The notes: a model not told the origin generated them from the letters alone. DNA of 64,000 nt from an uncultured Gammaproteobacteria bacterium (GCA_964540825.1 CAZINT010000003.1:147250-211249); one strand, 5' to 3'. Positions 1 through 64,000 are shown, counted from the stretch's first letter. Made by a program: numbers and translations.

Positions 1-93
1 TGCTTCCACAAAACCGGAAAGTAAAAACAGTAAAATTAAAATACTCGGGGTTAAAAATATTCAGGAATTGATTAAACACACCTAACACATTAA

Positions 94-121
94 AAAACCG
101 CCGATACCTGGGCGGTTTTTA
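94..121. terminator. Bidirectional hairpin + T/A runs downstream of recG
   Basis: aaaaaaccgcc-gatacctg-ggcggttttt immediately 3' of the minus-strand recG stop. Confidence 0.5.
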
Positions 122-122
122 A

Positions 123-2213
123 TTATTCCAAATGTACCCGACTCTCCCACTCTTTTACTTTTTTAAGAAGCGTAGGATATTTTTTTATGAGGGGCGCAAT
201 ATTTACCGCCGCCGTTTTGGCTTTTTTAATCAGCTCGCGGTCAGTCAGTTTTGCGAGGCGGAGTTCCGCCATGCCGCTTTGCATCGTGCCATACACTTCG
301 CCGGGCCCCCGAATTTCTAAATCTTTTTCCGCCAGTTTAAAGCCGTCGTGATGTGCTTCAAAAAACGTCAGACGCTCTTTGGCCGTGCTTGAGTCACTAT
401 CGGTAAATAAAAAACAATACGACTGGTGATCGCTCCGCCCCACACGCCCGCGAAACTGATGCAGCTGCGCGAGTCCAAAACGCTCGGCGCCTTCGATCAT
501 CATCACACTGGCATTGGGGATATTGACACCCACTTCAATAACTGAGGTCGCGACCAGAATATCAATCTGCCCGTTTTTAAAATCAGTCATGATCGCTTCT
601 TTTTCATCAGCTTTTAATTTGCCGTGCAAAAAACTAACCCGCAAATCCGGAAATACCGTTTCGGATAATTTTTTATATTCACTGAGGACAGATTTTTTAT
701 CAGCGAGCACCAAACCGGTATCCGTAGTCGCCTCCTCAATCAGCGGGCAGACCACAAATACCTGTCGACCACTCTGTACTTGCTTATGAATAAACTCGTA
801 CGCCTTTTCACGATTGTGCGGGTCAACCAGGCGCGTAATAATTTGCTTGCGTCCGGGCGGTAATTCATTGATAATGGAAATATCGAGGTCGCCATAGACC
901 ATGAGTGCCAAGGAGCGCGGAATGGGTGTCGCTGTCATACTTAAGAAATGCACCCGCTCCCCTTTTTCTTTAATGACGCGCCGCTGTTCCACGCCAAAAC
1001 GATGCTGCTCATCAACAATCACTAGACCCAATTTTTTAAACTCAACACCCTCTGATAAAAGGGCGTGCGTACCGATAACAACATCAACTTCTCCAGCAGT
1101 AATAACTTTAATTAATTGAGTCTTAGACAATTCTTCTTCAATCAACGAACCGCTGCGCGAATTAAAGATTTTTCGCTGGCTCCGCGTAAAGAGTGCAATA
1201 CGAACGCCCTTAGCCCCCAGCAGTTTTGTAAGCGATTCATAGTGCTGACTCCCTAGTATTTCAGTCGGTACCATGAGTATGCTTTGAAACAGATCGAGTG
1301 AAGCGTTGTAGAGCGCCATGGCAGCCACAACCGTTTTGCCTGACCCCACGTCACCGGACAGTAATCGATTCATCGGAGTCTTTTTTTGGATTGACTGCAA
1401 AATTTCCCACGCGGCAACTTTCTGAGTCTTGGTAAGCGCAAAAGGGAGTTCACTCACAAATTCTTTAATAGCTTCTTCCTGAAAAGCAATTTCCGGAGCT
1501 TCCAAGGATATTTTTTCGAGGCGAGTTAACTCTGCCTGAAGCTGGAGCAAAAAGAGCTCATCAAACTTAAGCCGCTCGGTACTTTCGGCAAGTTCCGTAT
1601 CATTGCTTGGAAAATGAATGCCGCGCACAGCATTGCCAAATGAGGTTAATCCTTCCTGCACACGCAGTTCTTCGGGCAACCAGTCCGGAAGCGTATCCGT
1701 AAGCGGTAAAATTTTATCGACTAAATACCGAATTTGCTTTTGGGTTATACCACTTGTTAAGGGGTACATCGGCACAAGGCGAAGGGTGTGCGTCGTATGT
1801 TCTTCTTTTTTAACTTTTTCAAAAGCCGGGCTCGCGAGCTCTGGGCCCAGCATAGATTTTTTAACGGTACCCGATAAAAACAAAATATCACCAGGTTTAA
1901 GCGCTTTGATAATAAAAGGCTGATTAAACCATACGACCCGCATCTCGCCCGTTTCATCCGCCACTAAGGCCTCAGTTATCATAAGGCGCTTGCGAGGGCT
2001 GCGTTTGTTGTTGATGAGTTCGAGCCGGGCTTTAATCGTTACCTGAAAGCCTTCTTCAAGCTGATTTATTTTCACTAAATGCCGATAATCTTCATAACGA
2101 AACGGAAAGTAATACAACAAATCCTCGATCGTAGTGAGACCGAGGCGCTTAAGACTGGCGCCAATTTTTTTACCGACAGTCGGCAGGCCGGTGAGCTGGT
2201 TCGATAACTGCAT
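123..2213 (-). CDS. recG: ATP-dependent DNA helicase RecG
   Basis: 696 aa; Walker A GDVGSGKT, DEQHRFGV box, N-terminal wedge/OB region, C-terminal helicase motifs. Confidence 0.9.
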   Translation of the reverse strand: MQLSNQLTGLPTVGKKIGASLKRLGLTTIEDLLYYFPFRYEDYRHLVKINQLEEGFQVTIKARLELINNKRSPRKRLMITEALVADETGEMRVVWFNQPFIIKALKPGDILFLSGTVKKSMLGPELASPAFEKVKKEEHTTHTLRLVPMYPLTSGITQKQIRYLVDKILPLTDTLPDWLPEELRVQEGLTSFGNAVRGIHFPSNDTELAESTERLKFDELFLLQLQAELTRLEKISLEAPEIAFQEEAIKEFVSELPFALTKTQKVAAWEILQSIQKKTPMNRLLSGDVGSGKTVVAAMALYNASLDLFQSILMVPTEILGSQHYESLTKLLGAKGVRIALFTRSQRKIFNSRSGSLIEEELSKTQLIKVITAGEVDVVIGTHALLSEGVEFKKLGLVIVDEQHRFGVEQRRVIKEKGERVHFLSMTATPIPRSLALMVYGDLDISIINELPPGRKQIITRLVDPHNREKAYEFIHKQVQSGRQVFVVCPLIEEATTDTGLVLADKKSVLSEYKKLSETVFPDLRVSFLHGKLKADEKEAIMTDFKNGQIDILVATSVIEVGVNIPNASVMMIEGAERFGLAQLHQFRGRVGRSDHQSYCFLFTDSDSSTAKERLTFFEAHHDGFKLAEKDLEIRGPGEVYGTMQSGMAELRLAKLTDRELIKKAKTAAVNIAPLIKKYPTLLKKVKEWESRVHLE

Positions 2214-2282
2214 ATAAGGCCTAGTATACCAGAAAAAACTTTTTTGTCGTGTTTATACCCATTAAATATTTTCAGCAGCCCC

Positions 2283-2310
2283 TTGACAAAAACATAAAAA
2301 ATGGTACTCT
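2283..2310 (+). promoter_or_regulatory. Sigma70-like promoter TTGACA-N16-TACTCT upstream of small G+C-rich ORF
   Basis: Hexamers read directly; followed by AAAGGAG SD 7 nt before the ATG at 2351. Confidence 0.35.
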
Positions 2311-2350
2311 TTCACACGCGCAAAATCGCGCACAGTCAAAGGAGCTACCA

Positions 2351-2608
2351 ATGTTCAAAGGAATCACCCGCAAGCAGGGCGTCACCGCTTCCGGCCTCCT
2401 GGCCGTTTCGCTCATCACCTGTGGCGGGCCACCGCCCGAATCGTCGACCAGCAAGAACTCCGGCGCCTGCCAGTCGGCGACCATCCTGAACATCGTCACC
2501 GGCGTGCTCATGGCTTTACCACCCATGAGCATGGTGCAGCTGGCCTCGGGTATCGAGATGGAGAAGGTCTGCGCCCATCGTCTCGGCCCCGTAGCCACGC
2601 AACACTGA
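2351..2608 (+). CDS. Hypothetical small protein (85 aa) in a G+C-rich block
   Basis: Strong SD AAAGGAG, G/C-dominated third codon positions; antisense ORF 2272..2643 shares the wobble position so the strand assignment is ambiguous. Confidence 0.3.
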   Translation: MFKGITRKQGVTASGLLAVSLITCGGPPPESSTSKNSGACQSATILNIVTGVLMALPPMSMVQLASGIEMEKVCAHRLGPVATQH

Positions 2609-2740
2609 GTCGCGCCTAACCACAACAGCCGCTCGCGGAGCATAGTATCTTCGCTCTACCGGCATACTGCCGGCAACCCTGGGCTTCTCTCTACGAAGCC
2701 CAGGTAAAAAATTCTCTTGATTTAGAATCGAGAAAAAATA

Positions 2741-2776
2741 AACCACCTCTTTGGTTAAAGAGGTGGTTTATTTTTG
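2741..2776. terminator. Rho-independent terminator hairpin
   Basis: aaaccacctcttt-ggtt-aaagaggtggttt followed by ttttt; lies between the small ORF and the tRNA. Confidence 0.6.
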
Positions 2777-2848
2777 TGCACCCGTTAGGAGTCGAACCTA
2801 AATTTTCGGCTTCGCAGGCCAATGTCCTATCCATTGAACGACGGGTGC
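2777..2848 (-). tRNA. tRNA, anticodon GCG (Arg, CGY codons)
   Basis: Manual cloverleaf: acceptor GCACCCG/CGGGTGC, D-arm GTTC-AATGGATA-GGAC, anticodon arm TTGGC-CTGCGAA-GCCGA, T-arm TTAGG-TTCGACT-CCTAA, discriminator A; CCA not encoded. Confidence 0.7.
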
Positions 2849-2916
2849 GGAATGCTTTCTAAAAATGAAAGCCGCGTCAATATATCATATTTGGCGCGGC
2901 TTGTCAAAACCTATCG

Positions 2917-3423
2917 TTAGTGAATTTTGAGGATACGCGCCCATTTATCGCTGAGCGGCTCTTCTTCCTGATCAAGATCTTCCGGTATATAGCGCAATAA
3001 ATATTCACGGATGGCCAGCGGGTCGTTATCGAGCAGCGGTACCTGAAGGCGATGCTTAATGGTGTTATTTAAGGTAAAATATAAGTTTTTAACCTCATTT
3101 GGGTTATAGATCAGCCAAAAATTAGTGAGTTCGCTATAGCGGTAATGCTTCACACCAAGGACAATACCCGTGGTCGTAATGGCAAAAGGAATATCAATCG
3201 GGTCTTGCATGTCATGTAAATACATGACAATAGCAAACAAAATAATGATAAGCGCAAATAAATAATTGGCAGTAAAAAGCGCGTAGGCAACCAAAAGTAC
3301 GCCAATGCCGCCCATCACGATATACCAGCGGCGATCGCGGACATATTTTTCGTATTCTTTTACTTCCCAGTTGAACACTATTTCACCAAGCGGTACATCA
3401 ACTCGAGTAATATCTTTTGGCAT
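2917..3423 (-). CDS. Hypothetical membrane protein (two N-terminal TM helices, possible bacterial PH-like domain)
   Basis: 168 aa; hydrophobic stretches GGIGVLLVAYALF and LFALIIILFAIVMY followed by a soluble domain. Confidence 0.5.
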   Translation of the reverse strand: MPKDITRVDVPLGEIVFNWEVKEYEKYVRDRRWYIVMGGIGVLLVAYALFTANYLFALIIILFAIVMYLHDMQDPIDIPFAITTTGIVLGVKHYRYSELTNFWLIYNPNEVKNLYFTLNNTIKHRLQVPLLDNDPLAIREYLLRYIPEDLDQEEEPLSDKWARILKIH

Positions 3424-3556
3424 AAAATTAATTGGATGATGAGCGCAAACACGAGCGCTCTAGACGTTAGTATACCACAGTAAAAAACCTCTCACAAGGA
3501 ATATTGAACGAAGTCATACTCCATGCTATAGTAGGCTGCATGCTATATACAGCTCT

Positions 3557-5107
3557 ATGGAAGAACCTACGATTAATCTTTTAGATCCGCGTTCAACGCT
3601 GCCGCCAGAAGACGCACCCCAAAAACGCGCCAATCGCATCTACATCGGCGTAGTTATTTTTTTGATTGTTTGTATTCTCGGGCTCGCTGGCTATTGGTAC
3701 TATAGCGAAGCTGCTTGGGCACGTAACCCAGCGCACGACTCAAAAACACTCCAGGCTGACAAACCTTGGTTTTTAGAAACTGTTAAAAATTTTATATTTT
3801 CACCCAGCAATGTGCTTACCGGTCAACAGGAAGACCGGATTAATATTTTATTACTCGGTATCGGAGGCAGCGGGCACGATGGAGCGTACCTTAGTGATAC
3901 GAACATAATTCTGAGTATAAAACCAAGCACCAGCCAGGTGGCAATGATCTCTATTCCGCGTGATTTATCAGTAAAAATTAACGAATACGGCTATCGTAAA
4001 ATTAACGACGCAGATGCGTTTGGTGAAGCTAAAGATCCGGGAAACGGCGGCGAATATGCCCGGCAAATTTTTGAACAAACTTTTGGATTAAGCATCCCCT
4101 ACTATGTACGCGTCAATTTCCAAGCTTTTCAAGAACTGGTTGATTCGGTCGGCGGCGTTGACGTTGATGTTGCCAAAACATTTACCGATAACGAATATCC
4201 TAACGGCGAAAAAAAATTAGGACCCAACTGTACGGGCGAGACAGAAGAAAGCCCTTGCCGCTACTTAAAGGCCCATTTTGAACAAGGCATACAGCACATG
4301 GACGGTCGAACAGCGCTTATCTATGCGCGCTCTAGGCATGGCAACAACGGTGAAGGCTCTGATTTTGCTCGAGCGCACCGCCAACAGCAAGTTATTTTCG
4401 CCCTTAAAGAAAAATTTCTTTCCTTTGGCACGTACGCTAACCCGGCGGTGGTTAAAAACATTATTGATTCACTTTCAAATAACGTCAAAACGAATCTTGA
4501 CTTATCGCAAATTATTTATTTAGGGAATTTCGCCAAAAAAGTTGACAAAAGCACTATTAAAAATCTGGTACTCGATACCGGCCCGCAGAATTACTTAACC
4601 CAAGCAGCCGGTTCATATGCGCTTGTTCCTAAAAAGGGTGATTTTTCTGACATTAATGCAGCAATCCAGAATATTTTTTTGAGCACCAGCACCCTCCCCG
4701 CTTCAACAATTGCGCCGTCAATCACAGCACCAGCTACCACAGTCTCGCCCACAGCAGAGCCTCTGGTTTTACAAAGCACTCAAATCGAAATTCAAAATGG
4801 CACCTGGCTTCCTGGCCTTGCTGCCCGCGCTAAAAAGGCTGTTGAAGACGGTGGTTTGACAGTTAACGCTTTTGGCAATAGTTCCGTTCGTCCGCTTGAA
4901 CACACCATTGTTTACGTACTTAACCCCGCAACTAATAAGCAAATTATTGACAATTTAGCGAAAATTTGCCATACTGAAGCAACTACAGAACTTCCCGACT
5001 GGCTTAAAAAGGCCGTCACCGACATCTCTACCAATCCCAATACTGCTCCACCCTATAGACCTACAACCGATTTACTCGTTATCCTGGGCACTGATTACCA
5101 GCCCTAA
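3557..5107 (+). CDS. LytR-CpsA-Psr (LCP) family cell-envelope phosphotransferase
   Basis: 516 aa; N-terminal TM anchor, INILLLGIGGSGHDGAYLSDT...ISIPRD...YARSRHG LCP signature, Ser/Thr/Pro-rich linker, C-terminal LytR_C-like domain. Confidence 0.8.
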   Translation: MEEPTINLLDPRSTLPPEDAPQKRANRIYIGVVIFLIVCILGLAGYWYYSEAAWARNPAHDSKTLQADKPWFLETVKNFIFSPSNVLTGQQEDRINILLLGIGGSGHDGAYLSDTNIILSIKPSTSQVAMISIPRDLSVKINEYGYRKINDADAFGEAKDPGNGGEYARQIFEQTFGLSIPYYVRVNFQAFQELVDSVGGVDVDVAKTFTDNEYPNGEKKLGPNCTGETEESPCRYLKAHFEQGIQHMDGRTALIYARSRHGNNGEGSDFARAHRQQQVIFALKEKFLSFGTYANPAVVKNIIDSLSNNVKTNLDLSQIIYLGNFAKKVDKSTIKNLVLDTGPQNYLTQAAGSYALVPKKGDFSDINAAIQNIFLSTSTLPASTIAPSITAPATTVSPTAEPLVLQSTQIEIQNGTWLPGLAARAKKAVEDGGLTVNAFGNSSVRPLEHTIVYVLNPATNKQIIDNLAKICHTEATTELPDWLKKAVTDISTNPNTAPPYRPTTDLLVILGTDYQP

Positions 5108-5118
5108 ACACATTTCGT

Positions 5119-6489
5119 ATGGCAACGCCAGCCACTATCGTCGATCATAACCTTCCAACCGTCGCACTCGTCGGTCGTGTTAACGTTGGCAAATCAACGC
5201 TCTTTAACAAGATCATGGAAGCTAATTTAGCCATGGTTTCGGATATCCCAGGCACCACCCGTACACGCAATATCGGTGAAGCCAGCTGGCGCGGCAAACA
5301 GTTTCGTTTGGTTGATACCGGCGGGCTTACTTTTTCTGACGACGTGATCCTCGAAGAGGACATTATCAAACAAACCGAAATTGCTTTGTCTGAAGCTGAT
5401 GTCATTTTATTTGTGACCGACCTTCAGAACGGTGTATTACCCCAGGAATATGAACTGGGAAAATTACTCGCCAAAAATAAACGCAAAACGCCGATTATTT
5501 TGGTAGGCAATAAGGCCGACAATCTGACGATTCATGCCCGCATCTATGACCATGAATGGCAAAAGTTTGGCCTTGGCGAACCGTTCCCTGTATCGGCTGC
5601 GAACGGCAGTAATGTTGGCGACCTCTTGGATATTTTATATAAACTGCTTAACAAACAAACTAAAAGACCAAAACAAGTCGAGGAAAAACCTTCGATTAAG
5701 GTAGCGCTCGTCGGCAGACCCAACGTTGGCAAGTCTTCACTATTTAATAAATTAATTGGCGAAGATCGCGTGATTGTCAGCCCCATGGCCCACACTACGC
5801 GCGAACCGCACGACACGCTGGTTGAAGTTGACGGACAACGCATTGTTTTCGTAGACACTGCCGGTATTCGCCGCAAAACAAAAGTCTCGGGCGAGCTCGA
5901 ACACCTGGGGATCAACAAAAGTATAGCCACGATCGATCGCTCGGATATTGTTTTACTTATCCTTGACGCTACCGAACCGGTAACTGACCAGGACCAGCAA
6001 CTTGCCGGACTCCTCCGCGAACATACCAAGAGTGTGATTATTGTAGTCAACAAATGGGACGAAGCTGAAGACAACACCGATTCATTCCGCAATGATGTTA
6101 AAAAAGATCTCTACAAAAAATTCCCGCATCTTGATTACGCACCAATTGTTTTCACCAGCGCTAAAACAAGCTACCGCGTGCACCAGATATTTCCCCTCCT
6201 CAAAGAAGCGTGGGCCGATCGCCACACTGAACTCGATCATGATACCTTGATTGCCTTTTTGAAGCGCGCTACCAAGCGCCATTTACCAACGCGCGGCAAA
6301 GGCGTACGCCACCCTAAAATCTACGACTTCACTCAGGTTAAAACCAGCCCTCCAACATTTGAAATGTTTATTAAACAAGGCACATCGGTGCATATGTCGT
6401 ATGTACACTACCTTGCCAATCAACTCCGCCAGGAATTCAAGTTTTTTGCGACACCCATCATCATCAAGCTTACCAAGATGAAACGCTAA
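5119..6489 (+). CDS. der: Ribosome-biogenesis GTPase Der (EngA), tandem GTPase domains
   Basis: 456 aa; two G1 loops GRVNVGKSTLFN and GRPNVGKSSLFN, two NKxD motifs, KH-like C-terminus. Confidence 0.9.
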   Translation: MATPATIVDHNLPTVALVGRVNVGKSTLFNKIMEANLAMVSDIPGTTRTRNIGEASWRGKQFRLVDTGGLTFSDDVILEEDIIKQTEIALSEADVILFVTDLQNGVLPQEYELGKLLAKNKRKTPIILVGNKADNLTIHARIYDHEWQKFGLGEPFPVSAANGSNVGDLLDILYKLLNKQTKRPKQVEEKPSIKVALVGRPNVGKSSLFNKLIGEDRVIVSPMAHTTREPHDTLVEVDGQRIVFVDTAGIRRKTKVSGELEHLGINKSIATIDRSDIVLLILDATEPVTDQDQQLAGLLREHTKSVIIVVNKWDEAEDNTDSFRNDVKKDLYKKFPHLDYAPIVFTSAKTSYRVHQIFPLLKEAWADRHTELDHDTLIAFLKRATKRHLPTRGKGVRHPKIYDFTQVKTSPPTFEMFIKQGTSVHMSYVHYLANQLRQEFKFFATPIIIKLTKMKR

Positions 6490-6492
6490 ATG

Positions 6493-6527
6493 ATGGTCTC
6501 GACGAATGTCGAGACCATTTTTTTATT
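6493..6527 (+). terminator. Rho-independent terminator of der
   Basis: atggtctcgac-gaat-gtcgagaccat followed by tttttttattt. Confidence 0.65.
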
Positions 6528-6556
6528 TGACACTTCCGTAAATCTAAATTACGATG
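6528..6556 (+). promoter_or_regulatory. Sigma70-like promoter TTGACA-N17-TACGAT for pth
   Basis: Hexamers read directly; about 28 nt upstream of the pth GTG start. Confidence 0.45.
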
Positions 6557-6584
6557 AGTACACTTTTATATTCTATTTTCTTCT

Positions 6585-7106
6585 GTGAAACTCATTATCG
6601 GTCTTGGTAACCCTGGCAAACAATACGAACGAACCCGCCACAACGCTGGTTTTATGGCGCTCGATATGCTGGCCGGCCCAACTGAGTTTGCGCTGCAAAA
6701 GAAATTCCAGGCCGAGGTGGCTACCTTGGAAATTAATGGTCAAAAAGTAGTAGCCGCAAAACCCCAAACATTCATGAATGAATCCGGTACAAGTACGCGG
6801 GCCTTGCTCGATTTTTATAAACTACAGCCTAAGGACGTTATTGTCCTGCATGATGACAAGGACATTCCGCTCGGAAAATTCCGCGTTCAGAAAGATCGCG
6901 GCGCCGCGGGGCATAACGGCGTGACTTCTATCATCAATCACCTCGGTACGCAGGATTTTTGGCGTATTCGCATCGGCGTTCTGACTATGGAATACCCCAT
7001 TGAAGACACCGCTGAATTTGTGCTTGGAAAATTTTCTAAAGAAGAACTTGCCACTTTGAACGAAGCTACCAAACGAGCGCTTGATGAACTGAAAAAAATA
7101 CTCTAA
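6585..7106 (+). CDS. pth: Peptidyl-tRNA hydrolase
   Basis: 173 aa, GTG start; LIIGLGNPGKQYERTRHNAGF signature with catalytic His. Confidence 0.9.
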   Translation: MKLIIGLGNPGKQYERTRHNAGFMALDMLAGPTEFALQKKFQAEVATLEINGQKVVAAKPQTFMNESGTSTRALLDFYKLQPKDVIVLHDDKDIPLGKFRVQKDRGAAGHNGVTSIINHLGTQDFWRIRIGVLTMEYPIEDTAEFVLGKFSKEELATLNEATKRALDELKKIL

Positions 7107-7118
7107 TACTCGGCCAAG

Positions 7119-8228
7119 TTGGGCATGAATTTTATCACTACGTTCATGAACTATCGCGCCCTCCTCGCCCATTTTCCAAAAATCACCTATCCGCGGTATA
7201 AAAAATTGACCGCACATTTTGGCAATCTTGCGAATCTCTGGCAGGCAGAACTCGAAGAAATTGTTTCCTCTGGCCTCGATGCACCCATTGCCGATGAATT
7301 CATTCGCTGGCGCGAAGCAACAGATCCGGAAAAAATAATTAGTACGCTTGAACAAGAAGGCATCACAACAGTATCGATTGGCGAAGCACACTATCCACGA
7401 CTCCTCGGTGAAATTAACGATCCCCCGCACACGTTATTTATTCGCGGCACACTTACCAACCTTGAAGCAGCACCAAGCGTTGCAATTGTCGGCACACGCC
7501 GCGCCAGTGTGTACGGCAAACAGGTTTGCGAGCGACTCAGCGGCGAATTGGCTGCTCGGGGCGTCGTTATCGTCAGCGGGCTTGCGCTCGGCATTGATGG
7601 CGTCGCGCACGAAGGAGCGCTGAGGGCCAAGACACCAACTATTGCCGTGCTTGGCTCGGGAGTGAATCAAAAAAATATTACACCAACGACACATCATGAA
7701 CTGGCGAGGCGCATCATTGATGGCGGCGGGGCACTTATTTCAGAATACCCCCCAGGCTTTGCCCCAACCGCGTATTCTTTTCCGGCGCGCAACCGTATTA
7801 TTGCCGGCCTGACACTTGGTACATTGGTGATTGAGGCGCCGGTTGAATCGGGCGCACTTATCACCGCACGCGCCGCACTTGATTACAATCGCGATGTTTT
7901 TGCCGTACCGCACAACATAACGAATCACAGCGGCGAGGGGTGCAACCGCCTCATTGCCAAAGGCGCACTACTCGTAACAAATGGCGAGGCCATCATGGAA
8001 GCACTTAATTTAAAAAGTGTCGCAAGACCAGTCTCTGCCGAACGTCCGCTGCCTGAATCACCTATTGAAAAAGCAATCTTGCAGCTACTTACACGCGAAC
8101 CGACTCATATTGATACTATAATTAAAAACACCGCCCTTGAAAGCAGGACGGTGAATGGAAGTTTGGTAATGATGGAAATGAAGGGGTACGTGAAGAACGT
8201 GGGCGGGATGATGTATGTAGCTCTTTAA
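7119..8228 (+). CDS. dprA: DNA processing protein DprA (Smf)
   Basis: 369 aa; Rossmann-like DprA core IVGTRRAS..YG..LA..G..IVSGLALGIDG.AH.GAL and C-terminal winged-helix-like tail. Confidence 0.85.
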   Translation: MGMNFITTFMNYRALLAHFPKITYPRYKKLTAHFGNLANLWQAELEEIVSSGLDAPIADEFIRWREATDPEKIISTLEQEGITTVSIGEAHYPRLLGEINDPPHTLFIRGTLTNLEAAPSVAIVGTRRASVYGKQVCERLSGELAARGVVIVSGLALGIDGVAHEGALRAKTPTIAVLGSGVNQKNITPTTHHELARRIIDGGGALISEYPPGFAPTAYSFPARNRIIAGLTLGTLVIEAPVESGALITARAALDYNRDVFAVPHNITNHSGEGCNRLIAKGALLVTNGEAIMEALNLKSVARPVSAERPLPESPIEKAILQLLTREPTHIDTIIKNTALESRTVNGSLVMMEMKGYVKNVGGMMYVAL

Positions 8229-8241
8229 AACCGGCTAAATC

Positions 8242-9033
8242 TTACTTCATTTTAAAATCTGTTGAGTCGCCGGTCACCAATACCGAGTCTACATCACCGT
8301 TAGCGCGCCAACCGCGCACTCTAAAATACGTATTCGGCTGCGATGCAGTGGCCGCTGTTTTGCTAGTGCCATCTTTTAGATTAATCACCAGCACTTGGCC
8401 ATTTTCTTTGCCGGGGAAACCGATTGCTGCAGCAAAGGCCAATTTGGTGCTGTCAGGCGAAAAGAGCGCATCACCAAACTGAGCATACTTGCGTTCAACG
8501 GCATAGGATTTTTCACTGTGGTCAGCGATGGTTTCAATAATAATGCTTTTATCACCATTTTCTTTGTACTCAGTCCAAGCCATAAATTGACCATTCGGCG
8601 AAATGTCTTCGATGCGGCGACCGTCGTGTTTAATAATACTAACCGACCCATCACGCACATCAATACGTATTACCTGAGGAGAACTAGATCCAAACAAAAT
8701 ATACCCATCCCCGCCCTCTGGCATGGTTTTAAAATACGCATATCGCCCTACCTGCCGGAGCGGCACGGCTGTTTTCATACCTGGAGTACTAGGGAGGGCG
8801 GCAATAGCTTTTCCGCCTTGTTCAAAAATAAAGTTAGAACCGTTTTGATTGAGCGTAACAATTTCAGCCTGGGTTACTTGCGGCGGCGCTTCGATGACAG
8901 CGACTTCAGGAGCAGCAACTTTATGGATATTGTACATAAGGAGCCCTGCTCCTACGAGTACAATAAGTACACATCCGCCAATTATAAGTCCTTTTTTCTG
9001 TGATTCGAGAAGCATAGGGTAAAAAATTAGCAT
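8242..9033 (-). CDS. Hypothetical membrane-anchored protein with TolB/PD40-like beta-propeller repeats
   Basis: Likely start at internal Met (MLIFYPMLLESQKKGLIIGGCVLIVLVGAGLL = signal anchor); repeated ..SPDG/SPNGQ../..DGS.. blades; upstream ORF extension lacks support. Confidence 0.5.
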   Translation of the reverse strand: MLIFYPMLLESQKKGLIIGGCVLIVLVGAGLLMYNIHKVAAPEVAVIEAPPQVTQAEIVTLNQNGSNFIFEQGGKAIAALPSTPGMKTAVPLRQVGRYAYFKTMPEGGDGYILFGSSSPQVIRIDVRDGSVSIIKHDGRRIEDISPNGQFMAWTEYKENGDKSIIIETIADHSEKSYAVERKYAQFGDALFSPDSTKLAFAAAIGFPGKENGQVLVINLKDGTSKTAATASQPNTYFRVRGWRANGDVDSVLVTGDSTDFKMK

Positions 9034-9168
9034 GAACACATTTAGTATACAATAATTGACAGAAGCGTCAAAGTCGGGTACAATTGCCCCTGAAGGAAGA
9101 AAGGACAAAAGGAAAATGGAAAAAATTGTTTATTCCTTTTTCTATTTTCCTTTCTTCCTTTTTAAAAT

Positions 9169-11421
9169 ATGAAGACACTTGTCATTGTTGAATCTCCGAC
9201 CAAAGCCAAAACAATTACCAAATTCCTCGGCAAAAACTATAAAGTTTTGTCTTCTTTTGGCCATGTTCGTGACCTGCCTAAATCCAAACTCGGCGTTGAT
9301 GTTGAACACGGATTTGAACCCCAATACAGCGTCAGCAAAGATAAAGCCAAGGTAGTCAAAGAATTAAAAGACGCGGCCAAGAAAGCTGATCATGTACTAT
9401 TTGCTACTGACGAGGACCGCGAAGGAGAAGCAATTTCGTTTCATTTGGCCCATATTTTGGATATTGAACCCGAAAAGGCTGATCGTATTACGTTTCATGA
9501 AATTACCAAAGCAGCTATTGAGCACGCGATCGAGAACCCTCGTCACCTTGATCTCAAACTTGTCGACGCTCAGCAAGCCCGCCGCGTACTTGATCGCCTG
9601 GTTGGCTACAATCTCTCCCCATTTCTGTGGCGCAAAATTGCCCGCGGACTTTCAGCCGGCCGCGTGCAGTCCGTGGCCGTCCGCCTCGTGGTAGAGCGCG
9701 AACGAGAGATTCAAAATTTTAAACCAGAAGAATACTGGTCTATTGAAGCCGTGTTTACGACAAAAGAAAATGAAGAAAAGAAAAAGGAACAAAGTTTCGA
9801 GGCAAAGTTAACAATGATTAAAGATACAAAAATAGATAAACTTGATTTAAAAAATAAAGAGCAGGTTGACGGCATCCTCAAAGACTTAGAAAAAACTACG
9901 TACGCCATTCAGGATGTTGATCAGAAAAAAACGAAGCGTACTCCCCCGCCACCATTCACAACTTCGACCCTGCAGCAAGAAGCCAACAACACCCTTGGTT
10001 TTTCAGCCAAGCAAACTATGCGCCTGGCTCAGCAGCTCTACGAAGGCGTAGAGCTTGGAAGCGAAGGTCAGGTTGGTCTTATTACCTACATGCGTACCGA
10101 CGCCGTGAATTTGTCGGACAAATTTTTGACGGAAGCCCAGGCTATTATTGGCACTGAGTATGGTAAAAAATACCAGCTTTCTGAGCCGCGCCGTTTTAAA
10201 AACAAAAATAAAAATGCTCAGGAAGCCCACGAAGCGATTCGCCCCACCGAAGCTCTGCGTACCCCGGAGAGCGTTGAAGCGAGCCTCGAGAAAAATCAGG
10301 CTAAGCTGTACAGTCTCATTTGGCGCCGCGCTGTAGCGACGCAAATGGCCGACGCCGAACTCAATTCAGTCAGCATCGATGTAGCCAGCAAAAATAACTA
10401 CGTGTTTCATGCCACCGGTCAAACCATTACCTTTGACGGCTTTTTGAAACTCTACCCGGACAAGGCTAAAGAAAATTTACTTCCTACTGTTACTGTTGGC
10501 GACACTGCTCAAGCCAAAGAAATTAAACCTGAACAGCACTTTACCGAACCCCCCGCCCGCTATTCTGATGCGAGCCTGGTTAAGGTGCTGGAAGAATACG
10601 GTATTGGCCGTCCGTCAACGTACGCCCCAACGATTGCCACCATTGAAGATCGCGGCTACGTTGAACGCAATGAACAAAAAAAATTACAACCCAAAGATAT
10701 TGCCTATCTGGTCAACGATTTACTTGTTGAACATTTCCCGCAAATTGTGGATTTTCAGTTTACTGCTCAGATGGAAGAAAATCTTGATGCCGTAGCTGAG
10801 GGGGACAAAAAATGGCAGCCGGTTATCGCTGATTTTTATACTCCCTTCAAACAAAATCTGGATGTTAAAGAAACCGAGATAGATAAGAAAAAATTGACCG
10901 AAGAAACCACTGATGAAGTATGCGAAAAATGCGGCAAGCCGATGGTCATTAAACGCGGACGCTTTGGCAAGTTCCTCGCCTGCACTGGTTACCCGGAATG
11001 TAAAAACACCAAACAACTCGCGAGCGATGACAAAACTCCCGCCCCCGCTGAGACCACCAGTGAAGTCTGCGAGAAATGCGGTAAACCGATGCAGATTAAG
11101 CATGGGCGGTTTGGCAAGTTTCTTGGCTGTACCGGTTACCCAGAATGCAAGAATCTTAAGTCAATCGAGATCAAAACCAATCTCAAATGCCCGAAATGTA
11201 ACGAGGGCGATATTATCCAAAAGAAGAGTAAACGTGGTAAACTATTCTTTGCCTGCAATAAATACCCAGCGTGCGATTTTGCGCTCTGGGAAAAGCCTAC
11301 GGGCGAGATGTGCCCGGAATCGAAAGACCCGCTTGTCTTTGCGACTAAGGGAGTTATCAAATGCAGCAACAAAGAATGTAGTTTTAAAAAAGAAGCTTCA
11401 GACGCCGCTGATGCCCCGTAA
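9169..11421 (+). CDS. topA: DNA topoisomerase I
   Basis: 750 aa; Toprim MKTLVIVESPTKAKTI, catalytic Tyr region, C-terminal repeated CxxC..CxxC zinc ribbons (CEKCGKPM..). Confidence 0.95.
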   Translation: MKTLVIVESPTKAKTITKFLGKNYKVLSSFGHVRDLPKSKLGVDVEHGFEPQYSVSKDKAKVVKELKDAAKKADHVLFATDEDREGEAISFHLAHILDIEPEKADRITFHEITKAAIEHAIENPRHLDLKLVDAQQARRVLDRLVGYNLSPFLWRKIARGLSAGRVQSVAVRLVVEREREIQNFKPEEYWSIEAVFTTKENEEKKKEQSFEAKLTMIKDTKIDKLDLKNKEQVDGILKDLEKTTYAIQDVDQKKTKRTPPPPFTTSTLQQEANNTLGFSAKQTMRLAQQLYEGVELGSEGQVGLITYMRTDAVNLSDKFLTEAQAIIGTEYGKKYQLSEPRRFKNKNKNAQEAHEAIRPTEALRTPESVEASLEKNQAKLYSLIWRRAVATQMADAELNSVSIDVASKNNYVFHATGQTITFDGFLKLYPDKAKENLLPTVTVGDTAQAKEIKPEQHFTEPPARYSDASLVKVLEEYGIGRPSTYAPTIATIEDRGYVERNEQKKLQPKDIAYLVNDLLVEHFPQIVDFQFTAQMEENLDAVAEGDKKWQPVIADFYTPFKQNLDVKETEIDKKKLTEETTDEVCEKCGKPMVIKRGRFGKFLACTGYPECKNTKQLASDDKTPAPAETTSEVCEKCGKPMQIKHGRFGKFLGCTGYPECKNLKSIEIKTNLKCPKCNEGDIIQKKSKRGKLFFACNKYPACDFALWEKPTGEMCPESKDPLVFATKGVIKCSNKECSFKKEASDAADAP

Positions 11422-11424
11422 CCT

Positions 11425-11922
11425 ATGGATCAAAACGTACTTACCCCTTCACCCACCAACCGTCGCCTTATCGGCATTATTGCCTTTGCTTTTTTGATTA
11501 CATTTGCGGCAGCACGCTTGATTGTCTATCTGGTTCTCGGGAAGCTGCTGCCCAACTTTTTTCTGACAGTACGCGGCGTGCATATTCACCATTTTACCTA
11601 CGGCGTATTTATTCTTGTCGGGGTTGGCTTTTACCTGCTTATGCGGCGCCCTCATATTGGCAGTCGCGCTTTTCGCTGGGCCACATTTATCTATGGCGTG
11701 GGACTCGGACTCACGTTCGACGAATTTGGCATGTGGATTCGCTTGCAGGATAATTACTGGGTACGTCAGAGTTATGACGCCGTCATCATTATCACTCTCC
11801 TTCTCCTCAATATCGCTTACTATAAATCGATCTTAAAATGGCTGAAAGAAATTCAGCACATGATACGCGAATACTTTTATAATGAGCCGATTTTGCCTGA
11901 GGATACTTCGGAAGACACCTAA
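11425..11922 (+). CDS. Hypothetical integral membrane protein (about 4 TM helices)
   Basis: 165 aa, four hydrophobic segments; translationally coupled to topA (4-nt gap). Confidence 0.5.
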   Translation: MDQNVLTPSPTNRRLIGIIAFAFLITFAAARLIVYLVLGKLLPNFFLTVRGVHIHHFTYGVFILVGVGFYLLMRRPHIGSRAFRWATFIYGVGLGLTFDEFGMWIRLQDNYWVRQSYDAVIIITLLLLNIAYYKSILKWLKEIQHMIREYFYNEPILPEDTSEDT

Positions 11923-11925
11923 CTA

Positions 11926-11955
11926 AAAAATCCCTCAAAAAGGGATTTTTTAGTA
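11926..11955 (+). terminator. Rho-independent terminator
   Basis: aaaaatccctc-aaaaa-gggatttttt. Confidence 0.7.
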
Positions 11956-12225
11956 GGCCTCTAAAGGAAAACCTTGATGCCAATGGTGATACTAAGGCCC
12001 GTTAGAAGAGCCTACAAAAACCAGTCTAGCACAAAACTGTTTAAAAAGCAAGCTTTTAAGCCTAAAAAAAGCCCTTAAAAACAGCATCACCTCTGTTATT
12101 ACTAACAAAGGTGGTGTGTTGGCGCTAAAGTTTTGAACTTAGTATCACGACTACACTATAGCATATTTTTCGCTTCTTGTCAAGTAGCCCCGCCGGTGTT
12201 AAGGTAGAGCAGTAATGATTTTTAT

Positions 12226-13734
12226 ATGAGTTCTAAAATTACCATTCCAACCACCCTAACGGTTGAAGATTTAATCGAAAAAATTAAATCTTATAACCCT
12301 GGAGCTGATTTTGATTTGGTGCGTTTGGTCTATGATTTCGCCGCCAAAGCCCACGAAGGTCAGTTTCGCAAAAGCGGTGAACCCTATATCGTTCACCCGC
12401 TCTCGGCTGCTTATATTTTGTCGCAAATTCGCATGGATACAAATATTATCCTTGCCACCCTCCTCCATGATGTCCCCGAAGATACCCCTATAACCCTGGC
12501 TGAGATTGAGCAAAATTTTGGCCCTGATATTGCCAAGATGATTGAGGGTATTACCAAACTCGGTAAGCTCAAATACCGGGGCGTGGAACGCTATATCGAA
12601 AATCTGCGCAAAATGTTCGTAGCCATGGCCGAAGATGTTCGCGTCATGATTATTAAATTTGCCGATCGCATTCACAACCTGTCGACACTTGATTCACTGC
12701 CCGAAAAAAAGCGCTACCGCATTGCCCTTGAGAGCCTTGAAATTTATGCCCCGATCGCCCATCGCCTGGGGATGGGCGAATTCAAGGGCATGCTGGAAGA
12801 CTTGTCGTTTCGGTATGTGTATCCAAAAGAATATGAACGAACCGCTGTACTTCGTGACCGAGTATTTAGTGATGAGGAACCCTATGTTGAAAAAGTCATG
12901 GCGCAAATTCGCGCGGAACTCTTGAAAGCCGACGTCAAACTCCTTGAAACACATGGCCGCAAAAAACAGCTCTATAGCTTGTACCAAAAACTGCTTAAAA
13001 AAGATTGGCAGACTGACAAAATTTACGATATTGTCGCACTGCGTATTATTGTTGGCAATGTCGGCGACTGCTACGCCACGCTTGGCATCATTCATAAACT
13101 CTGGCGCCCGCTTAAAGGCCGTATCAAAGATTATATTGCCCAGCCAAAACCCAATGGCTACAAATCACTTCATACTACTGTCTTTTGCGAAGGCGGCAAG
13201 GTAGTTGAATTCCAAATTCGCACGCGCACCATGCATGACGAAGCAGAATTCGGTGTGGCCGCACACTGGCTCTACGACGAAAACGGTTCCCGCCTTCCTC
13301 AAAAAGATGTGGCCTGGGCCAAAGAACTTGCCCGTATTCAGCAAGAAATTTTAGTTAAAGAATCTGACCTTGAAGACTTGAAAGTAGACTTTTTTCAGAA
13401 TCATATTTTTGTCTTCACCCCGCAGGGTGACGTCATCGATTTGCCGGAAAATGCCACGCCGGTAGATTTCGCCTATCATATTCACAGCGAGATCGGCAAC
13501 AAGTGTAGCGGCGCCCGAGTGAACGACCAGCTTATGCCGCTCAACGCGAGCCTCAAAAGCGGTGACATGGTAGAAATTATTACTGATAAAAACCGCAAAG
13601 GTCCGAGCCCTGACTGGCTGAAATCGGTGAAGACGCATTTGGCCAAAGCACAAATTAAAAGCGGTCTCAAAAATACTTCGCTCAGTAATTGGCTCAAATT
13701 TATTCTCCCGAAGAAAGATAAAAAATCAATCTAA
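12226..13734 (+). CDS. rel: RelA/SpoT-homolog (p)ppGpp synthetase/hydrolase, short form (HD + synthetase + TGS, no ACT/RRM tail)
   Basis: 502 aa; HD motif HDVPEDT, synthetase region (YKSLHTTV, GRIKDYIAQPKPNGY), TGS domain near the C-terminus. Confidence 0.85.
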   Translation: MSSKITIPTTLTVEDLIEKIKSYNPGADFDLVRLVYDFAAKAHEGQFRKSGEPYIVHPLSAAYILSQIRMDTNIILATLLHDVPEDTPITLAEIEQNFGPDIAKMIEGITKLGKLKYRGVERYIENLRKMFVAMAEDVRVMIIKFADRIHNLSTLDSLPEKKRYRIALESLEIYAPIAHRLGMGEFKGMLEDLSFRYVYPKEYERTAVLRDRVFSDEEPYVEKVMAQIRAELLKADVKLLETHGRKKQLYSLYQKLLKKDWQTDKIYDIVALRIIVGNVGDCYATLGIIHKLWRPLKGRIKDYIAQPKPNGYKSLHTTVFCEGGKVVEFQIRTRTMHDEAEFGVAAHWLYDENGSRLPQKDVAWAKELARIQQEILVKESDLEDLKVDFFQNHIFVFTPQGDVIDLPENATPVDFAYHIHSEIGNKCSGARVNDQLMPLNASLKSGDMVEIITDKNRKGPSPDWLKSVKTHLAKAQIKSGLKNTSLSNWLKFILPKKDKKSI

Positions 13735-13736
13735 AA

Positions 13737-13772
13737 TAAAAAAGCCGGTCGTATCTGCGACCGGCTCTTTTT
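13737..13772. terminator. Bidirectional terminator between rel and parB
   Basis: aaaaaagccggtcg-tatctg-cgaccggctctttttt. Confidence 0.7.
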
Positions 13773-14623
13773 TAATCTCCCAAAATTTTCTTGACAATAT
13801 CAGCCAATTCTTCAGGCGAATGAAATTGAATCGTGACCGATCCTTTGCCGCCGCGTTCACTAATTGTAGTCTTGGCACCAAGCGCCGAGCGCATTTGCGT
13901 TTCGAAGTACACAATATTTGGGTCTCGCCGAACGGCTGCACCACCCGTTCGCTTGGCTGCAGCACCCTGTTCGAGTTCGCGTACCGTAACTTTTTTACCG
14001 ATCATGGATTGAAAGGTATCAAGCTGATCTTTTTCGGTTGGCAGGGATAAGAGTGCCCGGCCTTGACCACTGGTAATTTGTTTATTGATGAGGGCGGCTT
14101 GAATGGCATCGGGTAGATCCAACAAGCGCACCGTGTTGGCAATTGCCGAGCGACTTTTGCCGACCTGCTTGGCTACAGCTTCTTGGGTCAAACCAAATTC
14201 ATCAATAAGGCGCTGAAATGAAACGGCTTCTTCAATCGGATTTAAATCTTGACGCTGAATATTCTCGATGAGCGCTACTTCTAATTTTTCACGGTCAGCA
14301 AGTTCTTTAACGATAACCGGAATCGTCGAACGACCCGCGATTTGGGAGGCGCGAAAGCGGCGCTCTCCGGCAATAATTTCGTAGCCGCCTGTTGGCAGTT
14401 CGCTCACGAGTATTGGCTGGAGCACGCCATGCTCTTTGATGGACTCCGAAAGCTCAGACAGTTCTTCAGGCGAAAATGTTCGACGCGGCTGGGCAGGATT
14501 CGCGTGGATATCCGACAGCGGAATTTGCCACACCTTTTCATCGCTTTTACCGGTCGCTGGAGTTTTGGGACGACCGTTTGTTGTGGGGGTAATGAGGGCA
14601 CCAAGGCCGCGACCGAGAGACAT
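13772..14623 (-). CDS. parB: Chromosome partitioning protein ParB (Spo0J)
   Basis: 283 aa; ParB box GERRFRA, HTH region, LQPILV / IENIQR motifs. Confidence 0.9.
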   Translation of the reverse strand: MSLGRGLGALITPTTNGRPKTPATGKSDEKVWQIPLSDIHANPAQPRRTFSPEELSELSESIKEHGVLQPILVSELPTGGYEIIAGERRFRASQIAGRSTIPVIVKELADREKLEVALIENIQRQDLNPIEEAVSFQRLIDEFGLTQEAVAKQVGKSRSAIANTVRLLDLPDAIQAALINKQITSGQGRALLSLPTEKDQLDTFQSMIGKKVTVRELEQGAAAKRTGGAAVRRDPNIVYFETQMRSALGAKTTISERGGKGSVTIQFHSPEELADIVKKILGD

Positions 14624-14654
14624 AAGGGAAAGTTAGCAAGTAGAGCCTAAAAAA

Positions 14655-15434
14655 TTAATTGTTTTTAATTTGATCAAAATAATCTAACACTTCGCGTGTG
14701 AGGCGTTCGTACGCTTTAGCTGCTTTACCACTTGGCTCATAATGAAAAATACTTTTACCATAACTCGGCGCTTCAGCGAGGCGGACGGTGCGCGGAATGA
14801 CTGACCGAAAAATAGTATTTGGAAAATATTTATAGAGTTCTTGCAACACTTCTTCGCTGAGGCGATTGCGTGTATCAAACATGGTCAAAATCGCTCCGAG
14901 CACATTTAAATCTGGTTTAATATTATCACGTACCAGCTCGATCGTTTTAAGGAGCTGCCCCAGGCCTTCAAGCGCAAAGTATTCGGCTTGGACAGGGATA
15001 AGAATATGATCGGCCGCCACAAGACCATTGAGCGTTAAAATACCCAATGACGGAGGGCAATCAATAACAATATAATCGTAAGCATGTTTTATTTCACTTA
15101 AAATATCTAAAAGTTTTGATTCGCGGCCTTCAACTGCAACGAGCTCTACATTTGCTCCGGCCAGGTCGGGCGTTGCCGGCACAACACGGAGTCCTGCGTG
15201 CGCCGTATTCGAAATAACATCGTGGAGGCGTTCTTGCCCCATAATGGCGTGGTAGAGACCACGCGCCAATCCTTCGTTTTTGAGCCCAAGGCCAGAGGTT
15301 GCGTTGCCTTGTGGATCGAGGTCAACCAGGAGGACAAATTTGCCTGTTTCAGCAAGCCCGGCGGCCAAATTAACAGCCGTCGTAGTCTTGCCCACTCCCC
15401 CTTTTTGATTGACGACGGAAATAACAACGGACAT
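14655..15434 (-). CDS. parA: Chromosome partitioning ATPase ParA (Soj)
   Basis: Deviant Walker A VVNQKGGVGKTTTAVNLAA; start set at the internal Met (MSVVISVV) because the longer ORF would overlap the tRNA-Leu gene. Confidence 0.9.
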   Translation of the reverse strand: MSVVISVVNQKGGVGKTTTAVNLAAGLAETGKFVLLVDLDPQGNATSGLGLKNEGLARGLYHAIMGQERLHDVISNTAHAGLRVVPATPDLAGANVELVAVEGRESKLLDILSEIKHAYDYIVIDCPPSLGILTLNGLVAADHILIPVQAEYFALEGLGQLLKTIELVRDNIKPDLNVLGAILTMFDTRNRLSEEVLQELYKYFPNTIFRSVIPRTVRLAEAPSYGKSIFHYEPSGKAAKAYERLTREVLDYFDQIKNN

Positions 15435-15475
15435 ACTAACGTGAAGAATAGAAGTAGTCACCAGTATACCACGAC

Positions 15476-15504
15476 GTTGACAAAATTCCAAAAGGAAACT
15501 AAAC
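15476..15504 (+). promoter_or_regulatory. Sigma70-like promoter TTGACA-N17-TAAACT upstream of tRNA-Leu
   Basis: Hexamers read directly, about 22 nt upstream of tRNA position 1. Confidence 0.45.
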
Positions 15505-15526
15505 TGTGCTCGAGACGCACCATATT

Positions 15527-15610
15527 GCCCAGATGGCGGAACTGGTAGACGCACGGGACTCAAAATCCCGCGATGGCGACATCATGAGAGTTCGATTCTC
15601 TCTCTGGGCA
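15527..15610 (+). tRNA. tRNA-Leu (anticodon CAA), long variable arm
   Basis: Acceptor GCCCAGA/TCTGGGC, anticodon loop CTCAAAA, long variable arm, T-arm GAGAG-TTCGATT-CTCTC, discriminator A. Confidence 0.85.
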
Positions 15611-15656
15611 CTAAACTAAATACAGCTCCTCACAACGGGAGCTGTATTTAGTTTAG
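15611..15656 (+). terminator. Perfect 19-bp-stem hairpin immediately 3' of tRNA-Leu
   Basis: ctaaactaaatacagctcc / ggagctgtatttagtttag with an 8-nt loop, followed by TTCT. Confidence 0.5.
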
Positions 15657-15766
15657 TTCTAAAAAAGAATCGAACCAAGGGTGGTAGGGAAAGCATTCCC
15701 CTACATCCTGAGGAAGGCACACGGAAACCCGCTGGTTGCCGTGAAGGAGCAAAGCGACACGTGAGC

Positions 15767-15782
15767 TTCTCTCTCTGGGCAC
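15767..15782 (+). repeat. Direct repeat of the 3' 16 nt of tRNA-Leu (attR-like integration scar)
   Basis: ttctctctctgggcac is identical to 15596..15611 (T-loop end, T-stem, acceptor 3' strand, discriminator). Confidence 0.6.
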
Positions 15783-15808
15783 ATACGAAATTTCTCTTGT
15801 TTTGTTGC

Positions 15809-15837
15809 ACCTTAAAACACTCCGTCAATGGAGTGTT
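15809..15837 (+). terminator. Rho-independent terminator
   Basis: aaaacactcc-gtcaat-ggagtgtttttt. Confidence 0.6.
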
Positions 15838-15998
15838 TTTTGACTGCTTACACACACTTAATCCCATGCTTAACGCTCATCAAGTCTTGACAAAACGAGA
15901 AATGTATCCCAGTATACGCGCACCAGAAAGTAGCGCGCACTAGATGCGCGCCTGGCCCTGTCTGCAGTGGTTTCTAAAAGAAGAGTGGGAGGATGCCT

Positions 15999-16355
15999 AT
16001 GCGATGGCTTGGAATTTTGTTTTTAGTAGCTGGCTGCGAGGCGAGCCAGCCAGCGCAGCCCGAGGCGCGAGACGGCGGCGCGACCGCCGACCTTGTCCAC
16101 CACCCTCGCTCCGATGGAGGCGTTGCCTGCACTCTAGCAGCGCCTCAAGACTGCCGCCTCGTCCTTGAGGGACCGAACTGGTGCTGCCCTGAGAGCGCGC
16201 TCTGCGGCGGCAGCGTGGGAGCGTGCGAGCCGTGCCCGTCCATGCGGGGGCTGCGCGAGCACGAGTCCGGACCAGGGCTCTGCTACAACCAGATCTGCTG
16301 CCCGAGCGGCCGCTCGTGTGCGGTATCCGGGCCAGGCCAGTACTTCTGCAACTGA
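15999..16355 (+). CDS. Hypothetical cysteine-rich lipoprotein (G+C-rich block)
   Basis: SD GGGAGG 6 nt before ATG 15999; MRWLGILFLVAGC lipobox signal peptide; 11 more Cys in about 105 aa (CC, CxxC pairs). Confidence 0.45.
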   Translation: MRWLGILFLVAGCEASQPAQPEARDGGATADLVHHPRSDGGVACTLAAPQDCRLVLEGPNWCCPESALCGGSVGACEPCPSMRGLREHESGPGLCYNQICCPSGRSCAVSGPGQYFCN

Positions 16356-16553
16356 CACCCCTCCTCGTTCAGCCGTTCTCTTCCCTCCTCCGGATGGCAG
16401 CCGCACCCCGATCGCTTGCCCTCCGTTCAGTGTCTAGACTTTTTGTAGGTACTGAACGCAAGCGGTCCTCTCAACAGCCTCTTACCTGGGGCTGTTTTGT
16501 TTTCTCGTTATTAACAAAAAATTATGCTATACTGAACACACTTTTATCACTGT

Positions 16554-17510
16554 ATGAATGTCTACCTGATTATTTTGTACGGCTATTTCTTGGTTGCCGG
16601 CGTACTTATCTATTTTTTTAACCGTGATCGCCAAAATCCGGCTGTTTTCCTAGGACAGCACCGCTCGCTCGCCTGGATACTTATGGGCGTACTCGTCTTT
16701 GGCATCATTTGCGGCGTTGATGCCCGGTTTATTGAAATCAATCGCCTTGTCGTGCATGAGGAAACTGTTGCTACACCTGATATAACCAAACCCATCCGCA
16801 TTGCCTTCATTGGTGATCTGCATGTAGGCGGCAACAAAAAAACCGCTTGGACACAAAAAGTAGTCAACAAAATTATCGAGCAAAAACCCGATCTCGTTAT
16901 TATCGGCGGGGACAGCGTCTATAATCATGGCGGAAATTTGGACGAAAGCGAATACCTGGAACCGCTGCGCGAATTACCAAAACATTTTCCTACGTACTAT
17001 GTTATGGGTAATCATGAATATGGTTATGCCGATCTGGGGTTTCAAGAAAATGCGGACCAATCAGCCGCGGTGATGCAAAAAATGAATGATATGGGACTCG
17101 TGCTCCTTAAAAATCAGTTAGGATGCCCGAAGGTGGGCAGTGAACGAGTATGCCTCTATGGAATTGATGACGTGTATCGTAATCAGGTTAGTTTTGACGA
17201 AGTGACCAAATGGAATAAAACTGCACCTTTAATTTTAGTTACTCACAATCCTGACGGTATACTCGCGTGGCCCGACGCAACTTCTGTGCCAGCTCTTACC
17301 CTCGCCGCACATACCCACGGCGGACAAATCTGGCTGCCGTTTATCGGCCCTCTTGGGCGTGTCCCGGTCCGCTTGGGCACGAAGTATTATCGCGGACTGA
17401 ACGACTATAATGGCCTGAAGATTTTTACCACTGTTGGCGTAAGCGAATCGGGCGGGCCGATTAGATTTTTGACACCGCCCGAAATTGCGATTATTACACT
17501 CGCACCGTAA
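16554..17510 (+). CDS. Membrane-anchored metallophosphoesterase (calcineurin-like, YkuE-type)
   Basis: 318 aa; two N-terminal TM helices, GDLH..GN..GNHE..H..GH metal-binding motifs; extended -10 tgcTATACT upstream. Confidence 0.8.
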   Translation: MNVYLIILYGYFLVAGVLIYFFNRDRQNPAVFLGQHRSLAWILMGVLVFGIICGVDARFIEINRLVVHEETVATPDITKPIRIAFIGDLHVGGNKKTAWTQKVVNKIIEQKPDLVIIGGDSVYNHGGNLDESEYLEPLRELPKHFPTYYVMGNHEYGYADLGFQENADQSAAVMQKMNDMGLVLLKNQLGCPKVGSERVCLYGIDDVYRNQVSFDEVTKWNKTAPLILVTHNPDGILAWPDATSVPALTLAAHTHGGQIWLPFIGPLGRVPVRLGTKYYRGLNDYNGLKIFTTVGVSESGGPIRFLTPPEIAIITLAP

Positions 17511-17513
17511 ATT

Positions 17514-17548
17514 AAAAATACCTCGATTTTATCGAGGTATTTTTTACG
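17514..17548 (+). terminator. Rho-independent terminator
   Basis: aaaaatacctcgat-ttt-atcgaggtatttttt. Confidence 0.75.
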
Positions 17549-17625
17549 CTCAGTTAGTCTTTAACCACGAAAACCAAAAAATAAATACCCGTTTTTTACA
17601 CTTCTTCTTACAAATATTATTACAA

Positions 17626-17690
17626 GAAAAAGTGAAAGACCCACGAATGGGTCAGGCGGAGGATGACCGGCCGAAGCCAGGGTCATCCAC
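17626..17690 (-). terminator. Conserved family terminator cassette (two hairpins) 3' of gene 17716..18933
   Basis: Coding-sense CCTGAC-GACCCATTCGTGGGTC-TTTCACTTTTTC preceded by hairpin GGATGACC..GGTCATCC; identical copy at 23903..23965. Confidence 0.55.
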
Positions 17691-18090
17691 CTGGGGGTGG
17701 AAGGTACGTTCGGCGCTACCGAGGCAGCGCGGGCGAGAGAAGGAGGGGCGCGGTCGGAGCAGCCGGTCCGACGAGCTGCCAGATACTGTTTCCGATCTGC
17801 ACCCAGTACGAGCCGGCGGGGGCGCCGGCGGGAAGGGTTGCAGTGTAGGCGCTGCTCAGGGCAACGACGTCGAGGGCGACCATGCCTCCGGCGACGATCG
17901 CTCCAACAGCGAGGAGGCCGGCGAGCGTAGCTCTGCCGTTCGAGCCGTCCGGCGAGATGTAGTCCGGGCGGCCGCCCGGACCGATGACGAGACCCCTTCT
18001 TCGAGCAGCTGTTACATCCCCGAACATGCTGCCGGGGCCACTCCAGATGCGGACGGTCTGGGGGGTGGGGGTGGTGGGAGGGGTGGGGGT
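17635..18090. repeat. About 455-bp direct repeat copy 1 (pairs with 23911..24376)
   Basis: Essentially identical for about 325 bp then about 90% identical; covers the C-terminal module plus terminator of two paralogous genes. Confidence 0.85.
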
Positions 18091-18933
18091 GAGAGGAGGA
18101 TACCCCATTTGTTCCGGGCTGGGGAGAGGGCCATAGGTCCCATTGTAGCGCGGCCCACCTGGCGGCGGCGGAATCAGCGGAGTTGGGTTACCAGGACTCC
18201 AGACCCCCGAACCGGGCTGTCCGGGCTGCGGGCCAGTTTGGAAAAAGGCTTGCGGCCCGGTTCCAGGCCTGATTCCTGCCGGCGGCGGGAGCGGTGGCGG
18301 GAGTGGCAGCGGAGCTCCGGGTGCCCGATAACCCCCTGGTGGCAAGAGTCTGCCTCCGGGGGCTTGGTACCGCAGGCCGCCCGAGGGCGGATCGCCCCCC
18401 GGACAAGGCGGCTGCCCGAGTCCGCCACAGAAACGCGCACCAAGGATGCCGAGCGCTGCAGCAGCAGGAACTAGCAGGTTCAACGGTGAAAGTGTGCCTG
18501 GTGCGGCGAGCGGAGCAAGATCGGCGCCTTTTAGATCAAGGTGGTAGTGGTACTTCTCGAGGGCGTCCTGCATCTTCTCGATATCCATTTCGGGGTGGCG
18601 CGAAAGATAGTCGCGCACAGCTTCGGAGCCGATATGCCTGATCAGATTAGCCCGCGCAAGACGAGGAATCGAGCCCCACTCCTCAGGGGTATACCTATGC
18701 GGGGTCTCGATGTAGTCCGTTAGTCCGCACACCGGACAGTGCCCCTGGGGCTTGATGCGAACCAGCGGTGGCACTTCGAACACCATCACAGTGGCATCTG
18801 GCATGATCTCGGCAGGTGGCTGGCCGGCCTCGCGCATGCCCTCGTGGTTACAAATATGGGGCTGGTAGGCAAAGGCCCGCACGCTGGCGAACCAGCACAG
18901 CAGCATCACGGCCAATGTCACAATTCTTTTCAC
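17716..18933 (-). CDS. Secreted modular protein, type-A C-terminal module (unique Cys/His N-domain + Pro/Gly-rich linker)
   Basis: GTG start with perfect SD AGGAGGTGA; signal peptide MKRIVTLAVMLLCWFASVRAFA; PPLPPP/TPTPPTTPTP linkers; hydrophobic C-terminus GLLAVGAIVAGGMVALDVVAL...WQLVGP. Confidence 0.7.
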   Translation of the reverse strand: MKRIVTLAVMLLCWFASVRAFAYQPHICNHEGMREAGQPPAEIMPDATVMVFEVPPLVRIKPQGHCPVCGLTDYIETPHRYTPEEWGSIPRLARANLIRHIGSEAVRDYLSRHPEMDIEKMQDALEKYHYHLDLKGADLAPLAAPGTLSPLNLLVPAAAALGILGARFCGGLGQPPCPGGDPPSGGLRYQAPGGRLLPPGGYRAPGAPLPLPPPLPPPAGIRPGTGPQAFFQTGPQPGQPGSGVWSPGNPTPLIPPPPGGPRYNGTYGPLPSPEQMGYPPLTPTPPTTPTPQTVRIWSGPGSMFGDVTAARRRGLVIGPGGRPDYISPDGSNGRATLAGLLAVGAIVAGGMVALDVVALSSAYTATLPAGAPAGSYWVQIGNSIWQLVGPAAPTAPLLLSPALPR

Positions 18934-19222
18934 AGATCACCTCCTGCTCGCCACGGCGAGCGTCGTTGTTTGATACCCTGAACAGAGTGCCGCCTCAAAC
19001 CAATAAGGCTGCTCCCACATGTCGTTCTTCTTTCCTCCTTTTTTAAAAATCAATCCAGTGACCAAGTACTTCCTGATCGCTAGAATATTATTTTAAAATA
19101 AGTATTTTTTATATTTTCACCCCTCTCGTTCAAAGTCAGTGGTTCCTTGTTTGTTTCCTAAGCATAAGAAACAAAGTGAGGGCGACTTTGAACGAGAGAA
19201 GAATTTGCAAGCCGCCCGGTTG

Positions 19223-20203
19223 TCAGTGCTGACGATCACGCCGCGGCTGACCGGAGATCAGCATCTGATAGAGCTGCCGTGCTCTGGCTCGCCAGTACTG
19301 CTCACGCTGCGCACGGAAAAGCGGACGGTTGATATTACTTGGCTGGCTGCCAGTGTTAGGGTGGTGGTACTGGTAACCAATGGGTCCGCGGTGGATATGC
19401 CGCGGCAGCTCAACCAGCGGACTTCCCTGCCGCTGACCATCGTGATGTAGCTCGACCGGTTTGCCAAAAAACTTGTCGAGCGGGGGTGAGCCGTTGGCCA
19501 TGAGGAGCAAGTTGAACAAGTTCATCTCGTAGTAGAGACCGGCCCAGCCCTGATGCCGGAACGGCGCTGACCCATCGGAATTGAACTGGTTGCGGAGTGC
19601 CTGATAACTCATGTCGAGGACACCAGTCATCGTAGTCCCCACAAAAGGTGGCTGCGCGTCTTCTTCAGCTGCCACATAGTAACAAGTCTCGTCGACTGGT
19701 GTTCCTGGAGCAAAGAACGACTGGTTTCCCAGCGATTGTCCGGGCAACACGAGGCCACGACCTTGCGGCATCGGCTCGCCAAAAGCAGGAGCGCTGCCAG
19801 GTATCCCCGGCAAACGAAGCGGGCCAACGAGCGGCTGACCGGGCAACTGGAGTGTTTGGGGGCCACCAGGCAGACCTGGTCCACTCAAACCGCCGCCACC
19901 TTCCACTGCCGGACCGGAAACCGGCGGAAGCGGCAACCGCTGACCAGGGCCAGGGCCTCCAACCGGTCCGATAGTGTCAGTTCGCTGCCCGGTCGGAAGA
20001 TTCGGAAGATATTCGCCGACAAGTGGCGAAGCTGGCGCTCCACCACCCAGTGGCGGAAGCCCGGGCGCACCACGCCCCGGAATACGGAACGCAGGCGGCG
20101 GGAATCCTCGTTGGATGACCTGAGCCCTTACCGCATAGGGCGTAAAGAGCGCCACCGCACAGACGAGCACTGCAAGACACGATCGCAAACACCTGAATGG
20201 CAT
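19223..20203 (-). CDS. Secreted Pro/Gly-rich protein with a unique C-terminal globular domain
   Basis: SD AAGGAGG; signal peptide MPFRCLRSCLAVLVCAVALFTPYAVRA; long PG-rich linker; its own long inverted-repeat terminator at 19121..19192. Confidence 0.65.
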   Translation of the reverse strand: MPFRCLRSCLAVLVCAVALFTPYAVRAQVIQRGFPPPAFRIPGRGAPGLPPLGGGAPASPLVGEYLPNLPTGQRTDTIGPVGGPGPGQRLPLPPVSGPAVEGGGGLSGPGLPGGPQTLQLPGQPLVGPLRLPGIPGSAPAFGEPMPQGRGLVLPGQSLGNQSFFAPGTPVDETCYYVAAEEDAQPPFVGTTMTGVLDMSYQALRNQFNSDGSAPFRHQGWAGLYYEMNLFNLLLMANGSPPLDKFFGKPVELHHDGQRQGSPLVELPRHIHRGPIGYQYHHPNTGSQPSNINRPLFRAQREQYWRARARQLYQMLISGQPRRDRQH

Positions 20204-20313
20204 GTACAGCCTCCTTATGAGTTACTATTCAAGCAGACACTTTTTTCACAATGCTTCAATTTTCCCTACATCATACTTTCCCCTCCCTCCCCACTCCAAG
20301 AAATATTCTTGAC

Positions 20314-20341
20314 GTCGGAAGGAAGACTCGCGAAGCGAGTC
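20314..20341 (-). terminator. Conserved family terminator (GACTCGC-gaa-GCGAGTC + TTCCTTCC)
   Basis: Same CCTG-GACTC-loop-GAGTC-TTC motif as the other five cassette terminators. Confidence 0.5.
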
Positions 20342-20374
20342 AGGATGATCAATGAGCGGAGGCGGGTTCTCCCC

Positions 20375-21334
20375 TTACTGCAGCAGTGGCAGCAGGAGCC
20401 CGGGGGGCCTTGTGCCGGGTAGGACTGGGAGACCGGGCCCCGAGGGCGGCAGGCGCAGCGGGCCTAGCGGGAGGGTGGCAGTGGGGGTGAGAAGCACCGC
20501 TCCAGCAGCGGCAGCAGCAGGGATCAGTCGATAGGCCTGTTTGGTCGCAGCGTCGACCACTGCCAGGCAGCGTCCCGGAACTGCAGCACAGGCGGTACCG
20601 ACGACGGCGACAGCTTGAGCCGTGTAGTAGGCTCCGACCAAGATGACGATGCCGCCTGAGACGAGTGCGCCGTTGACGGCGACCTGGAGGGGGGTCTCCG
20701 GGTAGCCGCCGAAGGCTCCTCCGCCGTCGGGGACCCAGCCGCGGAGGCCGCCAAGGGGATTTTGACCAAAGGCTCCGGGGGTGGGATAGGCAGGCAGGAG
20801 ACCGCGATTGAGCTGCCCATCAGGGACACCCAGCGGTCGCCAGCCTTTGTATGCAGCCTGCGGCGCCTGCACACGAGCAGGCCCACGTGGCGTATCATTG
20901 CACTCCAAACTCCCGACAGTCGGAATGGCGTTGCCTTGGCATACCATTGGTCCGGGTATACCCTGAACACTGAAGAGGGAGACACCGGGGAACATGGAGC
21001 GAATCATAGATTCATTTCCATCCTGCATACTGTAGGGGTAAAGTGTAAGGCGCCACACTCCCACGCCGAAGTCTCCGGTCTCCACGTCCCGAACATAGCA
21101 GTGATCAGCGGCACCGGGCCGTTGGCGCCAGAGCTGCCAATGACCGTGCTCCGGCGGGCTGCCGTTCACCCGACTGGTCCGAAGCAAATAGAAGTTTGGC
21201 CCGGGGAAAACCAGCACCACCACGTTGCAGACCACCATAATATCCCTATTGTCAGGTGGCGGAACTGCTTGTGCGAGTGGTGGCTGACTGGCCAGCGCCA
21301 ACAGCAGCAAGGCTATCATTTTCAACCAACGCAT
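20375..21334 (-). CDS. Secreted modular protein, type-B C-terminal module
   Basis: Start at internal Met MRWLKMIALLLLALASQPPLAQA (signal peptide, SD AAGGAAGG); C-terminal module PLQVAVNGALVSGGIVILVGAYY..GTACAAVPGRCL..LIPAAAAAGAVLLTP + Leu/Pro tail. Confidence 0.65.
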   Translation of the reverse strand: MRWLKMIALLLLALASQPPLAQAVPPPDNRDIMVVCNVVVLVFPGPNFYLLRTSRVNGSPPEHGHWQLWRQRPGAADHCYVRDVETGDFGVGVWRLTLYPYSMQDGNESMIRSMFPGVSLFSVQGIPGPMVCQGNAIPTVGSLECNDTPRGPARVQAPQAAYKGWRPLGVPDGQLNRGLLPAYPTPGAFGQNPLGGLRGWVPDGGGAFGGYPETPLQVAVNGALVSGGIVILVGAYYTAQAVAVVGTACAAVPGRCLAVVDAATKQAYRLIPAAAAAGAVLLTPTATLPLGPLRLPPSGPGLPVLPGTRPPGLLLPLLQ

Positions 21335-21657
21335 GCGTTTGTCCTTCCTTTTGTGATGTCTACGAGTTTGCCGACCGCCGGCACACTTTTCTCCTCTCCC
21401 GAAAAACATGTTTATATTTTTCGGGAGAGAAATAAATTCAAACATTCTCATCGTGAATATAATGAGAATAAGTACATGTTCAAATTTTTCCTTTAGTGAT
21501 ACTCACAAGCGTAAGTATTCAACACAGGAGCCGAAGAGTGTCGGCTGCACCTAGTTACTTTTTTCTTAATCTACCTACGACCACCACCTGACTCGCATCA
21601 GGTGGTGGTCGTCCCCTCCTGTGAATCCGGTCTCACGCGCCGGCGACGGTTGGATTG

Positions 21658-23385
21658 CTATCGGCGATAGGCGAAGCCGAACTCCGGAAGGACGGTGAAG
21701 CTCTCACGAGAGTAGCCCGTCGTCTGGCTTGGCATGACGAGCACCACGTTGTCCGGATTGGACCGATCGACTACCGGCTCTCCAGTCACGAGTTCGCCAG
21801 TTGACCGCAGGTACCCGACGGTAGCAGCAGCAAAGAAACCGAACTGGCGACGAATACCGCTCTTGCCCAGGTAGACCTCGATCGATGGCTTGAACCCCAG
21901 CAAGAAGTACTTCTTCGAAGAATCGCCCTTCTGACGGAACTCTTCGTCTGACAGGTCATGACCGCCACCGCCGATGACAACCCCGAGATCGATAGCAACA
22001 TTTGGACTGGGGTTATAAGAATACCCTCCGTACCCGACAGCAGCGACATCATTCCTGCCTGAGAGCTGCAGGCTCAGACCTCCACAGATGGCGTTGTTGC
22101 TCAGCTGGTTGTGAAAGAAACAGAACTTGCCGCCCAGATTTCCACCAAGCGCACCCTCGCGATTCAGCTCGTAGCGAAAGAGTCCGCCCCCGTAGAGCGT
22201 CATCATGAAGTTGCTGTCACCCCGGTCCGCCTGGATCAGGGCCCGCTGAGCGCCGATAGCACCGGTGCAGTATTGGGCGACCTGGATGGGATCGAAATTC
22301 TCGCCGCCGGCCACGTTCCGACGCACCCACCGCTCGCAATCCTTCGCGCTGCTGAACTCCGGGGGGTTGGCGGGGTTGCCGGTGAGCGGCCGGCTACCGA
22401 CCTGAGCCTGAGGCAGTGTTGCTCCGGGCGGCTGAGCAGTCTGGGGGTTGCAGTAGGCATTCACCCCCTCTGGGGTGTTCTGCGCGGCGGTCCCGACCGC
22501 CTTGAGATACTCCCAGGTCTTGGCCACGCAGTCGGGGCTGCCCGGCTGCGGCTGCTGGGGTGCCTGACCCTGGATGCGCGGAGCCAGCTGGTGGGCCTGC
22601 GCCGTGAGCGTCTGGCACGTGGCGTCCTTCCCCTGAGGGTCGTGCTGGTAACAGCAGCCCACTACCATGCCCTTGTTTGAGAAGCACTGCTGCAGGTTGC
22701 CTCCCAGGCTGGCATCGGCCACACGTGCGACCCGGCACAGGGAAACGTTTGCCGACTCGGCAGGGAAAGAGTCGCAGCAGGCCCGCACTCGCTCGTTGAC
22801 GGCCTGAGGGGTATTGTAGCTTGCGTCCGCGGTTGGTGATGGGGCGGTCGTCTGGGCGAGACACGTCTCGAGGAGCTGAGCGGGCGGAACAGCCGCAGGC
22901 CCCGCGGTGAGGGGGGCGCCCGCCGTGCCCGGCAGGGGCGCCGGAGGGGCGGACTGCGGAGCCACAGGAGGGGCAGCCGCAGGGGCGGGGGCGGCTGGCG
23001 TGGAGGCGACGGCGACGGGCGGCGACGTACTGCTCAGCTGAGTGACAGCACCGCTCGCCTGCTGGCACAGGCTCCTGAAGAGGCGGCCGTTCGGCGTGTT
23101 GGTCTGCTGAGCAAGGTGGTTTGACCAGCAGCAATTCTGGGTTCCGCGCCAATAAGCCGCCAAGTCCTTGCTCTTGTCCGGGACCACCGTCAGGCAGCCC
23201 TTCATGGCAGCAACCGATGCGTCGATCATCTCCCGTGAGGGCGGGCCAGCTACTTGCGCTGTGGGGGCGCTGGGCTGGCTGCTGGCCGCCGGCTTGGCAT
23301 CGGCGTTGGCGTGCAGTGGCGCGAGCCACAGCAAGAGTAGCGTCAGCAAAGCCGCTGACAGGCACGAAAACTTGGATCGTGACAT
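21658..23385 (-). CDS. Secreted Cys-rich repeat protein with a Gly/aromatic-rich beta-type C-terminal domain
   Basis: Start at MSRSKFSCLSAALLTLLLLWLAPLHANA with SD AAGGAGG; three or more C..CC..C repeats separated by Ala/Pro linkers; C-terminal about 200 aa with alternating hydrophobic/Gly/aromatic pattern ending FGFAYRR. Confidence 0.65.
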   Translation of the reverse strand: MSRSKFSCLSAALLTLLLLWLAPLHANADAKPAASSQPSAPTAQVAGPPSREMIDASVAAMKGCLTVVPDKSKDLAAYWRGTQNCCWSNHLAQQTNTPNGRLFRSLCQQASGAVTQLSSTSPPVAVASTPAAPAPAAAPPVAPQSAPPAPLPGTAGAPLTAGPAAVPPAQLLETCLAQTTAPSPTADASYNTPQAVNERVRACCDSFPAESANVSLCRVARVADASLGGNLQQCFSNKGMVVGCCYQHDPQGKDATCQTLTAQAHQLAPRIQGQAPQQPQPGSPDCVAKTWEYLKAVGTAAQNTPEGVNAYCNPQTAQPPGATLPQAQVGSRPLTGNPANPPEFSSAKDCERWVRRNVAGGENFDPIQVAQYCTGAIGAQRALIQADRGDSNFMMTLYGGGLFRYELNREGALGGNLGGKFCFFHNQLSNNAICGGLSLQLSGRNDVAAVGYGGYSYNPSPNVAIDLGVVIGGGGHDLSDEEFRQKGDSSKKYFLLGFKPSIEVYLGKSGIRRQFGFFAAATVGYLRSTGELVTGEPVVDRSNPDNVVLVMPSQTTGYSRESFTVLPEFGFAYRR

Positions 23386-23817
23386 TGGACGGACCTCCTT
23401 GCCCACTCTGGGCAATGACTGATGGTTTCAATCTTTTTCAATCAGTGGGCAGCCACTTTGGCCGCCATGATGAATACGATATCCCCCATTCAGCTAAGAC
23501 AAATAGGCTCTCTACCGGTCTTAATTGAATGGGGGAATTTTTCTAATTATTTTTTAAATGAACACACACTGTATTCGTCCTTATTTGTCAGACAGTCTAA
23601 CAATCTAAAATTGCTCTGGGTAAAGGACAATGTTTTTCAGAGCAAAACGAGTAGTACCACATTTTGGCCGAAACGTCAATATAGGTTGAGGTTTTTGTAT
23701 CCACAGATCAAATTAGGTCTTTTTTAGCTAAAAAAATAATCTTTTATCGTGATTACCGCCTCCTCCCGGGATTCAAGCTGTAGTTACATTTCTTTTTTAA
23801 ACTGAAATATCTATACT

Positions 23818-23848
23818 TAAAAAACTTACTTAAAAAGTAAGTTTTTTA
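23818..23848. terminator. Perfect bidirectional hairpin terminator
   Basis: aaaaaacttactt-aaaaa-gtaagtttttt. Confidence 0.6.
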
Positions 23849-23902
23849 GCGAATATTCAGCATCTTTTTCTTTCTTGAACTCCAAGATACATGCTTAGAA
23901 TA

Positions 23903-23965
23903 CCAGAAAGAAAGACCCACGAATGGGTCAGGCGGAGGATGACCGGCCGAAGCCAGGGTCATCCA
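23903..23965 (-). terminator. Conserved family terminator cassette, copy identical to 17626..17690
   Basis: GACCCACGAATGGGTC hairpin plus upstream GGATGACC..GGTCATCC hairpin. Confidence 0.55.
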
Positions 23966-24376
23966 CCTGGGGGTGGAAGGTACGTTCGGCGCTACCGAGG
24001 CAGCGCGGGCGAGAGAAGGAGGGGCGCGGTCGGAGCAGCCGGTCCGACGAGCTGCCAGATACTGTTTCCGATCTGCACCCAGTACGAGCCGGCGGGGGCG
24101 CCGGCGGGAAGGGTTGCAGTGTAGGCGCTGCTCAGGGCAACGACGTCGAGGGCGACCATGCCTCCGGCGACGATCGCTCCAACAGCGAGGAGGCCGGCGA
24201 GCGTAGCTCTGCCGTTCGAGCCGTCCGGCGACATGTAGTCCGGGCGGCCGCCCGGACCGATGATGAGACCCTTTCTTCGAGCGGCTGTTACATCTGCGAA
24301 CACCCAATCGGTCCAACTGCCCCTACCACTCCAGACGCGGACGGTCTGAGGGGTGGGGGTGGTGGGAGGGGTGGGA
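23911..24376. repeat. About 455-bp direct repeat copy 2 (pairs with 17635..18090)
   Basis: See copy 1. Confidence 0.85.
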
Positions 24377-24975
24377 GATTGGCCAGGCTGTTGAAGCCCC
24401 ATTCCCGGTCCTTGTAGGCCTGGGAGCGGGCTGGGGGGCGGCGGGTATGTAGGAAGACGAAGCGGACCGGGGGCAGGGGTGTATTGGCCAGGGAGGGGCA
24501 GACCCGGAGGTTGGCCTTGAGGGCCGGATGGCGTTCCCATCATCATCTTCAGACCGGGCGGATAGTACCGCCCACCCGCTTCAAATACGGTTGGCCCCGA
24601 GGGAGTAGCCTGTATGTACATGGGCGCTCGGGGCGCCGGGTGATCCGGTCCTTGGCCACGCCTGCCATAGCAGGGGTCCTGGGGGTTTTCAGCATTACCA
24701 AAGATCACTTTGTTTTCCGTGATCTGCTGAGCGAGCCGCTGAGAATCGAGGGCATCAAGACTAAACCGATTAACAAAAAATTCCTCGTGCAGACGATTTT
24801 GCACCGCCGACTCTCGGTAGTCCCGTTTGACAATGGACTGGTCGGGGCAGATGTAAAACTGAATAAATATCGGCCGCCCATCCGGCCCCGTCGGGAACAG
24901 CTGAGCGCCGCCTTGTCCGGCCAGAACAAAAAAGAACACTGTCGCGAGAACTACTGTTGCTACTATTCGCGTCAT
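23992..24975 (-). CDS. Secreted modular protein, type-A C-terminal module (different N-domain from 17716..18933)
   Basis: SD AAAGGAGT; signal peptide MTRIVATVVLATVFFFVLAGQGGAQ; C-terminal 110 aa identical to gene 17716..18933. Confidence 0.7.
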   Translation of the reverse strand: MTRIVATVVLATVFFFVLAGQGGAQLFPTGPDGRPIFIQFYICPDQSIVKRDYRESAVQNRLHEEFFVNRFSLDALDSQRLAQQITENKVIFGNAENPQDPCYGRRGQGPDHPAPRAPMYIQATPSGPTVFEAGGRYYPPGLKMMMGTPSGPQGQPPGLPLPGQYTPAPGPLRLPTYPPPPSPLPGLQGPGMGLQQPGQSPTPPTTPTPQTVRVWSGRGSWTDWVFADVTAARRKGLIIGPGGRPDYMSPDGSNGRATLAGLLAVGAIVAGGMVALDVVALSSAYTATLPAGAPAGSYWVQIGNSIWQLVGPAAPTAPLLLSPALPR

Positions 24976-25056
24976 GACGTTGTTACTCCTTTCATGACTG
25001 ACCTAAGACCACTTTGGTGCTTTATTTTTCTCCTTTTCTGGTTTATAAAAAAACCA

Positions 25057-25085
25057 ACTAAACTGTCCTCCAAGAAACATGTCAA
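25057..25085 (-). promoter_or_regulatory. Sigma70-like promoter TTGACA-N17-TTTAGT for gene 23992..24975
   Basis: Hexamers read on the minus strand in the AT-rich spacer. Confidence 0.4.
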
Positions 25086-25167
25086 TTGGTTTTTCTAAAA
25101 AATAATTTTAAATGCATTAAAACAAATATTTTACTTTCCCTTTTCTCACCAGAACACCAAAGTTCCA

Positions 25168-25198
25168 AAGGAAAAAAGGAAGACTCGGCGAGCGAGTC
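25168..25198 (-). terminator. Conserved family terminator (GACTCG-gcgag-CGAGTC + TTCCTTTTTTCC)
   Basis: Same motif class as the other cassette terminators. Confidence 0.5.
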
Positions 25199-25241
25199 GA
25201 GGCAGGAAGTTCAAAGAGCAGCAGACAGCTGCCGGGTACGT

Positions 25242-26333
25242 CTAGCGGAGCAACGGAGCCGCTGGAAGGTACAATGACGCTGCCGGTTTCGCCAGCTGCC
25301 AACCCAAGTTGCCAACCTTGATCCAGATGGATCCGAGCGGAGCGCCCGGTGGCAGTGTTGTTGTGACGGCAGCATCAAGCGCTACCCATTCGAGAGCGAC
25401 GAGGCCGGCAGCCACAACTGATCCGACAGCGAAGAAGCCAACCAGACTGCCTTGGGCGTCTTGCGCCGGATCTCGCGATCCGAGTTCGGGTCCAAAGGGA
25501 CCCCAACGAACACCCCCGGCTCTGGCCTCTTGTTGGCCCTGAAGCCCTTGTCTGAAGGCAGAGAGAAGACCACTACTTACTCCACGGTAGATGCGGAGGC
25601 CGAGGTTGGATGGGGGTGGTAGCTGAAGCGTAGAAGGAGTGCCGGGAAGTGCCGGGGTGGTAAGCTGGGGTGGGAGGCGGAGTGGAGACGCAGGTTGTGC
25701 AAAAACGAGTTCACCACTTGGTGTTGGCGCTCGAAAAAATACCGGTCCACGCCGAGGCAGCGTTTCAGCTACAGGATTTTCTTGTCCGGAAGTCTGGGGT
25801 CCGCGCGGACGGCAATCCCCCACTTTATGTTTTTGGTTACAGGAATTATGTAGACCCCACATCTCCCGAACACCACTCGGATAGTTCCAGTACAGAATCG
25901 AGTACTCGCTTCGAGGCGGACCAAGCACCGGAGCGAGCCCGGCGATATCATCGTCGTTCAAACGGAAGTACTGATCCCCTTTGTATCCTTGGCGCTCTTC
26001 GCGCTCCCCCGGACCAAAAAGATCACGCTGACGCTGCCACCGATAGAGCCAGGTGGTGTCGACCGAGCTCTGCACCTTGTACCACCAACCGCTTGCGCTG
26101 CAGAACCCTTCGATGATGTAGTGAGCCTTTTGACCCGCCCATGGGTCGACGGTTCTTCCCAGCGGCCCGACCTCATGGCCGATTCGGAACTGAATAAGGG
26201 TCGGGTGGTTACAGTGCGGACACAGCGTGCTCGCTTCCGGCTGATGGACGATCTTGGGGTCTTTCTGCCCCCATGCGATAGACGGGCTTGCGAGAAGCCC
26301 GACAAAATAGAGTGCAAGCCAGAACAGTTTCAT
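25242..26333 (-). CDS. Secreted modular protein, divergent type-A C-terminal module
   Basis: SD GGAGGT; signal peptide MKLFWLALYFVGLLASPSIAWGQ; Cys-containing N-domain; C-terminus LVGFFAVGSVVAAGLVALEWVAL..TLPPGAPLGSIWIKVGNLGWQL. Confidence 0.7.
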   Translation of the reverse strand: MKLFWLALYFVGLLASPSIAWGQKDPKIVHQPEASTLCPHCNHPTLIQFRIGHEVGPLGRTVDPWAGQKAHYIIEGFCSASGWWYKVQSSVDTTWLYRWQRQRDLFGPGEREERQGYKGDQYFRLNDDDIAGLAPVLGPPRSEYSILYWNYPSGVREMWGLHNSCNQKHKVGDCRPRGPQTSGQENPVAETLPRRGPVFFRAPTPSGELVFAQPASPLRLPPQLTTPALPGTPSTLQLPPPSNLGLRIYRGVSSGLLSAFRQGLQGQQEARAGGVRWGPFGPELGSRDPAQDAQGSLVGFFAVGSVVAAGLVALEWVALDAAVTTTLPPGAPLGSIWIKVGNLGWQLAKPAASLYLPAAPLLR

Positions 26334-26463
26334 TGAGTACCTCCAACGATGTATAAAATACTTACATAAAGAAGCGTGTGTGTCAATCTAGTTACAAAAA
26401 CCGTCTCGTAATTTTTAGGCAACCACCAGTTCTTTTCCTTCCCTATCTAAGAACAACTTCTTA

Positions 26464-26493
26464 AAGAGAGAAAGAAGACTCAGAAATGAGTCT
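26464..26493 (-). terminator. Conserved family terminator (AGACTCA-gaaa-TGAGTCT + TTCTTTCTCTC)
   Basis: Same motif class. Confidence 0.5.
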
Positions 26494-26543
26494 TGGCGGG
26501 AAGGACAAGGAACATGAGGCGGGCGTGACAAGTACTCACAAGC

Positions 26544-27434
26544 CTACGGCATCCAGAGAGGGGGCGGAGCGGACGGAAGGAGGAGTGGACGCGAAGGTTT
26601 GGCGTCCATCACGGGTGTCAGTACCGTTGCCCCTAGCGAAGCGACTCCGAACACGGGAACCAGACGCCAGATCTGACGAGTAAGGGCATCTTGGACGAGC
26701 TTGCAGCTCGCGGGACTACTCAGACAGGCGCTAGCAAGCACGGTCGCACTCTGGACGAGGTAGACTGACCCATAGTAGACCACGAAACCGCCTGCGATGA
26801 TGGCGCCACCGGCTACGACTTGGGTAGGAGTCACCGGATAGCCGCTGACACCTCCCCCGTCGCCGGGTGACCAGGTGCTGCCAGGCGGAGCGAGGATAAG
26901 GGCGCGCGGGGTGGGGTGGGTGGGATAGGCAGGCGGCTGCGGACCACCCGGGAGGGGTGGGGGCAGGACGGGCGGTGGCGGAGTTGGAAGGGGTGGGGGC
27001 AGGGCAGGCGGCGTAGGGGCGGCGGGTGGCCGGATATTCGGCGCCAGCGGAGCGAGTCCGAACGAGGGCAGGCGTGGAGGGCCAACGAGCACATGTTCGG
27101 CCTCCCCGGGTCTGGGGCGAGCGTAGCGCACCCTGCCATCCGGACCGATCTCGATGACAGGCTGCAAAGCACCGGGCGGCACCGGAGCACCCGGTTCCGC
27201 GGGCTTGACGCCATTTCCCTCGAGCCAACGATCTCCCAAAGACTGCTTGGACGGGACCTCCACCAGCTTCCCATCCTTCCATTCGAAAGCCGGGCCGCCG
27301 CCTCCTGGCTTCGGCGGATCACTCCCTGGCGGCGAGGCATAGGCGAAACGGATCCATAGCACGTTCCAGATTTGATCCGGTCTGACCAGACCAAGCGCGA
27401 CACAACTCAGAATACACAGCAGCAATCGTTGCAT
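26544..27434 (-). CDS. Secreted modular protein, type-B C-terminal module, extremely Pro-rich N-region
   Basis: Start at MQRLLLCILSCVALGL with SD AAGGAGGTG; PPALPPPLPTPPPPVLPPPLPGG linker; C-terminal module VTPTQVVAGGAIIAGGFVVYYG...ASACLSSPASCKL...LGATVLTP. Confidence 0.65.
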   Translation of the reverse strand: MQRLLLCILSCVALGLVRPDQIWNVLWIRFAYASPPGSDPPKPGGGGPAFEWKDGKLVEVPSKQSLGDRWLEGNGVKPAEPGAPVPPGALQPVIEIGPDGRVRYARPRPGEAEHVLVGPPRLPSFGLAPLAPNIRPPAAPTPPALPPPLPTPPPPVLPPPLPGGPQPPAYPTHPTPRALILAPPGSTWSPGDGGGVSGYPVTPTQVVAGGAIIAGGFVVYYGSVYLVQSATVLASACLSSPASCKLVQDALTRQIWRLVPVFGVASLGATVLTPVMDAKPSRPLLLPSAPPPLWMP

Positions 27435-27662
27435 GCGCACCTCCTTTTCAAAAACGTTTTTGGAACAACCTTGCACTGACACAACTGTAGCGGTGCACAA
27501 CTAGCATTTTTACCGCTAGTCATGCCGACTGATTTCAGTTGAGCAGCAGCATTGTGTAGTACACAAAAAATGTGCAATTGTCAAACACATACTCGACTAC
27601 CGCTACCCATAGCTCGCGAAGCTGTTAAATTCACGAACACACACTTTTTCATATCTTTAAAA

Positions 27663-27700
27663 ACTCCTGCAAAAGAAATGCTGCAGGAGTTTTTTTAATC
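27663..27700. terminator. Perfect bidirectional hairpin terminator
   Basis: aaaaactcctgca-aaagaaatg-ctgcaggagttttttt. Confidence 0.65.
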
Positions 27701-27748
27701 GACGGCCAAATTGTATATTCTTTCTTTTCTCCCAAAATTTTTCTTAGG

Positions 27749-27779
27749 AGCAGAGAAAGAAGACTCAATGAATGAGTCT
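27749..27779 (-). terminator. Conserved family terminator (AGACTCA-atgaa-TGAGTCT + TTCTTTCTCTGC)
   Basis: Same motif class. Confidence 0.5.
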
Positions 27780-27823
27780 CGGCAGGTGAATCAAAGAGCG
27801 ATGGGCAGGTTGTGGTTCAAAAC

Positions 27824-28903
27824 CTACGGCAGGCGCAGTTGCTGCGGCCGAGGCGTTCCGGGGAGGAGCGGGAGGCTCAGGCCAGGTGTAGGTAAGCGCA
27901 GTTGCCCGGGGGGAGGAGCAGTGACGGGGGTGAGTATCACCGCTCCTAGAGCGGCAGTGCCAGCGGCCGGAATGAGATTCCAGACCTGCCGGGTGGCCAC
28001 ATCGATCACCTTCAGGCACCTTGCTGGAGCAGCAGCACAGGCTGTGCCAATCGCAGCGGCAGCCTCAACAACGTAGAATGCTCCAAGAAAGCCGACAATA
28101 GCACCGGCTGCAATGGCGCCGTTAACAGCGACTTGGGTTGGAGTTTCGAACGAAGGGATAGGTCCTCCAGCGCCATCGGTCAATACCAACCCGCTACCGG
28201 GTGGATGGAGGCGGAGGGCTTCAGAGGAAGGGTAGAGAGGAGTCAAAGCAGGCTGCGGCGCAAGCAAGCCGGGCTGCGGCACCGCTTCGCGCCTTAAGCC
28301 CAGCACACGTTTCCACAAAGGCGCCTGCGCCGCCTCAAATTGCTGCTGCTCCTGCACATCCCCTTCTCCGGGGCACCGCAGCGCTTCCCACCGGAGGTTT
28401 GCGGGCGGATATACGCCTGACTCACAAAAATTCAACGATAACAAGTGAGACATTTCTATATCCTTCCACCAACTATTAGGGTCCAGCGTCAGCCTACGCA
28501 GCGGCTTGGGGTTGTATACAACCCACTGATTGGGCGTTTCTGGCGACACCAGTTCACCCATTATCTCGTGATCATCTTCTGTTCGCGGCGAAATGTGCCT
28601 TGTAGCACCAACCCGCACCGGGATGTCACCAATCTTGCAAAATCGAGCTGGGCCGGCTTGCAGCGCACCACCATACTTTTTCCAGAGCACCCAGACCTGT
28701 TGCACACCTGTGTCAAGACTATTCTTTTTGACCGCAACAAATTCCCTGCCCTGTTTGACCAACCCCAGGTCGAACGTGAGTCGGTAAAAATGGATTATGT
28801 TGCACTGGGCCGGCTCAAAGGGAGCCTGTGCAAAAGCTGCCTTCGATATTCCCAGCACGACACATATCAACAAAAGAGCACGAAAATACACAGGCAAGGA
28901 CAT
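27824..28903 (-). CDS. Secreted modular protein, type-B C-terminal module (about 170-aa unique N-domain)
   Basis: SD GAGGTGAT; signal peptide MSLPVYFRALLLICVVLGISKAAFAQA; C-terminus ETPTQVAVNGAIAAGAIVGFLGAFYVVEAAAAIGTACAAAPARCLKVIDVATRQVWNLIPAAGTAALGAVILTP + LP-rich tail. Confidence 0.7.
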   Translation of the reverse strand: MSLPVYFRALLLICVVLGISKAAFAQAPFEPAQCNIIHFYRLTFDLGLVKQGREFVAVKKNSLDTGVQQVWVLWKKYGGALQAGPARFCKIGDIPVRVGATRHISPRTEDDHEIMGELVSPETPNQWVVYNPKPLRRLTLDPNSWWKDIEMSHLLSLNFCESGVYPPANLRWEALRCPGEGDVQEQQQFEAAQAPLWKRVLGLRREAVPQPGLLAPQPALTPLYPSSEALRLHPPGSGLVLTDGAGGPIPSFETPTQVAVNGAIAAGAIVGFLGAFYVVEAAAAIGTACAAAPARCLKVIDVATRQVWNLIPAAGTAALGAVILTPVTAPPPGQLRLPTPGLSLPLLPGTPRPQQLRLP

Positions 28904-28978
28904 GGATCACCTCGTTTAATCGTCTGAGCAAAACAGTTACACATACAACCAAAATTGTCAATAGTTTTGAGGTAATTA

Positions 28979-29013
28979 AAAGACTCCTACCGCAAAAATC
29001 TTGTAGGAGTCCA
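28979..29013 (-). terminator. Terminator of asnS
   Basis: gactcctac-cgcaaaaatctt-gtaggagtc followed on the minus strand by TTTTAATT. Confidence 0.5.
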
Positions 29014-29051
29014 CTAATAAATTATAAGCAAAACCAGTTTTTTTCGCTCTT

Positions 29052-30347
29052 TTACGGCTTCAACCGTCCAATCGTTCTGGGGAACGGAATACACTCTCGA
29101 ATATGCTCTACCCCGCAAACCCAGCGCACGGCGCGCTCTAAGCCGATACCAAAACCTGAATGCGGCACGCTGCCATAACGTCGCAAATCCAAATACCATT
29201 CGTAATCTTCCATATTCAAACCTTCGTGTTTAATACGTTCAATCAATAAATCAACATTGTCCTCACGCTGCGATCCGCCAATCAACTCTCCCCCGCCTTC
29301 GGTAGCAATAAGATCGTCATTCAAAACGAGTTCAGGGTTTACGCTATCGCGTTTCATGTAAAAAGGCTTGATACTCTTCGGCCATTTTTCGATAAAGACC
29401 GGCACCACACTATCTTTCGTGAGCAGCCCCTCATCATCGTTACCAAGGTCTTCACCGTATTTAATATCCGAACCCAGTTCGTTCAATTTTACAATCGCCT
29501 GATCATATGTGTAGCGCGTGAATGGCGCATCTACCGCCGCCAGTTTCGCTGTATCACGCTCAAGAATAGCGAGTTCTGCTTTACAGTGATCCAAACAATA
29601 GCGCACGATCGCGCGAACAAGTCCTTCTTGAATTTGTAAATTTTCTTCATGCTCCACAAATGCAGCTTCCGCATCCATCATCCAAAATTCAGTCAGGTGG
29701 CGTTTGGTTTTACTCTTTTCCGCGCGAAATACCGGGCCAAAATCATAACACCGTCCCACCGAAGCAATCGCGGCTTCAATATATAATTGGCCCGACTGCG
29801 AAAGATAGGCTGTGCCAAGATCAAAATACGGAACAGGAAAAAGGGTCGTTGTTCCTTCACAAGCGTTCGGGGTAAAAATCGGGCTGTCGGCTTTGATAAA
29901 ATTCTGTTCGTGCAGATACTGATTGATCGCCATGATAATCGCGTCGCGCACACGCAGAATCGCCCATTGCTGTTTACTGCGCAGCCACAAGTGACGATTG
30001 TCCATCAGGAAATCCGGGCCATGTTCTTTTTTAGCAATCGGAAAATCTGTGGCCAACTGAATAATCGTGACATCTTTTACTTCAAGTTCATATTGATCTG
30101 GTTTTTTGGGGTGCTGCTTCACAAGACCCGTCACGGTAAGTGACGATTCTTGATTCAATGATTCGATCGCTGTCCACACCGTTTCGGAAACGCCGCTTTT
30201 TGAGGCCACTGCCGAGAGCCAACCAAAACCATCGCGAATTTCAAGGAAAGCAATTGATCCCGACGATCGTTTGTTGTAGAGCCACCCGCGCACGGTTACT
30301 TCTTGACCAACCATTTCACCGATATTTTTAGATAAACAGATAGACAT
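29052..30347 (-). CDS. asnS: Asparaginyl-tRNA synthetase (class IIb aaRS)
   Basis: N-terminal OB anticodon-binding fold, class II motifs (FRAE, GGGELIGGSQRE, GFGIGLER); start placed at MSICLSK to avoid overlap with the divergent gene; 432-aa size fits AsnRS rather than AspRS/LysRS. Confidence 0.8.
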   Translation of the reverse strand: MSICLSKNIGEMVGQEVTVRGWLYNKRSSGSIAFLEIRDGFGWLSAVASKSGVSETVWTAIESLNQESSLTVTGLVKQHPKKPDQYELEVKDVTIIQLATDFPIAKKEHGPDFLMDNRHLWLRSKQQWAILRVRDAIIMAINQYLHEQNFIKADSPIFTPNACEGTTTLFPVPYFDLGTAYLSQSGQLYIEAAIASVGRCYDFGPVFRAEKSKTKRHLTEFWMMDAEAAFVEHEENLQIQEGLVRAIVRYCLDHCKAELAILERDTAKLAAVDAPFTRYTYDQAIVKLNELGSDIKYGEDLGNDDEGLLTKDSVVPVFIEKWPKSIKPFYMKRDSVNPELVLNDDLIATEGGGELIGGSQREDNVDLLIERIKHEGLNMEDYEWYLDLRRYGSVPHSGFGIGLERAVRWVCGVEHIRECIPFPRTIGRLKP

Positions 30348-30462
30348 AAACATTTTTAAAAGCTTTTCTAGCGTAGCTGTTTTTAGCCAAAAAGGCAAGT
30401 GGAAAAGAGAGTTGCAAAAAATACGCGTCACTGTATACTCGACTCAGAATGGAGGGTCCACA

Positions 30463-31329
30463 ATGGTACAGCATTTGAGCGCAGCAGAGATCGTCGACTT
30501 TCTCGAGCGCGAACGAATTTCGCCCTTTCCTATGAAAACCAGCGATCTACTCCCCGGACTTTTGCGGGGGTGGATTCACCTGGTTCAAAATCCGCCCCAG
30601 CTGCCGCGCGCCTGGGAACACGGCAAGGAGACACCGCTCGGCCAGATTCCGGACTACGATCACGGTTATTTTGAACTTGTTGGCCAGGACGATCCTGCCA
30701 ATCCGGACTCGAAGAAGGATCGCAAGCGAGTTCTGCATGTCAGGAAGCATCTGCCGGCGCTTCTTGAAAAACAAAATCCTGCCTTCCTTCGGGAACACGG
30801 CGCTTTGATCTACGCCTCGCTCGAGCTTTTGGAGCGTTCGCTCCACGCCGTTTTGCCGGTCGCCAAGGAGATCGACCTCAGATTCAAAACCGATCTTGCT
30901 CAGCGCCTTTTTACCCCAAAGGACGATCACGTCGTTCGCCATCTGGCGTACACCGAAGTCCGTCCGGATTCGCTCAACGAAGGGGTCATCGGCCAAGGCC
31001 ATCGCGATCGTTCGGCCAAGACCCTTACGGTGCTCGAGACCAGACGCGGAGTTCAGATTATGACTCCGGAGGGCTGGAAAGACATCGTTTCGAGTAGGCC
31101 CGACTGCCCCAACCTCTTCACGTCGGCTAAGACCGAGGTGGCGACAGCTGGCGGTCTCCTGGCCCTTCCCCACCGGGTGGTTTCATACCCAACCGCCAAT
31201 CAGATGGACACCATCCTCGACGAACTCGGGATCGAGCTCCCACCCGAGATCCTCCGCGTGTCCATGATCGTGTTCCTCCACTACCACGGAATCGAGATCC
31301 CTTCCACGTACCAGACCCGGTACCCATAG
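30463..31329 (+). CDS. Hypothetical protein (G+C-rich, no membrane segments)
   Basis: Strong SD GGAGGG 6 nt before ATG 30463; 289 aa; no recognisable family by eye. Confidence 0.5.
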   Translation: MVQHLSAAEIVDFLERERISPFPMKTSDLLPGLLRGWIHLVQNPPQLPRAWEHGKETPLGQIPDYDHGYFELVGQDDPANPDSKKDRKRVLHVRKHLPALLEKQNPAFLREHGALIYASLELLERSLHAVLPVAKEIDLRFKTDLAQRLFTPKDDHVVRHLAYTEVRPDSLNEGVIGQGHRDRSAKTLTVLETRRGVQIMTPEGWKDIVSSRPDCPNLFTSAKTEVATAGGLLALPHRVVSYPTANQMDTILDELGIELPPEILRVSMIVFLHYHGIEIPSTYQTRYP

Positions 31330-31446
31330 ATCCGAAATTTCGCTTCCCCACCAATCCCCGTCGCCTATACAGCAAGGCAGACGGGGATTGCGCACAAACA
31401 CATACCACGTTTTAAGCGCGGTTTTTTTATTACCCAAATAAAATAG

Positions 31447-32190
31447 TTACACGGTGAGTGCAAACCGTTTCGGCGGATTTTTTCCTTGAAAATGATACTG
31501 TAAAAATAAATGCACAAGCTCCAGAACTGACGGAGCAACATTCGCCGGTAACTCCGTCCACGGTGCAGCCAACACTTTTTGAAAATCTTTTTTTTCAGGT
31601 ACACCGAGCGGCACCACCAGCGAATTACCAGCTACTGTCTGCGCCGGCTTCCGGCAAGCTGTATGCACCACTCCCCCTTCGGCAATACTGAAATAACTCG
31701 CTTCTTCCCCGAGCGTTTCTCGGCACACCACACAGGTAGCAAGCTCAGGCTGCCACCCAAGTAATGCAAGCAGCTTCACACTAAAACTCGCCACCAGTAT
31801 TTCGGAGTTTTGTGTGTGCTCGTCGCATGCCTGTAAAAAACTAGCCACGAGCGAAAAAATCCGCGGCTCCGGATGCCTCAGTACTGTAAGGCTATCAACG
31901 AGCGCCAAACAATACGAAACAACCGACATTTTTTCTAAATCGTGTGAAATAGTTCGAAATGTTTGATACGGCTGAGCCGTAATCAAAAGATCCATTTCTT
32001 TGGCCGGCACGCATTCTGTTTCCAAAATAAAAAACGGCAATAAGTATGCCGACAATTTGCTGGTAATTTTTTTAACCCCCCGCGCGAGCACCTCACGCTT
32101 CCCCGACTCATCCGTAAATAAAGTAATAAACTGATCACTTTCACGCAGGTCTTGGCGTTTTAAAACAATAGATAACATAGAAAAGCACAA
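31447..32190 (-). CDS. recO: DNA repair protein RecO
   Basis: 247 aa; N-terminal OB fold (IVLKRQDLRESDQFITLFTDESGK), C-terminal Cys-containing zinc-finger region. Confidence 0.7.
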   Translation of the reverse strand: MCFSMLSIVLKRQDLRESDQFITLFTDESGKREVLARGVKKITSKLSAYLLPFFILETECVPAKEMDLLITAQPYQTFRTISHDLEKMSVVSYCLALVDSLTVLRHPEPRIFSLVASFLQACDEHTQNSEILVASFSVKLLALLGWQPELATCVVCRETLGEEASYFSIAEGGVVHTACRKPAQTVAGNSLVVPLGVPEKKDFQKVLAAPWTELPANVAPSVLELVHLFLQYHFQGKNPPKRFALTV

Positions 32191-32230
32191 AATAAAGAGT
32201 ACAAAGCCGCTCTTTATACTTTTTATTTTG

Positions 32231-32623
32231 TTATTTGCGCTTTAATGATTCAAGATACCCTTCTAAAATTACCATCGCTGCTTTTTCATCGCGGCTTACA
32301 CCGCCCATCGAGCGGTCAGCCTGCTGCGACGAAAAACGTTCGTCAAAAAAAACAAAATTTTGTTTTCTGGTTTGTTCACCCAGTGAAGCGACAAAATCAC
32401 GAACCTGTTTCGTGTGCTCGTTCTCACTACCGTCAAGTCCTAAAGGAAGTCCGACCACGACAAGATCCGGATTCTCTTTGGAGATAAGTTCAATTACCGC
32501 TTCGCCATAGGTATCATTTTTGAGAACCCCAAACGGCAGAACCACATTTACAGTCGTATCAACCCAAGCAACCCCAGTGCGTTTTTGACCAATGTCGAGA
32601 GCAAGAATATTCATACCTACCAC
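32231..32623 (-). CDS. ruvX: Holliday-junction-resolvase-like nuclease YqgF/RuvX
   Basis: 130 aa; ILALDIGQKRTGVA motif and conserved acidic residues. Confidence 0.85.
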   Translation of the reverse strand: MVGMNILALDIGQKRTGVAWVDTTVNVVLPFGVLKNDTYGEAVIELISKENPDLVVVGLPLGLDGSENEHTKQVRDFVASLGEQTRKQNFVFFDERFSSQQADRSMGGVSRDEKAAMVILEGYLESLKRK

Positions 32624-33456
32624 AACACTTCGCTGTCTTCATTCGGCCTCCGAGTCAATACTTCATTACCTTTGGCGGTGATGACTAGCGTATGTTCAAA
32701 ATGAGCACAGAGCGCATTGTCGCGCATCGCAATTGTCCAGCCATCGGGTTTGGCAACCACGCGGTGTTCTTTAGAAATTGAAATCATCGGTTCGATCGCA
32801 ATAACCATGCCCGGCTTTAAAATAACCGATTCTAATCCCGGATCATAATAGTTGGGTACATTTGGTTTCTCGTGAACCTCGTGACCAACACCGTGACCCA
32901 CCAGGTCACGCACCACACCGTAATTACCTTGAGATTTCACATACGTCTCGATCGCTTTACCGATACTCGCGACACTGTTTCCCGGCTGCGCTGCCCGAAT
33001 ACCGACTTCCAGCGCTTCTTTAGTAACACGCAGTAATTCCCGAGTAGCCTCCGGAATTTTGCCAATTGAAAAGGTGATCGCCGTATCCGTATAGTACCCG
33101 CGTTTTCGTTTAGTATTTTTTTGCTTGCTGTTCCCGGCCGGATATTCCATACCGATATCGATGGTAAAAATATCACCGTCTTTCAATTCAACATCTTTGC
33201 GCGGAATAGCATGAACAAGATCGGTGTTCACCGAGGCGCAAATAGTCCCAGGAAAAGGTGTATCACTTGCGTGTGTCATATACCCCTTGAAGGCCGGTTT
33301 GCCGCCCGCCGCCACAATCTTTTTTTCAGCCAAAAGATCAATCGTGTAGGTAGTCATACCGGGTTTACAGAGTGCTTGAAGTTCGCTAAGTATCTCACCC
33401 ATCAATTTCCCTCCCTCGGCAATGAGCGCAATTTCTTTTTTGTTTTTGATTAACAC
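32617..33456 (-). CDS. map: Methionine aminopeptidase type I
   Basis: 279 aa; pita-bread fold motifs (DIGMEY, HGVGHEVHE, metal ligands D/D/H/E/E). Confidence 0.9.
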   Translation of the reverse strand: MLIKNKKEIALIAEGGKLMGEILSELQALCKPGMTTYTIDLLAEKKIVAAGGKPAFKGYMTHASDTPFPGTICASVNTDLVHAIPRKDVELKDGDIFTIDIGMEYPAGNSKQKNTKRKRGYYTDTAITFSIGKIPEATRELLRVTKEALEVGIRAAQPGNSVASIGKAIETYVKSQGNYGVVRDLVGHGVGHEVHEKPNVPNYYDPGLESVILKPGMVIAIEPMISISKEHRVVAKPDGWTIAMRDNALCAHFEHTLVITAKGNEVLTRRPNEDSEVLW

Positions 33457-33481
33457 AGATGAAACAATTAAAAAATAGTCC

Positions 33482-34147
33482 TTACTTTTTTTTCAAAATA
33501 GTTTCAATCGCCTGTTCAACTTCGGCAATTGACTGTCGGCCATCAACTGTTTCGAATGTTTCGCGGGTGGTATAAAATTCTATGATCGGCTTGATCGCTT
33601 TGTTGCCTTGCTGCAAGACACGCTTTCTGACCACATCTTCAGCATCGTCGGCGCGTGTCACCAGCGCTCCACCGCACTTAGGGCATGCCGCCGGGTCTGT
33701 CGCGTCACTGGCGAGGCGCACTATTTCGCCGCACTCGCAGCAAATACGTCTGCGGCCCAAGCGTTCAAACGCTTCTTCGTCGGACAGTGCAACTTCTATT
33801 GCGACCACCTCTTTTTCCAAATCATGTTCTTTAAAATATTTCTGATATTCCTCGGCCTGGGGAATGTTGCGAATAGCCCCGTCGAGGACAACGCCGCGGC
33901 CAGCAGCAAGAGCGCTATCAATCGCACGAAAGGCCAGGCGATAAATCAGCCAATCCGGGACGAGGATTCCCTGCTTCATTTGTTCCATAGCCGTACGCTC
34001 TTCAGGAAGGGCATTTTTATCAGCATCGAGCGCACGCAAAAGGTCACCCGTCGAGATATGGCGATAATTATATTTTTCAGCAATTTTCTTGGCTTGCGTC
34101 CCTTTACCGCTTCCGGGAGGCCCCATGAGAATAACAATCTTTTTCAT
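33482..34147 (-). CDS. adk: Adenylate kinase with zinc lid
   Basis: 221 aa; P-loop GPPGSGKGTQ, lid CCECG...CPKCG. Confidence 0.9.
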   Translation of the reverse strand: MKKIVILMGPPGSGKGTQAKKIAEKYNYRHISTGDLLRALDADKNALPEERTAMEQMKQGILVPDWLIYRLAFRAIDSALAAGRGVVLDGAIRNIPQAEEYQKYFKEHDLEKEVVAIEVALSDEEAFERLGRRRICCECGEIVRLASDATDPAACPKCGGALVTRADDAEDVVRKRVLQQGNKAIKPIIEFYTTRETFETVDGRQSIAEVEQAIETILKKK

Positions 34148-34329
34148 AACGTAAAAACAAAAAAGGCTTTATAACCAGCTTTTATAGAGTCTATACTACC
34201 AAATAGAGCGTAATTGAGCAAGTTTGCAGCCTCAGGCGTTGACATTTTTTAGTCAGTATCGTATACTATGGGGCTTCCTCTCGCTAAAGCTGGTTTATAA
34301 ATGACTGACTTTAAAGGGAGGAATGCGTC

Positions 34330-35088
34330 ATGAACAAACAGCACAATTGGCTGTATATCAGCCTTGGTATTCTTGCGCTTTGCGCAGGTTTTTCTTGGCT
34401 CTTTGATCTAAATCTGGCAGCAAGCGTACATATTTTCTTTGTCTGGCTGCCCATCCTTGTCGGTGGACAGACCCTGTACGGAACACTGGTCACAACACTC
34501 AAAATCGAGCAGGGTCTCGAGATTCCGTTTAGCAGAGTCGTCAAAGACCTCGGCCTCGCGTTCAGTATGTTAGTCGTTGCCCAGGGCAGCACGTGGCGCC
34601 GCTACGGCTGGTTCGATCTGGGTTCGGATTACCTGGATTTGTGGCTATATATCAATTTTGCCACTGTCTTGGCAGTCGGCTGGCAGCTCGGCTACATTGC
34701 TCTGCCCCATCGGCGCCTTCGTTCGATCAGCCGAGCTCTGGGCATTATTTTGACTGCAGGTGTCGGGCTGGCTCTTCTGAAGATTCAGCTGCGCGCACCC
34801 CAGGTTCTCGAAAGGGGCTGGTTCCTGGAAGTGGGCGCAGCGGTCATCGTTTTTTCGCCGCTCCTGCTCAAAGGCACACTCCTGCTCAATAAAAACGATA
34901 CAGCCTTGCAGGCAGCAGCAGAACTTCTGGGGCTCAAAGGCCTCCTCCTTGCCCTCTTTGTTGTATACGCCTGCTGGTATCCGCCGATGCGTACCGGTGA
35001 ACACCCCTACCTTGCGACCCTGCCCATCGGCATCATCGCCGCGAGCCTCCTCGCGAGCACTGGCATTATCTGGCGTAAAAGCCGGTAA
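34330..35088 (+). CDS. Hypothetical polytopic membrane protein (G+C-rich, opposite strand, inserted between adk and secY)
   Basis: 252 aa, about 7 hydrophobic helices; two hairpins downstream (35104..35126, 35132..35160). Confidence 0.5.
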   Translation: MNKQHNWLYISLGILALCAGFSWLFDLNLAASVHIFFVWLPILVGGQTLYGTLVTTLKIEQGLEIPFSRVVKDLGLAFSMLVVAQGSTWRRYGWFDLGSDYLDLWLYINFATVLAVGWQLGYIALPHRRLRSISRALGIILTAGVGLALLKIQLRAPQVLERGWFLEVGAAVIVFSPLLLKGTLLLNKNDTALQAAAELLGLKGLLLALFVVYACWYPPMRTGEHPYLATLPIGIIAASLLASTGIIWRKSR

Positions 35089-35131
35089 GCCTCACCCCCC
35101 CTTGCACCAGGCCTCGCCTGGTGCACAACTA

Positions 35132-35160
35132 AAAAATCCCGATTGCGTCGGGATTTTTTA
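35132..35160. terminator. Bidirectional terminator (serves secY and the membrane-protein gene)
   Basis: aaaaaatcccga-ttgcg-tcgggatttttt. Confidence 0.7.
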
Positions 35161-35171
35161 GTAGAATTCTT

Positions 35172-36449
35172 TTAAACTTTATCGTATTCATGCACCGTCA
35201 GCTGCGCCTCAATCTGTTTAGCAGTTTCAATCGCAACCGCGACCACGATCAGGAGACTCGTTCCGCCAATTCGGAAGCTCTGCGTTCCAGAAATTCCTTC
35301 CACGACAAGCGGCAAGAGAGCAATAAACCCAAGGAAAAGTGCGCCAATCAAATTCAAGCGATTCATGGTCTGACCAATATATTTTTCGGTTTCTTTTCCC
35401 GGACGAATACCTGGAATAAAGCCGCCTTGCTTTTGCAAATTTTCAGCAATTTTCTGGGGGTGAAAAATAACAGCCGTATAGAAGAATGTAAATCCAACGA
35501 CCAGCGCAAAATACAAAGCATCGTAGAAAATCTTATTCTGAAAAAGCGTAATCGTTCCAGCTGCCAAATTAGCGAGCCACAAACTTTTCGCATTTACAAA
35601 AAACTGCGCAATCATGGATGGAAAAAGAATCAGCGAAATGGCAAAGATAATCGGAATAACGCCGGCCATGTTCACGCGGAACGGTAAGTGCGTACTGGCA
35701 CCGCCATAGGCCTGCTGACCACGCATTTGTTTAGCATAGGTTACCGGAATATTGCGCTGTCCTTCGCTAATGAACACCACACCAACGATCGTTACGATTA
35801 TGATGATTGCAAAGACAATGAAAAGTGAAAGATTCGATGGGTCGTAGTTAATAAGCGCGTTGCGCAGCGTCCCCGGGAGCGACGCCACGATACCGGCAAA
35901 GATAAGCAGCGAAACTCCGTTGCCAACTTTTTTTTCGTTGATAAGTTCACCGATCCACATGAGGAACATCGTGCCGGCAGTGATCGTAACCAAAATAGTT
36001 GCGAGGCGGAAAAAGGTAAGATCGGTCAAAATCGGGAGTGACGAAGACTGGGTTAAAAGTCTAATGGTAGCATAACCCTGCAGGAACGCGAGCGGAAGCG
36101 TCAGCCAGCGTGTATACAAACTTAATTTCTGCTGACCGGATTCTCCTTCTTTACTCAGCTCTTCCATACTTGGAATAAGCATGGTCAAAAGCTGAATAAT
36201 AATTGAAGCGGTAATATATGGCCCGACGCCAAGCATGATGATCGAGAAGTTCTGCAGTGTGCCACCCGAAAAAACATTCAACAAACCCAAAATCTGATTA
36301 CCGGCTAAGTAATTACGCAAATTGACAACGTTCACTCCCGGAATTGGAATGTGGGCCAAGAGCCGATACAAAACAAGCATTGCCAAAACAAACAAAAGCT
36401 TGTTGCGAATATCTTTAACTGTCCAAATTTGTTGTAGTTTTTGCCACAT
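35172..36449 (-). CDS. secY: Preprotein translocase SecY
   Basis: 425 aa, 10 TM helices, typical SecY motifs. Confidence 0.95.
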   Translation of the reverse strand: MWQKLQQIWTVKDIRNKLLFVLAMLVLYRLLAHIPIPGVNVVNLRNYLAGNQILGLLNVFSGGTLQNFSIIMLGVGPYITASIIIQLLTMLIPSMEELSKEGESGQQKLSLYTRWLTLPLAFLQGYATIRLLTQSSSLPILTDLTFFRLATILVTITAGTMFLMWIGELINEKKVGNGVSLLIFAGIVASLPGTLRNALINYDPSNLSLFIVFAIIIIVTIVGVVFISEGQRNIPVTYAKQMRGQQAYGGASTHLPFRVNMAGVIPIIFAISLILFPSMIAQFFVNAKSLWLANLAAGTITLFQNKIFYDALYFALVVGFTFFYTAVIFHPQKIAENLQKQGGFIPGIRPGKETEKYIGQTMNRLNLIGALFLGFIALLPLVVEGISGTQSFRIGGTSLLIVVAVAIETAKQIEAQLTVHEYDKV

Positions 36450-36535
36450 AGAAGTAGTTCTTTAAAGCAATAAAGTCCCTACAGTCTCTAAAGTCGACCA
36501 TACGGACTTTAAAACTGAAGTGCTCTTGGCTTCGA

Positions 36536-36973
36536 TTACTTAACTTCACCACCGGCTGCGGTGATTTTTTCAAGTGCCGCTTTGGTGGTTTTGATTCCTT
36601 CGAGTTTAAATTTCTTGGAAACAGTTCCGGAATTCAAAATCTTGGCTGCCTTAGCAGTAGGAGGAATAAGATGCTTTTCCTGTAAAGCGGCAATGGTGAT
36701 GAGGTCGCCAGCAGCAAAATGTTTTTCAAGATCTTCAAGATAGACTTCGCTCGGGCGAATTTTGAAACTCGTAAAGCCGCGCAGTTTTGGAGTAGACTGG
36801 AGGAGACGCTTAAAACTGCGAGCTTGATTGCCGCGCTGACCGCCTGAGCGAGCAGTTTGACCTTTGCCGCCGCGCGTAGCAGACTTACCATGGCCCGATG
36901 CGTCACCGCGACCAACGCGTTTTACGCGGTGCTTGGCGCCTTTGGCTGCTTTGATTGTGTGAGGTTGTAACAT
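36536..36973 (-). CDS. rplO: 50S ribosomal protein L15
   Basis: 145 aa, Gly/Arg-rich N-terminus. Confidence 0.9.
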   Translation of the reverse strand: MLQPHTIKAAKGAKHRVKRVGRGDASGHGKSATRGGKGQTARSGGQRGNQARSFKRLLQSTPKLRGFTSFKIRPSEVYLEDLEKHFAAGDLITIAALQEKHLIPPTAKAAKILNSGTVSKKFKLEGIKTTKAALEKITAAGGEVK

Positions 36974-37003
36974 ACAAATGTAATTAGATAGCGGCGCTAA
37001 GCG

Positions 37004-37513
37004 TTAGGCTTTTGCTTCCATGCGTTTCTTTGGAAGAACGCGTTTAAAGCTCTTAAGCGCGTCAAACGTAGCTTTAACAATCGCAATTTTGTTTTTTGTT
37101 TTACCTAAAATTTTAGAAGAAACATTCGGGATGCCTGCCAAGTCAAGAACGGAGCGAACAGCACCGCCCGCGATAATACCAGAACCTTTTGGAGCAGGCT
37201 TAAGCATCACTTCAGCAGCCTTAAATTTGCGGACAACAGCGTGCGGAATGGTTTCGCGAATAATCGGTACTGTGATCATACGTTTCTTGGCCTGGTGGAC
37301 AGCTTTTTCTACACCCAGCTGCACATCAGCGCCTTTGGCAACACCGTAGCCAACGCGGCCATGGCGATCACCCAAGATGATACAGACGCGAAAGCTCATA
37401 TGCTTGCCACCTTCGGTAACACGAGTTACGCGCGCCAAATCAAGAATGTATTGTTCAAATTCACTCTTTTCTTCATTGCGGCGGCCGCGTTTGTGATCGG
37501 ATGGTTTTTGCAT
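37004..37513 (-). CDS. rpsE: 30S ribosomal protein S5
   Basis: 169 aa; directly followed by rplO, so no L30 gene. Confidence 0.9.
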   Translation of the reverse strand: MQKPSDHKRGRRNEEKSEFEQYILDLARVTRVTEGGKHMSFRVCIILGDRHGRVGYGVAKGADVQLGVEKAVHQAKKRMITVPIIRETIPHAVVRKFKAAEVMLKPAPKGSGIIAGGAVRSVLDLAGIPNVSSKILGKTKNKIAIVKATFDALKSFKRVLPKKRMEAKA

Positions 37514-37545
37514 ACTACGTCAAAATAATTTCGGAAAAAATAATA

Positions 37546-37920
37546 TTAAAAAGTAAGACCGCCTTCACGGGCGCCATCAGCAACCGCTGCTACACGTCCG
37601 TGGTAGTTGTAACCACCGCGATCAAATACGACAGTTTTAATTCCTTTGGCAACTGCCTTTTCAGCCAGTAATTTACCGGCCAAATATCCAACAGCAGCCT
37701 TGGCCGTACGGCCTTCTGGTTTTGCACCCTTAACCTCAGTTGTTTTCACCGCACACAGTGTTTTGCCGGCAGCATCATCAATAAGTTGAAGTTCCATCGC
37801 TTTATTACTGCGGAATACCGAAAGGCGGGGTTTTTCAGCCGAGCCTTTCACGGTGGCGCGAATGCGGAGGTGACGAACCTGGCGCAATTTATTTTTAGTT
37901 GTAGTTAACAATCTTTTCAT
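37546..37920 (-). CDS. rplR: 50S ribosomal protein L18
   Basis: 124 aa. Confidence 0.9.
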   Translation of the reverse strand: MKRLLTTTKNKLRQVRHLRIRATVKGSAEKPRLSVFRSNKAMELQLIDDAAGKTLCAVKTTEVKGAKPEGRTAKAAVGYLAGKLLAEKAVAKGIKTVVFDRGGYNYHGRVAAVADGAREGGLTF

Positions 37921-37935
37921 ACAAATAATTTTAGA

Positions 37936-38481
37936 TTACGCGCCTTTTGCGGCTGTCTTACCGGCCTTGCGGCGGATAACTTCAGTAAGGTATTTAATGC
38001 CTTTACCTTTATATGGTTCAGGTTTTTTGATGGCGCGAATCTGAGCGGCTGTTTCACCAACCAAATGCTTATCAATACCTTCAACAGTAATAACATTCTT
38101 TTCAACAGTGAACGTAATGCCTTGAGGAGCCTGAAATTCTACCGGATGTGAAAAGCCAACTTCGAGGGCAAGGGCTTTTCCTTTAAGTGCAGCCTTATAA
38201 CCGACACCATTAATTTCAAGCTGTTTTTTGAAGCCTTTGGTAACACCCTCAAGCATATTTTCAATAAGACTGGCAAACGTTCCCCAGAGGGCGCGGTCGC
38301 GTTTGTTTTCTTCGTTTACAGTTGTAACCGAAACTTCAGAATCGTTTTTAACAACGGTAATGTGCGGATGAAGCGCAAGTTTGAGTTCGCCTTTAGGGCC
38401 TTTCATGGTAACGTTTGAGGGAGTGATTTCAACCGTTACGCCGGCTGGCAAGGTAAGGATTTTTTTTCCAATACGAGACAT
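37936..38481 (-). CDS. rplF: 50S ribosomal protein L6
   Basis: Start at MSRIGKKI avoids overlap with rpsH. Confidence 0.9.
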   Translation of the reverse strand: MSRIGKKILTLPAGVTVEITPSNVTMKGPKGELKLALHPHITVVKNDSEVSVTTVNEENKRDRALWGTFASLIENMLEGVTKGFKKQLEINGVGYKAALKGKALALEVGFSHPVEFQAPQGITFTVEKNVITVEGIDKHLVGETAAQIRAIKKPEPYKGKGIKYLTEVIRRKAGKTAAKGA

Positions 38482-38495
38482 ATGCGTAAAAAAGT

Positions 38496-38885
38496 TTAAT
38501 AAATCTCGCAAATAAGTTCGCCTCCGACTGCGGCCTTACGAGCCTCCTGGTCAGTCAACATTCCCTGGGACGTAGATAGAATTGCGAGTCCGTACCCATT
38601 CAAAATACGTTTAATGTCATCTTTTTTGATGTACTGGCGATGACCTGGCGTACTGACACGTTTGATATGCTGAATGGCTGGCGTGCCATTATTGTATTTG
38701 AGGGTTACCAAAAGGTACGGGTGTTTATCAACCAGTTCTTCCGCTTTGGTCAAATAACCTTCGCGAACCAAAATCGAGGCAATGGCCATTTTGACTTTGG
38801 AAAACGGAATGACCACGTCCTTCTTATGGACCAAGGATGCATTCCGAATGCGGGTTAACATGTCAGCGATTGGATCAGTCATCAT
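38496..38885 (-). CDS. rpsH: 30S ribosomal protein S8
   Basis: MMTDPIADMLTRIRNA. Confidence 0.9.
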   Translation of the reverse strand: MMTDPIADMLTRIRNASLVHKKDVVIPFSKVKMAIASILVREGYLTKAEELVDKHPYLLVTLKYNNGTPAIQHIKRVSTPGHRQYIKKDDIKRILNGYGLAILSTSQGMLTDQEARKAAVGGELICEIY

Positions 38886-38930
38886 ACTATTGAGTATTTT
38901 TAGATTTGGATAGAGTTTTGAAAAAAGTAA

Positions 38931-39116
38931 TTACCAACTCGACTTGCGGACCCCCGGGATCTTTCCATTGTTGGCAAGCTCTCGAAAACAAATACGACAC
39001 AACTCAAAATGCCTCATGAATCCGCGGCGACGGCCGCATTTCCAGCAGCGACGAACTATGCGAGTAGAGAATTTTGGTTTGCGATTTGATTTGGCGATTT
39101 GTCCTTGAGTAGCCAT
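38931..39116 (-). CDS. rpsN: 30S ribosomal protein S14 type Z (zinc-binding)
   Basis: 61 aa with CxxC...CxxC. Confidence 0.9.
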
Positions 39117-39133
39117 ACGGGTAGCTTTTGAAA

Positions 39134-39676
39134 TTATTTACTAAAAGGGAAACCGAGCGCACCGAGCAATTTCTTTCCTTCTTCTTTGTTCTTAGCGGTA
39201 GTCGCTACGATAATCTGTAAACCATGAACTTTGTCGATTTCTTCCATCTTTACTTCCGGGAAGGCAATGTTTTCTTTAAAACCAATCGTGTAATTTCCCT
39301 GGCGATCAAATGCTTTATCGGAAATGCCGTGGAAGTCACGGACACGAGGGAAAGTAACACGAAGTAATTTTTCTAAAAATTGATACATCTGAGGGCCGCG
39401 GAGCGTAACCACGACACCGATTTCCATACCTTCACGAATTTTGAAGTTCGAAATTGATTTCTTGGCCTTGGTGCGAATCGGTTTCTGACCGGTAATCTTA
39501 GTTAAAACTTTTTCAACATTATCAATGAAATTAGCTTCTTTCACAAAACGACCAACACCAACATTAACGACCACTTTGGTAATTTTCGGTACCTGCATGA
39601 CGTTCTTGTACCCACCATCTTTGATAAGACTTGGGACAATTTCGGTTTTATAGCGTTCGTACAGATTTTTCGTCAT
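39134..39676 (-). CDS. rplE: 50S ribosomal protein L5
   Basis: Start at [10 protein letters not shown] (internal Met) avoids overlap with rplX. Confidence 0.9.
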
Positions 39677-39684
39677 ATAAAAAG

Positions 39685-39990
39685 TTAGATTACCTCGTGG
39701 CATTTAGAACAAACACGAAACTTCTTGTCTCCATCGATTTTCGCTCCGACCCTCGTTGGCTTACTGCAGCGGGGGCAGACCAGCATTACTTTGCTCACAG
39801 CCATTGGGCCGGAAAGTTCAATAACCTGTCCTTTTTCACCTTGCTTGCGGGAACGAATATGTTTTTTGATTTTATTAACGTCTTCGACAACGATTTTTCC
39901 TTCAGCTTTAAAAACCTGGATAACCTTACCGGTTTTACCCTTGTCTTTACCGCTGATGACTTTGACGTTGTCGTTAGTTTTAATTTTCAT
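39685..39990 (-). CDS. rplX: 50S ribosomal protein L24 with C-terminal CxxC..CxxC zinc-ribbon extension
   Basis: KOW motif VKVISGKDKGKTGKV; C-terminus CPRCSKPTRVGAKIDGDKKFRVCSKCHE. Confidence 0.85.
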   Translation of the reverse strand: MKIKTNDNVKVISGKDKGKTGKVIQVFKAEGKIVVEDVNKIKKHIRSRKQGEKGQVIELSGPMAVSKVMLVCPRCSKPTRVGAKIDGDKKFRVCSKCHEVI

Positions 39991-40014
39991 AATCGATATG
40001 AGTAGGAAGCAGGT

Positions 40015-40386
40015 TTATAAAACTTCCGGAGCTAAAGAAATAATTTTTTGAAAACCTTTGGTACGCAGTTCACGAGCGATCGGTCCAAAGATACGGGAAC
40101 CTTTTGGTTCTTTGCTCTTGCGGTCCACAATCACGGCAGCATTTTCATCAAAGCGGATATAGGTTCCGTCGCTGCGGCGGTATTCTTTGCGCTGGCGAAC
40201 AATAACAGCATGAACAACGTCGCTCTTTTTCACAATGCCGCGAGGAGCTGCTTCTTTGACGACGCAGGTAATAATATCCCCGATCTGGGCATAGCGTTTT
40301 TTGTAGCCACCAAGGACGCGAATACACTGGAGCTTTTTAGCACCTGCGTTATCGGCGACATTCAGCATGGAGCGGTGTTGGATCAT
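40015..40386 (-). CDS. rplN: 50S ribosomal protein L14
   Basis: [17 protein letters not shown]. Confidence 0.95.
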
Positions 40387-40410
40387 ACAGTCAAAATTAA
40401 AATCTCGTGA

Positions 40411-40668
40411 TTACTTTTTTAAAACAGAGGTCAGTGTCCAGCGCTTGGTCTTGGAGAGTGGGCGGCATTCTTTGAAGCCAACCATATCCCCTACCTTAGC
40501 TTCGCCCTTTTCATCATGCACATGATATTTTTTGCTGACACGATAGCTCTTTTGATATTTTTGGTGCATTTTCATCATGTCAATCTTAACCGTAATGGTT
40601 TTCTGCATACCAGTTGAAACCACCAGTCCGGTAAATTGACGCGTTTTTTTTGGAGTAGTTTTTTCCAT
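40411..40668 (-). CDS. rpsQ: 30S ribosomal protein S17
   Basis: 85 aa. Confidence 0.9.
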   Translation of the reverse strand: MEKTTPKKTRQFTGLVVSTGMQKTITVKIDMMKMHQKYQKSYRVSKKYHVHDEKGEAKVGDMVGFKECRPLSKTKRWTLTSVLKK

Positions 40669-40669
40669 A

Positions 40670-40861
40670 TTATGCTTTTTGCTTATCTTTTAAGAGCATG
40701 GTGATTCTCGCGATAATTTTGCGGGCGACAGGAACCAAGTGCACCTGTTTAAGGGCGTTAGCTTTAGCCTTAAAGCGATATTCGCGAACGAGGGTGCGCT
40801 GCTCGGCTAAGAGCTGTTTAAGTTCTTGGACACTTTTTGTTTTTAATTCAGCAAATTCCAT
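40670..40861 (-). CDS. rpmC: 50S ribosomal protein L29
   Basis: 63 aa. Confidence 0.9.
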   Translation of the reverse strand: MEFAELKTKSVQELKQLLAEQRTLVREYRFKAKANALKQVHLVPVARKIIARITMLLKDKQKA

Positions 40862-40866
40862 ACAAT

Positions 40867-41283
40867 TTATTTTTGTTTTTCAATAAAGCGGGTTTTGAGA
40901 CCGAACTTATAGCCAGCCAAATGCATTGCTTCCTTGGCTGCATCGGGCGCAACACCTACCATCTCAAAAAGCATTGTACCAGGCTTTACGACAGCAACAT
41001 AATGATCCGGTGCGCCTTTACCTCCACCCATCGGTGTTTCGTTACCTTTACGAGTAACTGGTTTATCCGGAAAAACGCGAATCCAGATTTTTCCACCTCT
41101 TCGGACATAGCGGGTCAAAACACGGCGAACGGCTTCAATCTGACGACTGGTGATCCAGCCATAGCTTTCGCTTTTAAGACCGAAGTCTCCAAAACTGAGA
41201 CTGTGAGCACGTGTTGCTACACCTTTTTGACGGCGGCGGCCTTTATGCCATTTGCGGTGTTGTACTTTTTTAGGTAAAAGCAT
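40867..41283 (-). CDS. rplP: 50S ribosomal protein L16
   Basis: [18 protein letters not shown]. Confidence 0.95.
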
Positions 41284-41346
41284 ATTTTTTTATCATCTGA
41301 TAATTCCCTACCTATCGGTAGACAGGCAAATTCGTAATATCAAAGG

Positions 41347-42066
41347 TTATTTGCGATTGCCGGTTTGGCGGGTTGCCGGTTTAGGCTGTTCGTTGCCATT
41401 CGCTTGTTTCTGTTCAAATTTATCTTGGCGGCCAAAGGTTTCACCGTGGTAGATCCAGACTTTGATACCAATTTTACCATACATTGTCTGAGCTTCCGCT
41501 GTGGCGTAATCTACGTTACTGCGAATGGTGATCAGGGACATTTTGCCATCAGCCAATTTTTCGCTGCGCGCAATTTCAGCACCGTTCAGGCGTCCACCCA
41601 TTTTCATTTTAACTCCTTTTGCCCCGGCAGCCATTACTTTCTGAATTGCCTGTTTCATAACGCGGCGGAACGGCAAGCGGCGTTCAATTTCGTCAGCAGC
41701 ACTCTGAGCCACAATTGCAGCTGAAAGGGCTGGGTTACTTACTGCCTGGATATTGAGTTTAACGCGAAGGCTAAAGCCCAAAATCTTTTTCTCAATCTCT
41801 TTACGAAGTTCTTCAAGACCGGCTCCGGAGCGACCGATGATAACACCGGGTTTCGCTGCCAAAATAGTGATCGTGAATTCCTTTGGAGTACGCTCAATAC
41901 TAATGGAATCAATTCCAGCTTCACGCAGTTTTTTCATTAAGTACTGACGTGTCTGCACTTCGTGCTTCAAAAATTCCGGGAATTGACGACCACGTCCAAA
42001 CCAGCGAGAATCCCAAGGAAAGATGAAGGGAATGCGATGAATTTTCGGATGTACTTTGTGACCCAT
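41347..42066 (-). CDS. rpsC: 30S ribosomal protein S3
   Basis: KH domain plus Gln/Lys-rich C-terminal tail. Confidence 0.95.
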   Translation of the reverse strand: MGHKVHPKIHRIPFIFPWDSRWFGRGRQFPEFLKHEVQTRQYLMKKLREAGIDSISIERTPKEFTITILAAKPGVIIGRSGAGLEELRKEIEKKILGFSLRVKLNIQAVSNPALSAAIVAQSAADEIERRLPFRRVMKQAIQKVMAAGAKGVKMKMGGRLNGAEIARSEKLADGKMSLITIRSNVDYATAEAQTMYGKIGIKVWIYHGETFGRQDKFEQKQANGNEQPKPATRQTGNRK

Positions 42067-42097
42067 AGCATTAGAGCTTTAGAGAGATGGAGTAAAA

Positions 42098-42580
42098 TTA
42101 TTTAGTCTTTGCTTTTGGAGCAGCTTTCTTTTTAGCTGGCGCTTTCTTTGGTTTAGTTTCTTTGGCTGCTACAGCAACTTCTGTAGCATCAATTACTTTT
42201 TCTTGTTTTTCTTCTTCGGCCACTACCGGGGTTTTTCCTTTTCCGGTCATTTCAGCAAGCGTAATGGTAATATGCGAGGTGGGTTCGCGCACTGGCGTCG
42301 CACGTCCATGTGCTTTTGGCATCCAGCGCTTGAGCGAAGGTCCGCCATCAACAGTAATAGCAGCAACTTTGAGCGTACCAACCGACATGGAAAAGTTATG
42401 CGTAGCGTTAGCGATCGCTGATTTGAGGAGTTTCAGAATCGGTTCAGCAGCTACTTTGTTCAAAACTGACAATGTAGTAACAGCGCGCTCCACGCGACTG
42501 CCACGGATAAGATCAGCAACTAAGCGAACCTTGCGTGGACTCATGCGGAGAAATCGTAAGTGAGCTTGTACTTCCTTCAT
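42098..42580 (-). CDS. rplV: 50S ribosomal protein L22 with Lys/Ala-rich C-terminal extension
   Basis: 160 aa. Confidence 0.9.
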   Translation of the reverse strand: MKEVQAHLRFLRMSPRKVRLVADLIRGSRVERAVTTLSVLNKVAAEPILKLLKSAIANATHNFSMSVGTLKVAAITVDGGPSLKRWMPKAHGRATPVREPTSHITITLAEMTGKGKTPVVAEEEKQEKVIDATEVAVAAKETKPKKAPAKKKAAPKAKTK

Positions 42581-42589
42581 ATGGGAATA

Positions 42590-42916
42590 TTATTTCTTTT
42601 TAGCAGCTGGGGCGGCTGGAGCGGTTGCTGATTTACCAGCAGCCTCATCCTTGGCCATCTTACCACCGTGGCGAATAAACTTGCGGGTTGGTGACATTTC
42701 ACCCAAACGATGCCCGACCATATTTTCTTCAACCAAAACACTCAAAAAATCCTTGCCATTGTGGACCAAAAACGTGATACCAACCATCTCTGGAGTGATA
42801 ACACAAGCGCGAGACCAGGTTTTAATCGGGGCGCGTTTGCCGCTGTCCTTAAGTGTTTGCACTTTTTTAAGGACGCGAGGGTCAATGTAAGGACCTTTTT
42901 TTAAGCTTCTAGACAT
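42590..42916 (-). CDS. rpsS: 30S ribosomal protein S19 (C-terminal Ala/Lys tail)
   Basis: Start at [12 protein letters not shown]; the longer ORF would overlap rplB. Confidence 0.9.
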
Positions 42917-42945
42917 ACAGTAGTAAATAAGTGTTATCCTGGCCT

Positions 42946-43788
42946 TTAGGCGCGGGCACGGCGTGATTTGATAATAAACTTGTTGCTCCATTTCTGCGGC
43001 TGACGAGTGCGGACGCCGCGGGCGGCTTTACCATACACTGTCTGCGGACCACGCTTCTGACCGATTGGACTGTGGCCCTCACCACCACCGTGCGGGTGAT
43101 CTACCGGGTTCATATTCTTACCTTTAACGGTAGGCTTGATACCGCGGTGGCGCATACGGCCAGCTTTACCCCAACGAATCAAACGATGATCCGAATTGCC
43201 AAGCATACCAATTGTTGCTGCACATTCTTTAAGTACAGCACGAACTTCACCGGACGGTAATTTAAGCTGAGCATAGCGTCCTTCGGTGCCGACAAGTTGT
43301 GCAGCCATAGCTGCGCCGCGTACCATTTGACCGCCCTTGCCTGGAGTTAATTCAACGTTGTGAACAAACAAACCAACCGGGATACTTTCAAGCGGCATGC
43401 GGTTGCCAACTTTTGCTTCATTCGGACCTTTTTCAGATTTAATTTTGTCTCCAACCATCAAACCTTCTGGAGCAAGAATATATGATTTTACTTTGTCGGT
43501 ATACTCGATAAGCGCGATACGAGAAGTACGATTCGGATCATACTCAATAGCCAGCACAGTCGCTTCGACACCGAAACGCTGCTGTTTGAAGTCAACCAAG
43601 CGATAAAATTTCTTGGCCCCTCCACCTTGATGACGAACCGTAATATGACCCTGGTTATTGCGGCCGCTTTTGGGCTGCAAAATTGTAATCAGGCTCTTTT
43701 CTGGTTTTGTTTTTGTAATATCAGCAAAAGCATCAACGCTTGATGCGCGGCGACCAGGAGATGTTGGTTTGTAAATTTTAATAGCCAT
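42946..43788 (-). CDS. rplB: 50S ribosomal protein L2
   Basis: 280 aa. Confidence 0.95.
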
Positions 43789-43803
43789 ACAAGGGGATGA
43801 GAA

Positions 43804-44256
43804 TTAGACGCCTTCGTGAATGGTAATTGAACTGCCTTTCGGGAGGGTGATAATTGCCTTTTTGAAGTCACTGCGTTTGCCGGCAAATTTACCGAAGCGA
43901 ACGCGGCGGCCCTGCATGTGCGCTACTGCAACACCAACCGGCATAACACCATACAATTCGTGAATCGCACGTTTTACCTGCCCTTTGGTAGCATTCTTTT
44001 CTATCACAAAGGTATATTTGTTAACACTTTCCTCTCGAGCAGTTTTTTCAGTTACCATCGGGCGGACGAGCACGCGATATGAAGTGCCATGCTGGGTAAC
44101 TTTTTTCTTATCAGCGACTTCAGCAGCATCACTCGTAGTTGTAGTTTTGGTTTTTTTAGCAGCCTTAACTGGAGTTGATTTCTTTTCAACAGGAGTTTGT
44201 TCACCGTTAAGTTTTTCTTCAACTTGCTTTTTGGTAAAGCGATCAAGTATTCCCAT
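43804..44256 (-). CDS. rplW: 50S ribosomal protein L23 with about 55-aa Lys/Thr-rich N-terminal extension
   Basis: Core YRVLVRPMVTEKT... Confidence 0.85.
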   Translation of the reverse strand: MGILDRFTKKQVEEKLNGEQTPVEKKSTPVKAAKKTKTTTTSDAAEVADKKKVTQHGTSYRVLVRPMVTEKTAREESVNKYTFVIEKNATKGQVKRAIHELYGVMPVGVAVAHMQGRRVRFGKFAGKRSDFKKAIITLPKGSSITIHEGV

Positions 44257-44286
44257 ATTCAGGCGGCTTAGACTAAGGTAAGTAGA

Positions 44287-44916
44287 TTATTTTTTAAATG
44301 TGGCAACGATTTTTTCAACCGCATCTTTTGTGATCACGACTGCTTGGCTCTGGAGAAGATCCATTACCGAGAGGTCGGTGGCAACTTGGTTTTTAACACG
44401 TGGAACGTTGCGTGATACGCGGATAAGGTTAGCATCGTTACTAGCCGAAACAATCAGGAAAGATTTTTGCTTGGCAGGAATGGCTTTCAATGTTGCAGCC
44501 ATGAGTTTTGTTTTTGGCTCGGCAAAGTTGAAATTTTCGACGATATAGAGGGCTCCGCTTTGCGCTTTGTCGCTCAGACACATTTTAGTAGCGAGGCGGC
44601 GAGTCTTTTTATTAATCTTAGTTTTATAATTGCGGATCGATAATGGACCAAAGGTTACACCGCCACCTTTCCAGATTGGCGAGCGGATCGAACCATGGCG
44701 AGCACGTCCCGTACCTTTTTGTGCCCATGGTTTTTTACCACCACCCTGAACTTCACCGCGATTCTTGGTATCTGCCCACGATTCGCGCTGATTGTTCATC
44801 TGAGCGATAAACACTTCATGCACCACTTCAGGTTTAACGGCAACATTGAAAATGTCTTCCGGGAGTTCCATGTCACCTGTTTCTTTTCCAAGAAGATTGT
44901 AAACTTTTGCTTTCAT
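44287..44916 (-). CDS. rplD: 50S ribosomal protein L4
   Basis: 209 aa. Confidence 0.95.
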   Translation of the reverse strand: MKAKVYNLLGKETGDMELPEDIFNVAVKPEVVHEVFIAQMNNQRESWADTKNRGEVQGGGKKPWAQKGTGRARHGSIRSPIWKGGGVTFGPLSIRNYKTKINKKTRRLATKMCLSDKAQSGALYIVENFNFAEPKTKLMAATLKAIPAKQKSFLIVSASNDANLIRVSRNVPRVKNQVATDLSVMDLLQSQAVVITKDAVEKIVATFKK

Positions 44917-44945
44917 ATAGTCGTGTAACTTGTAACGTGTAACTT

Positions 44946-45659
44946 TTAGCTATTCTGCACTTCAGCGGCCGGTTCGGCAGCTGGAGCATTTTCGACTGGA
45001 GCAGCTTCGACTGGAGCAGCTGAACTATTTTTCTTTGTTACCTTCAATTCGCCCAGAGCGCTGATGAGGAGGAGTCCATTGCGGCCGCCTGGTACAGCAC
45101 CTTTAATATATAACTCATTAGTTTCAGGATGCACTTCCACAACTTCCAAATTTTTAACCGTAACGCGTTCGCCGCCCATGCGGCCGGCCATACGCATACC
45201 TTTGAAAACACGCTGCACACCACCAGCGCCAATTGAACCAGGGGCGCGCAGGTTATCTTTATGACCGTGAGAAGCTGGACCACCGCGGAAATGATGACGT
45301 TTAACCACACCAGCAAAACCTTTACCTTTGGAGGTACCAACAACGTTAAGAAGGTCGCCCGGAACAAACGTGTCAACCGTAACGACGTCGCCGCGGTCGA
45401 TTCCAGCCTGATCTGAAACAAAATCTCGAAGTTCACTTACGGGAGCCAAATCTTTCAAGTGTCCGGCTTCAGGCTTCGCAAGACGCCATTCTTTCTTTTC
45501 GCCAAAACCAAGCTGCAAAGCAGTTGTGGTATTTTTACTGTCTTGTTTAACCTGGACTACCTGACAAGGGCCAGCAACAACTTTTGTAACCGGTACAACC
45601 TCACCACTCTTTAAGAAAACCTGGGTCATGCCCATCTTTTTGCCGAGAATGAATTTCAT
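44946..45659 (-). CDS. rplC: 50S ribosomal protein L3 (Ala/Pro-rich C-terminal tail)
   Basis: Start at MKFILGKKMGMTQVF (5 codons inside the longest ORF). Confidence 0.9.
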   Translation of the reverse strand: MKFILGKKMGMTQVFLKSGEVVPVTKVVAGPCQVVQVKQDSKNTTTALQLGFGEKKEWRLAKPEAGHLKDLAPVSELRDFVSDQAGIDRGDVVTVDTFVPGDLLNVVGTSKGKGFAGVVKRHHFRGGPASHGHKDNLRAPGSIGAGGVQRVFKGMRMAGRMGGERVTVKNLEVVEVHPETNELYIKGAVPGGRNGLLLISALGELKVTKKNSSAAPVEAAPVENAPAAEPAAEVQNS

Positions 45660-45979
45660 ATACGTGTGCAACATTGGTAACTTATTGAAACAATTCGTGC
45701 GCTTTTTTTGTTGTAGTGCTTCCTGTTTTTTTCATTTAAAAAACTAGAAGCATCAGGGCGCAATCCAAAATATGGGGATAGCGTACAATGCTTCTAGCCT
45801 TTCCTTATAATCCGGAGCCAAAGAAACAAAACGGATTTTAGAAATTGGCTTGTTTTGGTATTTTCAAATTAATTTTTCCTTCTAGAGTCTTCTAGTACTT
45901 CTTAATGTTTTCCCTAGTCTTACAGACCTTTTAGGGATCTTATTAAGTCGTCGAGCAGACTTACTTTTTAGTTTTCACA

Positions 45980-46008
45980 ATCTTACGCTCTTTTTTTGTA
46001 CCTGTCAA
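45980..46008 (-). promoter_or_regulatory. Sigma70-like promoter TTGACA-N17-TAAGAT inside the 440-bp rpsJ-rplC spacer
   Basis: Read on the minus strand; would give a roughly 300-nt leader for rplC. Confidence 0.4.
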
Positions 46009-46020
46009 GCGTTTGCCGTG

Positions 46021-46068
46021 CCGTCTGTGTGAAGAATCCCTTTGCCCAAGAAATACTTCTTAAGCTAA
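46021..46068 (-). promoter_or_regulatory. 13-bp-stem hairpin 3' of rpsJ (no T-run; possible attenuator or processing element)
   Basis: gaagaatcccttt ... aaagggattcttc. Confidence 0.3.
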
Positions 46069-46116
46069 GGGATTCTTCCCCGCCCCCGGCGGGTCAGAAT
46101 GACAACGAGGCTACGT

Positions 46117-46419
46117 TTACATCTTGATTTCAATGTCAACACCGGCAGGGAGTGAGAGGCTCATGAGAGCGTCAATACACTTAGGGTTGGCATTCATAAT
46201 ATCGATAAGGCGTTTGTGGACGCGCATTTCGTATTGTTCACGAGCGTCTTTGTGGACGAACGTGGAACGGTTCACGGTGAACTTGGTTTTTTCGGTTGGT
46301 AATGGTACCGGTCCGATTACCTTAGCTTCGTGGCGTTCGGCAGTTTCGACGATTGTCTTGGTTGCCTGATCAATAATACGGTTGTCGTAGGCGCGAATTT
46401 TGATGCGGATACGACTCAT
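46117..46419 (-). CDS. rpsJ: 30S ribosomal protein S10
   Basis: Start at [12 protein letters not shown] (internal Met), 101 aa. Confidence 0.9.
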
Positions 46420-46497
46420 ATTCTCATCTTTCTGAGGTGCAGTTTTGCTAGTAGCGGTCATGTGACTTTAAATAAAGAACTTAATGAACAAAGCAAA

Positions 46498-46526
46498 AGG
46501 GGTCGCCTCGTTATCGAAGCGACCCA
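46498..46526 (-). terminator. Terminator of tuf
   Basis: gggtcgcttcg-ataa-cgaggcgaccc followed on the minus strand by CTTTTGCTTTGTT. Confidence 0.6.
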
Positions 46527-46534
46527 TTTGCTTA

Positions 46535-47725
46535 TTATTTGATAATCTTAGTTACAACACCAGAGCCAACCGTGCGGCCACCTTCGCGAATAGCGAAGTT
46601 CATCTTTTCTTCAAGAGCAACTGGAGCAATAAGTTTTACAGTAATACTGATGGTATCTCCTGGCATAACCATTTCGGTTCCGGCTGGAAGTTCGATTTCA
46701 CCAGTAACATCAGTAGTGCGGATATAGAACTGAGGCTTGTAACCCTTGAAGAAAGGCTTGTGACGGCCACCTTCTTCTTTGGTAAGGATATACACTTCAG
46801 CTTCGTATTCAGTGTGAGGAGTAACGGAACCTGGTTTAGCAAGTACCATACCGCGTTCAACATCTTCTTTCTTGGTACCGCGAAGAAGGAGACCGGCATT
46901 GTCACCAGCTTGTCCATCTTTGAGGCTCTTGTTGAACATTTCGATACCAGTAACTACCGTCTTGGAAACATCTTCTTTCAAGCCAACGATAGCAACTTCG
47001 TCGTTAACGTGGATAATACCGCGTTCAATACGACCAGTTACTACAGTACCGCGGCCTTCAATAGAGAAGACGTCTTCAACTGGCATAAGGAATGGTTTGT
47101 CAGTTGCGCGGACTGGGTCTGGGATATATTCATCAACTGCTTTCATGAGGTCAAGAATTGGTTTAGCAGCCGCTTCATCGGTTGGATTTTCGAGAGCTTT
47201 AATAGCACTGCCGCGGATAACCGGTACAGTATCGCCAGGGAAGCCGTATTTCTTGAGAAGATCACGAACTTCTTCTTCAACGAGGTCAACAAGTTCCTTA
47301 TCCTGAACCATGTCAACTTTGTTAAGGAAAACAACGATGTACGCAACACCAACCTGGTGAGCAAGCAAAATGTGTTCACGAGTCTGAGGCATTGGGCCGT
47401 CAGCTGCGGATACAACGAGGATAGCACCGTCCATCTGAGCGGCACCAGTAATCATGTTCTTTACGTAGTCAGCGTGACCTGGACAGTCAACGTGAGCATA
47501 ATGGCGAGCGGCAGTTTCGTATTCAACGTGAGCTGTTGAAATGGTAATACCACGAGCTTTTGACTCTGGGGCTTTATCCAAATCATCGACACCCTTGTTC
47601 TGGGCGGTCTGACCGTGTGCAGTCAAAACCTTGAGGATAGCTGCGGTGGTCGTAGTCTTACCGTGGTCGACGTGACCAATGGTACCAATGTTGACGTGTG
47701 GCTTATTTCGGACGAAATCGGCCAT
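46535..47725 (-). CDS. tuf: Elongation factor Tu
   Basis: 396 aa; [18 protein letters not shown]. Confidence 0.97.
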
Positions 47726-47962
47726 ATGATTTAAAAACTTTACGCGGCGCTTCGGCGAGTGGTCGCTTTAGCTTTATGTCCAGCCGCTCCTACTAATAGA
47801 TTTTAATAAAGGGTTGAGTACTTTTTGTGTTCAAGTCTGATTACGCGCAAAAAACGCCTAAAAATAGACAAACTAACACGTGGCGACACTATAGCAAATA
47901 AAAAAAGCCTTGGCAAGAGCGGTGGATGTGGACAAACCCTCATTTTCCAAGGCTTTAGACGT

Positions 47963-48349
47963 TTATTCAACCGCTTCAAGGTAAAACCGGGGCTCCTCTT
48001 CGTCTTCGGGTACGTCCGACAGGTCTTCTTCCGAGTTTGCACTCCCGCTTGGGGCAACCCAATCATCGTTAAATTCCAGCTTTTTTTCTGGTTTAGGTGG
48101 TTCGGGTGCTACGGGTGGAGCGGGTTTAGGCACTTCTTCAATTACTTCGTCGCCCCCCTCTTCGTCCCATTGTTCAAAATCCGGCAAGGGGCCGTCTTCA
48201 CCGCCCGGGAGGGCAAAATCCATCAGGTTTTCATACTCATCGAGCCGCATCATGACCAGCACATCTTCGGTTTCTTGATCCAGGACTACCACGCGGTCGC
48301 CGGTTTTGCGTACCAGGCCAATTACACGGTTAATTTGATTTTGTTTCAT
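47963..48349 (-). CDS. Hypothetical highly acidic protein
   Basis: 128 aa, Glu/Asp/Pro-rich C-terminal half. Confidence 0.5.
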   Translation of the reverse strand: MKQNQINRVIGLVRKTGDRVVVLDQETEDVLVMMRLDEYENLMDFALPGGEDGPLPDFEQWDEEGGDEVIEEVPKPAPPVAPEPPKPEKKLEFNDDWVAPSGSANSEEDLSDVPEDEEEPRFYLEAVE

Positions 48350-48488
48350 ACAAATATAAATTGACCAAAAAAGAAGCTCCTCCGACTTTTGGCATTATAA
48401 AACGGTTTTACCGTTTGGTCAAACAGGCTTAAAAATAAAAAAACACCTATGGTTAGGTATTCACTTTTTGCTGTAGGAAGAGAGGGGT

Positions 48489-48522
48489 GGCAACCTCTCT
48501 GACCGAGGTCAGAGAGGTTGCC
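48489..48522. repeat. Perfect 16-bp-stem hairpin at the edge of a G+C-rich insertion
   Basis: ggcaacctctctgacc-ga-ggtcagagaggttgcc. Confidence 0.6.
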
Positions 48523-48770
48523 GAGGTCGCGCGCCGCTGCCGGATACTTCTCCAAGGAGAAGGCCCGCGCCCGCGGTGGACGACGAACTTGATGTCCCAG
48601 TTGCGCTGCCAGCGCCCGGATGAAGGCGATCATCCCAGGGCCCGCAGCAGCAGGAACTTACTTCTAGAAGACCGACATGTAGTGCCGGCGCCGCGGATGT
48701 CTGCACCGAGGTGCAGTTCGCCGCGTCGCCGAGCGCTACAGGTGCCGTGGGTCGCGCCGGCGCAGCTGAG

Positions 48771-48911
48771 TTAGTTGACGATCATGTGCTCGCGGTCGCC
48801 GTCGCCGTTGCCGAGGCTGGAGGTGTTGCCGCCGCGCATGTGGTCGAGGGACAGGCCGCCGCCGAACTTGCGGTTCGAATAGGTGCCCATGTGGCGCATG
48901 TGCTCGTTCAT
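48771..48911 (-). CDS. Candidate 46-aa peptide with extreme GC3 and repeated His-Met motifs
   Basis: ATG..TAA, 45 of 46 sense codons end in G/C; MNEHMRHMGTYSNRKFGGGLSLDHMRGGNTSSLGNGDGDREHMIVN; weak SD. Confidence 0.3.
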   Translation of the reverse strand: MNEHMRHMGTYSNRKFGGGLSLDHMRGGNTSSLGNGDGDREHMIVN

Positions 48912-49083
48912 CGGGAATCTTCTTTCAATTTTTGTTTGTTGTCACCACTCGTTTCCGAGGGTATGAACACCCTGCCACAATCCCCCATTATTGTCAAGCC
49001 TACAGGTGTGGAAAACTTAAAAAGCCTTATTTTTTACTAAAAATAAGGCTTTTTAAAGTTAAGGTAATTTTTTATGTACACTT

Positions 49084-49923
49084 TTACGAATTAAGCAAAG
49101 AAAAACGTAAATTATTAATTTTTTCTCGATGCTCTTCGGGCAAGGCTTCTTTCAAAAACTCTGAGTCCCCCAGCGAACTGGCATCTTTCTTTTTGAAACC
49201 CAATACTTTGAGCGTTCTATTAATTTCTTCCTCGCTCATCCCTTCGATCTCAATCAGCGGCCGTACATAGGGGGCTTGCCGTATCTCAACGACCGCCCCA
49301 TCTAAACTATATTTCGTGTTCTTTTTTTCTCTTACCGATTTACGCGTATATTTCAATGCGGTCAAAAAGGCTTCAATCGCCGGCCTGTTTGTCACGGTGA
49401 CCGGGATCTCTTCACGCTCGGCCAAATGCTTCTTTTTTTTAGTTTCCGTTTTTACCGTTAACGAGACACCGCCCTTTTCTTCTCTTAAGCGAACATTCCG
49501 CTTGGGAAGGGCAGCACTATCTTGAAAAGGTTCAACGGTGATGCGATCGCCATTAATGTGGCGGATGTTGAGCCCAAGCGTCATGAGCGCCTGAAAAAGA
49601 TGAACAATATTTTCATCGCTCCCCTCAAAATCATTCACCGACAGCGCCAGCGAAGCAGGAAGAGTCTCCTTATCCCCCGAGCGTTTATACCTTGAATCCA
49701 CCAAGAGCTGCTCGGGTGCAATAAGCTCGCCTCCCTGAGCGGTAATAGAAGCGCTAATTTCAGCAGGATTAATATTTAACACTTTTGTTTCCAGTTCTAC
49801 CGGGATTTTCTCTTCGCTAGCCCTGATCAAGAGTCGTTCCAGACGCCGAGTTACTTCTTGTTCAGGAGAAAAACTGCGTTCAAGGTGATCCATAGTAAGG
49901 TAAAATAAAACTACCCTCAGCAT
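49084..49923 (-). CDS. Hypothetical protein
   Basis: 279 aa, no motif recognised by eye. Confidence 0.5.
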   Translation of the reverse strand: MLRVVLFYLTMDHLERSFSPEQEVTRRLERLLIRASEEKIPVELETKVLNINPAEISASITAQGGELIAPEQLLVDSRYKRSGDKETLPASLALSVNDFEGSDENIVHLFQALMTLGLNIRHINGDRITVEPFQDSAALPKRNVRLREEKGGVSLTVKTETKKKKHLAEREEIPVTVTNRPAIEAFLTALKYTRKSVREKKNTKYSLDGAVVEIRQAPYVRPLIEIEGMSEEEINRTLKVLGFKKKDASSLGDSEFLKEALPEEHREKINNLRFSLLNS

Positions 49924-49947
49924 ACCATAAGTATTTTAAAAAATAAA

Positions 49948-49981
49948 AAACTCCGCTTCGTAACGGAGTTTTTTATTTTTA
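49948..49981. terminator. Bidirectional terminator 3' of fusA
   Basis: aaaaaactccg-cttcgtaa-cggagttttttattttt. Confidence 0.7.
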
Positions 49982-49993
49982 AGTAGTGCGGAA

Positions 49994-52075
49994 TTATTTC
50001 TGACTGCCGGCAATAATGGTGGCAGCAACATTGTTTGGAACTTCAGCGTAATGATCAAATTCCATACTGTAGCTAGCGCGGCCCTGCGTCATACTGCGAA
50101 GTGATGTGGCATAGCCGAACATACTCGCGAGGGGCACCATAGCTTTCACGACTTTCATCTGACCACGATCAACCATTTCCTGGATCTGACCACGCTTGGA
50201 GTTTAGGTCGCCAATTGAGTCACCCATGTATTGTTCCGGGGTAACCACTTCAACCTTCATGATTGGTTCTAAGATTACTGGGTTAGCTTTGCGGCAAGCT
50301 GCGAGGAATGCCATGGAACCAGCCAATTTGAACGCAACTTCCGACGAGTCAACTTCGTGGTACGATCCATCGTAACACGTTACTTTCATGTTCACGATGG
50401 GGTAGCCAGCCTGAATACCTTTGGTAAGCGTTTCTTTAATACCTTTTTGAATCGCTGGGATGAATTCACGTGGAATAGCACCGCCCTTAACTTCGTCAAC
50501 GAATTCAAAGTCGCCTTTGGTTGGGTCAGTTTGCGGTTCAACGCGGAGCCAGCAATGTCCATACTGACCTTTACCACCCGACTGTTTAACGTACTTGCCT
50601 TCAGCTTCGGCCGATGTACGAATCGTTTCTTTAAACGCTACCTGCGGAGCACCGACGTTTGCTTCTACCTTGAACTCGCGCTTCATGCGGTCAACGATAA
50701 TATCGAGGTGGAGTTCTCCCATACCCGAGATAATCGTCTGGAGGGTTTCTTGGTCAGTATGCACTTTGAAAGTCGGATCTTCTTCAGCAAGCTTAGCCAT
50801 CGCCATACCAATCTTTTCTTGGTCAGCTTTGGTTTTTGGCTCGATTGCCATCGAGATAACTGGTTCAGCGAACGTTGGCGGAATGAGAACGATCGGTTTG
50901 TTTTCATCGCAGAGTGTATCACCCGTGCGCACGTCCTTGAGACCGATCGCGGCAGCGATTTCACCTGCATAGACTTCATTCACATCTTCGCGGCTGTTGG
51001 CGTGCATACGAACGATGCGGCCCATGCGTTCTTTAGTTCCTTTACTCGAATTGTAAATATAGCTGCCGGCAGTTACGACACCAGAATAGACGCGGAAGAA
51101 AATAAGCTTACCGACAAAGGGGTCAGTGGCGACTTTGAAGGCCAAGGCTGAGAAAGCTTCGCTATCACTTGGTTTGCGAGTTTCTTCAGCTTCAGTATCG
51201 GGGTTAGTACCAATAATTTCTGGTACGTCAGTTGGCGCCGGGAGGTAGGCAACCACACCATCAAGCATGAACTGCACACCGATGTTCGCAAGCGCAGAAC
51301 CGCAGAGTACCGGGTACATTGTGCCTTTTAAGACGAGGGTGCGAATAGCAGTTTTGATTTCATCGATGGTGAGCGCTTCACCGTTGAGGTATTTACCCAT
51401 CAATGCGTCATTAGCTTCCGTACATTTTTCAACGAGCTCAGCGCGGTATTTAGCAACCTGTTCTTTCATGTCCTCGGGCATGGGGATCTCAATGATATTT
51501 TGACCCTTATCACCTTCAAATTTAAAAGCTTTTTCTTCAATAACATCAATCAAACCAGAAAAAGTGCTTTCTTGTCCGATCGGCAGCTGAATAGGATATG
51601 CTTCTTTAGAAAGACGTTCTTTAATGGAAGCAAGACTCATATAAAAGTCAGCACCGAGCTTGTCCATTTTGTTAAGAAAAGCAATACGCGGTACTTTGTA
51701 CTTGTCGGCCTGGTGCCAGACAGTTTCACTCTGAGGTTCAACACCCTGAGAGCTGTCAAATACAGCCACAGCGCCGTCAAGGACGCGCAGACTGCGCTCT
51801 ACCTCTACGGTAAAGTCTACGTGACCCGGGGTATCGATAATGTTAATGCGGTGTCCTTTCCAAAAACAGGTCGTAGCAGCGGAAGTAATAGTGATACCAC
51901 GTTCTTTTTCCTGTTCCATCCAGTCCATGGTGGCTTCACCTTCGTGCACTTCACCGATCTTGTGTTTTTTACCGGTGTAAAAAAGCACACGTTCGGTGGT
52001 GGTCGTTTTACCGGCATCAATGTGGGCCATGATACCGATATTACGCGTTTTTTCTAATGAATATTCACGAGGCAT
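49994..52075 (-). CDS. fusA: Elongation factor G
   Basis: 693 aa; [20 protein letters not shown] domains III-V. Confidence 0.97.
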
Positions 52076-52122
52076 AGAAGAAATTTAATGGATAAAAACC
52101 AAAACAAGCTTTGGTTTTTAGC

Positions 52123-52599
52123 TTAGTTGGTAAAGCGAGCAAAGTGAGCAAATGCTTTGTTGGCTTCGGCCATGCGGTGCATATCGTCGCGTTTTTTGAT
52201 CGCGTCGCCAAGTCCTTGCTGAGCATCGATAAGGATGGTGGCAAGTTTCTGGTGCATCGGCTGACCCTTTTTGCTCCGAGCGGCATCAATAATCCAACGG
52301 AAAGAGAGCGCTACCTGGCGTTCACCGCGAACGGGCATAGGGACCTGGTAGTTAGCACCGCCCACGCGGCGGGAGCGAACTTCCACCTGTGGTTGTACAT
52401 TCTTCATTGCTTCTTCGAAGACTTTCAACGGATCTTTCTTAGTCATTTCAGACACAACGTCGAGCGCACGGTACACCACGCCTTGAGCAGTAGTTTTCTT
52501 ACCGCCTTTCATAACGTGATTGATGAATTTAGCTAAGACAAGATTGCCGTATTTAGGATCAGGAAGGATATTTCGTTTTTTGACTGGTTTTCCACGCAT
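52123..52599 (-). CDS. rpsG: 30S ribosomal protein S7
   Basis: 158 aa. Confidence 0.95.
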   Translation of the reverse strand: MRGKPVKKRNILPDPKYGNLVLAKFINHVMKGGKKTTAQGVVYRALDVVSEMTKKDPLKVFEEAMKNVQPQVEVRSRRVGGANYQVPMPVRGERQVALSFRWIIDAARSKKGQPMHQKLATILIDAQQGLGDAIKKRDDMHRMAEANKAFAHFARFTN

Positions 52600-52636
52600 A
52601 AGAGTATTTTAGTAGAAGGAATTTAGAAGAAGCGTT

Positions 52637-53068
52637 TTAGGCCTTTTTAGCAGCTTTCGGACGTTTGTTGCCATACAGACTGCGGCCACGACGACGGCTC
52701 GCTACTCCTTGAGTATCATAAATACCGCGTACGATATGGTAGCGGACACCTGGCAAGTCTTTGACACGGCCACCGCGGATAAGCACGATCGAGTGCTCCT
52801 GGAGGTTATGGCCTTCACCTGGAATATAGGCGATAACTTCAACGCCGTTACTCAAGCGAACTTTGGCGACTTTGCGCAAAGCTGAGTTAGGTTTTTTAGG
52901 AGTGGTGGTATAGACCTTGGTACAAACACCGCGTTTGAAGCTGGTGCCTTTGCGGAAATAAGTCACTTTGCGGTGGAGGTTATCTACCGTAAACTGGAGA
53001 GCCGGAGTTTTGGTCTTCCGTACTTTCGGGGTGCGGCCCTTGCGGATCATTTGGTTTGTTGTTGGCAT
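52637..53068 (-). CDS. rpsL: 30S ribosomal protein S12
   Basis: 143 aa; [10 protein letters not shown]. Confidence 0.97.
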
Positions 53069-53204
53069 AGCGTAATTAGATGATTTCAGTCTGTAAACAG
53101 CGGGCAGTTCTAAGCCGCTCCTTGCGTACCGAAACCGATTGATAAATAAAAAAGCAACGTATTACTCCATCAGCCACGATTTTTGGTACGTTCTTGTGAC
53201 GAGA

Positions 53205-53233
53205 ATACTACGTGAATTGCTCGTAGCTGTCAA
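53205..53233 (-). promoter_or_regulatory. Sigma70-like promoter TTGACA-N17-TAGTAT for the rpsL-rpsG-fusA operon
   Basis: Read on the minus strand; about 135-nt leader. Confidence 0.45.
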
Positions 53234-53300
53234 GGGTTTCCCCTGCCATCAACCAGAGGCTGATCATTGGGAAGGGGGCCAGCTGTGGGAAGCTGACCGT

Positions 53301-53591
53301 TTAGGGCTCGGGCGGGGGCGGGACATAGCCAGCCTGGCCCGGCGGAGGCGGGACGATAGGCGGGTGCGTGATGCAGATGTTGCCCCAGATGGGGTGATGC
53401 CACGTCTGGCTGTGCCAGACTGGCGGCAATTGCCGGATGCCGCGACCAGCCATAAAGATCGAAAAAAAGAACACGGTGACCAACACGTATGCTGGCCAGG
53501 TCGGTGCAACGGGCGTTCGGCTTACGACCACACCCGTGGCATGCTCCAGTGCAACCGGCAGCGCTTCCGAGGCGGTTTCAGGAGTCGACAT
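53301..53591 (-). CDS. Small single-pass membrane protein with polyproline C-terminal tail (G+C-rich)
   Basis: Perfect SD AAAGGAGG; TM WPAYVLVTVFFFSIFMAG; tail PPIVPPPPGQAGYVPPPPEP. Confidence 0.5.
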   Translation of the reverse strand: MSTPETASEALPVALEHATGVVVSRTPVAPTWPAYVLVTVFFFSIFMAGRGIRQLPPVWHSQTWHHPIWGNICITHPPIVPPPPGQAGYVPPPPEP

Positions 53592-53706
53592 GATTTCCTC
53601 CTTTTATTCGACGTTATAATGCGGTTTGGAAAAGTATTTGTCAAAGAGGCCATTGACAACGACTCCGCAAGTACAGTAGCGTACGCGTACCGCACTGGAG
53701 GACACT

Positions 53707-54075
53707 ATGAACACCCTCGTCCAACGACTCTCTGGGAATCTCCGAAGCAAGAAAGACTATCCGCTCAATTTTCTAGGGCGACTGCTGCTGTTTCTGGAGC
53801 ACCATCCCGACGGTGACCACGGCGACCCGGAGTGGTTTGCAGCGATCGTCGAAAGCCTCTGGCGCTTCTCGTCCGGAGAGACCACCGGCCTCACGCAGTG
53901 GGCGCAGGAGACACTTCCCTCCTACGACGACATGCGACGCGACTGGCGAGCTCTGCACAACTACCTCAGCGCGTCCCGCCACCGGAACACGGCACCAAGG
54001 GACATCGTGGACGAGCTGCTGACCTGCGCTCGTACGGCCTGTCTGTCGCACAACGCCCGTCTGCTACTGCACTAA
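53707..54075 (+). CDS. Hypothetical soluble protein (G+C-rich), divergent from 53301..53591
   Basis: SD GGAGGA 4 nt before the ATG; 122 aa; G/C-biased third positions. Confidence 0.45.
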   Translation: MNTLVQRLSGNLRSKKDYPLNFLGRLLLFLEHHPDGDHGDPEWFAAIVESLWRFSSGETTGLTQWAQETLPSYDDMRRDWRALHNYLSASRHRNTAPRDIVDELLTCARTACLSHNARLLLH

Positions 54076-54313
54076 CAGACACTAACCCACCCTACCCTCT
54101 CCTCTCTCAACCCCTGCCCTTTCCTTGCTGCTTAATTTTATTAAGCCCCAAGGATAGCAGGGGTTTTGTTTTTATAATAAAAACGCTCTATCCCAGATAG
54201 GATAAAGCGCCCGGCACGGAACATTCTAAAGAAGAATGGTACATGAAGGTCGGCCCGCAGCGAAGAGCGCTGACGGGCGTAGGATGCAGAACAGAAGATG
54301 GAGAGTCCGTCTT

Positions 54314-54421
54314 TTATCCGCAGCAGAGCAGATAGAAAATCCCACCCAGGAGTACGGCGGCCTTGAGAACGGCCACCGAGGTCAGGTTGATCTGGATTTC
54401 CTTGGAGAAGATGATAAGCAC
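54314..54421 (-). CDS. Candidate 35-aa hydrophobic peptide
   Basis: SD AGGAGG 7 nt before GTG; MLIIFSKEIQINLTSVAVLKAAVLLGGIFYLLCCG; overlaps a weaker plus-strand ORF. Confidence 0.25.
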   Translation of the reverse strand: MLIIFSKEIQINLTSVAVLKAAVLLGGIFYLLCCG

Positions 54422-54760
54422 GTGCGTGCCTCCTTGTTGAGCGTTGATCCCAAAACAGATAAAAAACCAATGTATCCGGAAGGTATAGACAGATTATCCT
54501 GTCCATACCATACATTTTTTCTCTGACTGTTTCAGGAACGTTGCGCGACTTTTTTCTCTTCTCATTATAATGAACGATGCTTCCTTATTTTTCACTATTT
54601 GAATTTCAGGAAGATCAGTATGATACCTGTTTTTTTTATTTTTGTCAACAGAATTTCTTTTACGCATATTATAAGATGGTTAATTTTGGCTAAAACAAAG
54701 CAACCGAGTCTTGACAAAACCTCTAAAATGCGCTAGGGTGTTTCGTTGTTCTTTACCTTG

Positions 54761-54808
54761 TTTTCTAGCTGAAAAGGCAGTTAAAAACTCTCTTTTCAGC
54801 TAGAAAAC
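54761..54808. promoter_or_regulatory. Perfect 16-bp inverted repeat between a TTGACA-N17-TAGGGT promoter and the SD of gene 54835 (candidate operator)
   Basis: ttttctagctgaaaag ... cttttcagctagaaaa. Confidence 0.4.
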
Positions 54809-54834
54809 CACACTTTTTAGGGGGTACAACACCA

Positions 54835-55224
54835 ATGTTCAAGCAAAATATCGTCGAAACGTCCGCCAAGACCGCCATCTTCGCCTCGCTGGTGATTGGG
54901 GCGCTGATTGCCGCGGGCGGCCTCGCCACCCCGGAGTTCCAGCTGCTGGCTGGAGTCCAGCTCGTGAGCGCAGCGCTTCTCGCCTGCCTCAAGCTCAACC
55001 AGGCAAAACGCACCGAGCTGTACAGTTTCGATCTGTACGACCTCACGTGCACGATCGTGATCGGCTTTTTGACGCTCATGAACGTGCTGGCGGGCAGCAT
55101 TTTCGAAAGCTGCCTCATGCTGCCCTGCCTCGGCCTGGCCGCGGTCGGCTTGGGGCTCTACAGCTTCAGCTGGCTCCGCGAGCTGAAGCATCGCGAGCAC
55201 TTCGGCGCTGAGCGGCAAAGATAA
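54835..55224 (+). CDS. Hypothetical 4-TM membrane protein (G+C-rich)
   Basis: SD AGGGGGT; 129 aa with four hydrophobic helices. Confidence 0.5.
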   Translation: MFKQNIVETSAKTAIFASLVIGALIAAGGLATPEFQLLAGVQLVSAALLACLKLNQAKRTELYSFDLYDLTCTIVIGFLTLMNVLAGSIFESCLMLPCLGLAAVGLGLYSFSWLRELKHREHFGAERQR

Positions 55225-55348
55225 CAAATACCGGACGCCTGGCACTCCGCCAGACGTCCGAGTCTTCATTCTGCAGATCACTTGCGTGGTAAACAGAAGA
55301 AAAAAAATAACCCCGATACTCGGGGTTATTTTTTATACGCATCAATAC

Positions 55349-57370
55349 TTATAAATCATCGATGCTACGCAGAAAACTTCCCGGCTTAATTTTAAATTCT
55401 TCATCTTCATCCACATACCGAATGTCGCTGGTCGGGTCATTAAGCACTGTTGTGTTCACTGACAAAAGCGCATGATCGTCGTAAAGTTCAGGATTTACCT
55501 CCTCAAGGAGCATGCTCGGGCCCGCTAAAAAATCTCCGTAACTCCCGCTTGCCAAGGGGTAGGTCAAAAATAATTTTTGTTTCGCGCGCGTGATTGCTAC
55601 GTAAAATAATCGGCGTTCTTCTTCGAGTCCATGCTCTTCCTGGAGCGACCGGTCGTTCGGGAAGGCGCCGCGGGCGAGATTCACAATAAAAACATATTCC
55701 CATTCCAAACCCTTGGCTTGGTGAATTGTGGACAGCACAATTTTGTCTTTGGGGTCTGTCGCCTGTACGGTTGTGCTGGTCGCCGCACTAAATGATTCTT
55801 GCAATGTTGTTTCCGACAAAAAGGTATTCAGGTCGTCATATTTTTCCGCAAATGATTTCAGCTCTTCAATATCTGCTAGTCGATCGCGACTATCAATATA
55901 TTCTGTTTCTAAGTACTCACGGTATGGAGATTTCAAAATTACTTCGACCATACTACTCGGATCTTTTTCGGACAAAGTATAGAGTCCGTTCCAGATGGTC
56001 ATAAAATTATTCCACCCCGCGAGCGCTTTGCTGCTAAGAATGCTTGCCCCCAGTCCTTCCAAATTATCGAGTGAATCAAGCTGACGAATCGCCACAATCA
56101 GTTTATCTGCTGCAGCGGGGCCAATACCATCTTCGCGCAAGAGTATGCGGAGCCACGCCGCCGTATCAACCGGGTTATCAATCACACGCAAATAGGCCAG
56201 GACGTCTTTGATATGCGCGCGTTCAAAAAACCGAAGGCCCCCACGGTATTCATACAAAATTCCCGACCGCGATAATTCCAATTCGAGTCGCTGGGAATGA
56301 TGCGAAGCGCGAAATAAAACAGCGATTTCATGGGCTGGTGTGCCGGCGTCAAGAAGTTCAGTTATTTTCTTCACAACAAAACTCGCTTCACTTCCCTGGT
56401 CAATCTGCGGCCGCAATTCTGGACGATCGCCTTCGTTTTTAATTGTACGAAGTTGTTTTTGATACTGCTTGGTATTATTTGCAATTACTTGATTCGCGAG
56501 TTCCAGAATCGGCGCGACCGATCGGTAATTGGTTTCAAGTTTAAAAATTTTTGCCTCTGGGTAGTCTTGTTCAAATTCCAAAATATTATTAATATCGGCC
56601 CCGCGAAATGAATAAATACTTTGCGCATCGTCGCCAACGACTAATAAATTTTTGTGCACTGATGCCAGACGATTAATGAGCGACGCCTGTAATTTATTGG
56701 TATCCTGGTATTCATCAACTAAAATATACTTAAATTGCTCGGCATATTTTTTGCGCACGTCGGGTTGATTCAAAAGCACAGCTGCATTATACAAAAGGTC
56801 GTCAAAATCCATGGCGTTCCCCGCTTTCTTTTTTTGTTCATATTCTCGCCCGACATTTTGAATATCTTCGGCGAGTGCTAGCCACGATGGATATTTAAGT
56901 TCCAACACTTCTTCCAAAGCCATTTCAGTATTTTTGGCGTAACTTAGAATCGACAAAAGCACACTGGCTGACGGAAACTTCTTACTCACTTGTTTTACAT
57001 TTTTAACACACGTTTTAATAATGGCGTGGCTATCATCGCTATCAAGCACGCTAAAATTATTTTTGTACCCCAAAAGAACCGCGTGAATTTTAAGCAGCCG
57101 ATACGCAATATGATGAAATGTACCCGACCACGGCAATTTTGTGCCCGTCAAAGATTCAAGACGTTCGTTCATTTCGCGCGCTGCTTTGTTGGTAAAGGTA
57201 ACCAAAAGAATTTGAGAAGGATTAATGCCTTGTTCCAAGAGGTACGCAACGCGATACGTAATCGTGCGCGTCTTGCCACTTCCCGCTCCGGCCAGCACTA
57301 AACACGGGCCGTCCCCGCCGCGAATAACGTCGAGCTGTTCACCGTTTAATTCACGATCAAAATTGATCAT
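55349..57370 (-). CDS. UvrD/PcrA-family ATP-dependent DNA helicase
   Basis: Walker A AGAGSGKT, UvrD-family motifs; start set at the ATG (MINFD) rather than the upstream GTG. Confidence 0.85.
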   Translation of the reverse strand: MINFDRELNGEQLDVIRGGDGPCLVLAGAGSGKTRTITYRVAYLLEQGINPSQILLVTFTNKAAREMNERLESLTGTKLPWSGTFHHIAYRLLKIHAVLLGYKNNFSVLDSDDSHAIIKTCVKNVKQVSKKFPSASVLLSILSYAKNTEMALEEVLELKYPSWLALAEDIQNVGREYEQKKKAGNAMDFDDLLYNAAVLLNQPDVRKKYAEQFKYILVDEYQDTNKLQASLINRLASVHKNLLVVGDDAQSIYSFRGADINNILEFEQDYPEAKIFKLETNYRSVAPILELANQVIANNTKQYQKQLRTIKNEGDRPELRPQIDQGSEASFVVKKITELLDAGTPAHEIAVLFRASHHSQRLELELSRSGILYEYRGGLRFFERAHIKDVLAYLRVIDNPVDTAAWLRILLREDGIGPAAADKLIVAIRQLDSLDNLEGLGASILSSKALAGWNNFMTIWNGLYTLSEKDPSSMVEVILKSPYREYLETEYIDSRDRLADIEELKSFAEKYDDLNTFLSETTLQESFSAATSTTVQATDPKDKIVLSTIHQAKGLEWEYVFIVNLARGAFPNDRSLQEEHGLEEERRLFYVAITRAKQKLFLTYPLASGSYGDFLAGPSMLLEEVNPELYDDHALLSVNTTVLNDPTSDIRYVDEDEEFKIKPGSFLRSIDDL

Positions 57371-57447
57371 ACTAAAAAAAATTCTATAGTTGTCATAACG
57401 TACCACGGCTTGCCAACCCGGGCAAGATAGCTTAGTATTGTGCTCGT

Positions 57448-58614
57448 ATGGAACAACCTTTTTTTCAAATTATCCATAAAGACACGGACAGCAAAGCGCG
57501 CACCGGCATCATGCACACCGACCACGGCGATATTGAAACGCCGATTTTTATGCCGGTTGGAACACAAGGTACGGTCAAAACACTTGACCAAACCGATTTA
57601 CATAACATCAACGCTCAAATTATTTTGGGAAACACCTATCACCTGCACCTTCGCCCGGGCGAAGGCGTCCTCGATGTTCAAGGTGGACTCCATAAATTTA
57701 TGAACTGGGACCGCCCCATTCTGACTGATAGCGGCGGATTTCAGGTTTTCAGTCTTGGTCTGCAAAAAGAAAAAAAGGCAGTGCAAGATCAAGGAAAATT
57801 AGTTTCAATCACTGACGACGGTGTCACATTTACTTCGCATATTGATGGGTCTAAACACGTCTTTACTCCCGAGAGTGCAATAAACATCCAACATCAAATT
57901 GGCGCCGATATCATCATGGCGTTTGACGAATGCACCCCCGATGATGCTACTCCCGAGTATGCCCGTAAAGCCCTCAACCGAACCCATGCCTGGGCCAAAC
58001 GCTGCATTGACGAGCATCAAAAAAATACCCGTCACCACGGCTACCGCCAATTTTTGTTCGGTATTATTCAAGGGGCGGTCCACCGGGACCTGCGCGAAGA
58101 ATCCGCCAAATTTATTGCCAGCCTCCCTTTTGACGGCATTGCGATTGGCGGGGAATCGATCGGCTACAACATGGCGGGAACGGCAGAAATTTTGGACTGG
58201 GTATTCCCGCTTATTCCCGAAAATAAACCGCACTACGCAATGGGGGTCGGACTGAATCCTTATGATCTTCTGGTCGCGGTTGAGCACGGCGTCGACATGT
58301 TTGATTGTGTTGCTCCCACCCGCCTGGCCCGCCACGGCATGCTTTATATCAAAGACACTGCTAAAAAACACCGGCTCAATATTAAAAACGGTTCGTTTGC
58401 AAACGACACTCAGCCCATTGACCCAGCATGCTCATGTTCCACGTGCCAGGGGTACACACGCAGCTACGTGCACCACCTCTTTGACGCCGACGAACTTACT
58501 GCGCTGCGCCTCGCGAGCATTCACAACCTCACGTTTTTACTCAATCTCATGACCGAAACCAGAGCAGCTATCAAAGAGAATCGTTTTCTCGAATTAAAAA
58601 AGAGCTGGGAATAA
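57448..58614 (+). CDS. tgt: Queuine tRNA-ribosyltransferase
   Basis: 388 aa; LTDSGGFQ, catalytic Asp, zinc site CxCxxC...H. Confidence 0.9.
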   Translation: MEQPFFQIIHKDTDSKARTGIMHTDHGDIETPIFMPVGTQGTVKTLDQTDLHNINAQIILGNTYHLHLRPGEGVLDVQGGLHKFMNWDRPILTDSGGFQVFSLGLQKEKKAVQDQGKLVSITDDGVTFTSHIDGSKHVFTPESAINIQHQIGADIIMAFDECTPDDATPEYARKALNRTHAWAKRCIDEHQKNTRHHGYRQFLFGIIQGAVHRDLREESAKFIASLPFDGIAIGGESIGYNMAGTAEILDWVFPLIPENKPHYAMGVGLNPYDLLVAVEHGVDMFDCVAPTRLARHGMLYIKDTAKKHRLNIKNGSFANDTQPIDPACSCSTCQGYTRSYVHHLFDADELTALRLASIHNLTFLLNLMTETRAAIKENRFLELKKSWE

Positions 58615-58636
58615 TCCAGCTCTTTTTTAAATTCTT

Positions 58637-58930
58637 TTACGGAGCGACCGAGCTGATATGCTCTTTAATTTTTGCAATGGCCACTTCATCATCTATCTCT
58701 CGTTCCTTAGCATCTATCTCTTGAATAAGCTTGTCGATCTCTTCGGTCCGCTCTAAATAATCTCCCGCCAGCGCGGCGTTAATTTTTAAGTATAAAAGAG
58801 CAAGTTCAGCTGCGGCAGCGGAACGCTCCTGTGGTGTAAGCGCTTCTTCAAGTGAATGGTTTAAAAGCGTCAAGGCTTCTTCCCATTTTTCTTGACCTAC
58901 GAGTCGAGCAACTTCAGCAGAAATATCCAT
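58637..58930 (-). CDS. Hypothetical small helical protein
   Basis: 97 aa. Confidence 0.4.
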   Translation of the reverse strand: MDISAEVARLVGQEKWEEALTLLNHSLEEALTPQERSAAAAELALLYLKINAALAGDYLERTEEIDKLIQEIDAKEREIDDEVAIAKIKEHISSVAP

Positions 58931-58936
58931 ACTTTA

Positions 58937-60880
58937 CTAATTACAGTTTTTAATAGCCTCAGCAATCCAGCGCTGGCGAGCAACACTCAGCGGCTGCTGC
59001 CGAGCAGCTTCCAGCCGCTTCTTTAATAATTGCTTTTTTTCTTGCTGGGATAGTTTTAAGGCTTCAAGCGCTGCTCCAAAAGCGACTTCCGTAGCATCCG
59101 GCTTGGTTAGCAGGCTAAGCGCATACTCTATATTTTTAACCATACGAGCTTCTCGCACATTCTTTGCCCGATCAACTAAATCAGTAAATGACTTTTGTGA
59201 TCCGCCCGCAGGCATATAGTCGACAGCAGTATAATTTTTTGCTTTTTCATAGTGCCGAACAACTTCTGTAAGTCGATCTTGTTTTTTCTGCATGTCATCA
59301 AGATGAGCACGCCTTCTTGCCAGCGCTTCTTCTTCTTTTTTTGAAGCACTTACTAACGCATTCACAACTTTTTCTTCATTTTTTAACCTTTTTTCTTCGT
59401 CACTGAGCACCAGCGCTTCTGCCCCGGCTTCTGCCGGATCATCCGGCGGGCTTTCTTTGAGCTCTTTTTTATATTTTTCTAACCTTTGTCTTTCTTCTTG
59501 CAAAACTTTTACCCTGGCGAGCGTTTCCTTATCGGCAACTTTTTTACGAGCCATAAATGCTTCGTTGTCATTTTGCCACTGCTGCTGGTCATTAACCAAA
59601 TCCTGGCTCTGTTGGGTTAAGGCATGCTCCTCAGTCATAAGCCAAGCCAACTTATCAAACAAAGTTTCTTGAGCAGCCTTAAGCGCTGTCCGCGAACCCA
59701 TCTTTGATTCTAAGAGCTGCTTCTTAGCCTTCTCAAGAAGATCTTTTTTTGCTTGAAGATCTGGTGATTTTTCAGCATGCAAACCATGTTCAGCAAGCGC
59801 TGCTTTAAGCTGGGCGATATCATGCTTGATTTTTTTAAGATCTATTTGATCAAACATGGTCCACTGTGATTTCGACGCAGGAATTACATACCTCTCTCTT
59901 TGGCCAATAGCCCTAATCGCGGCAAATTGCTCGTAGTCTGGAGCTTTCAGAATTCTATCAAGCTTTTTTAAACGCTCTTGCGCTTTATCAAGCTGAGCTG
60001 ATTTGTCACCATCTCTTAACGGCCCAACATGCACTTCGAGCTCATGTTCTAAAGCATGTTTGCCCTCATGAACCGTTTCTTTTACTTTTTTAAAATTATG
60101 GATACTTTCAGTTATCTGCTTAATTTTATCTGTTCCGTCAAGCGTTGGATCTTCCAGACTCATCTTAAGCTGCGACATTTCATCTTCGATTTTCTTAATC
60201 TTTTTTTTCTTAATTCCTTCAAGAAAATTAGACAGGGGGTCGGGTAATATATGTCGATTCAAGCGCAAAACCTCCATTTCCTTTTTAATACTCTGACGCT
60301 TTGCTAATAAGGTTAAATTTCGCTCATCTTCAAGCAAACGATTTTCGTCAACAAAACCCAAAGGAAAATATTCCGCTTCCAGACCCAACTTCCGAATCAG
60401 GTCTATCTGCTGCTGGCCTTGCAGCGTTTTAATCTTTTTAATTCCTTGCAGCTTCTCAGCCGGATCATAGCCTTTTTTAACTGCCATTTCGCTTAAATGA
60501 GCGCCGACTTCCGCGAGGAATTTGTTTGCCTCCGGCTCGTCTTTAGCTTGTATCCCTAGATCTGATTTTAAAACATCCGAGTAGAAATCACTAAATTCTT
60601 TAAGCGCATCTTTTTTAATCAAATATTTTTTCCAGATAGCTTCAAGTTGTTTATTATCAACGCTGAGCAATGCTTTATCGAGTTTGTTGGCTTCAGCGTA
60701 GGCGTCTACAAACTTAACATACTCGGCGTCAGCCAACATTTTTGCAGCATTAAATTTCTCCTCTACCTTAGGAGCATGCTCCGTGTGACCGCTGGGCCCG
60801 CCTTTGGGCGTATCATGGTGACCTCCACCTTTATGTCCGCCGCCAGGTCCTTTGCCCTTTCCCCCACCATGTCCTGCCAT
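58937..60880 (-). CDS. Hypothetical long coiled-coil protein with Gly/His-rich N-terminus
   Basis: 647 aa; MAGHGGGKGKGPGGGHKGGGHH then Lys/Glu-rich heptad-like sequence. Confidence 0.5.
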   Translation of the reverse strand: MAGHGGGKGKGPGGGHKGGGHHDTPKGGPSGHTEHAPKVEEKFNAAKMLADAEYVKFVDAYAEANKLDKALLSVDNKQLEAIWKKYLIKKDALKEFSDFYSDVLKSDLGIQAKDEPEANKFLAEVGAHLSEMAVKKGYDPAEKLQGIKKIKTLQGQQQIDLIRKLGLEAEYFPLGFVDENRLLEDERNLTLLAKRQSIKKEMEVLRLNRHILPDPLSNFLEGIKKKKIKKIEDEMSQLKMSLEDPTLDGTDKIKQITESIHNFKKVKETVHEGKHALEHELEVHVGPLRDGDKSAQLDKAQERLKKLDRILKAPDYEQFAAIRAIGQRERYVIPASKSQWTMFDQIDLKKIKHDIAQLKAALAEHGLHAEKSPDLQAKKDLLEKAKKQLLESKMGSRTALKAAQETLFDKLAWLMTEEHALTQQSQDLVNDQQQWQNDNEAFMARKKVADKETLARVKVLQEERQRLEKYKKELKESPPDDPAEAGAEALVLSDEEKRLKNEEKVVNALVSASKKEEEALARRRAHLDDMQKKQDRLTEVVRHYEKAKNYTAVDYMPAGGSQKSFTDLVDRAKNVREARMVKNIEYALSLLTKPDATEVAFGAALEALKLSQQEKKQLLKKRLEAARQQPLSVARQRWIAEAIKNCN

Positions 60881-60999
60881 AAAAAAATAATAAAAAGTAA
60901 CTGCATACTACCATTTTTTATAAAAAACTACAACTTCTTGCGCTTGCTAAAACAAGCTAATTGCAGTACGCTAAGCAGTGTTTCTCGTAACTACCCCTT

Positions 61000-61488
61000 G
61001 TGACCACCCTGCACCTCATCGTTGTCGGCCGACTTAAAGAATCGTATTGGCAAGAAGCCGAAGCCGAGTACTTGAAACGCCTTTCCCCCTGGGCGGAAGT
61101 TGTGATTCACGAAATTAAAGAAGAAAGTTTTAACGAAAAGGACCCGCCGGAACTCATTAAAGCTCGCGAAGCCGACAAGATCGTGGAAACACTTGAAAAG
61201 ATTAAAGACACCTTTGTACTGGTGCTCGACGGGCGCGGACGAGCTATGAATTCGGTGCAACTCTCCACGCTTATGACCACCTGGCGCGAAGAATTCCATG
61301 CGCTTACCGTGATTATTGGCGGCCCACTTGGACTCGACGATACCATCCTTGGCATTGGCAAACGACCCGGCGGTTTTGCCCTCTCGCTTTCTAACCTCAC
61401 GTTCACCCACCAAATGGCCCGCGTTTTTTTGCTCGAGCAGCTGTATCGTGCTATGATGATCGCGGATGGACGTAAATATCATTACTAA
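61000..61488 (+). CDS. rlmH: 23S rRNA (pseudouridine1915-N3)-methyltransferase RlmH (SPOUT)
   Basis: GTG start; 162 aa; LIVVG..., C-terminal knot GxxLSxxTFxHQMARV. Confidence 0.8.
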   Translation: MTTLHLIVVGRLKESYWQEAEAEYLKRLSPWAEVVIHEIKEESFNEKDPPELIKAREADKIVETLEKIKDTFVLVLDGRGRAMNSVQLSTLMTTWREEFHALTVIIGGPLGLDDTILGIGKRPGGFALSLSNLTFTHQMARVFLLEQLYRAMMIADGRKYHY

Positions 61489-61490
61489 AT

Positions 61491-62306
61491 ATGCATAAGC
61501 ACGTACGGGGGTCGGCGCTTCTCGCCACCATGCTCATTACTGCGGTCGTGAGCGGGGCAATTGTTTATAACTTGGAACACGATTTGTTCCAAAATGCTCT
61601 GCAAGAAAATTATATTTTGTATCAAAAAGAATTTGCCAACCAAAAATTGGCGCTTGATACGCTGCGTTTACGTCAGCAGGTTGAGAATCCCGCGAATACG
61701 GCTGATTTTGGGGCGTTTTGCGCCGCTAATAAAGCACTGTCGCCAAAAATTGTACAAACTCCTGCTGGCAAAGTGGCGCTCAATTCCATTATCAGCGGAA
61801 AACTCACGCTGCAGACCCCGGCCGGTGAAAAAATATTGTCTGATAAAATTAATCTGTACGGCGGCGCTGCTACCGTTACATTTACCACCACCTCTGTACC
61901 CACAGTTGCGCGGGCCTATATTCTTCCAAACAAAGACGGACTTAATGGCGCCGAAGAATTTCATTATGTTGATACCGCCGCTAACACTATAACCAGTATC
62001 AAAGTCAAATACCTCCACCCAACTACCACACTTGAGATTACCCTGCCTAACAAGAGTATCATTGATCTTGCCTATGAACCAACCAAAGGCATCATGGTAA
62101 ACAACAAACTTGGTTTTGCGCTTCCAACGAACGCTCCAACCCTCACCATTTTGTTTAATGGCATCAGTAAAGATCTCAAAACCGTCTATTTTACAATGAC
62201 CAACACCTACAGTTCAGCTTCGGATATGCAGACCGGGCCATATGCGCTTAATCTCGCTACCAAAAAGATTACTTTACTTACAACCGCAACTGACATTCTT
62301 GAATAG
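61491..62306 (+). CDS. Hypothetical secreted/signal-anchored protein
   Basis: 271 aa, N-terminal hydrophobic segment LLATMLITAVVSGAIV. Confidence 0.5.
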   Translation: MHKHVRGSALLATMLITAVVSGAIVYNLEHDLFQNALQENYILYQKEFANQKLALDTLRLRQQVENPANTADFGAFCAANKALSPKIVQTPAGKVALNSIISGKLTLQTPAGEKILSDKINLYGGAATVTFTTTSVPTVARAYILPNKDGLNGAEEFHYVDTAANTITSIKVKYLHPTTTLEITLPNKSIIDLAYEPTKGIMVNNKLGFALPTNAPTLTILFNGISKDLKTVYFTMTNTYSSASDMQTGPYALNLATKKITLLTTATDILE

Positions 62307-62316
62307 CCACCTCCAT

Positions 62317-63300
62317 ATGACCAAACCTGTTATTTTCTCAGGCATCCAACCGACCGGCAACCTCCATATTGGCAATTATTTAGGAGCAGTTAAAAACTGG
62401 GCAGAACTGCAAAACAGCGGCAAGTACGATTGCTTTTTTTTCATTGCCGATTACCACTCGCTTACCGGGCAAGATACGGCTGACGACCGCCGCGCCAAAA
62501 TTCTAAATCTTGCAGCCGAAATTATTGCTCTGGGTGTTGATCCGGAACGCGTTACTTTTTTTGTACAGTCCCACGTCCCTGAGCACACCGAACTGGCTTG
62601 GGTTTTTAACTGTGTCACGCCAGTTGCCGAGCTTGAACGCATGACCCAGTTCAAAGATAAAGCCAGCCGTCAGGAAAAAAATATTAATGCTGGCCTCCTC
62701 ACGTACCCGGTTCTTCAAGTCGCCGATGTACTCCTTTACCACGGCACACTCGTTCCGGTTGGGCAGGATCAAGTGCAACACATCGAACTCATTCGGATTG
62801 TGGCACGCGCCTTCAACAAACGCTACGGCGAATACTTCTCAGAAACCAAACATCTTTTAACCGAGTTCCCCAAGGTTATGAGCCTTTTGGAACCAGCCAA
62901 AAAAATGAGCAAGTCGCTCGGCGCTGGTCACATAATCGAACTTTCCGAAGAACCGGCACAGATCGAAGCCAAACTTAAAAAGGCTGTAACCGCAACCGAA
63001 GGCGGCGCTGAGGCTCCGGGCGTTCAGAACCTTCTCGCGCTCCTTAAAGAATTTGGCAGCAGCGAGATCTACGAAACACTTGCCAAAGCGGAGAAAAATG
63101 GTACGATCCGTTATGGAGACTTGAAGCACGAATTGGCCACAGCCATTGCCACGTACTTCGCCGACTTCCGCGCCAAACGCAACGAACTTTTAGCAAACCC
63201 AAAAGAACTAGAAAATATTCTCGGAATTGGAGCGGCAAAAGCACAAAAAGTGGCCGCTAAAACCATGCAGGACGTTCGAAAACTTGTCGGCATCCGCTAG
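62317..63300 (+). CDS. trpS: Tryptophanyl-tRNA synthetase
   Basis: Start at MTKPVIFSGIQPTGNLHIGNY (HIGH), KMSKS present. Confidence 0.9.
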   Translation: MTKPVIFSGIQPTGNLHIGNYLGAVKNWAELQNSGKYDCFFFIADYHSLTGQDTADDRRAKILNLAAEIIALGVDPERVTFFVQSHVPEHTELAWVFNCVTPVAELERMTQFKDKASRQEKNINAGLLTYPVLQVADVLLYHGTLVPVGQDQVQHIELIRIVARAFNKRYGEYFSETKHLLTEFPKVMSLLEPAKKMSKSLGAGHIIELSEEPAQIEAKLKKAVTATEGGAEAPGVQNLLALLKEFGSSEIYETLAKAEKNGTIRYGDLKHELATAIATYFADFRAKRNELLANPKELENILGIGAAKAQKVAAKTMQDVRKLVGIR

Positions 63301-63314
63301 TTCTTTAAAAAATT

Positions 63315-63362
63315 CCGTTAAGGAAAAGAGGTGTTTTTTAAGACGCCTTTTTTCCTTAACGG
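63315..63362 (+). terminator. Hairpin terminator of trpS
   Basis: ccgttaaggaaaa ... ttttccttaacgg with an internal T-run. Confidence 0.55.
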
Positions 63363-63384
63363 AAAAAACTACCTGGAGGCTGTC

Positions 63385-64000
63385 ATGCCACAAAAACCGC
63401 GTCGACAGAACCCGAAGCCGAGAACGCTTCTCGGGGTGCAGGGCGTTGTGTTCCTGCGCTTTACGTCAGCTTTGCTCCTTACCGGTGCTTGCTGGTGGAT
63501 CTGGACTCGAACCAACGCTGGCTCATTGCAGTGGTGGGAGGCCCCGCTCTTAGCACTTCTGGTGCTTTTTGTCTCGCCCACGGAGCTTCTCGCGCACAAA
63601 TACGGACTCCACCACCTTCCGAAGCACATCACCATCTGGGGCTTTACAATCAAACTCCCGGACACGAGTTCTGCCCGGCATCACCGCCTCCATCACCGTA
63701 AACAAGCCCGAGTGGAGTGGATTTTTATTCCGCTCGCCGCCGCACTGCTTGTGGTCTTCGGGCTCTCGGGGATCGGCACGCTCCTCAGCAACCTTACCGA
63801 CTTCCCGGTGGTCGCTGTCGCCGACATCTGCGCCTTCGTCTTTCTGAGAGTCCTTTGGGAAGAGGAGATGCACTACCTGGCGCATTGCACCTCCTACAAG
63901 CCAGAAGCTGGCACGCTCTGGGCGGGGTACGTGTTGAGAGTAACGACCCCACACAAGCGCCATCACCAGCGCAACGAAAAATTCAACTGGGAAGTGAGCA
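63385..64000 (+). CDS. Partial (runs off the window) hypothetical His-rich membrane protein (G+C-rich)
   Basis: SD GGAGG 6 nt before the ATG; no stop before the window end; several hydrophobic segments; HHRLHH, KRHHQR. Confidence 0.4.
   Translation, partial: MPQKPRRQNPKPRTLLGVQGVVFLRFTSALLLTGACWWIWTRTNAGSLQWWEAPLLALLVLFVSPTELLAHKYGLHHLPKHITIWGFTIKLPDTSSARHHRLHHRKQARVEWIFIPLAAALLVVFGLSGIGTLLSNLTDFPVVAVADICAFVFLRVLWEEEMHYLAHCTSYKPEAGTLWAGYVLRVTTPHKRHHQRNEKFNWEVS

Follow-up and report, generated by a model that had tools for sequence, protein, structure and literature searches.

A rare family of modular exported proteins in a Candidatus Magasanikbacteria genome, with a 3′ repeat probably homogenised by gene conversion

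Surface-protein multigene families such as opa of Neisseria and msp2/p44 of Anaplasma undergo concerted evolution by non-allelic gene conversion. In phytoplasmas, VmpA is reportedly Sec-exported and carries a C-terminal transmembrane helix; the same plan has been attributed to phytoplasma Amp and to the ScARPs of Spiroplasma, and such proteins in phytoplasmas have a variable external part and conserved ends. The sortase (LPXTG), PEP-CTERM and PGF-CTERM signals are C-terminal sorting signals. Among CPR bacteria, PamC, PamD and PamR are Sec-exported proteins that a C-terminal TM helix keeps in the membrane (bioRxiv 10.64898/2026.03.03.709456), and the Tox-LHH clade of proteins belongs to the polymorphic toxin systems (Zhang et al., 2012, PMC3482391).

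The locus considered here lies within a 64,000-nucleotide stretch of DNA (the window) whose host genome is that of a Candidatus Magasanikbacteria (CPR/Patescibacteria), and six of its genes encode paralogues with a homologous C-terminal module (C-module). Like opa and msp2/p44, it is a cluster of paralogous genes for exported proteins, with perfect-identity tracts in otherwise diverged genes and with conserved segments as recombination substrates. It differs from them in having a single recently exchanged pair and no pseudogenes or silent donors, in that homogenisation has affected the constant membrane-proximal tail together with the terminator, and in lacking sequence homology to either family. 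With PamC, PamD, PamR and VmpA, the modular proteins have in common that a signal peptide at the N-terminus precedes a functional or variable domain outside the cytoplasm, and that the C-terminal part has a single strongly hydrophobic segment, but they have no sequence similarity to these proteins and are set apart by 45-75 conserved residues after the helix, a second hydrophobic segment in type B and a long, Pro-rich LxLP stalk. The modular family resembles proteins bearing sorting signals in that exported N-terminal domains that vary are combined with a Pro-rich spacer and with a hydrophobic C-terminal segment that is conserved across many proteins of one genome; in the modular family, however, there is no LPXTG-like motif before the helix and no short basic tail, the conserved 45-75 residues being found instead. 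A signal of the sortase/LPXTG type was rejected on these grounds, and NCBIfam returned no match.

An accessory array and its proteins

The array is an 11.5-kb insertion of eight co-oriented genes between the genes for a metallophosphoesterase and AsnRS, which are adjacent in the closest relatives (synteny in ~30 relatives). Its features are as follows.

16554-17510, plus strand: metallophosphoesterase, flanking the array
17560-29051, minus strand: the whole lineage-specific, GC-rich array of eight genes, delimited by synteny in ~30 relatives and by composition
17716-18933, minus strand: A1_17716, 405 aa from GTG at 18933, with GGAGG 7 nt upstream; signal peptide, unique head, Pro-rich stalk, type-A1 C-module
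19223-20203, minus strand: gene 19223, with Sec signal, Pro-rich LxLP linker and C-terminal LHH (HNH/EndoVII) nuclease toxin domain (PF14411, E 2.1e-14); no C-module
20375-21334, minus strand: B_20375, 319 aa; signal peptide, unique head, type-B C-module
21658-23385, minus strand: gene 21658, a 575-aa secreted Cys/Ala/Pro-rich protein with a predicted beta-rich C-terminal region (low-confidence model); no C-module; its own strong 16-bp terminator hairpin
23992-24975, minus strand: A1_23992, 327 aa; signal peptide, head homologous to the P0008 head, stalk, type-A1 C-module
25242-26333, minus strand: A2_25242, 363 aa; signal peptide, unique head, type-A2 C-module
26544-27434, minus strand: B_26544, 296 aa; signal peptide, short head, long Pro-rich stalk, type-B C-module
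27824-28903, minus strand: B_27824, 359 aa; signal peptide, unique head, type-B C-module
29052-30350, minus strand: AsnRS, flanking the array

The relatives keep the order AsnRS / metallophosphoesterase-ParA-ParB-RelA with the array absent, and no C-module was found in the loci of 80 relatives. Further out lie RecO, Map, Adk and SecY on the AsnRS side and ParAB, RelA and TopA on the metallophosphoesterase side; the flanks scanned contain no recombinase, integrase or reverse transcriptase (RT). GC3 is 0.57-0.75 in the array versus 0.38-0.50 in host genes. Every gene of the array has a Shine-Dalgarno (SD) sequence and a signal peptide, the -35 box is a perfect TTGACA in four, and intergenic regions measure 170-580 bp. 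Upstream regions are not conserved from gene to gene, and the promoters of the six modular genes have no detectable similarity. The region is probably a lineage-specific accessory island of eight separately transcribed genes for Sec-exported proteins. At the A1_17716 locus, the database protein (P0001, 373 aa) begins at an internal ATG and is without the signal peptide.

The six paralogues share a plan comprising a signal peptide, a unique head of ~100-190 aa, a Pro-rich stalk and the conserved C-module. In this module a strongly hydrophobic helix, ~30 residues long, is followed by a short beta-hairpin containing a conserved Trp and then by a Pro/Leu tail reading PLLLP or LRLP. Types A and B of this module are homologous, with 52-58% DNA identity among the B-type modules and 54% protein identity between A1 and A2. 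An exhaustive HMMER search of 1.84 billion representative proteins returned the six array proteins plus P0007 and P0008 only, none of the additional members being from the same genome, and a six-frame HMM search of the 64 kb found no partial or silent C-module copy beyond the six. The protein family is new and very rare, with 8 members in 1.84 billion proteins; the mechanism at work in it is ordinary.

The heads of the six genes are unrelated to one another, and of them the 23992 head alone has a match, in the head of P0008, a protein of a relative (45% over 125 aa, E 2.5e-29). The stalk and C-module of P0008 give a better and longer alignment with the A2 type of 25242 (142 aa) than with A1 (68 aa). 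P0008 thus combines a 23992-type head with an A2-like tail, which indicates that head and tail have been re-associated between lineages.

All six modular proteins have hydrophobic segments at both their N- and C-terminal ends (19-residue Kyte-Doolittle peaks of 1.7-2.3), so that by hydropathy they pair an N-terminal signal peptide with a C-terminal helix of TM length, as in C-terminally TM-anchored Sec substrates, membrane insertion being a prediction. An AF2 model of low confidence (pLDDT 46) places a helix at 253-287 and a beta-hairpin at 298-310. The C-module helix probably tethers the exported head to the cell membrane, and the family would then display different heads on the cell surface. 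The topology is uncertain, since the first helix is followed by 45-75 residues in every type and, in type B, there is a second hydrophobic segment as well; anchoring may not be the only role of the C-module.

The gene 19223 product is a secreted protein with a C-terminal LHH toxin domain, the match covering profile positions 2-76 of 76 and including the ELHH motif, behind an N-terminal hydrophobic signal. As in polymorphic toxin systems, the LHH nuclease sits at the C-terminus, behind a Sec signal and a linker, and the gene belongs to an accessory locus for secreted proteins that is variable and has been shaped by recombination. Those systems combine a constant N-terminus with a swapped C-terminal toxin, downstream immunity genes and orphan cassettes, whereas in the six modular genes the polarity is reversed, with variable N-terminal heads on a constant C-terminal module, and these genes were accordingly rejected as polymorphic toxins. 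No immunity gene, of SUKH type or other, was recognised after 19223, where the next gene downstream encodes the exported A1_17716, for which Pfam, NCBIfam and PADLOC all gave no match; no second LHH segment or orphan toxin cassette was found.

Conserved hairpins behind the modular genes

Each of the six modular genes is followed, 40-65 nt past the stop codon, by a hairpin (H1).

17638-17653, minus strand: H1 of A1_17716, GACCCA-TTCG-TGGGTC, then a T/C-rich tail
20325-20341, minus strand: H1 of B_20375, GACTCGC-TTC-GCGAGTC
23914-23929, minus strand: H1 of A1_23992, identical to 17638-17653
25182-25198, minus strand: H1 of A2_25242, GACTCG-CTCGC-CGAGTC
26475-26494, minus strand: H1 of B_26544, AAGACTCA-TTTC-TGAGTCTT
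27760-27780, minus strand: H1 of B_27824, GAGACTCA-TTCAT-TGAGTCTT

The pattern GACTC-loop-GAGTCTTC occurs exactly 4 times in the 64 kb, versus 0 expected, each time behind a modular gene; in the A1 pair its place is taken by the compensated variant GACCCA-TTCG-TGGGTC-TTTC. Compared over 7 sequences, the 6-bp stem has 100% pairing and shows changes on both sides at three of its six pairs. A second hairpin (H2) comes after H1 in all six 3′UTRs and in L004, with a different sequence in the two A1 copies. The proposal, made in an earlier note on this DNA, that all six modular genes share one terminator architecture is thus upheld by a conserved stem with compensatory changes, and its companion observation, that genes 19223 and 21658 have different terminators, is borne out.

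H1 may be the family's ancestral terminator or a 3′-end stabiliser. A consensus terminator scan picks up five of the six H1 hairpins, but the tail is T/C-mixed (TTCTTTC), and because C interrupts the T-tract, termination there is not assured. Over the region as a whole, terminator-like sites are not enriched (18 found versus 14.8 expected). Being contiguous, the C-module and H1 are inherited together; with 40-65 nt between them, any duplication or conversion of the 3′ end would carry both, and no special mobility is needed.

A 3′ repeat with two phases of divergence

The genes A1_17716 and A1_23992 end in a direct repeat made up of the following segments.

17634-17955, minus strand: copy 1, identical core; the 3′ end of A1_17716 (80 codons, counting the stop) and 82 nt of 3′UTR
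17956-18087, minus strand: copy 1, older homology, 89% identical to 24232-24375 less 12 bp; end of the stalk (PTPPTTPTPQTVR...) and the segment preceding the hydrophobic helix
23910-24231, minus strand: copy 2, identical core; the 3′ end of A1_23992 (80 codons, counting the stop) and 82 nt of 3′UTR
24232-24375, minus strand: copy 2, older homology, as delimited by local alignment

Repeat search, MAFFT and local alignment agree that 17634-17955 and 23910-24231 are 100% identical over 322 bp, and that the adjoining ~132 bp are 89% identical with one 12-bp indel. In gene sense (minus strand), the local alignment starts at 18087/24375; its first 144 columns contain 14 substitutions and the indel, and the next 322 (17955 to 17634 and 24231 to 23910) contain no difference. 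Similarity ends immediately past ...TGGGTCTTTC, and on this distal side only microhomology lies beyond the identical tract. Were divergence uniform, the chance of all 14 substitutions falling in the first 132 of 454 aligned bases would be ~(132/454)^14, or roughly 3e-8. The substitutions between the copies are of several kinds, and most change an amino acid, leaving 8 residue differences between the two proteins in the 89% segment.

These alignments and independent contigs confirm the near-identical direct repeat of ~455 bp at 17635/23911 that the earlier note had reported. Its span, too, is as described, taking in the stop codon and a two-hairpin 3′UTR of 82 nt, although the count of ~110 codons was slightly low (~124-128). 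The N-terminal domains of the two genes are indeed unrelated (head-versus-head BLASTP E>1).

The explanation that we consider probable is that the modular genes are paralogues for C-terminally anchored surface proteins, in which one recent non-allelic gene conversion was superimposed on an older transfer of a 3′ segment. In the older event, a segment of ~455 bp would have passed between two family members, one junction lying in the poly-C/A PTPPTTPTP tract and the other in the T/C-rich tail past H1, so that the 23992 head acquired an A1-type tail; the recent conversion would have erased all differences over the distal 322 bp. The one outgroup protein, P0008, suggests that the transfer ran from 17716 to 23992. 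Since only microhomology is found beyond the identical tract on the distal side, the last event could have been not a classical two-sided conversion but a new, one-sided replacement. Recent exchange is seen only in the A1 pair, with no sign of conversion among the other C-modules. Of the idea that heads were recombined onto constant 3′ ends, what stands is at least one 3′-segment transfer with later homogenisation, in a modular architecture with unrelated heads, signal peptides and promoters. The shared tail of the A1 pair is probably the product of ordinary concerted evolution and not of programmed antigen switching.

Alternative origins and strain variation

Logan contigs of SRR11567520 cover 15584-17663, 17958-23939 and 24234-29751, and a contig of SRR11567528 covers 23910-26223, all 100% identical to the window. 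They terminate at the repeat edges or ~30 nt inside (contig L001 ends exactly at 23910), as expected of a real, exact two-copy repeat with four unique flanks. Contigs from three sequencing runs, all short-read, have the same order and junctions of the array, including those of a strain ~98% identical, in which the A1 repeat is unspanned. Between strains, a patch of 6.4% divergence covers the C-module and terminator of B_26544 and ends at ~26418, just past the hairpins, versus 0.66% in the next 1.2 kb; the A1_17716 head differs by ~11%, versus ~0.1% in the adjoining 2.7 kb.

The source is a metagenome-assembled genome, and an exact repeat of 322 bp exceeds typical short-read length, both of which would suit a collapse of two diverged copies into one consensus or a spurious duplication. 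Such an artefact is very improbable, the assemblies of two independent runs having reproduced all four unique flanks at 100% with breaks at the repeat edges, and one contig extending across copy 2 as far as the distal edge. A single recent segmental duplication or 3′-end replacement, after which the 5′ 132 bp evolved faster, would fit the sharp distal boundary, and the mostly amino-acid-changing substitutions of the 89% segment could suggest selection. It is nevertheless unlikely, for the unchanged core includes 82 non-coding nt and ~80 third-codon positions next to a segment 10.6% diverged with an indel, a distribution already seen to be so rare under uniform divergence, and selection on protein cannot hold synonymous and UTR sites identical. 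Independent acquisition of the same allele by both loci, through homologous recombination with another strain, has in its favour the patchy strain divergence of the array, typical of imported tracts; we regard it as quite unlikely, as it requires two identical imports with identical end points when the genome itself offers a simpler source, a donor 6.3 kb away.

Programmed cassette exchange, in which the C-module and terminator form a dedicated mobile 3′ cassette recombined onto heads to vary the surface, was the analogy drawn by the earlier note. One conserved tail on six unrelated heads, the recently homogenised pair and the two divergent strain patches all speak for it. It is decidedly improbable, and the analogy is not supported: each copy is an intact gene that has an SD and a signal peptide, the silent or partial copies it calls for are absent from the 64 kb, no recombinase, integrase or RT lies in the flanks scanned, the remaining C-modules are old and diverged, strain variants match no paralogue, junctions and gene order are the same in all three runs, and the homogenised part is the constant rather than the variable one. 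The organisation of pilE/pilS or vlsE systems, one expression site with promoterless partial silent cassettes, is likewise not that of the array. The same note had excluded a diversity-generating retroelement, rightly so: instead of adenine-confined differences the copies show mixed substitutions and a 12-bp indel, and no RT domain accompanies a template/variable repeat, none being found in 30 Pfam-scanned ORFs (island, both flanks and other large ORFs of the window) or in the left-flank annotation. That the array is integron-like, its 3′ hairpins being attC-type sites, is scarcely credible. Its accessory genes are co-oriented and each ends in an imperfect inverted repeat, the toxin gene included, but they have promoter-like sites of their own and wide spacing, no tyrosine recombinase occurs on either side, where the flanks are housekeeping genes syntenic in relatives, and neither IntI nor attI sits beside the array. 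RYYYAAC...GTTRRRY core pairs, expected behind each cassette as attC, occur only twice in the array and behind none of the modular genes; about as many are expected by chance (an estimate of roughly 1 per strand).

Beyond the probable history of paralogy and conversion, it is possible, if doubtful, that the C-module and LxLP stalk constitute an undescribed, CPR-specific device for envelope anchoring or docking, a socket for unrelated effector or adhesin heads in host-cell contact, with sub-genic recombination within the genome and between strains swapping heads and tails at module boundaries. If so, the patchy 6-11% divergence between otherwise ~99.9% identical strains would be the population trace of head and tail exchange. 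The inter-strain differences in the 17716 head are of mixed type (C>G 9, C>T 9, A>G 8, others).

The array and its shared C-terminal module

Between the metallophosphoesterase and AsnRS genes lies a region of eight ORFs, all on the minus strand (17560-29051). Every one of the eight genes has a GGAGG-type Shine-Dalgarno sequence, and hydropathy shows a hydrophobic signal at the N-terminus of each encoded protein. Four of the genes also have a perfect TTGACA -35 box, and beyond these elements the upstream regions have nothing else in common. Six of the genes share a homologous C-terminal module (C-module) of two mutually alignable types, A and B.

Genes of the array, named by lower window coordinate and C-module type, in order down the minus strand
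B_27824: type B, 359 aa
B_26544: type B, 296 aa
A2_25242: type A2, 363 aa
A1_23992: type A1, 327 aa
21658 (21658-23385, -): no C-module, 575 aa
B_20375: type B, 319 aa
19223 (19223-20203, -): LHH toxin, 326 aa
A1_17716: type A1, 405 aa from GTG 18933

In the C-module, a Gly/Ala-rich hydrophobic helix is followed by a conserved P-x-G/A-x-P...W-x-L-x-P segment and then by a Pro/Leu tail; a Pro-rich stalk connects the module to an N-terminal head. In a low-confidence AlphaFold2 model of A1_23992 (pLDDT 46.5), residues 253-287 form a long helix and residues 298-310 a beta-hairpin. No mutual similarity was detected among the heads (BLASTP E>0.2), and the modular proteins have zero matches in Pfam, NCBIfam, PADLOC, PHROGs and PDB sequences. 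The deposited protein of 17716 (P0001, 373 aa), which has no called-gene record, begins at an internal ATG; because GTG 18933, with GGAGG 5′ to it, adds a typical signal peptide (18838-18933), this annotation is probably truncated at its N-terminus.

In 19223, the C-terminal domain is an LHH nuclease (PF14411, Pfam E 2.1e-14), of a clade that is described as almost exclusive to polymorphic toxin systems, part of which are Sec-exported (PMC3482391). The 575-aa product of 21658 is secreted and has several segments with CC/CxxC; its C-terminal 200 aa are Gly-rich and putatively all-beta, with FGFAYRR as last residues. This part recalls an outer-membrane beta-barrel, an unexpected feature for a CPR bacterium, and the AlphaFold2 model is of low confidence (pLDDT 40.6), so that the fold is tentative. 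An L-x-L-P motif (LRLP, LQLP, LLLP) occurs in the stalks and at the extreme C-termini of the modular proteins, and the LHH toxin has it in its linker. Nine proteins contain it 17 times in all, where shuffled sequences would give about 5; for the LHH protein the figures are 4 and 0.56. Conserved also in the LHH orthologue of a relative (contig L004), it may be a common docking or processing motif. Likewise, an AT-rich near-palindrome (TTTAAAAAATAATTAGAAA) upstream of 21658 (23540-23563) and 23992 (25089-25112) may be a common operator or UP-like element.

An HMMER search of 1.84 billion representative proteins with the C-module profile recovered only eight: the six of the window, P0007, encoded on the JGI contig L004 (JGI 3300045333) by a type-A gene that is followed by the LHH orthologue, and P0008, which comes from ENA assembly ERZ27296333. 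Neither module type, A or B, was matched when GTDB genomes, metagenome contigs of JGI and IMG/VR were scanned by pattern. Word-indexed homologue searches, which returned only itself and its paralogue for the full A1 protein and only P0007 for the C-module profile, are insensitive here, as low-complexity words saturate the candidates and an LHH fragment found nothing, missing even its parent protein. The protein family is new and extremely narrow, and the evolutionary mechanism is one already known.

Probable exchanged tracts and 3′ hairpins

The near-identical direct repeat described in the earlier note is borne out by two alignments and by independent short-read contigs. A repeat search recovers 300 nt of perfect identity (17634-17933 and 23910-24209) and a 59-nt segment at 90%. 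Read in gene sense (MAFFT, local alignment), homology between the A1 copies sets in at 18087/24375, within the codons for PTPPTTPTPQTVR; the first 144 columns contain 14 substitutions and one 12-bp indel, and the next 322 (17955-17634; 24231-23910) contain zero differences, up to a sharp end past TGGGTCTTTC, 82 nt 3′ of the stop codons at 17716 and 23992. The probability that all 14 substitutions in 454 aligned bases fall within the first 132 is about 3e-8, so the two parts have separate histories. Logan contigs of SRR11567520 (window 15584-17663, 17958-23939 and 24234-29751) and of SRR11567528 (26223-23910), at 100% window identity, all break at the repeat edges or one k-mer inside, and the repeat is no single-assembler quirk.

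Heads and tails have also been re-associated between lineages. The head of P0008 matches that of 23992 (45% over 125 aa, E 2.5e-29), a relationship found by head-only BLASTP, on which we rely, and plain by eye, although whole-protein BLASTP against A1_23992 missed it. The stalk and C-module of P0008 aligned over 142 residues with A2_25242 and over only 68 with A1, the A-type core modules being about equidistant (40-54%). This comparison weakly favours a history in which the tail of 23992 was formerly A2-like and gave way to an A1 tail donated by 17716. Gene order differs as well: the gene before the LHH gene is of type A in L004 and of type B in the window.

Contigs of a second strain (SRR12901024, ~98% identical) diverge from the window in a strongly patchy manner. 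Along 3.16 kb of one contig (L086 1-3160), 42 of the 45 differences lie within codons 39-165 of the 17716 head (18441-18819), which is ~11% divergent, with 21 synonymous and 21 non-synonymous changes and a cluster EKYHYH>ERKGYF; B_20375 has 0 differences and the LHH gene 1. This head looks like an imported or exchanged allele. Along the other (L087), 26 differences (6.4%) fall in 26418-26824, the C-module and hairpins of B_26544, against 8 (0.66%) in the next 1.2 kb, the switch coming just past the second hairpin. When tested against the B paralogues, the variants of the B_26544 C-module proved not to be copies of them. The patchy divergence resembles that of tracts imported or exchanged, whose ends lie close to the borders of modules.

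Every modular gene is followed, 40-65 nt past its stop codon, by a 6-8-bp hairpin (H1) and a T/C-rich tail. The arrangement GACTC-loop-GAGTCTTC occurs 4 times in the window against 0 expected, always 3′ of a modular gene; stem variants are GACCCA...TGGGTC in the A1 pair and GGCTCGCC...GGCGAGCC in L004. Across seven sequences, 42 of 42 cells pair and 3 of 6 base pairs show double (compensatory) changes; the covariation score was reached by no shuffle and slid registers collapse. H1 looks like an inherited terminator or 3′-end stabiliser of the family, a prediction tempered by its weak U-tract. In all six 3′UTRs and in L004, the T/C-rich tail also serves as the 5′ arm of a second hairpin (H2), pairing with a downstream A/G-rich stretch.

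Positions of H2
17590-17637: behind A1_17716
20260-20324: behind B_20375
23866-23913: behind A1_23992
25135-25181: behind A2_25242
26420-26474: behind B_26544
27715-27759: behind B_27824
L004 515-560: relative's contig

The repeat stops between the two hairpins, so the A1 copies build H2 from unrelated sequence, and this suggests selection on the structure itself. As the earlier note had it, 19223 and 21658 end differently, in longer hairpins of another kind.

Behind 21658, 139 nt (21517-21655) are bounded by RYYYAAC and GTTRRRY, which resemble integron attC core sites; such pairs occur at chance count in the array, and an integron origin was rejected. DGR, sortase-signal and phage origins were likewise considered and rejected.

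Probable gene conversion and the mobile-cassette reading

The two-phase A1 repeat, the head and tail of P0008, the difference in gene order and the patchy strain divergence all support recombination at the scale of modules, and to this extent the earlier proposal that one kind of tail was joined to different heads stands. Its likening of the array to antigenic-variation machinery overreaches, and several observations speak against a dedicated shuffling system that moves C-module and terminator as one mobile cassette. Tail and terminator do move together, yet their contiguity alone suffices for this. The homogenised pair is the only one among the six modular genes, the B modules share 52-58% DNA identity, and the strain variants are not paralogue-derived. 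Moreover, each copy is an autonomous gene, a window search found silent or partial copies absent, no recombinase is present among the ORFs scanned, and the junctions covered by the second strain's short-read contigs are the same.

Most economically, the array is read as an accessory island with a small family of paralogues, whose products are exported and probably tethered to the membrane by their C-termini. A single 3′ segment would have passed between family members and later been re-homogenised by non-allelic gene conversion. Retention of Sec substrates by a C-terminal helix has CPR precedent in PamC, PamD and PamR (bioRxiv 10.64898/2026.03.03.709456).

Gene conversion between paralogues is itself routine, and the value of this case lies in its setting: a well-delimited CPR accessory island, a family of eight among 1.84 billion proteins, an exported head, stalk and hydrophobic tail, and an adjoining secreted nuclease toxin. 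Attachment to other cells is the presumed way of life of CPR bacteria, and little is known of the surface molecules behind it; lineage-specific surface-protein arrays such as this one may be candidates for a role in host contact or in antagonism. Mosaicism between strains suggests that these surface proteins are under rapid turnover. Should the C-module prove to be a dedicated anchor, the surface proteome of CPR organisms could be traced by means of it.

Insertion site and composition

Placement of AsnRS assigns the host to Candidatus Magasanikbacteria. The AsnRS and metallophosphoesterase genes of the closest relatives lie side by side in convergent orientation, with ParA, ParB and RelA next in line; given this adjacency and the occurrence of the C-module in 0 of 80 relatives' loci, the 11.5-kb array is a lineage-specific insertion. 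Housekeeping genes flank it on both sides, and the ORFs scanned include no integrase, transposase or reverse transcriptase. No plasmid similarity was found for the whole array DNA or the A2_25242 protein, nor phage similarity for the B_27824 protein, and Rfam reports two tRNAs and nothing else.

The array genes have 54-73% G+C (GC3 0.57-0.75) against 46% (GC3 0.38-0.50) for the genome, and the intergenic spacers inside the array merely 34-41%. Simple horizontal transfer does not account for this coding-only excess, as it would not have kept the spacers rich in AT; possible sources are amino-acid composition, GC-biased conversion, or an old transfer with uneven amelioration.

A 120-aa GC-rich ORF (15993-16355, +; 66-68% G+C), Cys-rich and with a lipoprotein-type signal (LVAGC), has no database match. 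It sits between tRNA-Leu/ParA and the metallophosphoesterase gene, neighbours that adjoin in several relatives, and looks like another insertion specific to this lineage. In other Magasanikbacteria, too, lineage-specific ORFs of raised G+C occupy spacers beside AsnRS, metallophosphoesterase and ParA.

Lineage-specific spacer ORFs on relatives' contigs
L037: 10866-12584
L009: 11454-11843
L010: 11420-12055
L008: 12453-12917

The AsnRS/metallophosphoesterase/ParA site behaves like a plasticity hot spot; one relative's spacer ORF encodes 572 aa and has 65% G+C within a locus of 44%.
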